Shown: positions 1 to 64,000 of the stretch, piece after piece
How positions within the stretch are numbered: the stretch's first letter is position 1
Layout of the letters: each line of letters begins with the position of its first letter
Assembly: GCA_964016885.1 (NCBI GenBank)
Contig: OZ024741.1
Location: 276,396,001 to 276,460,000, forward strand
Origin: Eledone cirrhosa
Lineage: Eukaryota
DNA: 64,000 bases
Direction: 5' to 3'
The notes under the pieces: generated by a model
What the model was told of the DNA's origin: nothing
The model's database searches: none
The model's input: only the letters and a program-made list of their open reading frames with translations
Program-made: the position numbers and the translations under genes

Positions 1-96
1 CCCTTATGGATGAAATGAAATTATGGATTATTTTATTACTAACATAGTAACTTTATGTAAGGTTCTTATATAAAATTATATTGGAAGACTTTAATT

Positions 97-324
97 TAAC
101 CCTTTAATGTTCAAACCGGCCAAAACGGCCAAAATTCTCTACCTCTTTCTATTCAAACTGGCTGTAACTGGCCACTCATACTGATGTTAAGGTATTGTTC
201 TCAAAATAAATACTTTCAAAATCTCATAGATTCGATATTATGTGAGATAATTATGTGAGGTAAAGCCTTTACCATGAAAATATAATAGTATATATATAGA
301 GTAATATGAATGCTAAAGCGTTAA
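97..324. mobile_element. piggyBac-like MITE (about 225 bp); related copies near 4570-4765, 9590-9935, 17250-17452, 28085-28365 and 56867-57030
   Basis: TTAA-CCCTTTA...TAAAG(C/G)G-TTAA termini. The same internal sequence recurs many times in the window. Confidence 0.7.
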
Positions 325-399
325 ATTGGAAACCTTTAAAATGCATGGGTTTTTTTCATAGAACTGAAATAAAGCAACCATGTTTTGTTGGATGTGCAA

Positions 400-745
400 T
401 GTAAATGTGATAAAAAAGCAGAGATTGGACAAGCTGAGGTTTAAGGGGAATCCGAGATGGTGCGCAGGAGAGAAGACTGCATTGGTATGGACATGTGATG
501 CGCATATGGACAATGACCGATGAGTGAAGAAATGCTAGGAAATCCCAGTGGAAAGAGCTGCAACAAAAGACAACCAAGAAAGACCTGAGCAGAGGTGGTG
601 AGCATGGACCTCAAATCACTAAGACTGGAAGAGGAGATGACAACGGAACGTGACAAGTGGAGAGCTGCGGTGCTGAGATGGACCTGTCCAACCCATGCAA
701 GCATGGAAAAGCGGACGTGGTGATGATGACGATGACAACGACGAG
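400..745 (+). mobile_element. RTE LINE 3' fragment (degenerate)
   Basis: Encodes RRL.WYGHVMR-like remnants, followed by the ACCCATGCAAGCATGGAAAA..GGACG 3' end and a (GAT)n tail shared with the longer RTE copies. Confidence 0.8.
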
Positions 746-2008
746 GAGGAGAATTCTAGCTTGAATTTCAAGCCCATCAAAAGTAGTATCCATGTAATAG
801 TCGACCCCATAAATTCAACCTTAAGAAACAGTCTACAAAATTGAACTTTTACACAAGTATATACAGTTGAGATCCAATATGTAATTCAAAATTTAAAAGC
901 TTCAACAAACCTTATAATTTGAGTAAGCACCTTTCAACACCTCATAAACTCTCATATATTGAGGTAAATTATAAAATGTTCCAAGACCTTCTTTTCGATT
1001 TTTTTCCCGTTCAACTTCTTTTTCGCGTTCTAAAAGAAGATTTAAAAATTATCAAAACAATTTGTTTGATTTAAAAAAAAGATAAAATAAAGAGATGAAA
1101 GTGTAAAACATTTGAAAAAAGATCTTTTAATGGGAATGTATGTGTGAATAGAAATTAATAGAAAGAACAAGTAACCTTTATTACATAGATATCAATCCTC
1201 CTGCCATACAGCTACACCACCCCTTACCTTCCTATTATACACACCTTGCTGCCGTTCCATTCTATTGCTCAATACACCACCTCTATTTGTCCTAGATATA
1301 CTACATGAAGACAACCAAGTACAATTCGATTCCTGGCAGTATACCCTGTAAAGTGGTAGTGGTGCTACTACAAAAAAATACACCCAGTATACCCTGTAAA
1401 GTGGTAGTGCTGGTACCACAATAAAATACATCCAGTACACTCTGTAAAGTGGTCATCCTGATGCCACAATAAAATACACCCAGTACACTCCGTAAAGTGG
1501 TAGTGCTGGTGCTACAATAAAATACACCCAGTACACTCTATAAAATGGTAGTGTTGTTACTACAAAAAAACATGCACACAGTAAAGTAGGCAATGATAGG
1601 AAAGGCTGTAGAAAATCTACCAAAGAAGGGTTGGCAGGACTCTTCATTTGTATCAAAAACATGACAACTTCCTTGGAAATACATACATATATATATATAT
1701 AAATATATATATCTATGTATATAATAAAAGTAACAAAGATTGCTGGTATAAATTCAGTGTCCTCCAGCAAGCGTCTAGCTCACTCAATGAATCCAGTGAA
1801 TTGAGGTAATGTAGCTGTGAGAAAAACCACAAACCTTCCATCTCAACTGCGAAACCGGTAAAGGAACCAAATAAATATATTTTTTTTTAAAAAGACTCCA
1901 GTTGCATTTTCGATTTCATCTTTTTTCCTTATACTTTCACTCGTGTAGAACACCTCAGTTTTTCTTCATTTTGTAAAAAAACCTCACTTTCTAACATATA
2001 TATATATA

Positions 2009-2359
2009 TGCAGTAATACAGAAGACCCGACTTCCCATGGGTACAAGCTGAAGCTGAAGCATATAGACAATATGCCACCACCCTTTCCCACTGCAAGGTG
2101 GTTGTGGAGGTGCCACGGCAAAAAAGCACTCAGCCCACACTGTAAAGTGGACGTGTAAGCACCAAGGAAAAAAAAGCACCCAGCACTCACTTTAAATGAG
2201 GTTGGTGTTAGGAAGGGCATCCAGCTGTAGAAATCAAGCCAGAATCAGTTCCCGTATGAGCAAGACAAGGTCAACTGACCGGACACTGCCCACAACAGGA
2301 CAACCTGTCTAACCCATGCTAGCGTGAAACAACGGACGTAAAATGGTGGTGCTGATGAT
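2009..2359 (+). mobile_element. RTE LINE 3' UTR fragment
   Basis: Reverse complement of the 3' UTR of the 18394-19941 copy. Preceded by (TA)n and ends in a GAT tail. Confidence 0.8.
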
Positions 2360-2690
2360 ATATATGTGTGTGTGTATATATATATATTTATTTTCTATTC
2401 TACTACATCTTCCAGCTGACAGACTGAAGTCATGCTGGGGCACTGCCATAGTATAATATAGTAATAATAAATACAAAGACAAAATCCAAAGATGAGGGTT
2501 GTGTATATATAAACCCGTAGAGCAAATATTTATTATATCAGAAGATCCCACTTAGGGTGAAAGCAGAAATTGTTTGCTTAAACTTTTAATCTGTACTAAT
2601 TATATATATATATGATTATCCCCTTGAAAAGGCTTGATGAACACACAAGCCGAAACTCTAGGGTTTTTTGTTCTCTCTCTCTCTCTCATA

Positions 2691-3583
2691 CGAGGGCAAT
2701 CCCAAAAGTAAGGTCTCCAAAACGATGGGGATGCAGAGAAACTGTTCATACGGCTGTTGGCAACACTGTTGTGATTGGTGCTTCCTTCACTCCCAAACAA
2801 GCATGCGCGCGCTTCACTGGGATGCTCAATCTTGGCTTGGCAGCCATTGAGAATGGGGCTCCCGTTGAACGCTACCGCCAAGTGCGAAGTTTGCGCAGTT
2901 ATTCGGTTTTTGAACACAAAAGGTGTTGAACCGATTGAAATTCATCGCCAATTGACGGAAGTGTATGGACAATCGTGTATGGATGTCAAAAACGTTCGCA
3001 AGTTGTGTAGAGTTTACAGCCGGTCGTACTGAAATTCACGACGAACAAAGGGATGGGAGACTGTCAATTTCTGATGAGACAGTCGCGATTTTTCCGTTAA
3101 AATCCTGTGGATGGTGCTTCGAGAAACCTCAGGAACTAAAATGCAGAGAGCATCCAGAGTGATCTTTACGCATGTTTTCCTCAACCTTTGCGACTGTCTC
3201 GTCGGAAATTGACGGTCTCCCGCTCCTTTGTTCGTTGTGAATTTCAGTATGACCGGCTGTAAACTCTCTACACCATTTCCGAACGTTTTTGACATCCATG
3301 CACGACTGTCCATACACTTCCGTCAATTGGCGATGAATTTCAATCGGTTCAACGCCTTTTGAGTTCAAAAACCGAATAACTGCGCAAACTTCACACTTGG
3401 CGGTAGCGTTCAACTTGAGCTCCATTCTCAACAGCTGCCAAGCCAAGATTGAGCATCCCAATGAAGCGCGCGCATGCTTGTTTGGGAGTGAAGGAAGCAC
3501 CAATCACAACAGTGTTGCCAACGGCCATACAAACAGTTTCTCTGCATCCCCATCGTTTTGGAGACCTTACTTTTGGGATTGCC

Positions 3584-3587
<4 letters not shown>
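2691..3587. mobile_element. Mariner-derived foldback element (two inverted 5' ends)
   Basis: TA-CGAGGGCAATCCCAAAAGTAAGG ... CCTTACTTTTGGGATTGCCCTCA-TA. Both arms (about 400 bp) encode the mariner N-terminal HTH (VIRFLN.KGVEPIEIHRQLTEVYG...VRKWCREF...RSGRPS). No DDD domain. Confidence 0.9.
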
Positions 3588-3639
<52 letters not shown>

Positions 3640-3805
3640 AAGTATGTTTGAAACTGAGCAAGTTCGAAATTAGAATCAGAAGGCTTCACCATATTTTGTA
3701 CTGTATATGTACGTCAATACTCATCTTTTTCCATTTCTTAGAGGGTTCTAAACCCCACTATCATGCTAAAATTTCTTTAGTCAAAAAATACACCAAAAGC
3801 TTCTA

Positions 3806-3848
<43 letters not shown>

Positions 3849-3850
<2 letters not shown>

Positions 3851-4039
3851 ATATTAAGTTCAAATATTAATAAAATAGATGTTCTTGTGATCAATTAAAT
3901 TTTATTATACATATTTCAGAGGTACGTGAATCAGGTTCAACGTACTGTTGAACCCGATTCACGTACCTCTGAAATATGTATAATAAAATTTAATTGATCA
4001 CAAGAACATCTATTTTATTAATATTTGAACTTAATATTA
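3849..4039. repeat. Near-perfect palindrome, about 92-bp arms with a roughly 5-nt loop
   Basis: TAATATTAAGTTCAAAT...GAATCAGGTTCAAC-GTACT-GTTGAACCCGATTC...ATTTGAACTTAATATTA, one visible mismatch. Confidence 0.9.
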
Positions 4040-4147
4040 TATTAACTCTGGAAAATATTTTCTGTAGAGTGCTTCCAATCTACTGTAAAACTCATTCTTT
4101 GATGTACAAATTGAATCTTGTTTAACTCTTTAATATATATATATATG

Positions 4148-4181
<34 letters not shown>

Positions 4182-4320
4182 TTAGATAAGCCCATTTGAC
4201 TTCTCTTGGAGAAGCAAAGACCTGAAAATGTTTACAGCTTCCTTTAATAAAAAAAAAATTTTAAATGAAAGGATATAAAAAATTAGAGAATGAGAAAAAA
4301 TGTTTAAAAACCCGTCTCAC

Positions 4321-4523
4321 CTTTTTGTGTGGACTTTGCTGAAGCTTTGGCATCAATAGTTGATCCAAGAAGTACCGATGGCCCAGAGCCATCTTTATCT
4401 CCTTTAGCTTTCCGCTTGATTGGACTGAGAGAGGGAGCAGTAGGCAATGAAGGGAGGGAAGGTTTAATTTGAGGAGGTCCAGGGGTTATGTCATCTATCA
4501 CATGAGTACAGGCATTTAACAGT
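4321..4523 (-). CDS. HTT: Huntingtin coding exon 18 (gene continues outside the window)
   Basis: 203 nt. LLNACTHVIDDITPGPPQIKPSLPSLPTAPSLSPIKRKAK (human [35 protein letters not shown]). Donor G|gtgaga. Confidence 0.95.
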
Positions 4524-5020
4524 CTGAAAGATAAACGATGAAGGTATTAGATCTTGAGTCTCTACAGCATTAAATCCTTTAGCATTTAAACCGACTGTAT
4601 CCGGCCAAAATTCTCTCACCTAAAACCGGCCATTCATACCAATGTAAAGGTATTGTTCTCAAAATAAATATCAAAATCTTGTAGATTCGATATTATGTGA
4701 GATAAAGTGTTTACTGCGAAATTATAATAGTAAATATAGAGTAATGTAAATATTAAAGGGTTAAACTAGCCATATCCAGCCAGAATTCTCTCACCTCTTT
4801 CTGTTTAAACCGGCTGTAACCAGCCGCTCATACTTATGTTAAGGTATTGTTCTCAAAATGTGTAGGTGTGGAAGAGATGTGTAGGAAGTGGCATGTAGGT
4901 GGAAAATAATGTGTAGGGAGAGGTGTATGGGTGGGAAGGTAATTAGGGAGAGGTGTGAGGGTGGGAAGGTAATTAAAGATAGGTGTGTAAGTATGTGTAT
5001 GTGTGGAAATATTGACCTAC

Positions 5021-5153
5021 CTGGCAATATGGGTCAAGAGAATGTCAACAAGAGGAACAAGCTGGCGGTCAGATACACACAGCCACTTGCCATCATCTAC
5101 GCCACACAGGTTGTTTGTTTCATCTGCCGAACGAAGACACCGATAGGCAGTAC
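5021..5153 (-). CDS. HTT: Huntingtin coding exon 17
   Basis: 133 nt. ...GKWLCVSDRQLVPLVDILLTHIA(R) (human [22 protein letters not shown]). Confidence 0.92.
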
Positions 5154-5454
5154 CTGAAGATGAAATCACATTTACAGAACAATGTTAATTGTCGCAGAGA
5201 TTGATTCACCTAGAAATTTCTTTGAAAAAAAAAAAACTGAAAAAACTGACAAAATTAGCAGAATATGAGATGGGGAAGGTGCAAACACAGAGAGGGGGGG
5301 GGGGGGTAGATGGTTTAATACTAGCTATGTAATCATGGAAAATAGATGTTAAATGCTGATGATGATGGCGTGTGTGTGTGTGCCAGTGTGTGTACCTGTG
5401 TATGTGTGTGTCTCTGCCTCTATGTTTGAGTGTGTGTTAGTGCATGCATGTGTG

Positions 5455-5830
<376 letters not shown>

Positions 5831-5924
5831 TGTGTTTGTGTGTGTCTTCATGTGTGTCTGTGTGTGTGCTGTATCTTATGAAGAGTTAAACGTTAGGAGT
5901 GAATACAAAGGCAGGCAACATTAC

Positions 5925-6073
5925 CTGAAAGTAAATTTCCGGCCAATAACAAGGTATCCTGGTGTGCAGACAAGTCAAGGGCCAGTGGAGATGAACAGAG
6001 CAGGGACAGGGTCAAGGCTAACGGGCCCCCACCACAGAGGAAATTCTCATCATCTGTACTCGGCATCCGCAAG
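5925..6073 (-). CDS. HTT: Huntingtin coding exon 16
   Basis: 149 nt. ...LSLLCSSPLALDLSAHQDTLLLAGNLLS (human PLDLSAHQDALILAGNLLA). Confidence 0.94.
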
Positions 6074-6187
6074 CTGCAGTAAAATTAGAATTTCCTTTTT
6101 AAATATATACATGATTTTTAATACAAGTGCAAGGCTATAGAATTTGAGGGGACATGGGTTATAGTTCATTAAATCAACCCCAGTATT

Positions 6188-6520
6188 GTGGAACCTTAGT
6201 TTATGAAGTTAATTCCTTCCTGAAGGCCGTTTGTCACCAAAAATATTCCTAAAACAAAACTTTTTCCCATACAAAATGTTGAGAGAGAAATACAGTGAGA
6301 GAGAGACTGTGTGTGAAAGACAGATAGATATCACCATAGTAATTAACAACACAGCAAGTGACACTTTACTGCCAATACTCCCAGCTTTTGCCAATCATTG
6401 TTGCTTGCGTGTTCATTACTGAAGACCGTTCATCAACTAAGACATTTTATATACGGAAAAATTTTTTGTGAACCGATTTGTTGAAGAAGAGAGGTGTTTG
6501 TGAACCGAGGTTCCATTGTA
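6188..6520. mobile_element. pogo/Tigger-like MITE
   Basis: GTGGAACCT..TT.ATGAA left end and GTGAACCGAGGTTCCATTG-TA right end. Internal sequence is shared with the copy at 19987-20563. Confidence 0.65.
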
Positions 6521-7199
6521 CTTGTTTTATTAAACCTATAGGTATGAAAGATTGATCTGGACAGAATCTGAACATTCTGGAAGTGGCTGTACTGATTCTG
6601 TGTTCCATCACCCACTAAATCAGAGCTTTCGAAATATTTCACATAGGCAACACACTTTTTAAAAATGACATTTTTTTGTGACATGTTAAATTTTGTTACA
6701 GATATGAAATGAAGGTAATTGATAAATAAAAATTTAAGTATATCGTACATAACCAGTCACAAGTTTAACTATAAGCCGAGTTGACAAATCATAAATATAT
6801 TTCACAGCTAATATTGATAAAAAATTTGTCAAATTTAACTTAATTTTGTGACAAACCTTAAAATTATCAACACCGTTTCAAATTTTTATTTAAAAAAAAA
6901 TAGAAATTATAACCAATTCAACATAAAAAGAACCAACTCGTATATTCAGCATGTCTGATGAATTCTTGACCCTTTTATTACCATATTTCTAATGAAAAAC
7001 ACTGCCTATGAATTTCAAATGATTTTGAAAATAATCAAGAATTATGTTTGAAACATAAAATTTCATATGATAGAAAGTTTTTAGATAAATATAAACACTT
7101 TAAAATAACTATAAGCAATTTTGTATCATAGAATCAGGAGAGGTTTCAGACAGTTTGGTATTAAAAGATTTAATATTTACAGAGTGGGTGATTTAAGTT

Positions 7200-7470
7200 G
7201 ATGGGACAGCTCAAAGTATGTTTGAAGAGTCTTAAGTTTAAAGTCCTGGACAGCTCAACTTATCTTTGATGAGTCAAGTTCAAGGTCATTGACAGCTCAA
7301 CTTATGTTTGATGAGTCAAGATCAAAGTCAAGAATAGCTCAACTTATGTTTGATGAGTCAAGTTCAAAGTCATGGACAGCTCAACCTATCTTTGAAGAGG
7401 CTCAAGCTCAAAGTCATCGACAGTTCAACTTATGTTTGATGAGTTTCAAGATCAAAGTCATGGACAAAAC
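7200..7470. repeat. Degenerate minisatellite (unit about 42-44 bp)
   Basis: GACAGCTCAACTTATGTTTGATGAGTCAAGTTCAAAGTCAT-like unit, about 6 copies. Confidence 0.8.
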
Positions 7471-7757
7471 ATGTTAATCTAGTCTTCTAAAGCCACTTTA
7501 ACAGTAATACAAGTCCTGGTCAACACTTACAGTAAAATAACATGAATAGGAGCATCAGAATTCCAAATGTGGAGCATCAGCTCCAAGAAATTATGCATAT
7601 GTCTATGGTTCTCCAAGGAAAATCAACACAATTATTGACTGGCTCCCATTACACACTAATATATTTATTTAACAAAAACAACACAAAAAAAACAAAAAAC
7701 ATTGCTCTCAAGTAAAACAAATTATCAGGACAAAAGAGAAAAATGTGAAATACTGAC

Positions 7758-7921
7758 CTTGACGCAGAACTTAGTCTTTTTCGACTAACACCATGCCTAG
7801 CCATTGGTCGATCACCATCCTTAGTCAGCACAGGCAAGGGGGGTGCACAGCTCCAAGCAAAGGAATGTGATGTAGGCAGGTAGTGTTCTGATAAGAGGGA
7901 TAAGGCATGACAACAGCCATA
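7758..7921 (-). CDS. HTT: Huntingtin coding exon 15
   Basis: 164 nt. YGCCHALSLLSEHYLPTSHSFAWSC... (human [25 protein letters not shown]). Confidence 0.92.
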
Positions 7922-8049
7922 CTACAGAAAGAAAAGAAAGAAAAACAGGGGATTAGTGAAACAAAACACTTTGTAATAAAAGTTTAATGTGTTGTTGCCA
8001 ACGGTTGCTATGTTGGAACAACTAAATATGAAGTCACGACATTAAACAA

Positions 8050-8725
8050 GCATGTGGTAACAATAGCCATGTATGTGGTGACAATAACCATGCGGTAACA
8101 ATATCCATGTATGTGGTCACAATAACCAATTAGGTGGTCACAATAGCCATGTGGTAACAATAGCCATGTGTGTGGTCACAATAATCATGTGGTCACAATA
8201 GCCATGGGGTAAGAATAGCCATGTATGTGGTCACAATAACCATCTGGTCACAATAGCCATGGGATAACAATAGCCATGTGTGTGGTCACAACAGCCAAGT
8301 ATTTGGTCACAATAGCCAGGTATGTGGTCACAATAGCCAGGTATGTGGTCACAATAGCCATGTATGTGGTCACAATAGCCATGTAGTCACAATAGCCATG
8401 TAGTCACAATAGCCATGTAGTCACAATAGCCATGTAGTCACAATAGCCATGTAGTCACAATAGCCATGTAGTCACAATAGCCATGTAGTCACAATAGCCA
8501 TGTAGTCACAATAGCCATGTAGTCACAATAGCCATGTAGTCACAATAGCCATGTAGTCACAATAGCCAAGTATGAGGTCACAATAGCCAAGTATGTGGTC
8601 ACAATAGCCAAGTATGTGGTCACAATAGCCAAGTATGTGGTCACAATAGCCAAGTATGTGGTCACAATAGCCAAGTATGTGGCCACAATAGCCAAGTATG
8701 TGGCCACAATAGCCAATTATGTAAC
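8050..8725. repeat. 17/21-bp minisatellite (GTCACAATAGCCATGTA / GTCACAATAGCCAAGTATGTG)
   Basis: Directly visible. Confidence 0.95.
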
Positions 8726-9469
8726 CACACCAATCAATAATGCCTGATTATTTAAAAAATTAAACAAGAAATCCACAACAGAATGACAATAACTCTTGAT
8801 AAAAAATATGGAGACAAAACTATATTTACTATTATATTTCTATGGTAAAGGTTTTACCTCGCATAACTATCTCACATAGCATTTACATTACTCTATATAT
8901 ATTATATATACACTGTAAATGTGGTTGGCTTTAGGAAGAGCATCCAACCATAGAAAACCTGCCAGAAACAATTCTATACGAGCAAGACACGGTCACCCAA
9001 CCAATCTTGCCTTTTATCAAACCCGTCCAACCCATGCTAGCGTGGAAAATGGACGTTAAACGATAATGATGATGATGGTACTATTATATTTTCATGGTAA
9101 AGACTTTACCTTGCATAATATCTCACATAGCATTTACATTACTTTATATATACTATTATATTTTCATGGTAAAGGATTTACCTCACATAATATCTCATAA
9201 CATTTACATTACTCTATATATACTATTGTATTGTCATGGAAAGGCTTTATCTTACATAATTATCTCACATAATATTGAATCTATGAGATTTTGATATTTA
9301 TTTTGAGAACAATACCTAAAAATCAGTATGGGTGGCCGATTACAGCCAGTTTGAACAGATAGAGGTGAGAGAATTCTGGCCAGATATGGTCAGTTTAAAC
9401 TTCTCTACCACACAGCAACATCTGTGAGAAACTTGAAATATTTTTAACCTTGCGTAAATGTTGTGACAA

Positions 9470-9567
9470 GGCAGTGAATTGGCAGAGTTGTTAGAACATC
9501 AGATAGAATACTTTGCAGTATTCCTTCTGGCTGTCTTCTCTCTGAGTTCAAATCTCACCAGGGTCAA
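9470..9567 (+). mobile_element. tRNA-related SINE head; similar pieces at about 27931-28020, 31405-31600, 48515-48650 and 49965-50135
   Basis: A-box-like TGGCAGAGTTGTTAG and B-box GAGTTCAAATC. Recurs in the window. Confidence 0.6.
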
Positions 9568-9967
9568 AAATTATTGTATCTAGGAGATTTTGATATTTAT
9601 TTTGAGAATAATACCTTAACAACAGTATGATTGGCTGGTTATAGCCGGTTTGAACAGAAAGGGGGGAGAGAATTCTGGCTGGATACAGCCATTTTAAATG
9701 CTAAAGGGTCAACCCTTTAGCATTTACATTACTTTATATATACTATAGTATTTTTGTGGTAAAGGCTTTATCTTACATAATTATATCACATAATATCAAA
9801 TCTATGAGATTTTGATATTTTTTTCTAAGAACAATACCTTAACATCAGTATGAGTGGCCAGTTATAGCCGCTTTGAACAGAAAGAGGTGAGAGAATTCTG
9901 GCCGCATACGGCCGATGTAAATGCTAATGGGTTAAATGAAAAGTTCAACGAGTGCTTCTTTACTTAC

Positions 9968-10229
9968 ACTGAGGTATTTACATTGACATTTTCGCAGCAA
10001 AGATTTGATGGCACTGATCACTCTGGAAAGACTGGATTCCACTGATGGCTGCACTGTAATGTTGGCATTGAAATTGAAAGGCTTGACAAGTCCGAGGACT
10101 GTCGGAGGTGACTCTTGGGCCCAGTCATGTACAATTGGGGTAAAATAATTGTCAGTGTAATCTTTAGCCACTGTAATGACTGGGTCTTGCATAGGACAAT
10201 CAACCGCAAAAAATAGGTTAGGTATCATT
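9968..10229 (-). CDS. HTT: Huntingtin coding exon 14
   Basis: 262 nt. MIPNLFFAVDCPMQDPVITVAKD...VESSLSRVISAIKSLLRKCQCKYLS (human LVPKLFY...DPVVAVARD...MENNLSRVIAAV). Confidence 0.94.
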
Positions 10230-10505
10230 CTGAAATAGTAAAATTGATAAGTGGTTTATATATATATATACCAGAAAAAGAAAATTACACAGTTTAATAT
10301 ATATATTATAATGCCTATCTGATACCAGTGCTTTAAGAAAATTCTAATCTAGCTCAAAGTTAACACACACACACACACACACACACTCACGCATACATAC
10401 ATACATACAAAGCCAAATACATACATACATACACACATGCATGCATACACACACACACACCTACATAGATACATACAGACAAACATATTAGCCAGATAAA
10501 CGTAC

Positions 10506-10606
10506 TTGACCAATGACATCGCAGCACAATGCCGAACTCGACAGTCTTCATCACCCAACAAAGCTAAAACGGCATCTTCGAGGAAAGTTGTTTGCAAACT
10601 AAATTT
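10506..10606 (-). CDS. HTT: Huntingtin coding exon 13
   Basis: 101 nt. KFSLQTTFLEDAVLALLGDEDCRVRHCAAMSLV(K) (human LLGDEDPRVRHVAAASL). Confidence 0.95.
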
Positions 10607-11588
10607 CTGTGAATATATATACAACATAAATCAATAATTAGCAGGCTTCATATATGTGTGGGGGAAAGTGGGCTTTCATTATATTAATGCATATAAACAT
10701 ATACATACTCTCAGGTCTTGAGTAAATCCCCCCACACACCACACTTATTAATTTTTAAATTTAGGACCCAAGAGTATATGTGTGGGGGGAAAGGGGGTTT
10801 TCATTATATTAATAAACGTAACTGATCTCTCAGTCTTTTTACGAAGCACTGACAGGACAAAGTTAATATAAAGTGTGGTGTGATCATGAGTAGAGATGCT
10901 ATTAAATAGCTTATATAATAGACTGAAGACCCTTTAAGACACCAATGGCAACTTCTTTTTCCCAATTAAAGGGTCTTCACTCGCATATGAGCACACCTGT
11001 CTTTATATTAATCCTTTAGTTACCAACCTGGCCTAAACCGACTGGTTCTATGAAATAAAATCACCCATTTTACAAGGTGGACTAGGCACATTTTGTTGCA
11101 ACACCTACACAACCACTTTACAGTGTGGACTGGATGCATTTTGTTGATACCAAAACAACCACTTTACAGAGTAGTTTGGGTGCTTTTTATCATGGCACCT
11201 ACATGACCACTTTATAGTATAGTCTGGGTGTTTTTTATTGTGGTACCACCATGACCACTTTATAGTGTGGGCTGGACGCTTTTTCTTGTGACACTTACAC
11301 AACCACTTTACAGTGTGGACTGGGCGCTTTTTATCATGGCACCAAAAGGACCACTTTACAGTGTGAACTGGGTGCTTTTTTTTTGTGGCACCAAAAGGAC
11401 CACTTTACAGTGTGGACTGGGTGCTTTTTTTTTTGTGGCACCAAAAGGACCACTTTACAGTAATTAGTTAATTTATTGACAAAATGTGCCCCCCACTCAA
11501 TATACACATCCATAATCTTGTAAAAATTAATATAAAAATTAAACTTATATCAATCAAACCTAAAATAGATATTTTATCAACTACCTAC

Positions 11589-11690
11589 CCCAAGATATTT
11601 ATCCTCCTGTGCTCGTCTTGGTAAACACACACTTTCTAAATAGTAAACAATTTTAAAGTTGATTTTCGACACTAGTTCTAAAAGTTCAAC
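11589..11690 (-). CDS. HTT: Huntingtin coding exon 12
   Basis: 102 nt. VELLELVSKINFKIVYYLESVCLPRRAQEDKYLG (human TELLETLAEIDFRLVSFLE...HYTG). Confidence 0.9.
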
Positions 11691-11799
11691 CTGCAATAAG
11701 GAAAAAGAAAAATAACTATATTTCTTGGGGGTGTTTTTTAAAGTTATTTTTTTAGATATTTTTTACATATGATTGTTAAATGTTGTATTGATAACAGGT

Positions 11800-13575
11800 G
11801 TGGTAGTGTGGGAAGGGGTTAATTGTAGTTGTTGTGATGTGGTAGTGTTGCTGGTATTGGGGGATGTAGTGGTGATAATAGTATTGGTGGCAGTGGTGAT
11901 GATAATGTTGGTGGTAGTGGTAATGATAGTGTTGGTGACAGTGGTGGTGGTAGTGATGATAATGTTGGTGGTTGTGGTAGTAGTGATGGTAGTATTGCTG
12001 GTTGTGGAGATGATAGTATTGCTGGTTGTGGAGATGATAGTGTTGGTGGTAGTGTTGGTGATAGTGGTAATGGTAGTGTTGGTGGTTGTGGAGATGGTAG
12101 TGTTGGTGGTTGTGGAGATGGTAGTGTTGGTGGTTGTGGAGATGGTAGTGTTGGTGGTTGTGGAGATGGTAGTGTTGGTGGTTGTGGAGATGGTAGTGTT
12201 GGTGGTTGTGGAGATGGTAGTGTTGGTGGTTGTGGAGATGGTAGTGTTGGTGGTTGTGGAGATGGTAGTGTTGGTGGTTGTGGAGATGGTAGTGTTGGTG
12301 GTTGTGGAGATGGTAGTGTTGGTGGTTGTGGAGACAGTGTTGGTGGTAGTGGTGACAGTGTTGGTGGTAGTGGTGACGGTAGTGTTGGTGGTAGTGGTGA
12401 CGGTAGTGTTGGTGGTAGTGGTGACGGTAGTGTTGGTGGTAGTGGTGACGGTAGTGTTGGTGGTAGTGGTGACGGTAGTGTTGGTGGTAGTGGTGACGGT
12501 AGTGTTGGTGGTAGTGGTGACGGTAGTGTTGGTGGTAGTGGTGACGGTAGTGTTGGTGGTAGTGGTGACGGTAGTGTTGGTGGTAGTGGTGACGGTAGTG
12601 TTGGTGGTAGTGGTGACGGTAGTGGAGGTGGTGGTAGTGGTGACAGTGTTGATGGTTGTGGAGGTGGCAGTAGAGGTGATAGTGTTGGTGGCAGGAGTGA
12701 TGGTAGTGTTGGTGGTTATGAAGATGGTAGTATTGGTAGTAGTGGAGGCGGCAGTAGAGGTGATAATGTTGGTGGTAGTATTGGTGGTAGTGGAGATGGT
12801 AGTAGAGGTGGTCGTGGAAGTGGAAGTGGTAGTATTGGTGGTAGTGGAGGTGGTAGTGGAGGTGGAGGTGGTGGTGGTGGTCGTGGTGGTAGTGGTGGTC
12901 GTGGTGGAGGTGGCAGTGGATGTGGCAGTAAAAGTGATAGTATTGGTAGTAGTGGAGGTGGAAGTAGAGGTGATCGTATTGGTGGTAATGGAGGTGGTTG
13001 TATTGGTGCTAGTGTTGGTGGTTGTATTGGTGGTTGTATTGGTGCTAGTGTTGGTGCTAGTGTTGGTGGTAGTGTTGGTGGTAGTGTTGGTGGTAGTGTT
13101 GGTGGTAGTGTTGGTGGTAGTGTTGGTGGTAGTGTTGGTGGTAGTGTTGGTGGTAGTGGAGGTGGTAGTGGAGGTGGTAGTGGAGGTGGTTGTGGAGGTA
13201 GCAGTAAAGGTGGCAGTAGAGGTGATATTATTAGTGGAAGTGGCAATAGAGGTGATAGTATTGGTGGTAGTGTAGGTGGCAGTAGAGGTGATAGTGTTGG
13301 TGGTAGTAGAGGTGGTAGTAGAGGTGATAGTGTTGGTGGTAGTGTAGGTGGTAGTAGAGGTGATAGTGTTGGTGGTAGTGGTGACGGTAGTATTGGTGGT
13401 AGTGGTGACGGTAGTATTGGTGGTAATGGAGGTGGTAGTGTAGGTGGCAGTAGAGGTGATAGTGCTGGTGGTAGTGGTGACGGTAGTGGAGGTGGTAGTA
13501 TTGGTGGTAATGGAGGTGGTAGTATTGGTGGTAGTGTAGGTGGCAGTAGAGGTGGTAGTAGAGGTGGTAGTGCTT
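11800..13575. repeat. Intronic GTN-triplet (GGT/AGT) low-complexity array with 24-bp sub-repeats
   Basis: Directly visible. Lies between HTT exons 11 and 12, which join in phase without it. Confidence 0.9.
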
Positions 13576-13838
13576 GGTATGATTTGAATTTTGAAATCTT
13601 GGAATCCAAACACAGAAATCTCTATAAATAATAACCCTTCCACATTTGGCACAAGGCCTGCAATTTAAAGGGAAAGGAAAAGTTGATTAAATCATCCCCA
13701 GTGCATTACTGGTACATTATTTTAATGACATCGTAATGATGAAAGGCAAAGTTAACTTCAGTTAAAAGTGAAAAAAAAATGAAATAAATTTAAAGAACAT
13801 GAAAGTAGCAAAAACACAATATTTCTCCAGATTCTTAC

Positions 13839-14041
13839 CTTAACGAGCCAGTATGGATTTGATATGATAGGCAGCAATTTAAGTAGAATATTTATACAGA
13901 GATCTGAGTGAGCAGAGAGCATAAGGTGAGACAAACAAACTTGAAGAGCAAGAAGGCCTTGCCGAGCTGCCATTGATGATTCATCTTCAATAATGTTCAA
14001 TATTATTTGAACAAGATCAACAACAGAAGGATATGATAATG
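13839..14041 (-). CDS. HTT: Huntingtin coding exon 11
   Basis: 203 nt. ...LNIIEDESSMAARQGLLALQVCL...ISNPYWLVK (human KDESSVTCK...NSSYWLVR). Confidence 0.93.
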
Positions 14042-14119
14042 CTGAAAGTCATGAAAATTAAGAAAACAGAATAAGTATGTTTTTTTTTTGGTTTTTTTTA
14101 TTAATCATTAGCAACAGCC

Positions 14120-14500
14120 AACAGTGACAACCAAAGGATGCAACCAACAAACACAACACAAAAGATGCAGTCCATAAGTGCAGCTAACAGTCAACGAAAA
14201 GTTGCAGTTAACAAGTGCAGCTATCAGTCAACCAAAAGATGCAGTCAATAAGTGCAGCTAACAGTCACAACCAAAAGATACAGTTAACAAGTGCAGCTAA
14301 CAGTCAACCAAAAGATGCAGTCAATAAATGCAGCTATCAAGTGCAGCTAACAGTCAAATAAAAGATGCAGCTAACAAGTGCAATCAACAAGTGCAGCTAA
14401 CAGTCAACCAAAAGATGCAGCTAACAAATGTAGCTAACAAGTGTAGCTAACAGTCACAAATAAAAGACAGTTAACAAGTGCAGCTAACAGTCACAACCAA
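14120..14500. repeat. Degenerate minisatellite (AAGTGCAGCTAACAGTCAACCAAAAGATGCAG)
   Basis: Directly visible. Confidence 0.8.
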
Positions 14501-15267
14501 ATGGTGCTGTCAATGAGTGATCACTATCCATTAGACCACTCGCACTCTGAGCCAACCCAACAAGCTTCCTCATAGTTTCTATCTTTCAAATTTCACTCAA
14601 GGTTTTTGTTGGCCCAGAAATATGGTAGAAGACTCCTGCCAAAAGTGCCATGCAGTAGGATTGAATTCAAAGCCACATGGTTGTGAAGTAAACTCCTTAC
14701 CTATGCAACTATTTTTGCATACCTTTGCCTATAGCTATACCTATGCCAGGAGCCATACATCTGCCTATAGCTATACCTATGCTAGGAGCCATACATCTGC
14801 CTATAGCTATACCACTGCCAGGAGCTATACCTATAGCAGAGTCGAGTCTAAGCTCACAATCTTACCAGATGACCAAGAAAAAAGGCACAGTTTGTTCCAA
14901 CTTGTTCACACCTCTGATGACTAAAGTATGTTTCATATTATATCCAAAGCTTCCAGTAACCTAACCACCCAGACATCTAGAGATGGGCTTTTGCAGCTTA
15001 GCATGAGAGCTGTGAGACATAGCAGCCAAATTCCCACAAATCCCACCATGCCATCTTAAGTAAAGAAGAATATAGTAAACAATGTAATCCTGGATATACA
15101 AAAAGATAGGAAAGCTCATAGCCAGAACACCTTTGATTATAGGTGTGCTCAATCAGAGCTAATTTAGAACTAAACAATAACATGAACCTACTTAAAATAA
15201 GGATCCTGCATCTACATGACATCTACAAAAAGAATTGCTATATAAGCAAACAGGTTACTACACAAAC

Positions 15268-15441
15268 CTTTCTCTGAGAGGGATGAACTGGTGTGCTCCA
15301 ACCACTTCTGGAAATTTCCTTGTCCTTCAACCAAAGCACTGCGGAGTAAATTAGCCACAATCATGGCAGTGTTTCCCTTTAACTGCGGATCAGGGTGGTT
15401 GGCATATAGTAATACATCACTTACATACTGACTTTCACGAC
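15268..15441 (-). CDS. HTT: Huntingtin coding exon 10
   Basis: 174 nt. RESQYVSDVLLYANHPDPQLKGNTAMIVANLLRSAL... (human [25 protein letters not shown]). Confidence 0.93.
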
Positions 15442-15989
15442 CTGAAAAATAGTTAAACAACACTTAGCATCAGCAGACAAAGAATAAACATTTAAAACAG
15501 CATACAAGGAGCCACCAATTCATTGAAACATTGAAAGAAATTCACTACCATTCAAACTCAATATTTTATATGTACCAAATGTTTAAAATGTTTCATCAAT
15601 TATGTGGTCGTGGTTGATAAGATGAAAAATAAGGAGTCAAACATAGCAGATATTTGACTGACTTATCTCCTTGGTTTATTACATCTGTAGTCTCAAAAAG
15701 ATGACACTTTATCTGCTTGACTTATCTCCTTGGTTTATTACATCTGTAGTCTTAAAAAGATAACACTTTATCTGACTGACTTATCTTGGTTTTTTACAAC
15801 TGTGGTCTTACAAAGATAACACCACAGCAATATTTTCCTAATCTTTCTTCACTAATACTTATCTCATTGGTTTATTACATCTGTCATTTTAAAAGGATAA
15901 CATCACAGCAATCCTATTTGTCTTATATAAAAATTAGCAATTTCCTTGGTATTATGAAACTGGCTGTGAACCATAAATATTTACTTACA

Positions 15990-17195
15990 GATTATTGATG
16001 GTTCACCTCAACCATACTGTTCAATACTGATGTAAACAGAGGTTATTGATAGTTCAACTCAACCATACTGTTCCATACTGATGTAAACAGAGGTTATTGA
16101 TAGTTCAACTCAACCATACTGTTCCATACTGATGTAAACAGAGGCTATTGATGGTTCACCTCAACCATACTGTTCCATACTGATGTAAACAGAGGCTATT
16201 GATGGTTCACCTCAACCATACTGTTCCATACTGATGTAAACAGAGGCTATTGATGGTTCACCTCAACCATACTGTTCCATACTGATGTAAACAGAGGTTA
16301 TTGATAGTTCAACTCAACCATACTGTTCCATACTGATGTAAACAGAGGCTATTGATGGTTCACCTCAACCATACTGTTCCATACTGATGTAAACAGAAGT
16401 TATTGATAGTTCAACTCAACCATACTGTTCCATACTGATGTAAACAGAGGCTATTGATGGTTCACCTCAACCATACTGTTCCATACTGATGTAAACAGAG
16501 GTTATTGATAGTTCACCTCAACCATACTGTTCCATACTGATGTAAACAGAGGTTATTGATGGTTCACCTCAACCATACTGTTCCATACTGATGTAAACAG
16601 AGGTTATTGATGGTTCACCTCAACCATACTGTTCCATACTGATGTAAACAGAGGTTATTGATGGTTCACCTCAACCATACTGTTCCATACTGATGTAAAC
16701 AGAGGTTATTGATGGTTCACCTCAACCATACTGTTCCATACTGATGTAAACAGAGGTTATTGATGGTTCACCTCAACCATACTGTTCCATACTGATGTAA
16801 ACAGAGGTTATTGATGGTTCACCTCAACCATACTGTTCCATACTGATGTAAACAGAGGTTATTGATGGTTCACCTCAACCATACTGTTCCATACTGATGT
16901 AAACAGAGGCTATTGATGGTTCACCTCAACCATACTGTTCCATACTGATGTAAACAGAGGCTATTGATGGTTCACCTCAACCATACTGTTCCATACTGAT
17001 GTAAACAGAGGCTATTGATGGTTCACCTCAACCATACTGTTCCATACTGATGTAAACAGAGGCTATTGATGGTTCACCTCAACCATACTGTTCCATACTG
17101 ATGTAAACAGAGGCTATTGATGGTTCACCTCAACCATACTGTTCCATACTAATGTAAACAGGGGTTATTGATGGTTCACCTCAACCATACTGCTC
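15990..17195. repeat. 51-bp tandem repeat, about 23 copies
   Basis: Unit GTTATTGATGGTTCACCTCAACCATACTGTTCCATACTGATGTAAACAGAG, highly homogeneous, no spacers. Confidence 0.97.
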
Positions 17196-17534
17196 AATAT
17201 TGCTTGTTTAAACCTTGATCCTCCTTTTCAGAGTAATATTTTGAAAAGAACCCTTTAGCGTTTACATTAGTCTATATTTATTATTGTATTTTCGTGGTAA
17301 TTATCTTACATAATATTGAATCTATGAGATTTTCATATTTATTATGAGAACAATATCTTAACATCAGTATGTACAGCTGGGTACAGCCAGTTTGAACAGA
17401 AATAGTGAGATAATTCTGGCCAGATACAGCCGGTTTAAATTCTAAAGGGCTAAAATCTTTATAAATATAGATTTTAAAAAAAACGCTAAAAACAAGCTTA
17501 AAAGAAAAACAGCTTAAATGAAAATCATACTTAC

Positions 17535-18347
17535 ATTGATGATTTTCAACAAACATATTGTGGAGCATGATTCGTGGAAATAAACAGACAGCATTGCTAA
17601 TAGTACCTAATGCTAATGTCTTTACACTGACACGTACAGTCTTGTCTGAAACTAAACTCTGGCGTGTGCCAGAGAGTAAGAACCGTCGACATAACAAACG
17701 TATACAGTAAACCAAAGGAACTTCTCCATCACAATAATAACCAACACCAGGTGGTACATCATCCACAACAACCACCACTGCAGGTATGGGAGATGGTGTT
17801 GCCGATTCACGTGAAGCCATATCTGTCACCAATGCATTATCATATTCTGGGTTCCCATTCAAGTCTTGGCTGACTCCTTTTTGCAATGGGGGCCGGTGTT
17901 TAGGGCTTAGGCTTTTGATGCTCAGCAATGTCTCTACACTGCTGCTATGAGAAAGGGTTGAGCGCTCAGATCGCTCTTCGTTCAAGTCACCAATTTCAAC
18001 ATTTGTGTAAGCGTTTTCCATCGTTATAATAACTGGATCAAGAGTAGTTTCACTGCAAGAGCCAATAGATGTTGCTCCGGCAGATTCTAAATCTGCTGTG
18101 AAAGATTCTTCACCGGGAAGTTCTTCATCAAGATCAGCATTGAAGGAGACATTGTTTGACTTATTGCTGCTACCACTCCTAACATTTGTACTCCCCACAT
18201 CATCCACTTGACCAGTAGACGAAGCAAAATCTGACGCAAAGCCAGATGAGTCTTCGGACGTTGTGATTTGGCTGTAAATTTCAACTGTTGACTGATCTTC
18301 CTCTAAACCGACATCATCACTGACAGATGGAAAACGCTCCAAACCAC
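17535..18347 (-). CDS. HTT: Huntingtin coding exon 9 (large acidic/Ser-rich disordered linker plus next HEAT segment)
   Basis: 813 nt open frame, phase 1/1. Ends in PLVYCIRLLCRRFLLSGTRQSLVSDKTVRVSVKTLAL, matching human [37 protein letters not shown]. Confidence 0.93.
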
Positions 18348-18393
18348 CTGAAATACAGAAATAAAATTTAATATCATAACGTGTATAGTCTAT

Positions 18394-19941
18394 TCATCAT
18401 CATCATCACTGTTTTACGTCCGTTCTTCCACGCTAGCATGGGTTAGACGGGTTGTCCTGTTGTGGGCAGTGTCTGGTCGGCTGACCATGCCTTGCTCATA
18501 CAGGAACTGATTTGGCTTGATTTCTACAGCTGGATGCCCTTCCTAACACCAACCTCATTTACAGTGAGTGCTGGGTGCTTTTTCGTGGCGCCTACACGTC
18601 CACTTTACAGTGTGGGCTGGGTGCTTTTTTGCTGTGGCACCTCCACGACCACCTTGCGGTGGGGGAAGTGGGGGCATATTGTCTATATGCTTCAGCTTGT
18701 ACCCATGGGAGGTCGGGTACTCTGTATTACTGCGTGACGCCAGAAGTCACGGTCGTGTGTCATTGCCTTTGAGAGGTGTAATTGGATAAGGTCGGCTTTT
18801 ATCACCTCATCCCAGGTCATCTTGGGTCTCCCCACTCCGCGGTTTCCATCAACTTCTAGTGCTCTGCACCTTTTTATGCAGCTGTCATCCTTCATACGCA
18901 TCACATGTCCATACCAGCGCAACCGCCTCTCCTGCACACAGCATTTGATTCCTCTTATGCTCAGTCTCTCTCTCAATTCATTTATGCTTTGTCGTTCACG
19001 TATATTACTGTTACACATCCATCGGAGCATGCAGGCTTCGTTTCTCTCTAATCTACGTAAGTCTTCCACCTTCAGCGCTCAGGTCTCACTACCATGCAAC
19101 ATCGCTGTTCGGATACACGCATCATACAGTCTGCCTTTCATTCTGAGGGAGAAGCCTTTTGCAGCTAGCAGTGGTAGTAGTTCCCTAAACTTCTTCCATC
19201 CCGTTCTTACCCTAGTTATTGTACTTTCTGAACACCCACCTCCGCTGCTAATACGGTCACCGAGGTAGCAGAAGCTGTCTACTGTTTCTACAGAGCCCTC
19301 CCAGAGTTTGGTGGTACTTGTTTCCTGTGGCTGTTTGCTGTCCCAGCACAGCTGCTGCATGTGAAGCCTACATTCTTAATTAAGCTTCCTGAGATCCCGC
19401 TACATCTCTTGTGTACCCATTGTTTGCATTTGGGGCAGAGAATGGAGTTCCTACCTACACCTTTCCTACATACTGAGCAAGTCATTTCCCTGAGGGGATC
19501 TGGATTCTGTTTTCTCGTCTACTTACAAGGACCTTAGTCTTTGTCATGTTGACTTTGAGACCCTTTCTTTCTAGTCCCTGCTTCCAAGTTTGGAATTTAT
19601 TCTCTAGTTCTACCATAAATTCAGCTATAAGTGCGAGGTCATCAGCATACAGGAGTTCCCATGGGCATCCGGTCTTAAACTCCGTTATTGCCTGCAGGAC
19701 TATGATGAACAGGAGGGGGCTAAGAACAGAGCCCTGGTGGACCCCAACCTGTACGCTAAATTCCTCGCTATACTCATTGCTAATCCTAACTTTGCTGACT
19801 GCTCCCCTATACATGGCTTGTACCGCTTTCACAAGCCATTCATCTACTCCTAGTTTTCTAAGAGCCCACCAGATTACAGCACGTGGAACTCTGTCAAAGG
19901 CTTTCTCAAGGTCGACAAATGCCAAGTAGAGTGGCTTACTT
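18394..19941 (-). mobile_element. 5'-truncated RTE LINE (frameshifted RT)
   Basis: AFVDLEKAFDRVPR, GVHQGSVLSPLLF, LLYADD, YLGD and [11 protein letters not shown] motifs across several frames, with a (GAT)n tail. Confidence 0.93.
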
Positions 19942-19986
19942 CTATTAATGACAGAAAATAATCAAGAATATGCAGGGATTTAGTAA

Positions 19987-20459
19987 TACAGTGGAGCATT
20001 GGTCAACGAACACCTCTCATCACAATCAATTCGGTTCACAATCAATTCGGTTCACAATCAATTCGGTTCACAATCAATTCGGTTCACAAACAATTTTTCC
20101 AAATATAAAACGGCTTGGTTCATGGACAGTGTCTTGTATAACAAACACACAAGACAGCAACAATGGTTGGCAACAAGCTTGGAGTATCGGCAGGAAAGTG
20201 CCACTAGCTGTGTAGTTAGTTACTATGGTGATATCTATCTGACTTTCACACAGTCACTCTCTCTCTCACTATATTTCTCTCTCAACCTTTCATATGGGAA
20301 AAATAGTTTCAGTTTGCAAACATAACAGGTGACAAACGGTCTTCAGGAACGAATGAAGTTCATGATCTGAGATTTCATTCGTTCCTGAAGACCGTTTGTC
20401 ACCCGTTATGTTTGCAAACAAACTATTTTTCCCATACGAAATGTTGAGAGAGAAATATA

Positions 20460-20495
<36 letters not shown>

Positions 20496-20563
20496 GAGAG
20501 ACTGTGTGAAAGTCAGATAGATATCACCATAGAATGAAGTTCATGATATGAGATTTCATTGTA
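19987..20563. mobile_element. pogo/Tigger-like MITE with an internal inverted duplication and a 16-bp tandem repeat
   Basis: TA-CAGTGGAGC..GGTCAACGAAC left end and ...GATTTCATTG-TA right end. About 20224-20357 is inverted at about 20374-20532. TCACAATCAATTCGGT occurs 4 times. Confidence 0.7.
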
Positions 20564-21108
20564 TAGCTTTCTCATTATATAAACTGGTATTAAAGGTATA
20601 ACAAAGGTTCTTACATAAAATCATGATGGAAGATTTTTAGATAAATATATCCACTTTAACCCTTTCAATAACATATTTCTAATGAAAGATACTGCTTATG
20701 ATTTTCAAATAATTTTTAAAACAATCAAGAATTTAGAGGCATTTAATAACATAACTAACTTTCTCATTATTAAGCTGGTGTTTGGAACATAACTTAAAGG
20801 TTCTTACATAAAATCACGATGGAAGGTTTTTAGATAAATATAAACACTAACCCTTTCGTCACCATATTTCTACTAACTTTTTCATTATTAAAACATCACA
20901 ACAAAGATTCTTAAATAATTTCATGATAGAAGGGATTTTTTTAAAATAAACAAACATTTATTATAAACAGTTTTGCATGATAGAGCAAGGAGCAGTTTCA
21001 GGAAATTTGGTATTGAAAGAAAGGGGCTAAAGGGTTTAAAAAACATTTAATAAGACATCAGTTTATTAGAGAGGTTGGGTTCAAGGATAAAACCAACCTG
21101 TAACTTAC

Positions 21109-21304
21109 TCTGAGTCCGAGGTCGTGTATAGACTGTGGTGAGATCGTTGGAGTAAACTGATGATCGTTTAATGGTGTTCTTGCTCACCAAAATGGGGATG
21201 AGCTGAGGTGGTGGGGTTTTAATCAGCTGATGGAGACCTTCAAGAGCAGCAGTGGCAACATTGTGGTCAGTATGACCAGTGAAGTATAACAACAACTCAT
21301 ATAC
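21109..21304 (-). CDS. HTT: Huntingtin coding exon 8
   Basis: 196 nt. VYELLLYFTGHTDHNVATAALEGLHQLIKTPPPQLIPILVSK..., matching human [35 protein letters not shown]. Donor A|gtaagt. Confidence 0.93.
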
Positions 21305-21334
21305 CTAAAATTATAGCATCGGTATTATAGTCTG

Positions 21335-21380
<46 letters not shown>

Positions 21381-21689
21381 TACATACATACATACATACA
21401 TACATACATACATGTAAACAACATGATATGAAATATATCGAATTATCAATTTGAAACGTTGAGTATGTATTTCACAGCAGTGGAAGGAACTCAAACACAG
21501 AAATAGCTATAAAAAAAGCCAGCTACTATAAATGATCATAACATGGAGAATCAGTTGAACAACCCCTTATGATCAGAAGAGTGATCAGAGAAGGAGAGAG
21601 GGAAGTGAAGAGAGGGTGAAAGGATGGAATATATAGCATGTGACGAGAAATATGTTGACATGGAGAAGTAAGAATGGAATATTAAAAAT

Positions 21690-22026
21690 ATAAACAATGA
21701 AAATTATTGTGTACAGTGCTCAGGTGCACTACAACTCATCAAAGGTGCACCTTTAATATATAGAATAATGTACAAATGTGAGGAAAGTGAACAGTGTATG
21801 AGTCATGATATACACAGATACACATACATGCAAGCATATGTATGGAGGGAGAATATCAGGTGGAGTGTTGGAGAATTTTGAGAAATATGGAAGTTTTGAG
21901 GGATGCAGTATCCTGACAGCTAACAACCGATGCAGGTAGTTTGTTCTATGCTTCAGCAACTTTGCGCATGAAAAAATGTTTCTGAAAGTCATGGGAGCTG
22001 TGCTGTTTTCTGATTTTGTAAGCATT
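21690..22026 (-). mobile_element. CR1/L2-type LINE 3' fragment
   Basis: Homologous to the 3' part of the 49118-49770 copy. Confidence 0.7.
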
Positions 22027-23019
22027 AGTGGAAAAAATTGAAAAGCATGGTTGAATAAGATATACAGTCAAAAACAGACAACAGCATCAGAAAATTATTA
22101 TTACCTAATCAGCTCTCTATTGTTTGCAATACTTTCTACATATCTCTTAAAATATCTACAATACCTAATCAGCTCTCGGCTATTTGCAATACTTTCTACA
22201 TATCTCTGCTATGGTAAACTGTCTACGATGCCTAATCAAGTCTATTGTTTACAATACTCTCTACATATCTCTGTTATGGTAAACTGTCTACAATACCTAA
22301 TCAGCTCTCTATTTGCAATACTTTCTACATATCTATGCTATGGTAAACTGTCTACGATGCCTAACTACAGTTAAATAATGTATTTTCTTGTTCACATATG
22401 GTTGGTGTTAGGAAGGGCATCCAGCTGCAAAATTCCCGGCCAAATTTACAGTCCTCGTCTGAGCAAGGTACGGCATGGCCAGACTTGTCTCCCAATATGG
22501 ACAACCCATCTAACCTATGCAAGCATGGAAAAATGGATGCTAAACGGTGATGATGATGATCTACAAACCCTGATAACTCAACTCAATACCAGTGTTTATT
22601 ATTTGCACTAGCTAAATAAAATAAGCGAGACTCAGTAAACACCTATTAGTACTTTACTGCTTGCTGTCTCAAATACAGCCTCCATCTCTCCTGCTCTCCC
22701 ATCTCTCATTATAAGCAAACTGGGGTTCCATGCGCTGGCCGCCACGCTGCCCTGGCAGACAGAATAGAGAAGGCGTTTCCTCAGAGGATGATGAGGGAGA
22801 GACATTGGAAGAGCCATTCCAGCTCTCACCTGCAGGTAACCAACTGTGTCGCTGGTGGTGAGAAGGGAGGTGGCCCTGGAGCCAAGAACACCGGAAGTCT
22901 CTACTAGCCACATGATTTTACATGGTACGGTAATTATATTCACATTTCGTATTTAAAATATGCTTGGATTAACTGGTATTCTATATTTTCCTACATTATA
23001 TTCAATATCGATTTGCTAC

Positions 23020-23390
23020 AGAATGAGGGAATCAAGCTTAAGAAGATGAAGGAAGGAAGCTAAAGGAGATATCTTACCTAAAGTATTTTCTACAGGATGA
23101 AAGAATCAAGCTTAAGGAGATCTCTTACCTGAAGTATTTGCAACAGGATGAAAGAATCAAGCTTAAGATCTCTTACCTGAAGTATTTGCAACAGGATGAA
23201 AGAATCAAGCTTAAGGAGATCTCTTTACCTGAAATATTTGCTAGAGAATGAGGGAATCAAGCTTAAGGAGATCTCTTACCTGAAATATTCGCTAGAGAAT
23301 GAGGGAATCAAGCTTAAGGAGATATCTTACCTGAAATATTTACTAGATAATGAGGGAATCAAGCTTAAGGAGATATCTTACCTGAAGGAT
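23020..23390. repeat. 51-bp minisatellite containing the exon 7 splice donor, about 7 copies
   Basis: The unit includes AAGCTTAAGGAGATATCTTACCTGAA, the reverse complement of TTCAG|GTAAGA. Confidence 0.9.
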
Positions 23391-23569
23391 TTGTCCTATA
23401 TTGACCTTCACATGTTTTTCACTGCTGCCTTTATGTACAAGACCAAAGCTTCCTTTCATACCAAGGTCCCTTTCAGGGCCAGTTAAATAAGGGATTAGGT
23501 TCCTGATTGCCAGAAGAACGCCAAGTAAATAATAGACTTCATGTTCTTCGTCAACAGGAAGAATTAAAT
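23382..23569 (-). CDS. HTT: Huntingtin coding exon 7
   Basis: 188 nt. (D)LILPVDEEHEVYYLLGVLLAIRNLIPYLTGPERDLGMKGSFGLVHKGSSEKHVKVNIGQILQ, donor CAG|gtaaga. Confidence 0.95.
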
Positions 23570-24080
23570 CTGTCAAAAAATGGAAAGGTTTGTATGTAAA
23601 CAGATGAATGGAAACACATATATCCAGATGTGAACAGGTGTGTGCATATGAAGTAAAGCATAGATATCCACAGGTAAGCATGTGTGTGAGTGAGTGTGTG
23701 AGTGAGTGAGTGTGTTCATTTGTTAATATATGTATTTGTGTTTCTTGAGCTCACAATCATAAGGTTGTGAGTTCAATTCCAGGAGCGAGACAGCATGGAG
23801 TAGTCAGAAGGTATAACATTATTTTGAAGACATTGTACACCCCTAACTATGGGTTAAATAGCTTCACCAACCCACAATTGGTCAAGTGTGGTAAGTATAT
23901 CTACACCCCTGACATGACTAGAAACCAAACAGAAAGCTATGGAGAAATTCCTCCAACAGGAGTGAAAAGGCCCTGGATTGCATAGTAGATCAAACAAATG
24001 ATGTAGAGACCCTCTCTGAGGCCGGTTCAGATATAAAATCAGTAGAAGACAGGTAAGAAAGGAATAGTACTAAGACTCAC

Positions 24081-24222
24081 CTAATAACATGACGAGCAAT
24101 CTGTTTATGAAAGATAAAGGATTATGTGAATGTTGACATATCAGTGAGAGACTTGAGGCTGCTGTACGCCGGGTTGATGCAGACGAAGACTTTAGGTTTG
24201 GTAGAAAACTCTTCAGCAATGC
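24081..24222 (-). CDS. HTT: Huntingtin coding exon 6
   Basis: 142 nt. ALLKSFLPNLKSSSASTRRTAASSLSLICQHSHNPLSFINRLLVMLL, aag acceptor, gtgagt donor. Confidence 0.95.
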
Positions 24223-24792
24223 CTTTACAAGAACAAAAGTGTTAAAAAGAAATAACCAGAATTATATCATAGCGTGCAAGGTAGACTTCATTATCTTTAT
24301 AATAATACTAAGTATATTATACAGTCCACACTGTAAATATGGTTGGCATTAGGAAGGGCATCCTGCTGTAAAAACCAAGCCAGAATCAATTCTGTATGAG
24401 CAAGACATGGTCAACTGACCTGGCTTGTCTCACAATAGAACAACTCATCTAACCCATGCTAGCATAGAAAAACAGATGTTAAACAGTGATGATGATTTAT
24501 ATAATGTATAGTGGCCTACACTGCAAAGTAGTGGTTTTGGTGCCACGACAGAAAGCACCCACTCCACACTGTAAAGTGGTCGTGTTGGTGACATGACAAA
24601 AAGCACCCAGCACACATTGTAAATGTGGTTAACGTTAGGAAGCACATCCAGCTGCTGAAACCAAGCCAGAGTCAGTTCTGTATGAGCAAGGCATAGTCAT
24701 CTGACATGGCTTGTCTCACAGCAGTACAACTCATCTAACCCATGCTAACGTGGAAAAATGGACATTAAAAAGTGGTGATGATAATGGTATAT

Positions 24793-26878
24793 ATCATCAT
24801 CATCATCATCATCATCATCAGCGTTTAACGTCCGTGTTCCACGCTTGCATGGGTTTGGACGGGGGTAGTCCCACTTGAGGCAAGAGTGATTGTCTTGCTC
24901 GCATAGGACTGTCTGGCAGGTTTTCTACAGTTGGATGCCCTTCCTAACACCAACCACATTTACAGTGTGGGTCTGGGAGGTTTTTACCGTGTTGCCTACA
25001 CGGCCACATTACAGCGTGGACTGTGTGTTTTTTTGTCGTGACACCTACACGATCTCATTTGTTTCGGCCTCGATGGCGCGGCACCAACATAACTTTACAT
25101 AGAACGGGGTGGTGTGGATCGGGTGGGGGTGGTGGGACGGGGTGTATTTGTTAGAGATGCCTACTGGCTGGAGTAGGTTTTACTATATATTTAGGTAAGG
25201 CGGGTCTTCTCTGTTACTGAGTACCGCCAAAGGTCTCGGTCCAGTGACATTGTCTTGGAGAGGTGTAAGTGTGTGATGTCGGAGTTTATCAGCTCGTCCC
25301 AGGTTTTTCTAGGTCTGCCTATTCCGTGACTACCGTCTATCTTTATTGCCCTGCACTTTGTTATACAGCTATCGACTTTCATGCGCATCACGTGTCCATA
25401 CCAACGTAGCCTTCTCTCGAGTAAACAACATCTGATCCCTCTTATCTCTAATTTATTCCTTAGTTCGTTTATGCTTTGCCGTTCACGTATATTACTGTTA
25501 CACATCCAGCGGAGCATGCAAGCTTCGTTCCTCTCTAGTCTGCGTATATCCTCTGCACACAATGCCCAGGTCTCACTGCCATGCAGCATTGCTGTTCGTA
25601 TGCAGGCATCGTACAACCTGCCTTTCATTTTTAGTGAGAACCCTTTAGCAGCTAATAGTGGTATAAGCTCTCTGAACTTTTTCCAACCAGTTCTGACTCT
25701 AGCTACAGTACTTTCAGAGCACCCTCCCCCACTGCTGATTTTATCGCCCAGGTAACGGAAGCTGTCCACTATTTCTATAGAACCCTCTGCGCAATTGAAA
25801 GAGCTAGTAGTTTGTGGGCACTTGCTGCTACTTATTGCACCAGAGCACCGGCCACATGTAAAATCTATGTTCTTAGTTAGCCTACCTGTGATCCCACTAC
25901 ATCTTTTATGCACCCATACTTTGCATTTAGGACATAAAATGGAGTTTCTACCTACGCCTTTCCTACACACCGAGCACGACCATTTCCCAGAAGGGACCGC
26001 CGCCTTGTTTTCTTTCCTACAAACTAGTACTTTGGTCTTAGCCAGGTTAATTTTAAGTCCTTTTGACTCTAGGCCGTGCTTCCATGTTTGGAATTTCTTC
26101 TCTAGCTCGGCCATTGATTCCGCTATGAGTGTCAGGTCGTCTGCGTATAGGAGTTCCCATGGGCAGCCTGTCTTGAACTCCTCTGTTATGGCCTGAAGGG
26201 CAATAATAAATAGTAGTGGACTGAGAACAGAGCCCTGATGGACGCCGACTTTTACGCTAAACTCTTCACTATATTCGTTGTTAATTCTAACCTTGCTGAC
26301 TGTTTCTTTATACATGGCTTGTATAGCCCTCACAAGCCATTCGTCAACGCCTAGTTTTCTAAGAGCCCACCAGATAATGGAGCGGGGGACTCTGTCGAAG
26401 GCTTTCTCCAAGTCGACAAAAGCTAAGTAGAGGGGTTTACCTTTAGCTAGGTACTTCTCTTGTAGTTGTCGTACTATGAAAAGAGCGTCTGTGGTACTTT
26501 TGCCTGACACAAACCCGAACTGCATTTCATCTAGGTCAATTCTCTCTCTGATTAGCTGCGCTATTACTCTTTCCGTGACCTTCATGACCTGGTCGATTAA
26601 TTTAATGCCTCTATAGTTACTCCTATCTAGGGCGTCTCCTTTACCCTTATAACAGTTAACGATGATGCTGCTATGCCAGTCCTTCGGAACAACCCCGTTT
26701 TGTACGACTTGGTTAACTATGCGGGTGACCATGGTGTGTCCCACCGTGCCAGATGCCTTCAGCATCTCAGCAACTATTTCCGAAGGCCCAGCCGCCTTAC
26801 CAGTCTTCATATCCTTGATTGCCTTACTTATTATACTCCCCTCGACTAACACTGCTGGTCCCTCTATTGGGTCGATAT
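24793..26878 (-). mobile_element. 5'-truncated young RTE LINE with intact RT ORF (553 aa)
   Basis: Uninterrupted RT ORF 25191-26852, 3' UTR and (GAT)n tail. Only about 3 aa differences from the 41669-44550 copy by my reading. Confidence 0.96.
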
Positions 26879-27427
26879 GATATATATATAGCGTGGAAGA
26901 TAGATGTTAAACGATGATGATGATAATGATGATATATTTATATATATAAATACATTTTTTTTAAAAAAGATTTTAACTTCAATTTGTTATTCTTTTCTTT
27001 TTCATTACTTTTTTTACAATTTACTGCAAATATTTAATATAAATTACAATTATTTCAGTTTTACAATACAAGAGCTACAAGGTGGTGGTGTCAGTGTTAT
27101 TGTTGGTGATGGTCATGGTAGTAGTGGCATCAGCAGCAGTGACACTCATTGCAAAGACATGCTGTTGTTGTTGATGGTGGGAGGATATGAGGAGAGTGAA
27201 GAGGTGAGAAAGGGTGAGGAGGAGAAAGGAGGAGAGATAGCTAGGAAGAGAGAGAGTGAGAGAGATGTAGAGATGAGTAGACAGAGGGAAGTACAGGAGG
27301 AGAAAGCGAGAAGAATGAGAGGAGGAGAGAGTGGAAACAAGAGGTAAAAGAAAGAGAGAGAGAAGTGTGGGAGGAGAGAGGGGGATGGAGAAGAGAGGAT
27401 GAGAGTGGAAAGAAGAGGTAGGAGGGA

Positions 27428-27670
27428 GAGACAGAGGAAGACAACAAAAAACCAGAGAGAGACAGGAAGACAACAAAAAACCAGAGAGAGACAGGAAGAC
27501 AACAAAAAACCAGAGAGAGACAGGAAGACAACAAAAAACCAGAGAGAGACAGGAAGACAACAAAAAACCCAGAGAGAGACAGGAAGACAACAAAAAACCA
27601 GAGAGAGACAGGAAGACAACAAAAAACCCAGAGAGAGACAGGAAGACAACAAAAAACCCAGAGAGAGAGA
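27428..27670. repeat. About 29-30-bp minisatellite (CCAGAGAGAGACAGGAAGACAACAAAAAA)
   Basis: About 8 copies, immediately downstream of the exon 5 donor. Confidence 0.9.
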
Positions 27671-27680
27671 TGTTTCTTAC

Positions 27681-27819
27681 TTTGACTTCTGAATCATTTG
27701 CAAAAGCCATGAGTACAGGACATATTTTCTGCATGGAAGCTGCAAGTGTTTCTTGTATGGCTTCTTCTTCACGCTTACAAACCCGTGCTATACAAGGCAG
27801 CAAGTTAACAATATACGGT
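27681..27819 (-). CDS. HTT: Huntingtin coding exon 5 (human exon 6 equivalent)
   Basis: 139 nt. [46 protein letters not shown], donor gtaaga. Confidence 0.96.
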
Positions 27820-28786
27820 CTGTAAAAGAAGGAAGGAAGGAATGGTAAAAAGATGGATAACAAGTTTTAGTGGTAGTTTTACACAATTGTAGAAAAGATG
27901 TGTAACATCATTTGTATGTACTACTACCTAGAGATTTGAACTCAGAGAGAAGACAGCCAGAAGGAATACTGCAAAGTATTCTATCTGATGTTCTAACAAC
28001 TCTGCCAATTCACTGCCTTGTCACATTTACACAAGGTTAAAAATATTTCAAGTTTCTCACAGATGTTGTTGTGTGGTAGAGAAGTTTAAACCAGCCGTAT
28101 CCTGTCAGAATTTTTTCACCCCCTTCTGTTCAAACTGGCTGTAACCGGCAACCCACACTAATGTTAAGGTATTGTTCTCAAAATAAATAATATCAAAATC
28201 TCATAGATTCAATATATGCGAGATAATTATATAAGGTAAAGCCCTTACCATGACAATACAATAGTAAATATAGAGTAATGTAAATGGTATGTAAGATATT
28301 ATGTGTGGTAAAGTCTTTACCATGAAAATATAATAGTAAATATAGAGTAATGTAAATGCTAAAGAAGTTTATTTTGTTACCATGTAGTCCTGGGTTAAAT
28401 TCCCTATGTGGAAGGTTTCACAAGTGTTTTGGACTATAGCAGTAATTCAACTAAAGACTTGAGAGTGAAATTTGATATTTGATGGGTGGAAATTGTGTGG
28501 AAGTCTTCAAATGTGAATGTATGTGTGGCTGTGTGGGTGTGCATATCTGTGCGTGCGTATCTGTGTGGATGTACGTGTCTGTACGTGTGTGAGTGCATGC
28601 ATGTCTGTATGCATGCACGTGTGTGTATGTGTGTGTGCGTGCGTGCATGTGTGGTTATGAGTGTGTGTGTGTGTGTGTGTGTGAGTGGTTGTGAGTGAGA
28701 GTGGTTGTGAGTGAGAGAGTGAGAGAGAGGGTGTGTATGTGCATATAAGTGTGTGTGCGTGTGTGTGTATGCGCGCGCGCGTGCGC

Positions 28787-28833
<47 letters not shown>

Positions 28834-28876
28834 TGTGTGTGAGTGAATGTGAGCATGTATGAGTGAGTGAGACTGT

Positions 28877-28907
<31 letters not shown>

Positions 28908-29131
28908 GAACTGATCTATGATCAAAGACAATCTAGCCATCAGAATACCATCTTTCTTCAGTACATATATCTCGGGCTACATTATGCAATGCGTAGTTCC
29001 ATTATTAAAGATGGTAATGTGGGAGTTGTGGCAGATTTGGCTGTTATTTCTAGCTGGTTGTTCAACCGCATAAGGACTCCCTCAACTGTGGTTCACTGCT
29101 ACATCATACATTGTATATACATTCACTAGAG

Positions 29132-29443
29132 CAGTGGTCGCCAACCTTTCAGACCACACAGACCACTAAATTCATAATGTTAAATATCTGCGGACCACCA
29201 ATAAGAATTTTTTTAAAAAGATAAATACTTTGTAAAATAAGGATCAGAGAACTTCCATTTTATTAATATTAAATGCACCTATTAAAACATTTTTAGGCAG
29301 TTATAAAATATATTTTAACCGAATATTATTTATGTTTTATTAATAAAACATAAAAATAGCAAATAATGTCCAAATTTTAATGCAAACCACCAAAATTTTC
29401 TCGGACCACCAGTGGTCCACAAACCACCAGTTGGTGACTGCTG
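29132..29443. mobile_element. hAT/Charlie-like MITE
   Basis: CAGTGGTCGCCAACC ... GTTGGTGACTGCTG termini with an 8-bp TSD CACTAGAG / CATTAGAG. Confidence 0.85.
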
Positions 29444-29468
29444 CATTAGAGCATGTAAATTCACATAC

Positions 29469-29608
29469 CTGCATTTCTGTGGACGTATTAAATGGCACAT
29501 GTCACCAAATCTCCATAGTGCCCCTCTAAGACTTCGAGAGGGACCATTTTTCTTGATCTCCTTGTAAAGTTCCACCTGCAAGCGGCCCAAGTTTGTTTCT
29601 AACAGAGT
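29469..29608 (-). CDS. HTT: Huntingtin coding exon 4 (equivalent to human exons 4+5)
   Basis: 140 nt. [46 protein letters not shown](R), near-identical to the human HEAT region. Confidence 0.97.
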
Positions 29609-30040
29609 CTGGCAAGAAATACACAGAAATAATAGACAATAACTTTTGTGCTTGTTTACACATTTTATACATCATTATCATCATCATTTAACATCCATTT
29701 TCCACGCTGGCATGGGCGAGACGGGTTGTCCCGTTGTGAGGCAAGCCAGATCTGATAACCATGACTTGCTCATACAGGACTGATTTTGGCTTGGTTACTA
29801 TGGCTGGATATATATATATATTGGTGTCATGACAAAAAGCACCTAGCCCACACTGCAAAGCACCCAACACATACTGTAAATGTGGTTGGCATTAGTAAGG
29901 GCATCCAGCCGTAGAAATCTAGCCAGAAACAGTTCTGTATGAGCAAGACGCAGTCACCTACACAACTTGCCTCTAATGAGACAACCTGTCTAACCCATGC
30001 TAGAATGGAAAATGGACATTAAACAATTATGAAGATGGTT

Positions 30041-30086
<46 letters not shown>

Positions 30087-30661
30087 TAGTGTAAACAAAG
30101 TTTCATACACTGAACATGTGCTACCAATGGTTTCGCAGTTCAGTCATGGTTACCACTGTATAATGGAAGAGGTACTTTTAAACTGGCCATACATTCAGGC
30201 ACGTGGACGAATGAAGGACCTGTTTAAAAGTGTCTTCTCCATTATACAGTGGTGGCTAGAATTGGACTCCGAAACCATTTGTAGCACATACATGTTAAGT
30301 GTATGAAACTTTGTCTCCATTCCAACAGATCGAGCACAGTTTTCCTTGATCTTTCATCTATGGACTTCTACCAACGAATATGTATAAATATCATCCTCAT
30401 CATTTAACGTCTATCTTCCACACTAGCATGAGTTACCTGGCTTTGTCCCACTTGAGGCAAGTTGGGTCGGCTGACCGTGTCTCGCTTGTATAGGACTGTC
30501 TCTAGCTGGTTTTCTACGGCTGGATGCCCTTCATCATCATTATCATTGTTTAACATCCATTTTCCACGCTAGCATCTGTATGTGGTTGACGATTGAGAGA
30601 AAGGAGTACTCAATACCGAAGTAGAGTTTTAACATTCATTTTATTAAGGCTAAATAGTGAG

Positions 30662-30711
30662 TCTTGTTACTCTGGAGTTTCACCTGTTTATCACAGGGTC
30701 ATCAGATAAGA
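30662..30711 (-). ncRNA. Type I minimal hammerhead-ribozyme-like motif (Penelope pLTR/retrozyme-like), possibly degenerate
   Basis: Minus strand TCTTAT-CTGATGA-C-CCTGT-GATAA-ACAGG-T-GAAA-CTC-CA-GAG-TA|ACAAGA has the full core and all three stems. AATAAA follows about 15 nt downstream. Confidence 0.7.
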
Positions 30712-30940
30712 ACCTACCCTGAAAATAAGCCCTTGTGCCTTTTTTTTTTGAGAGAGAGAGAGAAAAATAATATCAGACCTGTCCTTATAATAGGGGAAAC
30801 ACAGAGCTAAGCTGAAAATAAACAACAACAACCACCACATGCCCATGAAGATCTCAACATATAGGACTACCTTCTCTTAAACAAATGATTGTTTTTTTGT
30901 TTGTTTTTTTTATACAGAAAACAAACAAAATAATGTCTAC

Positions 30941-31061
30941 CTTAATGGTCTTATTGAGGCATTCATCAGCAACCATACGAATATCAGCTTCAGGGTCATC
31001 ACAGAGCATTAGAAAGGTTTCCATAGCTATTCCAAGGAACTTTGGAAAATCTGCTATAGAT
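30941..31061 (-). CDS. HTT: Huntingtin coding exon 3
   Basis: 121 nt, AG/GT bounded. [40 protein letters not shown] versus human [40 protein letters not shown]. Confidence 0.97.
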
Positions 31062-32151
31062 CTGAAAGAAAAAAAAAACAGAAAAGAAATTAGACAGACT
31101 TAATGACTAATGTATCAGGGCAAGGGACAACAACAGATTAGAAAAATGTTTGACTGTAATGAAAAGGTTTTCCTCTCAGCATTGGTCCAGTTATTACTAT
31201 CTCATTGGAGCCTCTACATCATTACTCGACCTACAAGAAATAGTACCTAAATCTCAAAAGTATACCCTGCTATCTCTAACAGGCTGGATACCTTGCACAA
31301 TATAGTATTAGACTTTTTTTAATACAGGATGGCCAGAACGTTCAACATAACAGGTAGCCAACGTACATGTTGTAACCATTATCTGTCACCTCTAGGGCAA
31401 TGGATTGGCAGTAATTGGTAGAACATCAGACATGCTTTGTGGCATAGTTACGTCCTTTTACATTCTAAGTTCAAATTATGGCAAGGTTAGCTTTGACTTT
31501 TATCCTTATGGGGTAAAATAAAGTTCCAGTAACGCACCAGGGTCAATTTAATCAACTTTTCCCTGCACCACCAAATTGCTGGCCTTGTTCCTAAATCAGA
31601 AACCATTATCTTTTCCCTCTACTGCTGCTACAACAGTTTCTGTTCATCCAAACTGAGTACCATCTCAGCCCAAACTCAGTCCCCAATGCCCAGAGCTCTC
31701 CTCTTCCCATTCATTTTCCCAACACTGACTCCAAAAAACTAGAACACCTCTCTTGTTCATGTTTTTGCCTGTAAATATAAAATGATAAAATTTTAAAGGG
31801 AAAAGAATTGAGCCAGTGCAAAAGTTCAAACAAAAGAAGGGGGTCACTTGAACTGCTTGAAATAGTAACTGGTTTTAATCAGATGCTCTACCAGTTCTGC
31901 CAGACAACACATAACTGTCCAGTGTATCAGCTACTAGTTGATAATACATAGGAGAGTTTTCACACACACACTTCGTCCTAGAATCACTTTACTATATAGT
32001 TGTTAAACAACTGTTTCATAGCTTTCTCTCCAATCATTGACTTAATTATAAAATCTAAACATTTTTAAAACAGCTGATAATTAGGCCAGCCACAATGGCA
32101 CTGGTAATGACAAAACAAACGAAGAATTCCATCTTTATGTAATCCAAGCGT

Positions 32152-32225
<74 letters not shown>

Positions 32226-32681
32226 GTGAGTGAGTGAGTGAGCGAGCGTGCATTTGACTGGTATGTATTTCATTAAGTTTTCACCCACCCAGAGGAATAA
32301 AGGACCAACTCCAGCCCAGTGAGATTTGTGTTCGGGATGAAGAGTGGCACTAATTAGTTTTATACACTTCAACTGATGTTCTACCATTTCACCCCTTCAT
32401 CCAAAACAACAAGCCTACAAATGAGCCTTTAAACAATCATACAACCATGCTAGAAATATTAACCAAATCTCCTTCAAATCACACCCTAATGATTTTTACA
32501 AAAATGGGATGACATTAAACCCTAAGGCTATGCACCAACAACAAGCTTAACAATATACTAACCACATTTTGTGCACAATACAATCTTCCATCGCATTACA
32601 ATAAACTTAACAATATATCATCATTTAGCATCCATTTTTCCATGTTTGCATGGGTTAGACAGGATAAAAAAAAAAGGAAAT

Positions 32682-32788
32682 GGTTACAGCACCTAGGTTT
32701 CCCAAGCAGTCACCCAGCCAAGTACTAGCTAGGCTCAAAGTTGCTTAACTTCGGTGATCGGATGAGAACCAGTGTTTTCAGCATGATA
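32682..32788 (-). pseudogene. 5S rRNA pseudogene (5'-truncated) with downstream T-run
   Basis: Minus strand ...TCTCATCCGATCACCGAAGTTAAGCA...GCTAGTACTTGGCTGGGTGACTGCTTGGGAAACCTAGGTGCTGTAACC followed by T10. Matches metazoan 5S with substitutions; the first ~11 nt are missing. Confidence 0.85.
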
Positions 32789-32790
32789 CA

Positions 32791-32950
32791 CATATTTGGT
32801 GCACAGATACAATCCACCATCACATTACAACAAACTTAATGTACTAACCGCATATTTGGTGCACAGATACAATCCACCATCACATTACAACAAACTTAAT
32901 GTACTAACCGCATATTTGGTGCACAGATACAATCCGCCATCACATTACAA
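32791..32950. repeat. 60-bp tandem duplication of the exon 2 3' end plus donor
   Basis: CATATTTGGTGCACAGATACAATCC(A/G)CCATCACATTACAA at 32791, 32851 and 32911. A diverged copy lies at about 32555-32610. Confidence 0.92.
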
Positions 32951-32992
32951 TTGATCATTTTATCTTTTTTACTTGGAAGGGGCTCCTTTTTC
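32909..32992 (-). CDS. HTT: Huntingtin coding exon 2
   Basis: 84 nt, ttttcag|G...CG|gttagt. Encodes KKEPLPSKKDKMINCNVMADCICAPNM(R), similar to human [28 protein letters not shown]. Confidence 0.93.
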
Positions 32993-33279
32993 CTGAAAAA
33001 TAAATTAAAAAAACAAATGTTTATTATAATACTTATAAGAAATATTGAATTATATTGGTTTCCACCTGTTTACGGTGGAGCCGATAACTTTATTAGAACT
33101 ATGGTTTCAGCAAGATTAAGCAGTGAGTACTATAGTTTTTGAGGTTTACTTGAAGAATCTGCTCAAGTTACAGAATCATTTTTATGTATGTGCATGTTCA
33201 ACAATGAAAATAAAACAAAAGTCAGAGATAGGTGGTTAATTAGTTTTACAATCAGTAGATAGTATCAGTAAGTGGAAAG

Positions 33280-33510
33280 ATTAATGGAAAACATTGTTTC
33301 CTTAATCTGATCTGGCAAGTAACATTGGTAGATAGAGACCAATGGAAACATTGTTTCCTTGATCCAATCTGACAAGTCCCATTGATAGATAGCAATTGGA
33401 AAGACCAATGGAAACATTGTTACCTTGGCCTGATCTGACAAGTACTACTGGTAGATAGTAATTGGAAAGACCAATGGAAACATTGTTTCCTTGGTCCAAT
33501 CTGATGAGTT
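33280..33510. repeat. About 60-66-bp degenerate tandem repeat
   Basis: GACCAATGGAAACATTGTTTCCTTG motif, 4 copies. Confidence 0.8.
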
Positions 33511-33628
33511 TCGCCTCAATCGGTAAGCAAATGGAGGTCTGAAATCATGTCAATTCATAAAAAAAAATATGGATATATATATATCATCATTTAATGTATA
33601 TTTCCAATGCTAGCATGGGTTAGACAGT

Positions 33629-33667
<39 letters not shown>

Positions 33668-33968
33668 ATAAGATACTGGAATTTCTCCATGGCGATTCAC
33701 TGCAAGCGCTCAACTTGGGAAGGAGCAAAATAATTGGTGTGGGATGCTTAAAAGCAGCCTACCATATACGGACGCTTTAAACATCCCACACCAATTATAT
33801 ATATCATCATCGTTTAAAAGTCTATCTTCTATGCTAGCATGGGTTTTGACAGGAATTGACCCACTTGAGGCAAGATTGGTCGGGTGACCGTGTCTCGCTC
33901 GTATAGGACTGGCAGGTTTTCTACGGCTGGATGCCCTCCCTAACAACAACCACATTTACAGTGTGGAC

Positions 33969-34005
<37 letters not shown>

Positions 34006-35520
34006 GCTATGCAACCATGTGGTTTGGTTGTCCAACGTGTGTTTTGGCCAGTATTATTGTTGTAATTTATAGTTTTACTTAAATTCATCAACAGTTCCGT
34101 TGAGCTTCTGCTTTTGATGCAGTATTTTGGATTGTAGTGTGAATTTCAACCTCTTAAAAATATTAGCCATTTTATAGTCGACCTCATACATTTAACCTCA
34201 ACTAACAGTCTAAATAATTCGACCTTTACATGAATATATACGTTACTTAAAGATGTCTGATTAGCAATTAGAAGTGTTTTCTGCAATCTTCTTTATTACC
34301 ACCATCTGTTTTCTGTTTTTTCTTCTCTCTCGCTCTCTACCAAATAACCTTCCTTCTATCTGTCTTTCTGTATTTATCTTCTAATGAAAGGCTAACATCT
34401 CAAATGTTAAAACTCTTTATACTAATATACCATTATTGTATTGTGGTCTTTTCTGGTACTATTTTTTTACTTTCATGTATGTGTGTGTATGTATATATAT
34501 ATATATATATTCATTAGTTAAGCAAAACAAGACCACAAATTTCACAAGGAAGACATTATTAAAAGATTGTCAACATATTTTAGTTTGATGTAAGGAATGT
34601 AGAGAATAATAATAATAATAATAATAATGTCCGTTTACAATTGTTTCGCTACTCCATATATTTCTGGATCAAATGATTATATATCATTATTGATCTGGTT
34701 CAGTTGAAAATAATTAACATAGGTAAAAATAGAGCAGCTCATCGGAACTTCAAAGGAATATAAATTAAAATAAGGAAAGAATGTTACATAAATGTAATGT
34801 TCCATATATTGGTATTTCACTATGGTGTCCTGGGTATTATATGGTGTCCAGCATTTTATAATAAAGGCTCTTTCTGAATCTGGTTATGAACAGTCCATTT
34901 ACTACATACCTAAATGCCATAACACAGCAATTCACCACAACCATAATAAACTTAACTCTAGAACTAGAAATACCTTAGCATATAGCCAGATTCGCCGGAA
35001 TTTTAGCAGTAACAGCACTTATATAGATAGATAGATAGATTTACATACATATACAAACACAGACACACACACATATATACACACGTGTGTGTGTGTTTGT
35101 GTATGAGTATTTTGTGTATATAGGGGTATACAGTATATGTAAGAATAAACACCCATGTACATAGGTGTCAAACTATGTGTTTTTGCCTATATTGAGTTCC
35201 AGCAGAGAGCAAGGTAAGAGAGCACTGTCTTGATAACAACAAGATTCAGAAACAATGTTGTCCACAGTTACCCAACCTTTGATTCTGCTGCAATCCACTA
35301 GGTGACGCTACATCATCAGTTTCCAAATTCATAGCTGAAGGCTTTCAAAATGTTTATTTGTAAACATACTGTATATCATTAGATATACAAAATACTCCTA
35401 CTTGTATGTATACAGCTATGTTAGAGTGAACACCTTAATATATATATATCCAAAACCATAGGGGGAGTTCGTGAACAAACAGACGGGAACTACAACTTTA
35501 TGTGTGTATATATATATATA

Positions 35521-37725
35521 TGTTCAGGATTGGTAGGCAATGTGTCAAGGAAAACCGTGATATTGTCGGGGAGAAGTGTGTCCCTAATGATGATGGTGTA
35601 CTTGCCATCACTGACGCTGATAAGAAGGTAGCTTGGAAGTGTCACTACGAAAGGCTACTAAATGAGGAGAATAAATGGAAGAAAGAGTCTCCCCCACATC
35701 GATCCAATAGAGGAATCAGCAGTGCAAGTTGAAGGTAGTATAATAAGTAAGGCATCAAAGATATGAAGACGGGCAAGGTGGCTGGGCCTTCCGAAATAGT
35801 TGCTGAAATGCTGAAAGCATCTGGAACGGTGGGACACACTATGGTCACCCGGATAGTAAACCAAGTCATACAGAATGGGGTTGTTCCAAAGGAGTGGCGT
35901 AGCCACATTATCATTAACTGCTACAAGGGTAAAGTAGATTCCCTAGATATGGGAAACTATAGAGGCATTAAATTAATTGACCAGGTCATGAAGGTCACAG
36001 AAAAAGTAATAGCGCAACTAATCAGAAAGCGAATTGATATAGATAAAATGCAGTTCGGGTTTGTGTGAGATGCTCTTTTCATTGTACGACAACTACAGGA
36101 GAAGTACCTAGCTAAAAGTAAACCCCTATACTTAGCTTTCGTTGACTTGGAGAAAGCCTTTGACAGAGGCCCACGCCCCATTATCTGGTGGGCTCTCAAA
36201 AAACTAGGTGTTGATGAATGGCTTGTGAGAGCTATACAAACCATGTATAAAGAAACAGTCAGCAAGGTTAGAATTAACAACGAATATAGTGAAGAGTTTA
36301 GCGTAAAATTGGTGTTCATCAGGGCTCCGTCCTTATCCCCCTCCTATTTATTACCGCCCTCCAGGCTATAACAGAGGAGTTCAAGACCGGCTGCCCATCG
36401 GAACTTCTATACGCAGATGATCTAACTCTCATAGCTGAATCAATGGCTGAACTAGAGAAGAAATTCCAAAATGGAAGCATGGCCTATAATCAAAAGGCCT
36501 TAAAATTAACTTGTCTAAGACTAAAGTTCTAATATGTAGGAAGGAAAATAGGGCACTGGTCCCATCTGGGAAATGGCCATGCTCAGTGTGTAGGAAAGGA
36601 GTAGGCAGAAACTCCATTTTATGTCCCAAATGCAAAGTATGGGTGCATAAAAGATGTAGTGGGATCACAGGTAAGCTAACTAGGAATATAGATTTTATAT
36701 GTGGCCGGTCCTCAGGTGCAATAAGTAGCAGCAAATGCCCACAGAATACTAGCTCATTCCATTGCCCAGATGGTTCTATAGAAATAGTGGACACCTTCCG
36801 TTACCTGGATGACAAAATCAGCAGTGGTGGAGGGTGCTCCGAAAGTACTGTAGCTAGAGTCAGAACGGGATGAAAAAGTTCAGAGAGCTTATACCATTAT
36901 TGGCCGCTAAAGGTTTCTCTCTAAAAATGAAAGGCAGGCTGTATGATGCCTGCATACGAACAGCGATGTTACATGACAGTGAGACATGGGCCTTGTGTGC
37001 AGAGGATCTGCGCAAACTGGAGAGGAACGAAGCTTGCATGCTCCGTTGGATGCGTAATAGTAATATACACGCATGGCAAAGCATAAATGAACTAAGTGAG
37101 AAATTAGGAATAAGAGGGATCAGATGCTGTTTACTCGAGAGAAGACTATGTTGGTATGGTCATGTGATGCGCATGAAAGACGACAGCTGTAAAAAAAAGT
37201 GCAGGGTGATCAAAATAGACAGTTACGGAGTAGGCAGACCCAGAAATACCTGGGACGACTTGATAAATTCTGACCTCGCACACTTACACCTCTCCAAGAC
37301 AATGTCACTGGACCGAGATCTTTGGCGCTATGCAGTAATACAGAAGACCCGCCTTGCCTAAGTACAAAGCGAAACCTACAGTCAGTAGGCACCTCTTAAC
37401 CAAAATACACCCCCGTCCTACCGCCATCCACACCACCCCTTTCGATGTAAAGCTATGTTGGTACCACAACATCCAGTCCTAAATAAATGAGGTCGTGTAG
37501 GTGTCATGACAAAAAAAAAACCACAGTCCACGCTGTAATGTGGCCATGTAGGTAACACGGTAAAAACCTTCCAGTCCACACTGTAAACGTGGTTGGTGTT
37601 AGGAAGGGCATTCAGCCATAGAAAACCCGCCAGACAGTCCTGAGCAAGACAACCAATCTTGCCTCAAGTGGGACAATTCCCGTCCAGACCCATGCTAGCG
37701 TGGAATATGGACGTTAAATGATGAT
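35521..37725 (+). mobile_element. Older degenerate RTE LINE copy
   Basis: Same family as 41669-44550 with frameshifts and stops. Starts at (TA)n and ends in a GAT tail. Confidence 0.93.
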
Positions 37726-37763
37726 ATACATATATATACACATATACATATATACATACATAT

Positions 37764-37800
<37 letters not shown>

Positions 37801-37803
<3 letters not shown>

Positions 37804-38404
37804 GGTGGCTGCCAACTCGTTTTCGAGTACGGCCACTACTTTATATCCATGTAGGAGAACCCCTACCAATGCGCTGAACGAATGTGACTTTTTAGTCCAG
37901 CCAGCGACTTAAACTCTGGTACAAACACTACACTTGTGACAATTATTGACATAGTGCTGGGCCCATGGTACCATGTGACGACAAGTGCAGAGAGATCTCC
38001 AGATATAAAGCAATGCCTGTGCTGTGAAGCTTTTATAGTGAGCAAAGGCACTGCACAAAGCCAGTCCCACTCTCTTAACCAAGATGATATTTACCAAAAA
38101 GAAGAACAATTCAACATCATTGGATACCATCAGGGTTGCAGGTGTTATATCAGAGTTTTCCTTCTCCTAGAATTCTGCCTTGACAAAGGCTAAGGGGTCA
38201 TCTCTCCCGGTGATTTTGGATGGCTATTGACTCTTAAGAGCCCCTTTGCCTTTTGACAGGTTTTGTTTTTAGTCCTGCAGGATGTCCAAAGCCACCCTCC
38301 TCACCAAGAAACCTTGGTGGGGTTGCCAGTTTAGTCGCCAACGACCGGACCATGAGACAGGTTGTACTGGGATACATGTTACCAGTAGCACCAACTGGTG
38401 ACCT

Positions 38405-38405
<1 letters not shown>
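37801..38405 (-). mobile_element. Short non-autonomous RTE-type element (5'-UTR-like end joined to a C-terminal C2H2 finger and 3' end)
   Basis: Minus strand encodes a frameshifted CSVCTR.FKSLAGLKSHIRSAHW* C2H2 finger and an RTE-like 3' end (CTCGAAAACGAG hairpin). The 5' part contains GCGACTAAACTGGCAACCCC. Flanked by (CA)n on both sides. Confidence 0.55.
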
Positions 38406-38461
<56 letters not shown>

Positions 38462-38462
<1 letters not shown>

Positions 38463-39732
38463 CATTGCCCACAATACTTATGCTGTGCCAATTCTAACGC
38501 CAACATTTGGACTACTGAACTGGTCATTGCAAGAACTAAGTGAGATGGATGTTAGAACTCGAAAACTTCTCAGTGTTACTGGGAACTTTAACATCAATGG
38601 TGATGTGGATAGGCTATACTTCTCACGCAAGGAAGGTGGCCGGGGTCTAAAATCAATATTAACAACATATGAGACCCGGATAGTGACACTGAAGCAACAC
38701 CTTCAACAGAGGAAAAAGGTTGGCAACCATCTTGCCCAGGTTTATGAACATGAAAAAAGAAATATCATTAGAATAGCGACTGATCTGGAGGAGAGATATG
38801 GAATAAAGCCTGATATAAATCTCTCACCCAGAGAAATCGGAAGATCCTATTCAATGTTCAAACAAGATAAAAAAATTGACCAATTTACAGAAAAGGTTGT
38901 GCATGGATACTTGAGGCGTGAAACACAGACCATAGAGGGGATAAACCACTCAAAAAGCCTGGCATGGAGTTCCGACAAGTTTATGACATCACACCTTGAG
39001 GGATATCTCTATGCAATACAGGAACAAGAACTCCCTACCAAATATCTGCTGCACAAAAGAGGAGGGCCAGCAGCTGACAATAAATGTAGGCTATGTAAAA
39101 CAAAGATCGAGGATGTAAGCCACATTGTTGCCAGCTGCGAAAGAATGTCATCTCGCTACTACCTCCCCATGAGACACGATGGGATAGCTAGAACCATCTG
39201 GAACGCACTTCGGAAAACAAAATTAACAACAAACGAGGAAGAATATATTGAGACAGATGGCACTAAGGAATACTGGTGGAACCTGAAAATAAAAACTGCC
39301 ACCAAATTAAAGCACAACCGGCCTGATATTGTAGTTTGGGACCACACATTGAAAACGTGTTCTGTTGTGGAGATCAGCTGCCCACTTGATGTAAACGTTG
39401 TCAGAAAAATACAGGAGAAGGAGGACATCTACGGACCATTGATGAGGAGTTTACAAATCCAGTATCCAAGATACACCTTTAGCTTCATACCCATCATTAT
39501 TGGTGCTACGGGTTATATACCAACCCGCTTGGACCAAAGTATGACTGAACTTGGATTTGCGGACAAAAAGCGCAGCTCCCTAATTCATAGTCTACAAATG
39601 GCTGCGATAGCTAGCACCTTCAAAATTTGCAAAACATTCTTGCGATTCAAGGGATGACAATTTCTTTTCTTTTACAACCTTGCCACCAGGAAGGTGGCCG
39701 GTCAAAAAAATATACTCGAAATTAAGAGAAAA
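38462..39732 (+). mobile_element. 5'-truncated RLE-type non-LTR retrotransposon (R4/Dong-like)
   Basis: 390-aa open frame with RLYFSRKEGGRGL, a CCHC knuckle (CRLC..SHIVASC), RHD, and a restriction-like endonuclease motif RPDIVVWD..VVEISCP..KEDIY..PIIIGATG. Confidence 0.9.
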
Positions 39733-39839
39733 CATACATACATATATACATACACACATATATATATACACACATATACACATATATACACATATATACA
39801 TATATATATATATACATATACACATATATACATATATAC

Positions 39840-39888
<49 letters not shown>

Positions 39889-40093
39889 CATATATACATA
39901 TATATATACACACATATACATATATACATATATATATACACACATATATACATATACATATATATATATATACATACACATATATACATACACATATATA
40001 TATACACATATATATATACACATATATATATACACATATATATATACACATATATATATACACATATATATATACACATATATATATACATAC

Positions 40094-40124
<31 letters not shown>

Positions 40125-40137
40125 CATATATATATAC

Positions 40138-40220
<83 letters not shown>

Positions 40221-40319
40221 CATATATATACATATACATATATATACATATACATATATATACACATATATATATATATATATACATATATATACATATA
40301 CATATATATACATATATAC

Positions 40320-40382
<63 letters not shown>

Positions 40383-40450
40383 CATATATATATATACATA
40401 TATATATATATACATATATATATATACATACATATATATATATATACATA

Positions 40451-40491
<41 letters not shown>

Positions 40492-40532
40492 ATACATATA
40501 TATATATACATACATATATATATATATACATA

Positions 40533-40573
<41 letters not shown>

Positions 40574-40614
40574 ATACATATATATATATACATACATATA
40601 TATATATATACATA

Positions 40615-40674
<60 letters not shown>

Positions 40675-40726
40675 CATATATATATATACACATATATATA
40701 TATATACATATATATATATACATACA
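39733..40726. repeat. About 1-kb (TA/CA)n compound microsatellite
   Basis: Directly visible. Confidence 0.97.
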
Positions 40727-41418
40727 TCATCATCATCATCAACGTTTAACGTCCGTGTTCCACGCTTGCATGGGTTTGGACGGGGGTAGTCCCACTTGAG
40801 GCAAGAGTGATTGTCTTGCTCGCATAGGACTGTCTGGCAGGTTTTCTACAGTTGGATGCCCTTCCTAACACCAACCACATTTACAGTGTGGGTCTGGGAG
40901 GTTTTTACCGTGTTGCCTACACGGCCACATTACAGCGTGGACTGTGTGTTTTTTTGTCGTGACACCTACACGTTCTCATTTGTTTCGGCCTCGAAGGCGC
41001 GGCACCAACATAACTTTACATAGAACGGGGTGGTGTGGATCGGGTGGGGGTGGGGGTGGTGGGACGGGGTGTATTTTGTTAGAGATGCCTACTGGCTGGA
41101 GTAGGGTTTACTATATATTTAGGTAAGGCGGGTCTTCTCTGTTACTGAGTACCGCCAAAGGTCTCGGTCCAGTGACATTGTCTTGGAGAGGTGTAAGTGT
41201 GTGATGTCGGAGTTTATCAGCTCGTCCCAGGTTTTTCTAGGTCTGCCTATTCCGTGACTACCGTCTATCTTTATTGCCCTGCACTTTGTTATACAGCTAT
41301 CGACTTTCATGCGCATCACGTGTCCATACCAACGTAGCCTTCTCTCGAGTAAACAACATCTGATCCCTCTTATCTCTAATTTTTTCCTTAGTTCGTTTAT
41401 GCTTTGCCGTTCACGTAT
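40727..41418 (-). mobile_element. Short 5'-truncated young RTE LINE (3' 0.7 kb)
   Basis: Near-identical to the 3' ends of the 24793-26878 and 41669-44550 copies. Confidence 0.95.
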
Positions 41419-41550
41419 ATATATATATACATATATATATATACATACATATATATATATACATACATATATATATATACATACATATATATATACATAT
41501 ATATATACATATATATATATACATATATATATATATACATACATATATAT

Positions 41551-41613
<63 letters not shown>

Positions 41614-41668
41614 CATATACATATATATACATATATATACATATATATACATATATATACATATATAT

Positions 41669-44550
41669 AACACTAACTGTAACACTAACTTCAAAAAACG
41701 TGACAATCACCTGATCACCTATAGATCCGGGGAACACACAAGCCAGGTAGATTATATCCTTACCAGATGACGTGACAGAGTGTCTGTTGTTAACACTAAA
41801 TCCCTCCCCCATGAAGAATGCACCTCCCAACATAGACTGATAATTAGCGACCTCATAGTCAGGACGAGACGTACTCGACAACAGAAGAGGACTATCCTCA
41901 GGAGAAAAATATGGAAGCTAAAGGACCCCACAGCCAGGAATAAATTTCAAAACATATTACTTGATGCTTTCGACAGTAAGGAAGAACATTTAGAGTCGGA
42001 CAATATAGAGGGAGAGTGGGAATTTCTGAAAGCAAACCTGCTGTTGGCGACAGACGAAGTCTGTGGCTGGAGCAGGCCTGTAGGCAGGAGGAGAGTAACA
42101 TGGTGGTGGAACAGTAAGGTGGAGGGGTCAATTAAGGCCAAAAAGCAGGCTTGGAAAGTATGGCGGGATGGGGGAAGTAGAGAGGACTATCAAGTGGCCA
42201 GGAGGGAAGCTAGGAGACAAGTGTACTTAGCAAGAAGGGAAGCTGAGGAAAGAAAGTTCAAGCATGTTCTACAACGCGATGACCAAAAACGTGAGGTGTT
42301 CAGGATTGCTAGGCAATGCGTCAAGGAAAACCGTGATATTGTCGGGGAGAAGTGTGTACTAAACGACGATGGCACACTTGCCATCACCGACGCTGATAAG
42401 AAGGTAGCTTGGAAGTGTCACTATGAAAGGCTACTAAATGAGGAGAATAATTGGGAGAAAGGCAGTCTCCCCCATATCGACCCAATAGAGGGACCAGCAG
42501 TGTTAGTCGAGGGGAGTATAATAAGTAAGGCAATCAAGGATATGAAGACGGGTAAGGCGGCTGGGCCTTCGGAAATAGTTGCTGAGATGCTGAAGGCATC
42601 TGGCACGGTGGGACACACCATGGTCACCCGCATAGTTAACCAAGTCGTACAGAATGGGGTTGTTCCGAAGGACTGGCATAGCAGCATCATCGTTAACTGT
42701 TATAAGGGTAAAGGAGACGCCCTAGATAGGAGTAACTATAGAGGCATTAAATTAATCGACCAGGTCATGAAGGTCACAGAAAAAGTAATAGCGCAACTAA
42801 TCAGAGAGAGAATTGACCTAGATGAAATGCAGTTCGGGTTTGTGTCAGGCAAAAGTACCACAGACGCTCTTTTCATAGTACGACAACTACAGGAGAAGTA
42901 CCTAGCTAAAGGTAAACCCCTCTACTTAGCTTTTGTCGACTTGGAGAAAGCCTTCGACAGAGTCCCCCGCTCCATTATCTGGTGGGCTCTTAGAAAACTA
43001 GGCGTTGACGAATGGCTTGTGAGGGCTATACAAGCCATGTATAAAGAAACAGTCAGCAAGGTTAGAATTAACAACGAATATAGTGAAGAGTTTAGCGTAA
43101 AAGTTGGCGTCCATCAGGGCTCTGTTCTCAGCCCACTACTATTTATTATTGCCCTTCAGGCTATAACAGAGGAGTTCAAGACAGGCTGCCCATGGGAACT
43201 CCTATACGCAGACGACCTGACACTCATAGCGGAATCAATGGCCGAGCTAGAGAAGAAATTCCAAACATGGAAGCACGGCCTAGAGTCAAAAGGACTTAAA
43301 ATTAACCTGGCTAAGACCAAAGTACTAGTTTGTAGGAAAGAAAACAAGGCGGCGGTCCCTTCTGGGAAATGGTCGTGCTCGGTGTGTAGGAAAGGCGTAG
43401 GTAGAAACTCCATTTTATGTCCTAAATGCAAAGTATGGGTGCATAAAAGATGTAGTGGGATCACAGGTAAGCTAACTAAGAACATAGATTTTACATGTGG
43501 CCGGTGCTCTGGTGCAATAAGTAGCAGCAAGTGCCCACAAACTACTAGCTCTTTCAATTGCGCAGAGGGTTCTATAGAAATAGTGGACAGCTTCCGTTAC
43601 CTGGGCGATAAAATCAGCAGTGGGGGAGGGTGCTCTGAAAGTACTGTAGCTAGAGTCAGAACTGGTTGGAAAAAGTTCAGAGAGCTTATACCACTATTAG
43701 CTGCTAAAGGGTTCTCACTAAAAATGAAAGGCAGGTTGTACGATGCCTGCATACGAACAGCAATGCTGCACGGCAGTGAGACCTGGGCATTGTGTGCAGA
43801 GGATATACGCAGACTAGAGAGAAACGAAGCTTGCATGCTCCGCTGGATGTGTAACAGTAATATACGTGAACGGCAAAGCATAAACGAACTAAGGAAAAAA
43901 TTAGAGATAAGAGGGATCAGATGTTGTTTACTCGAGAGAAGGCTACGTTGGTATGGACACGTGATGCGCATGAAAGTCGATAGCTGTATAACAAAGTGCA
44001 GGGCAATAAAGATAGACGGTAGTCACGGAATAGGCAGACCTAGGAAAACCTGGGACGAGCTGATAAACTCCGACATCACACACTTACACCTCTCCAAGAC
44101 AATGTCACTGGACCGAGACCTTTGGCGGTACTCAGTAACAGAGAAGACCCGCCTTACCTAAATATATAGTAAAACCTACTCCAGCCAGTAGGCATCTCTA
44201 ACAACATACACCCCGTCCCACCACCCCTGCCCCCACCCCATCCACACCACCCCGTTCTATGTAAAGTTATGTTGGTGCCGCGCCATCGAGGCCGAAACAA
44301 ATGAGATCGTGTAGGTGTCACGACAAAAAAACACACAGTCCACGCTGTAATGTGGCCGTGTAGGCAACACGGTAAAAACCTCCCAGACCCACACTGTAAA
44401 TGTGGTTGGTGTTAGGAAGGGCATCCAACTGTAGAAAACCTGCCAGACAGTCCTATGCGAGCAAGACAATCACTCTTGCCTCAAGTGGGACTACCCCCGT
44501 CCAAACCCATGCAAGCGTGGAACACGGACGTTAAACGTTGATGATGATGA
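41669..44550 (+). mobile_element. Young RTE LINE truncated within the APE endonuclease; RT with inserted PHD-like finger
   Basis: APE C-terminal motifs (TYRSG..SQVDYIL, SQHRL) with one TGA at 41768-41770, then a 793-aa open RT frame (YADD), 3' UTR and (GAT)n tail. Confidence 0.96.
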
Positions 44551-46969
<2,419 letters not shown>

Positions 46970-47924
46970 ACTAGACATGAAAAATGCGCAAGCTCAAAAG
47001 TGCCACAGAATGTTATAATAAACCTTCAAAAGTGTGGGACTAGAGTTGTTGCTAAAAAATATTGTAATCATTATATATCGTACATTCTGTGGCATCCTTT
47101 ATAAAAATAGCTTAAACCAACGAAGCCTTTATTTTTACGCTATTTCACTTAGTTAATTCTTAGAGTGTAACATATAAAAATATGATTTACAACTATAAAA
47201 TAAATAAATTAATATAATAACAGAGCTGCGGAGCTGAAATTTAGGAAATAATGGAGTATCGGATCCTGAGTTGGAGCCAGTCAATTTTTGGCCGACTCCG
47301 CAGCCCTGTATAATAAATTTCATATTAAAGTTATTAATAAACCTATTTTACACTGCATGCAAATTACCATGAGATATTGATATTAGATATAAGATACAGC
47401 GCAATATCTACAGCTGTAAAAGTACGAAAGCGAAGTAATAATAAGTGGCTTAAGGTAATTCCAATATGAAAGTTTGTAGTGATAAAAATTTGATAATGCA
47501 ATACGATTGTTAATATTATAGTTCTATGAAAATGTAACAATAGATAACTAAATTATTTTACTATTAGTATATTTAAGAAATTATCATTATAGATTTGATC
47601 GTTCATATAAGCATCATATTAATTTTCAACACAATTATTTTGTTACTATGAGTATATGATAATAATTACGTAATTATTTATAGCTGTTATTACATTAAAC
47701 ATAGATGTATTTATTTTTATATGTTACACTCTAAGAATTAACTAAGTGAAATAGCGTAAAAATAAAGGCTTCGTTGGTTTAAGCTATTTTTATAAAGGAT
47801 GCCACAGAATGTACGATATATAATGATTACAATATTTGTTAGCAACAACTCTAGTCCCACACTTTTGAAGGTTTATTATAACATTCTGTGGCACTTTTGA
47901 GCTTGCGCATTTTTCATGTCTAGT
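46970..47924. mobile_element. Foldback/MITE-like element with about 213-bp terminal inverted repeats
   Basis: 46970-47182 is the near-perfect reverse complement of 47712-47924. The interior is AT-rich and non-coding. Confidence 0.8.
47221..47308. mobile_element. Minimal 88-bp hAT MITE nested in the foldback element
   Basis: CAGAGCTGCGGAG ... CTCCGCAGCCCTG TIRs with a perfect 8-bp TSD TATAATAA. Confidence 0.85.
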
Positions 47925-49117
47925 TTAATATTTTTTTTAAGGCAACGCTTGTAATAACACTAGTTAAACAGGATATATATTAATAATAAATTATCGTTGT
48001 AATGTAATTAGATTATGTAATTGTTATTATAAATTATCTTATAAATATTAGTGTAAGATGTATAAAAATATTTTCAGACTTTTAATATAAACAACTACAA
48101 AAAACAATCAATATTAAATCAATATATTATACATAATAGAAAACATAAAATAAACAATACAAAAACAAAATATTTACATACAATTGCAATTATCAGTGTA
48201 TATACATTTTCTTTATATTCCCTGAGCAAATTAATAAGATTTGTTTTTATTGTACATAATTTGATGACTTGTTGGAGTGTATTAAAAGATAGCAACAATT
48301 TGTGATTAAATTGTTATCTTAAGCAACTCACTTTTTAATAGTTGTTGGCTGAGCGAAATTGTAAAAGCCTATGAGCAAATATAAAAAAAAATACACAAAC
48401 AACATTTCCTTGTGTTATTACAACATTAGATAAAATAATTGAGCAATGTCGTTATATTTTGCTCTTATTGCACATTAATAGTGTTTCTATTTTTCGGCAC
48501 AAATCCATTACGGCAGTCCATTACTGGTACTTTATTTTATCGAATTAGTAAGTATGAAAGTCGAAGTTAACCTCGGCAGGATTTGAACTTAGAATGCAAA
48601 GGACCATAACAATACTGCAAAGCATGGTGTCTGACGCTCTACCAATACTTGTGTTGAGCTGGTCATTAATTTATGGTGGTCGTGCGTGGAGTAGAGCAAT
48701 CGCTAGTTGAAATATTATGAACAAAACATTTTTATTTGCCGAAGAACATATTTTCAATACTGTTTGTGAATGTGACGAAGGAAATACATTCTGATATGGA
48801 ACAGTGTACAAAGTGTGTCTGTGAATAACATAATGTTACCTCATGTTGTTGTCAAGACATAATGGATTTCGTATATCCAATTAGAAGATGAAACCTAACC
48901 ATCTCGGATTAGTTATATTTCATGCCATGTGTAAACGTGTTTGAGGATAGCAAAATATGCGTGTTTCTTGTCTGGAAACTTTCTGCTAAACTGATTGGTT
49001 TCGTTTTTGGCACTATACAATACTCATCTAACAGATAGCTGTATTGGATCCTTGATTGGTTAATATTTAGGTGAGGGTGCTTGATTCAGAGTTAGTGCAA
49101 AATGGATCAATGAGTGT

Positions 49118-49770
49118 AATAATAATAATGATAATAATAATGAAAATATTGTGTACAATGCTGAGGTGCACTACAACTCATCAAAAGTGCATATATAATA
49201 CATAGGGTAATATAAAAACGTCAGGAAAAAAGAACAGTGCATGAGTCATGATATACACATATGTGCATGTGTATGGAAGGGGGACATCAGGTGTAGTTTT
49301 GGTGTATTTCGGAATGTATGATGGTTTTAAAGGATGCAGTGTGTCATCAGCTAACAACTGATGCAGGAAGTTTGTTCCATCCTTCAGCAACTCTGAGCAT
49401 GAAGAAATATTTCCTAAAGTCATGGGAGCTGTGTTGTTTTCTGACTTTGTAGGCATGTCCACGTGTTAGACACATGGAGATCAAAAAGGTGTTCGGGGTT
49501 GTTGTTGGTCGGATGGTTAATAACTTTGTGGGTGTTTACCAAGTCCATTGCCAGAGGGAAGCAAAATATTCAGGGTATGGTAAGTGTCTGATGGAGGGTA
49601 TGCGCTTGGTTGCATGTCTCTGAACAGTTTCCAGGAGGTCAATGTTCTGAGCAAGATAGGGGTTCCAGACTGATGACGCGAACTCCAAGTGTATTCGTAC
49701 CATAGATGTATACAGCTTTAAATAGATGGCTGGAGAGCAGCTAATGAAGGTCTTGCTGATTGATGCCAAG
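49118..49770 (-). mobile_element. CR1/L2-type LINE 3' fragment
   Basis: LKLYTSMVRIHLEFASSVWNPYLAQNIDLLETVQRHATKRIP, typical of a CR1/L2 ORF2 C-terminus, with a (TTA)n tail. Confidence 0.85.
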
Positions 49771-50907
49771 TCAATCTTAATAAATTGACTGATTTATCTG
49801 TTCACTACTGCTAATCCACCGCTGTTTGTACAATTTTTTAGATAATGTCAATTTGAGCTTGAATCATTGGCGTAATGAAATTTGAAAAGATTATAAGCAA
49901 ATCTTTTTTAAAATACACAGACAACATTTAACTGTATCGTTGCAACATTAGATCTAATAATTGTTTCTACTTTAGGCACAAGGCCAGCAATTACCCAGTG
50001 CATTACTGGTACTTTATTTTATCTACCCCGTAAGGATGAAAGGCAAAGTCAACCTCGGCAGGATTTGAACTCAGATCGTAAAGGGACGTAACTATGCTGG
50101 AAAGCATGGCATCCGACCCTCTACCAATACTGCCAAAATAATGGAGCAACATTTGTGCAGAATTATTGTTTGTGCAATAAGATATTTGCAGATCTGTACT
50201 TGGTCTGCTCTTTAGCCAACTCGGTACGTTTAGAAGCTCTACGCTCGGCTTGCTTTTGAGATATAATAGCTGAATTTGCAGATCTATACTTGGCCTGCTT
50301 GTTTGCCAACTCATACCGTTTTGAACATCTATACTTGGCCTGTTTTTGTGTTAATTTAGCAAAATTCACAGCTCTATAATCGGCCTGTTTTTGTCTCAAC
50401 TTCTCCCGATTCCGCATCCGGTAAGCTGCTTTCACATCCAATTTAATACGCCCATCTAGATTATTAGCACAGGAATGTGAACAAGCTTGTGGGACCGCAT
50501 CATTGTAAGTATATGAACTGCCTGCAACATCAAGACCCAATTCACAAGTGCAGCGTTGCTCATTCACATCGGCAGTGGGGACACCAAAATCAGTGACAGG
50601 TCTCGATTCACTCGCGAGATACATCACAGCTACACTATATATTTAAACATATATACAGTGATACCTCGCTACTTGGCGGTTCAACTATCGCGGATTCACG
50701 ATTTCGCGCATTTTTAGAATATATATATGAACACCTAAAATTTTTCATTAAATCCATTAAAATATTAATAATAAACACAGTTCTAATCATACGCTATATA
50801 TATATATATATATATATATAAGTAATTAATACCGTATAAATGGTACAAAGACTGTTTATGTAAAATGTATTTCTCAACAGAGTATTGAATACTTAGGAGA
50901 AATTCAA

Positions 50908-51101
50908 AACGAAGAGTGATAAAATTTCAAGCAAAGAGTTTAATTAGGTAATGACTTACAAATTTGTTTCAGTATATAGACAAAGCCTGAAGCGCTAATT
51001 ATAATAATTAGTTAATAATATTATATTAAAGATATACTGAAACAAATTTGTAAGTCATTACCTAATTAAACTCTTTGCTTGAAATGTTATCATTCTTCGT
51101 T
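50908..51101. repeat. Inverted repeat, about 70-bp arms with a 54-bp spacer
   Basis: 50908-50977 is the reverse complement of 51032-51101 with about 2 mismatches. Confidence 0.8.
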
Positions 51102-52582
51102 GAGAGAGAGAGAGAGAGAGATTTATCTAGTCCTTCGCTCAAGATTAATCTATAAGTTTAGATGTCTGCCTTCGTTTAAGTAAATATTACAGTAAGATTT
51201 TTAATATAAACAACTACAAAAAACAATTAATATTAAAACGAAAAAATTATCAATGATAAAAGAAGCGGATGCAACTTTTTTTTATAAAGTTATATTCCTG
51301 TTTCTTTAAAGAACATTTCATTTTTGTTCTATTGTAGGCGAAATAATGCAATGGTTTAATAGGGAAGATATAACTTACCAATTATGTCTCTAACCGTGTA
51401 ACGCTTTTTAAGTAGATAACTACAATTGAAAATACTAAAGAAATGGAACCAACAATTCAATTTGAAAGTCGTCTACTTATAGTGACAGTGTATTACTGGT
51501 ACTTTATTTTATCGACCCCGTAACGATGAAAGGCAAAAATGCAAATGTTTAAAATTTAAATTGCCTTAATTCTATCGTCTGCTGTTTCATTAAAGGGAGA
51601 TTCTCGTCTGTATTTAATTCTATCGTCTACTGTTCCACTAAACAGATATACCTCCACTATCGTCTCTATTTATACATTTTAACTTATAACTTATACACAT
51701 TTGATTTGAAATATTTTATCTAGTCCCCCCTCTCAATATTATGATGATTTCTTTCGAATGAAACAGTTCTAGTCCTGTAGAAGCCATTTATATATATAAT
51801 TGAACTGAGTTAAAAATTCACAATATTTATAATTAAATAAGCTCATATATATATGTGTGTATTTATCTGTTTATTGTATTATATATAATGTGTGTATATA
51901 CAGGATGTCCCCCCAAAATATATACACACTTCAACAGCATTCTAATAACTATTGCCTGTACAGGTAATCAAAGTGTCAATCGAATGTTAGTTTCGTGTTT
52001 TAACAGTACAAATTTACAATACACACATAAAACCAGTGTATATACATACATGAGTGTGTATACACATACATGAATGTGTATATACAATATATATGTATAT
52101 ATATATAGACACATATATTCACGGTGCAACGGTACATTAAAATATAGATGCGGGAGAGGGGGGGTGTATATATAGGGGCGCTGGGGATAAAGGAGTGTAA
52201 AGCGTGTGTAATTGATATATTGAAGGAGAGGAGCGTGCAGCGATAGAGTAACAAATATATAGAGAGGGGGAGAGATAGTATTGAAGGGGAGGAGTGCAAA
52301 GCGAAAGAGAGATATATATATAGAGACGGAACAGATAGAGAGAAACAGGCGTAAGTAACAGTGGAAGAGATATAGAGCGAGGTACTCTGATTGGTTGAAA
52401 ATTAGCCAATGACATACGATCACCACCACCACGCTATCCCCGAAAAATTTTTTAAGAAGCTAGGCATATATGTTAGAACACGAAAAGTGAACATTCTGTT
52501 GTTTCACACTTTTCGTGTTCTAACAGATATATATATACATACATATATATATACACATATATATATACACATATATATATAC

Positions 52583-52701
<119 letters not shown>

Positions 52702-52884
52702 CATACATATACATATACATATATATATACATACATATATACATATATATATACATACATATATACATATATATATATATACATACATATATACATATAT
52801 ATATACATACATATATACATATATATATATATACATACATATATACATATATATATACATACATATATACATACATATATACAT

Positions 52885-52921
<37 letters not shown>

Positions 52922-53164
52922 TACATACATACATAGATACATACATACATAGATAGATACATACATACATAGATACATACATACATAGATATATACATAC
53001 ATAGATATATACATACATATATATATATACATACATACATATATATATATACATACATATATATATATATACATACATATACATATATATACATACATAT
53101 ACATATACATATATATACATACATATACATATATATATATACATACATATATATACATATATAT

Positions 53165-54281
53165 CAGTCTTAAACGCTATTCCCAAGGGGGTCTCTAATA
53201 GAATTAGCAGACTGTCCTGTAATGAGAGTATCTTCAACTCCAATGCAGAGTATTATGACAAGGCCCTAGCAGAATCTGGTTACGGGAGTAGATTATCATA
53301 TATACATAAGGACTCTCAAACCATGAGTGTGAAACCTACCAACATAATCACACATAGTATGGCCACAAAGCCTAACCAACTTAGAGGCAAGAATAATAGT
53401 AAGAACCCTAAATGTAAACCACGTAAAGACAATACTAGAGTCCCTCACTACAACTCTAAAACAGTAAATGATCACGCCATGAACATAAACCATCCGAGCT
53501 TAAGCAAAACAGACAACGCCACTAACGTTAATAACGGAACCCTACAAAATAGTACGCACAGTAGCGAGACTCGCCCCACAGATAAGAAAAATAGAAGAAG
53601 GAAAAACATGTATTTTAACCCACCTTTTAACTCTGAGGTCCTCACTAACCTCCCCAGAGTATTCTTCTCATTATTGGAAAAAAACTTCCCACCAGGCAAT
53701 AGATATCGCAACATAATTAACAAAAACGTAATTAAATTATCCTATTCGACCACACCTAACCTCGCATCACACCTAGCACGCACGAACATTAGGAAAACTA
53801 GGGAAGGCTTCGAAGCAATTAAAATGGCAGTTAACCACCAGCAACCGACTACACTGGAAAATGGGCAACATAATAGCATCAATGAGCCATCTAATGATAT
53901 AGAGGCACCTAGTGATAATGCTAGTAACCAAACTTCGGGAAGTAAGCTAACTAATCGAACCCGCAATTGCAATTGTAGGCGGAGTAGTAACTGTCCCCTA
54001 AGGGGGGGATTGCCTCATGAAAAACATAGTATATGCATGTGACGTAACCACACACAACTCTACCAAAACATATATAGGAGCAACGTCCAATGCATTTAAA
54101 ACTAGATTTAACGCGCATATGTACACATTTAGACACGATAGACATAAGAATGCCACCTCACTGGCGGGATAATCTCCTTTTTAAAAAATAATAGTACCCC
54201 ATACAAACTTTTTTGGAGGAAGCTTACTAGATCCACGCCATACCGACCGCAGAAGTTGTGACCTGTGTTTACTCACCTAGA
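53165..54281 (+). mobile_element. 5'-truncated Penelope-like element (RT thumb + CNC..CP linker + GIY-YIG endonuclease), degenerate
   Basis: [38 protein letters not shown] and [11 protein letters not shown], then after a frameshift IVY...TYIGATSNAFKTRFNAH...NATSL. Confidence 0.88.
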
Positions 54282-54353
54282 CTATAGCTCCCCCCCTTTC
54301 CCCCCCAGCCCGTAACCCAGATAGATAGGTACCCTAAGGGTGGTACAGTCCCC

Positions 54354-54508
<155 letters not shown>

Positions 54509-56036
54509 TGTGTGTGTGTGTGCGCGCGTACACCCACACAGACATGTGTGGGTGTACGTGCGTGTGTGCATGCATTGTATGCATGTATATTGTATGCATG
54601 CGTATTATATTGTGTGTATGTGTATATGTGACATGTATGTGAATATATGTATGTATGCGTATGAGTGTGTATGTGTAAGTATGTGTAAGTATGTGTAAGT
54701 GTATGATGTGTGTATGTATGTGTATATGTATGGATACTTTTCTGTAGAAATTCTCTATATGTGGTGTGTGGCACGAATTCCTCCTATAATACTCTTCTCT
54801 GAGAGGAGCACGATATGCAGAGTAACACATATGTATTGTCGAAGTTGAAACTGAGAACCACCACCCCTCCTGCTGACCCAAATGTTTACTGAGGACCAGA
54901 ACACCATTCTCCGCAATATAAGAGCGAAATGCGCTTACCGGACTATTGATGACCATAACATCACATTCCAAGGTAATGGCAAAACACAGTGAATACTATG
55001 CACGACCAGAACACCACAGCATGCACATCCGAGCAACACAGATATAATATCAATAGGGGAATCAACTGAATTTTTTGAGTTGAAATACATATGGATATGT
55101 GTGTGTGTATCGGACACACGTACACATAAAGAAGCTGCTGACCTAAATATACCTGTCATGCCTGTCTGAATTCCTAAGGGAATTGTCGGCCAGTTGCTGT
55201 CTTGACCGATTGTAGTACCAGTGGGTGAATCAATTGAGTTTTTTGAGTTGAAATACATATAAATATGTGTGTCAGACACACGTACACATAAAGAAGCTGC
55301 CGACCTAAATGTGCCTGTCATGCCTGTCTGAATTTTCGGTCAGTTGCTGACTTGACCGATTAACCCCACAATTACTACGTAGCGGTTCTTGCGCGTGACT
55401 ACTGGACCCAGATGAAACGAAGACGAAGAATTTCCTTGCGTACCGTTTTGTACCACAGATGCGATCTCACCCTGCCTCGTTAATGTCCTATCGACACCAA
55501 AGTTCAACGTTCAGGCGAATAGAATTGAATCCAACCACCAACAACATAGCTGGATGACCGATAATCACACCAAACCGGAGTACTGTGATCCTTGTGATTT
55601 CCAGATATACAACCACTGACACTGTTACGAAGACCAGAAAACCATACTCCATAATATTGAACCAAGTGATTGATTTGTGCGACCAAAATAACACCACACA
55701 CATATTGAACTAGGAATATTGGATCCTCCGTCAATGTCCGGGTGAGCAAAAATAGATTTCTATCTGCATTGGAATTTACGAACTTGTGCATCTGCTGTGG
55801 TGTCAAAAACAAACGCGCATGACCGCACAGATAAACAATGGACCATGCCACGTGGCTTGAACCCGTAAGTGAATTGAAGGTTCTGCAACTCTGATACACA
55901 GATTATCTATTATTAAGATGTATAAACTTGACATAACTATTATCATCTTATATTCTCTCAACTAATCACACTTGATCATATTTCTCTATCCCGTTTTCTC
56001 CCCCCATAATTATTATTATATTTTTATTATTATTTG

Positions 56037-56069
<33 letters not shown>

Positions 56070-56206
56070 CGGTTTTTTTTGCATTGTGTTTTCCCCTCCA
56101 AATATTCGCTTATATTTCTTTATATATTCTCTATATATTTTTTTATCTTTATTATTTCCACTTTTATCCTCCTTTATATTTTACCTTATTCTTACTTTTA
56201 TACCTT

Positions 56207-56692
56207 ACTAGCAGTAAAGCCCGGCGTTGCTCGGGGTTGCTCAATAGCTGTGTTCAAGTTACAATGTTAAGTTTCTTTTTTGGCTTAAAGTCTGTCTGCA
56301 CGACTGTGTCTGCACGCCTAACGAAATTTACAGATGCATATATTTTAAATAAACTTATATAATTTTTGCTTTTTTTTTACGAAATATTTGCTTGTTTTAC
56401 GTAGTCTTTAAATAGACTTGTTTTCAAGTAAAAATATTGTTTTAAAAGGCTTTTAAATGGAAATGAAGCAAAACGGAAGCTTAGTGTTCGAACTGATGAA
56501 TTTTGCAGGCCAAAATTTTGCTGGCTCGACAACTGTTCGTGTATTGTGTTAATGTCATTTTAAACACTGAGAAAGCCAGCGTAATTTTTTAGGGGCAACT
56601 TCCTTTCAAAGTATTTTCCCATTATGCACCCTTTTGGCTGTATTACATTACAGACAAGCAAGCAAGCAATCACAGAGTTTTATATAGATAAT
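56207..56692 (+). mobile_element. Helitron/Helentron-associated non-autonomous element (HINE-like)
   Basis: The 5' end TACTAGCAGTAAAGCCCGGCGTTGCTCGGG carries a small hairpin. The 3' end has a (CAAG)n microsatellite followed by TTTTATATAGAT. Confidence 0.5.
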
Positions 56693-57773
56693 GTATGGAG
56701 AGAGAGATTGACAGCACTATACCATGGTATTCTTTTATACTTCAACAGGTTTGAGTGATTGGGTTTTCAAGTGTATAGTTGACTCCCAACTCTAATACTC
56801 ATTGACAGGCACATGTTTAATCATTAACCTTGAAAGGTTGAAAGACAAAGTCAACCTAAGAGTAATTTAACCCTTTAGTATTTAAACCAGCCATATCCAC
56901 CCAGAATTCTCATACCAACGTTAAGGTATTGCTCTCAAAATAAATATCAAAATCTTGTATTTTCAATATTATGTGGGATAATTATGCGAGATAAATCTTT
57001 TTCTGTGAAAATACAAAGTAAATATAGAGTAATCATTTCATTTTCATCATTTCATTTTACGTCCGCTTTTTCCCTGCTTGCAAGGGTGGGATGGGAACTG
57101 ATTCTGGCTTGATTTCTACAGCTGGATGCCCTTCATAACACCAACCTCATTTACAGCGAGTGCTGGGTGCTTTTTTGCCGTGGCACCTCCACGACCACTT
57201 TGCAGTGGAATGATATGGACCCCAGTCCCTATCATCTCATTTCTACAGCTGAGTAAACTGGAGCAATGTGAAATAAAGTGTCTTGCTCAAGGAAACAACA
57301 CATCACCCGGTCTGAGAATTGAACTCACAACCTTTCGATTGCAGGGCCAATGCTCTAATCACTAAGCCATGTGCCTCTATATATACACACACACACACAC
57401 ACACATATATATATTACTTTAGTGTGCAGTATCTGAAGTCTACACTGGGAAATGACTTGAACTGTTTACTGGGTTACGATTAGGCTTAGGTTTTGTAGTT
57501 GAGAGAACTGCACACTGAACTGTAAATGTCCAGGTAGACCACATGCTGCAATGTAATGATTATATATCACACACAAACAGAAATACAAATGATATGTAAC
57601 CCGAGATAAAAGCTTGCATAATATAATATGCGCTTCCATTGCCACCTGCTATTATGTCACAAACAGAATCTGTCAGGTGTATCCAATTCTCTCTATTCTA
57701 TAACTAACCCACAGCAAATCATAGGATACCTGCAGAAATGGAGTGGCTTTATGGGTAAGGTGTCAAACATAAT

Positions 57774-57880
57774 ATACAGAGTGTCCCCCAAATATGTATA
57801 CACACATTGATTACCTGTACAGGCATTATTTATTAGAATGCTGTTGAAGTGTGTATACATTGGGGGGGGGGGGGCACTGT
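57774..57880. mobile_element. Tc1/mariner-type MITE; related sequence at about 51899-51970
   Basis: TA-CAGAGTGTCCCCCAAATATGTATACACAC ... GTGTGTATACATTGGGG..GCACTG-TA. Confidence 0.65.
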
Positions 57881-58361
57881 ATATGTGTGATCAGCAGATT
57901 CAATGGTCAGAAGTGGATGGAGAGGAGGAAGAAGAAGTGGCTGGGGAGGCAGAGGGGGAATGTGTAAAAGAAGATGAAACATTGGAGAAGAAAGAGAAAG
58001 GACAAAGAGAGACATGAAACAATATAGTGAAAGTAGGAAAGGAGAAGGAGGAGGGAAAGGAGAAGGAGGAGGGAGAGAAGGAGGAGGCAAAGGCAAATGG
58101 GGGGGGGGGGGGTGACATATTTGTTCTGACAGCCATATTGCTCCTTTGCAACCAACTTTTATCACTTGAGTCAGTAATGTGAAGGCTAAAGGGTTAAACA
58201 TGCAACATAAGGTATTTTGTCCGACACCCAACAAATTCTACTATGCATTGTCCTTGTCTTATGTAATAAGTACCAGTGTGCAAACTGGTGACTTTTCTAT
58301 GTGAATAAACTAACAGCTTAAACCAGACTAAAACAAAAACAAAAAAACATAAGCAACTTAC

Positions 58362-58447
58362 TTGGTAGGTTCTTCAGCACTGCCCCCTACAGGCTGGAAA
58401 ACCTTCAGGGCCTCAAACGATCTTACAAGTTTTTCAATTGTTGCCAT
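58362..58447 (-). CDS. HTT: Huntingtin coding exon 1 (start codon, N17 domain)
   Basis: Reverse strand reads AACC-ATG-G, MATIEKLVRSFEALKVFQPVGGSAEEPT(K), matching human N17 MATLEKLMKAFESLKSF. Donor AA|gtaagt, phase 2. An acceptor tttttgcag lies 14 nt upstream of the ATG, so the exon starts at 58461. Confidence 0.95.
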
Positions 58448-58718
58448 GGTTCAGGATTAATCTGCAAAAATAAACAAAGCAAAGGGATATACAAATCTGT
58501 ATATATATATATATATATATCATCATCATCATCTTTTAACCTGATTTTTGTCATGACACCTACAGGACCACTTTACAGTGTGAGCTGGGAACCATGACTC
58601 CTACATGTCCACTTTACAGTGTGGACTGGGTGCTTTTTATCGTGACTCCTACATGACCACTTTACAGTGTGGGCTAGGTGCTTTTTGTCGTGACACCGAC
58701 ACAACAATATATGTATAT

Positions 58719-60421
58719 ATTGAGATTGACGAATATAGGGTCCAAGAGGCGATTAGGGAAATGAAAAATGGTAAGGCGGCCGGACCATCGGGAATAGTTG
58801 CTGAGATGCTGAAGGCATCAGGGGACGTAGGCACTAAACTGGTTGCACGCATCATCAATCAGGCTATATATGGTGGTGTCATACCCAAAGACTGGTGCAG
58901 CAGTATTCTCATAAATTGCTACAAAGGTAAAGGGGATGCTTTGGAGAGGAGCAATTATAGGGGTATAAAACTGATAGATCAGGTTATGAAAGTGGCAGAA
59001 AGGATTTTAGCACAACTAATTAGAGAAAGGGTCAAACTAGATGAGATGCAGTTTGGTTTTGTGCCTGGGAAGAGTACAACAGATGCCCTCTTCTTGGTGA
59101 GACAAATGCAAGAGAGGTTCTTAGAGAAGAATAAGCCACTATACTTAGCCTTTGTTGACCTAGAGAAGGCCTTTGATAGGGTACCCCGATCTGTCATCTG
59201 GTGGTCCCTAAGGAAGCTGGGTGTTGAGGAATGGCTTGTGAGGACAGTGCAAACTTTGTACAGAGGTACTCTCAGTAAAGTCAGGGTAGGAATGGAGTTT
59301 AGTGAGGAATTCCAGATACAAGTAGGAGTACATCAGGGTTCGGTCCTCAGCCCGCTCTTGTTCATTATAGTCCTCCAAGCCATAACAGAGGAGTTTAAGA
59401 CTGGCTGTCCATGGGAACTTCTCTATGCTGACGATCTGGCTCTTATGGCAGAATCAGTAGAGGAGCTAGAGAATAAATTCCGGCTATGGAAACAGCAGTT
59501 GGACGCAAGAGGACTGAGAGTAAATCTAGCTAAGACAAAAGTGTTGATGAGTAGAAAAGAGGACAAAACCCTGATTCTGTCAGGGAAATGGCCATGTTCG
59601 ATATGCAGAAAAGGAACTGGCATAAATTCTATAAAATGCACACAATGTAGGTCCTGGGTACACAAGAGATGTAGCGGGATAGCAGGCAAACTAACAGGTA
59701 GGGAGAAATATGTATGCAGTAGATGTACAGGGAAATTAGACAGTAGAAGTCGCACTGATAGACACATTTTTCAAATGCGAGAGGGCGCTATAGAAGTGGT
59801 GGATAGCTTCCGGTACCTAGGAGATCAGATTAGCATGGGAGGAGGGTGTTCCGAGGCCATAGTATCTAGAATAAGGACAGGTTGGAAGAAGTTTAGGGAG
59901 CTGCTTCCTCTGTTGACGAAGAAGGGTTTCTCCCTGCGTACGAAAGGCCAGTTGTATGATGCCTGTGTGAGGAGCGCGATGCTGCATGGTAGTGAGACAT
60001 GGGCAGCAACCGCAGAAGATATGCGACGGCTGGAGAGAAATGAGGCAAGCATACTCCGTTGGATGTGCAGTGTAAATGTGCGTGAACGACCCAGCATAAA
60101 TGTGTTGAGAGAGAAACTGTGTCTGAGAGGGATAGAATGTAGTGTACGGGAGAGGAGACTGAGGTGGTATGGACATGTGATGCGCATGGAGGATGACCGA
60201 TGGGTGAAGAAGTGCCAGGAAATGCCAGTTGAAGTAAGACGTGGTAGAGGTAGACCACGAAAAACATGGGCGGAGGTGGTGAGAACAGACCTCAGATCAT
60301 TGAAGCTCACGGTGGAGATGACGAGGGACCTTGACGAGTGGAGAGATGCTGTGCTGAATAAGACCCGTCCCACCCTTGCAAGCAGGGAAAAGCGGACGTA
60401 AAATGATGATGATGATGATGA
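58719..60421 (+). mobile_element. 5'-truncated RTE LINE of a second subfamily, intact RT frame
   Basis: Open RT frame to 60401 (YADD, PHD-like insert, [11 protein letters not shown]) running directly into a (GAT)n tail. Confidence 0.95.
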
Positions 60422-60653
60422 TACAATATATTAACAAATGGAAACTATATTTATAAAACCATATTTATTTCATTATACATATTTCAAGGACACCAAAGCA
60501 AATTATGGTGCGCTTTCATCAGATAAAATATAATATAGATCAGTTTTATAAACAAATATTGACATACCCTTAAAGAATGCGACCATGTCGGTTGGAAGCT
60601 CCCGGATAGATATATATATATATATATATGATGATGATATGGCAAAGCATAAA

Positions 60654-60891
60654 CAAACAGAGAAACTATGTATAAGAGGAATTGGATGCAGTGTGCAAGA
60701 GAGGAGATTGCATTGATATGGACATGTGATGCATATGAAGGATGACAGCTGTATAAAAAGGTGCAGAGCACTCAAATTCTATGGAAGCCTTGGAGTGGGG
60801 AGACCCAAAAAGACTCGAGATGAGGTGATAAAAGCTGACCGTGCTCAACTGCACCTCTCAAAGACAATGACACAAGACAGGGATCTCTGGC
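60654..60891 (+). mobile_element. RTE LINE fragment (degenerate)
   Basis: MKDDSCIKRCRAL..GVGRPKKT.DEVIKAD matches the 18394-19941 copy. Confidence 0.8.
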
Positions 60892-61619
60892 ATACACACA
60901 CAAGTCCTTGGAGGGGAAGGGATCTCCACATAGTTAACTGAGCTGCTAGAAATGATAGCCAAATTATATCTTACTGTCTTAACATAAACCCCGACAGCCT
61001 CATTGCTATTACTCGACCTGGAGACTAACACACAATACAACATACACACATGTAAATAGATAGACATATAAACACATACAAAACTTTCTTTTTAAATGCT
61101 AAATAAAATAGTAATTTGTCAATAATAGTGAAAGAAACCAAAATAATTTGAACAGATTAACATTTAAAGAAGTATCTCCTTACATTCCAAACCACTGCAT
61201 TTCCTATAAATTCTTTAAAACTAACAATTAAATTTACAGCAGGTGTGGCTGGTCCGTTATGTGTGCGTGTGTGTGTGGCTGCTGTGTGTGTAGTATTGTG
61301 TGTGGTGTGGATGTAGTGTTGGGGGGGGGGGGGGGTCAGTGTGTGCGAGTGCGGCTGTGAGTAAAGTAATTGTGTATGGCTGTGCATGTGTGAATGGCAG
61401 TGTATGTGTGTTTGTGTAGATGTATGTGTGTGGCTGTGTGTGTAAATATGTGTGTGTGCTCTGTGTGTGTGGTAGTGCGTGTGTATTTACTGAAAGTCAT
61501 TAAGTTTTACAATAATGGTTAGTTGGGTCAGATACTTTCTAAAAAAGTGAGACACCCATTGAATAATATATTCCAAGGTGTATTATACGTTAACAGAAAA
61601 TGAAGGAGATATCCATGGC

Positions 61620-64000
61620 TTGAATGTCTTCAATGACACCTGACAAGGAGAGGCGGTCATCACTGAAATGTCTTTAATGACAGCTGACCTGTCCATGAGA
61701 GATGGTCATCACTGGAATGTCTTCAATGACAACTGACCAGGAGAGGTGGTCATCCCTGGAATGTCTTCAATGACAACTGACCTGACGAGGTGGTCATCCC
61801 TGGAATGTCTTTAATGACAGCTGACCTGACCAGGAGAGGTGGTCATCACTGGAATGTCTTCAATGACAGCTGACCTGACCAGCAGAAGTGGTCATCAGTG
61901 GAATGTCTTCAATGACAGCTGACGTGACCAGCAGAAGTGGTCATCAGTGGAATGTCTTCAATGACAGCTAACCTGACCAGCAGAAGTGGTCATCAGTGGA
62001 ATGTCTTCAATGACAGCTGACCTGACCAGCAGAAGTGGTCATCAGTGGAATGTCTTCAATGACAGCTGACCTGACCAGCAGAAGTGGTCATCCCTGGAAT
62101 GTCTTTAATGACAGCTGACCTGACCAGGAGAGGTGGTCATCACTGGAATGTCTTCAATGACAGCTGACCTGACCAGGAGAGGTGGTCATCCCTGGAATGT
62201 CTTCAATGACAGCTGACCTGACCAGGAGAGGTGGTCATCACTGGAATGTCTTCAATGACAGCTGACCGGACCAGGAGAGGTGGTCATCACTGGAATGTCT
62301 TCAATGACAGCTGACCTGACCAGGAGAGGTGGTCATCCCTGGAATGTCTTCAATGACAGCTGACCTGACCAGGAGAGGTGGTCATCCCTGGAATGTCTTC
62401 AATGACAGCTGACCTGACCAGGAGAGGTGGTCATCCCTGGAATGTCTTCAATGACAGCTGACCTGACCAGGAGAGGTGGTCATCCCTGGAATGTCTTCAA
62501 TGACAGCTGACCTGACCAGGAGAGGTGGTCATCACTGGAATGTCTTCAATGACAGCTGACCTGACCAGCAGAAGTGGTCATCAGTGGAATGTCTTCAATG
62601 ACAGCTGACCTGACCAGCAGAAGTGGTCATCAGTGGAATGTCTTCAATGACAGCTGACCTGACCAGCAGAAGTGGTCATCCCTGGAATGTCTTTAATGAC
62701 AGCTGACCTGACCAGGAGAGGTGGTCATCACTGGAATGTCTTCAATGACAGCTGACCTGACCAGGAGAGGTGGTCATCCCTGGAATGTCTTCAATGACAG
62801 CTGACCTGACCAGGAGAGGTGGTCATCACTGGAATGTCTTCAATGACAGCTGACCTGACCAGGAGAGGTGGTCATCCCTGGAATGTCTTCAATGACAGCT
62901 GACCTGACCAGGAGAGGTGGTCATCCCTGGAATGTCTTCAATGACAGCTGACCTGACCAGGAGAGGTGGTCATCCCTGGAATGTCTTCAATGACAGCTGA
63001 CCTGACCAGGAGAGGTGGTCATCCCTGGAATGTCTTCAATGACAGCTGACCTGACCAGGAGAGGTGGTCATCACTGGAATGTCTTCAATGACAGCTGACC
63101 TGACCAGGAGAGGTGGTCATCCCTGGAATGTCTTCAATGACAGCTGACCTGACCAGGAGAGGTGGTCATCCCTGGAATGTCTTTAATGACAGCTGACCTG
63201 ACCAGGAGAGGTGGTCATCACTGGAATGTCTTCAATGACAGCTGACCTGACCAGGAGAGGTGGTCATCCCTGGAATGTCTTCAATGACAGCTGACCTGAC
63301 CAGGAGAGGTGGTCATCCCTGGAATGTCTTCAATGACAGCTGACCTGACCAGGAGAGGTGGTCATCCCTGGAATGTCTTCAATGACAGCTGACCTGACCA
63401 GCAGAAGTGGTCATCAGTGGAATGTCTTCAATGACAGCTGACCTGACCAGCAGAAGTGGTCATCAGTGGAATGTCTTCAATGACAGCTGACCTGACCAGC
63501 AGAAGTGGTCATCCCTGGAATGTCTTTAATGACAGCTGACCTGACCAGGAGAGGTGGTCATCACTGGAATGTCTTCAATGACAGCTGACCTGACCAGGAG
63601 AGGTGGTCATCCCTGGAATGTCTTCAATGACAGCTGACCTGACCAGGAGAGGTGGTCATCCCTGGAATGTCTTCAATGACAGCTGACCTGACCAGGAGAG
63701 GTGGTCATCACTGGAATGTCTTCAATGACAGCTGACCTGACCAGGAGAGGTGGTCATCACTGGAATGTCTTCAATGACAGCTGACCTGACCAGGAGAGGT
63801 GGTCATCACTGGAATGTCTTCAATGACAGCTGACCTGACCAGGAGAGGTGGTCATCCCTGGAATGTCTTCAATGACAGCTGACCTGACCAGGAGAGGTGG
63901 TCATCCCTGGAATGTCTTCAATGACAGCTGACCTGACCAGGAGAGGTGGTCATCCCTGGAATGTCTTCAATGACAGCTGACCTGACCAGGAGAGGTGGTC
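61620..64000. repeat. 49-bp tandem satellite, about 48 copies, running off the window end
   Basis: Unit CTGGAATGTCTTCAATGACAGCTGACCTGACCAGGAGAGGTGGTCATC(A/C), contiguous with no spacers. Confidence 0.97.

What the first reader, a model, noticed from the sequence alone, without database searches (positions are those of the whole stretch)
24793..44550. Near-identical inverted RTE LINEs bracket exactly the 484-nt exon block equivalent to mammalian circHTT(2-6)
Seen: a young RTE copy on the - strand (24793-26878) sits about 0.8 kb downstream of exon 5. Copies on the + strand sit in intron 1 (35521-37725, older; 41669-44550, about 3 aa differences over 553 aa). In the pre-mRNA they could form about 2 kb of near-perfect duplex enclosing exons 2-5 (84+121+140+139 = 484 nt). 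Established: these exons correspond to human HTT exons 2-6 (84+121+60+80+139 = 484 nt, sizes from memory), a circHTT(2-6) RNA has been reported in mammals, and inverted intronic repeats drive back-splicing. Inference: a cephalopod may make the same circle using unrelated lineage-specific LINEs, or skip this block. The duplex would also be a prime ADAR substrate in a lineage known for heavy A-to-I editing.
Basis: partly seen in the sequence, partly recalled or inferred. Interest (0 to 1): 0.8.

Follow-up and report, generated by a model that had tools for sequence, protein, structure and literature searches.

The report
Young inverted retrotransposons bracket huntingtin exons
In an octopus huntingtin gene, two nearly identical, oppositely oriented copies of a recently spread retrotransposon enclose the same 484-base block of exons that mammals turn into a circular RNA, most likely by chance, and no circle has yet been shown to form.

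Summary
The anatomy is real. The gene is octopod huntingtin (- strand). Four exons (84+121+140+139 = 484 nt) map without gaps onto the stretch of human HTT that forms circHTT(2-6). A 2.07-kb RTE-type LINE in the downstream intron is 98.8% and 86.4% complementary to two copies in the upstream intron: the strongest of 595 intron pairs in the assembled gene. But the bracket is very young and ordinary for this family: a 32-mer of it occurs 3,688 times in the genome, the downstream copy is identical over 2,072 nt to a copy on another chromosome, and 4 of 20 sibling copies have an equally long inverted partner nearby. The mammalian circle was not confirmed in chicken or zebrafish, and Octopus vulgaris makes few circles. 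Most likely a coincidence of insertions into a long TA-rich intron, with at most a by-product circle (about 1 in 5 that it is readily detectable). No RNA could be examined. A cheap, clean test remains: divergent RT-PCR in animals with and without the insertion.

The parts
58362..58461 (-). HTT exon with the start codon ('exon 1'); preceded by a polypyrimidine/AG acceptor, so an untranslated exon upstream is likely
   Evidence: upstream exon inferred only
32993..58361 (-). Intron 1, 25.4 kb, 28% of the summed length of the 35 assembled introns, 3.4 times the random density of (TA)5+ runs
41669..44560 (+). RTE copy C: 5'-truncated (796-aa open frame, most of the endonuclease missing), flanked by TA-rich arrays; 98.85% to A over 2,079 nt
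40720..41420 (-). RTE copy D: 692-nt 3' fragment, 98.8% to C, opposite strand, same intron; competing partner for C's 3' third (loop 2,440 nt)
35521..37740 (+). RTE copy B: older, broken frames, 86.4% to A; its pairing arm ends 2,702 nt from the exon-2 acceptor, the geometrically better partner
32909..32992 (-). HTT exon 2 (84 nt); acceptor is the would-be back-splice acceptor
32791..32950 (-). 60-bp tandem (2.7 copies) duplicating the end of exon 2 and its donor; second donor after 32849 would add a stop codon
30941..31061 (-). HTT exon 3 (121 nt), human residues 122-158 matched
29469..29608 (-). HTT exon 4 (140 nt), human residues 160-204 matched; equals human exons 4+5 by recalled sizes
27681..27819 (-). 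HTT exon 5 (139 nt), human residues 206-251; donor is the would-be back-splice donor
24794..26879 (-). RTE copy A in intron 5: 5'-truncated, (GAT)n tail, 99.0-100% identical to 20 copies on contig C1; sits between two older repeat tails
24081..24222 (-). HTT exon 6 (142 nt), human residues 253-297 matched; first exon outside the bracket
18671..19944 (-). Older related RTE in intron 8, 74-76% to B and C: second-ranked cross-intron match, would bracket exons 2-8

Best explanation
The bracket is most likely a chance product of a recent retrotransposon burst: copies of a several-thousand-copy RTE family piled up in huntingtin's long, TA-rich first intron, one very recent copy landed in the opposite direction in intron 5, and any circle of exons 2-5 would be a trace by-product without function. 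Shown: exon block, copies, their identities and orientations, family size, preference for TA-rich sites, frequency of inverted partners. Inferred: C is transcribed first and would fold on D within intron 1; B and the free 1.4 kb of C could pair with A only if intron 1 is still unspliced when A emerges 6 kb past exon 2; ADAR would destabilise whatever pairs; linear splicing would usually win.
For: 3,688 exact hits of one 32-mer, 1,842 +/1,846 -. A is 99.0-100% identical to 20 of 20 siblings examined and has no difference from L144 over 2,072 nt (siblings were picked for identity to 301 nt of A), under about 0.4 million years at the 0.0036 per million years used in PMC13282606 (rough). 4 of 20 siblings have an inverted partner of >=1.5 kb at >=95% within about 13 kb, 3 of 20 a direct one: some 370 such pairs if extrapolated. 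11 of 19 readable siblings have TA-rich 3' flanks vs 226 of 5,000 random places; intron 1 is TA-rich and by far the longest. Without A, intron 5 offers only <=259-nt, 68-85% matches to intron 1. C:D predicted about -1,400 kcal/mol with a 2.4-kb loop. circHTT not confirmed in chicken or zebrafish (PMC11225910). 296 high-quality circRNAs in O. vulgaris. Shared mammalian circles described as convergent by-products of young transposons (PMC8516420).
Against: Intron pair 1/5 is the top-scoring of 595 pairs (3,639 bits vs 877 for the next cross-intron pair), so sequence-based prediction would pick exactly this circle. D blocks only a third of C; 1,387 nt stay free (about -2,800 kcal/mol with A) and B:A is predicted at about -3,160. 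For this one named block the coincidence is unlikely: empty intron 5 is 2.2% of introns 2-35, and the joint chance of the layout is 2e-5 to 2e-2 depending on the local density assumed. Distance does not forbid back-splicing: the human circle spans 20.5 kb (coordinates). No RNA was examined.
Confidence: 0.7

Rival explanations
1. The insertion of A switched on a readily detectable 484-nt circle: A pairs with B (donor 0.8 kb and acceptor 2.7 kb from the stem) or with the free part of C, and exons 2-5 back-splice. It would be convergent with the mammalian circle, allele-dependent and probably non-adaptive.
For: Best cross-intron match in the gene, 2 kb long, with eight perfect runs of >=100 bp for A:C; canonical splice sites and a very long upstream intron; engineered flanking complementary sequences raise circle levels (PMC5052039 passages); young species-specific repeats flank shared mammalian circles.
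Against: Few circles in octopus, attributed to ADAR; competing C:D and D:B pairs inside intron 1 (that intra-intron pairing lowers circle yield is recalled); stem far from the acceptor; each circle costs one HTT mRNA.
Confidence: 0.22
2. An exon 2-5 circle is older than these copies, made because the first intron is long or through RNA-binding proteins and short older repeats, and may be shared among cephalopods; the young LINEs are incidental or only boost it.
For: Boundaries and length of the block are the same as in mammals; nine short inverted matches exist between intron 5 without A and intron 1.
Against: Those matches are short and diverged, and 122 of 595 intron pairs have some inverted match; the circle was not confirmed in chicken or zebrafish; the word huntingtin does not occur in the four O. 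vulgaris supplementary files searched, though the list of 296 circles was not seen.
Confidence: 0.05
3. The duplex loops out exons 2-5 and promotes skipping, lowering huntingtin dose through nonsense-mediated decay.
For: Skipping 484 nt shifts the frame and puts a stop at codon 32, 132 nt before the next junction, a classic decay signal (established knowledge).
Against: Four-exon skipping over strong constitutive sites is rare (recalled); a very young insertion is unlikely to be a tuned control; huntingtin loss is expected to be harmful (inference).
Confidence: 0.03

Closest known systems
circHTT(2,3,4,5,6) / circHTT(2-6), hsa_circ_0001392 (PMC11225910, PMC10177161)
   Same: Same 484-nt stretch of the huntingtin coding sequence, long repeat-rich upstream intron, reverse-complementary repeats on both sides.
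   Different: Four exons instead of five; flanking repeats are RTE LINEs, not Alus; downstream intron 3.5 kb (1.4 kb without A) vs 7.9 kb human and 4.2 kb mouse; no polyglutamine tract in the first coding exon; no circle shown; not inherited from a common ancestor as far as the repeats go.
Circles driven by reverse-complementary matches of young, species-specific transposons (Gruhl et al. 2021, PMC8516420)
   Same: Young lineage-specific repeat dimers in introns of a long, GC-poor, exon-rich gene, flanking constitutive exons of an orthologue that circularises in other species.
   Different: That study covers five mammals with RNA evidence; here the distance is mollusc to mammal, the arms are 2-kb LINE bodies, and there is only DNA.
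RTE-2_OV and the active RTE of O. bimaculoides (Petrosino et al. 2022, PMC9115989)
   Same: Single long frame with endonuclease and reverse transcriptase (1,081 aa here, 1,109 aa there), recent activity in octopuses, insertion polymorphism reported for the O. bimaculoides element.
   Different: Pfam calls a PHD finger after the RT here, the paper names a C2H2 finger; no sequence comparison was possible, so the same family is not shown.
Inverted Alu pairs as ADAR substrates (Bazak et al. 2014, PMC4066801)
   Same: Oppositely oriented intronic retroelement copies in one pre-mRNA.
   Different: Arms are seven times longer, but A's partners are 8.8 and 15.6 kb away, far beyond the 800-bp decay scale measured for Alus; whether that scale holds for 2-kb arms in octopus is unknown.

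Membership tests
circHTT(2-6) equivalent | Same exon block, 484 nt | tested here: met
   total from PMC11225910; the 5' boundary is inferred by counting back, exon 2 gave no PDB hit
circHTT(2-6) equivalent | Canonical acceptor and donor at the block ends | tested here: met
   AG before 32992, GT after 27681
circHTT(2-6) equivalent | Long flanking introns on both sides | tested here: inconclusive
   25.4 kb upstream, 3.5 kb downstream; human 11.9/7.9 kb, mouse 20.6/4.2 kb, authors' filter >7 kb
circHTT(2-6) equivalent | Reverse-complementary repeats across the flanking introns | tested here: met
   top of 595 intron pairs
circHTT(2-6) equivalent | Back-splice junction in RNA, RNase R-resistant | not testable with these tools
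   needs RNA reads of this species; none were available to lay
circHTT(2-6) equivalent | Shared ancestry of the circularising arrangement with mammals | tested here: not met
   copy A identical to a dispersed sibling; circle not confirmed in chicken and zebrafish
circHTT(2-6) equivalent | Upstream CAG tract whose length tracks circle level | tested here: not met
   first coding exon has a single glutamine codon
RTE-clade LINE | Single frame with AP endonuclease and reverse transcriptase | tested here: met
   sibling L147: 1,081 aa, PF03372 + PF00078
RTE-clade LINE | Short 3' untranslated end with a microsatellite tail, variable 5' truncation | tested here: met
   (GAT)n tails in 19 of 20 siblings (one ends at a gap), varied 5' ends; feature list recalled
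RTE-clade LINE | Placement in the RTE clade by RT phylogeny | not tested
   79 homologues found, none named RTE; the label rests on architecture and recalled motifs
ADAR hyper-edited duplex | A-to-G clusters in RNA over the arms | not testable with these tools
   needs RNA reads anchored in unique flanks

The most novel reading that the evidence does not exclude
An octopus makes a huntingtin circle with the very boundaries of the mammalian one, switched on within the last few hundred thousand years by a single LINE insertion that may still segregate: the same circular RNA re-invented in mollusc and mammal from unrelated repeats, with a natural on/off allele and coleoid ADAR as its brake.
Probability: 0.2. 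Interest if true: 0.6.

Novelty: new member of a known kind. Interest (0 to 1): 0.3.

Why it matters
If the circle exists and depends on copy A, it extends the 'convergent by-product' model of circRNA origin from mammals to a mollusc, with exact boundary identity, and offers a natural experiment on whether 2-kb LINE duplexes can overcome high cephalopod ADAR activity. It would also caution against reading cross-species recurrence of circHTT as proof of function. If absent, it shows that even the strongest intronic match in a gene need not yield a circle in an octopus. As it stands it is a well-defined, inexpensive prediction, not a discovery.

Tried and rejected
RNA evidence: no RNA holder listed; the three runs offered (X1-X3, one sample, one study) behave as genomic DNA, with contigs running through exon-intron borders, so no back-splice, skipping or editing test was possible. 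Empty-site test for copy A: no joint across A among the rows shown (363 not shown, rows at the simple repeats dropped), and no cover at 24770-24802 in the narrower call: uninformative, presence/absence variation is open. Contig depths over the RTE were not used as copy number. Homologue search with exon 9 found nothing (length limit excludes full-length HTT). Exon 2 alone had no PDB match. In one search the first exon was cut one base off, so its linear, skipping and alternative-donor frame results are void; one search replaces them (the intron-pair table and circle length are unaffected). Rejected: A and C as a local duplication or conversion pair (A is closer to dispersed siblings, 0-7 substitutions, than to C, 17); C+D as one 5'-inverted insertion (both hold the same 3' end); selection for inverted orientation (inverted 4-5 vs direct 3 of 20; 4 vs 4 of 23 random blocks at >=1 kb, >=95%). 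Literature: no paper on a cephalopod huntingtin circle among those listed (15 of 475; 20 of 39; 15 of 1,278; 'htt' also matches web addresses); the O. vulgaris circRNA list itself was not seen in the supplements searched and could bear on rival 2. No paper on TA targeting by RTEs among the 3 listed. Earlier findings for this genome: none.
Full report
1. What is there. The window lies in a 3.0-Gb genome. On the - strand it holds the 5' part of huntingtin: the predicted first 237 residues are 98.7% identical, without gaps, to the Octopus sinensis protein, 91% to the next hit and at most 79% to the named gastropod and bivalve proteins among the 40 compared, so the animal is an octopod. Two exons searched give one match each in the genome. 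Thirty-five exon matches run from 58447 to about 33 kb beyond the window start; an assembly gap follows and C-terminal matches lie on another small contig. Exact exons: 58362-58461 (start codon), 32909-32992, 30941-31061, 29469-29608, 27681-27819, 24081-24222; they read in one open frame. The middle four sum to 484 nt. Exons 3-6 align without gaps to human residues 122-158, 160-204, 206-251 and 253-297, which places the block at residues 91-251 by counting back; that human exon 1 ends at residue 90 is recalled. The human circle is 484 nt, exons 2-6 (PMC11225910, passages and section 7 part 1).

2. The repeats. Copy A (-, 24794-26879) lies in intron 5, 801 nt from the donor. Intron 1 holds B (+, 35521-37740), D (-, 40720-41420) and C (+, 41669-44560). 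A:C is 98.85% over 2,079 nt, A:B 86.4% over 2,069 nt, C:D 98.8% over 692 nt. A sibling copy has one 1,081-aa frame with endonuclease, reverse transcriptase and a PHD finger; siblings end in (GAT)n and are variably 5'-truncated. That is RTE architecture; the clade label itself was not tested by a tree. Among 595 intron pairs of the assembled gene, 122 share some inverted match and pair 1/5 is by far the strongest (3,639 bits; next cross-intron pair 1/8, 877 bits).

3. Is it more than chance? One 32-mer of the family occurs 3,688 times, evenly on both strands. Copies cluster: none at >=95% in 23 random 50-kb blocks, but among the first 100 hits on contig C1 there are 9 pairs within 20 kb against 3.3 expected, 3 of them inverted. 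I took 20 of the 40 copies listed as identical to 301 nt of A and read about 13 kb on each side: 4 of 20 have an inverted partner of >=1.5 kb at >=95%, 5 of 20 of >=0.9 kb; direct partners 3 of 20. Extrapolated, several hundred such pairs exist (about 370; rough). Clustering has a visible cause: 11 of 19 readable siblings are followed by TA-rich arrays against 226 of 5,000 random places, and intron 1 has 3.4 times the random density of TA runs and 28% of the gene's intron length. So a partner in intron 1 is expected. That the other copy fell in intron 5 is the real coincidence: 2.2% by length; the whole layout has a prior chance of 2e-5 at genome-average density and 2e-2 at the local density. 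In a scan of a whole genome this is absorbed: if a third of 370 pairs straddle exons and 2% match the main circle of the mammalian orthologue, two or three cases are expected (my assumptions, not measured); human HTT alone has 89 catalogued circles.

4. Age. A differs from the 20 siblings by 0-7 substitutions and is identical to L144 over 2,072 nt. At the rate used in PMC13282606 (0.0036 per million years, passages) that is under about 0.4 million years; B, at 237 substitutions in 2,069 nt, is tens of millions of years old by the same rough scale. Before A arrived, intron 5 offered only short, 68-85% matches to intron 1. The long bracket is therefore recent and private to this lineage, perhaps to some alleles (inferred; the test failed, see Tried and rejected). 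Active, polymorphic RTEs are reported in octopuses (PMC9115989, passages).

5. How it would work. In transcription order C comes first, then D 2.4 kb on, then B, exon 2, and A 6 kb after exon 2. Predicted duplex energies (block-wise, kcal/mol): C:A about -4,200, B:A -3,160, free part of C:A -2,800, C:D -1,400, D:B -980. Thermodynamics favours the cross-intron stems, kinetics the local one, and cross-intron pairing needs intron 1 to remain unspliced. B, not the near-perfect C, brings the splice sites closest (0.8 + 2.7 kb against 0.8 + 9.5 kb). Flanking complementary sequences promote circles and compete with one another (PMC5052039, passages); the human circle spans 20.5 kb, so distance is no bar. 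Against: O. vulgaris total RNA from 18 tissues gave 296 high-quality circles, mostly tissue-restricted, attributed to ADAR (PMC9699675, passages and supplement file 2); cephalopod editing outside coding regions falls largely on repeats (PMC9068888, passages); Alu editing, a proxy for pairing, decays with a scale of about 800 bp (PMC4066801, abstract and section 9). Skipping the block gives a stop at codon 32. None of these steps was observed here.

6. Compared with what is known. It works like a transposon-dimer bracket of the kind that yields convergent, mostly non-functional circles in mammals (PMC8516420, abstract and Discussion). It is not shown to be circHTT: the defining junction is untested, shared ancestry is not met (young repeats; circle confirmed in six mammals but not chicken or zebrafish; mouse orthologue also in PMC10177161, passages), and there is no CAG tract.

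7. Verdict. Observation confirmed; interpretation partly supported. Most likely (0.70) a chance arrangement with no or trace circle; 0.22 an insertion-dependent, detectable convergent circle; 0.05 an older circle; 0.03 skipping with decay. New member of a known kind; interest 0.3 now, about 0.6 if the circle is found and follows the insertion.

Noticed in passing
window 32791-32950: A 60-bp tandem (2.7 copies, 99%) duplicates the end of exon 2 with its donor; using the second donor lengthens the exon to 144 nt and brings a stop at codon 61. A possible decay-coupled alternative donor; not checked in reads.
   Followed up: partly
L017:1614-1813 and G000:C1295:43983-52991: Huntingtin is split in the assembly: matches stop at about residue 1,950 before a 200-N gap, and C-terminal HEAT matches lie on a small separate contig. 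Repeat pairs beyond the gap were left out of the intron table.
   Followed up: partly
window 58461-58480: The start-codon exon is preceded by a polypyrimidine tract and AG after a TA run, so an untranslated first exon upstream is likely; the exon numbers used here would shift by one, and an older + strand RTE (58584-60401, 69% to A) would be intronic.
   Followed up: no
L141-L160; window 39734-40720, 41416-41669, 44560-46970: The young RTE family sits preferentially in TA-rich arrays (11 of 19 vs 226 of 5,000), often kilobases long and with the same higher-order pattern on both sides. Targeting or array growth after insertion is open.
   Followed up: partly
G000:C1:85471-61431249: Neighbouring young copies share strand more often than chance (61 of 99, shuffle p = 0.012), with a long run of - copies between 6 and 12 Mb: an insertion bias tied to replication or transcription direction is possible.
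   Followed up: partly
L015:1772-3860 and L002:1195-2353: Two copies in which a 5' part is inverted against the 3' part with abutting coordinates, resembling twin-priming inversions described for L1 (label recalled).
   Followed up: no
window 2688-3590 and 3846-4042: A 923-bp imperfect palindrome with a transposase-like helix-turn-helix frame (3129-3503; resemblance recalled) and a 198-bp palindrome, both in one HTT intron.
   Followed up: no
window 38407-39657 and 53005-54042: Two further long frames in intron 1: one with a zf-RVT domain, one without a Pfam hit; probably remnants of other retroelements.
   Followed up: partly
window 61638-64000 (to 66616 in L061), 15992-17199, 11839-13572: Large minisatellites: 49-bp unit (about 5 kb), 51-bp unit (24 copies, 97%), and a GT-rich 12/24-bp array inside HTT introns or upstream.
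   Followed up: no
G000 contigs C1-C6: Four contigs of 379-443 Mb followed by 135 and 103 Mb: unusually large chromosomes for an octopod, suggesting fusions (or scaffolding).
   Followed up: no
window 27681-32992 (as a circle): A 484-nt circle would carry start-codon frames across the junction of up to 174 residues; mechanical result only.
   Followed up: no
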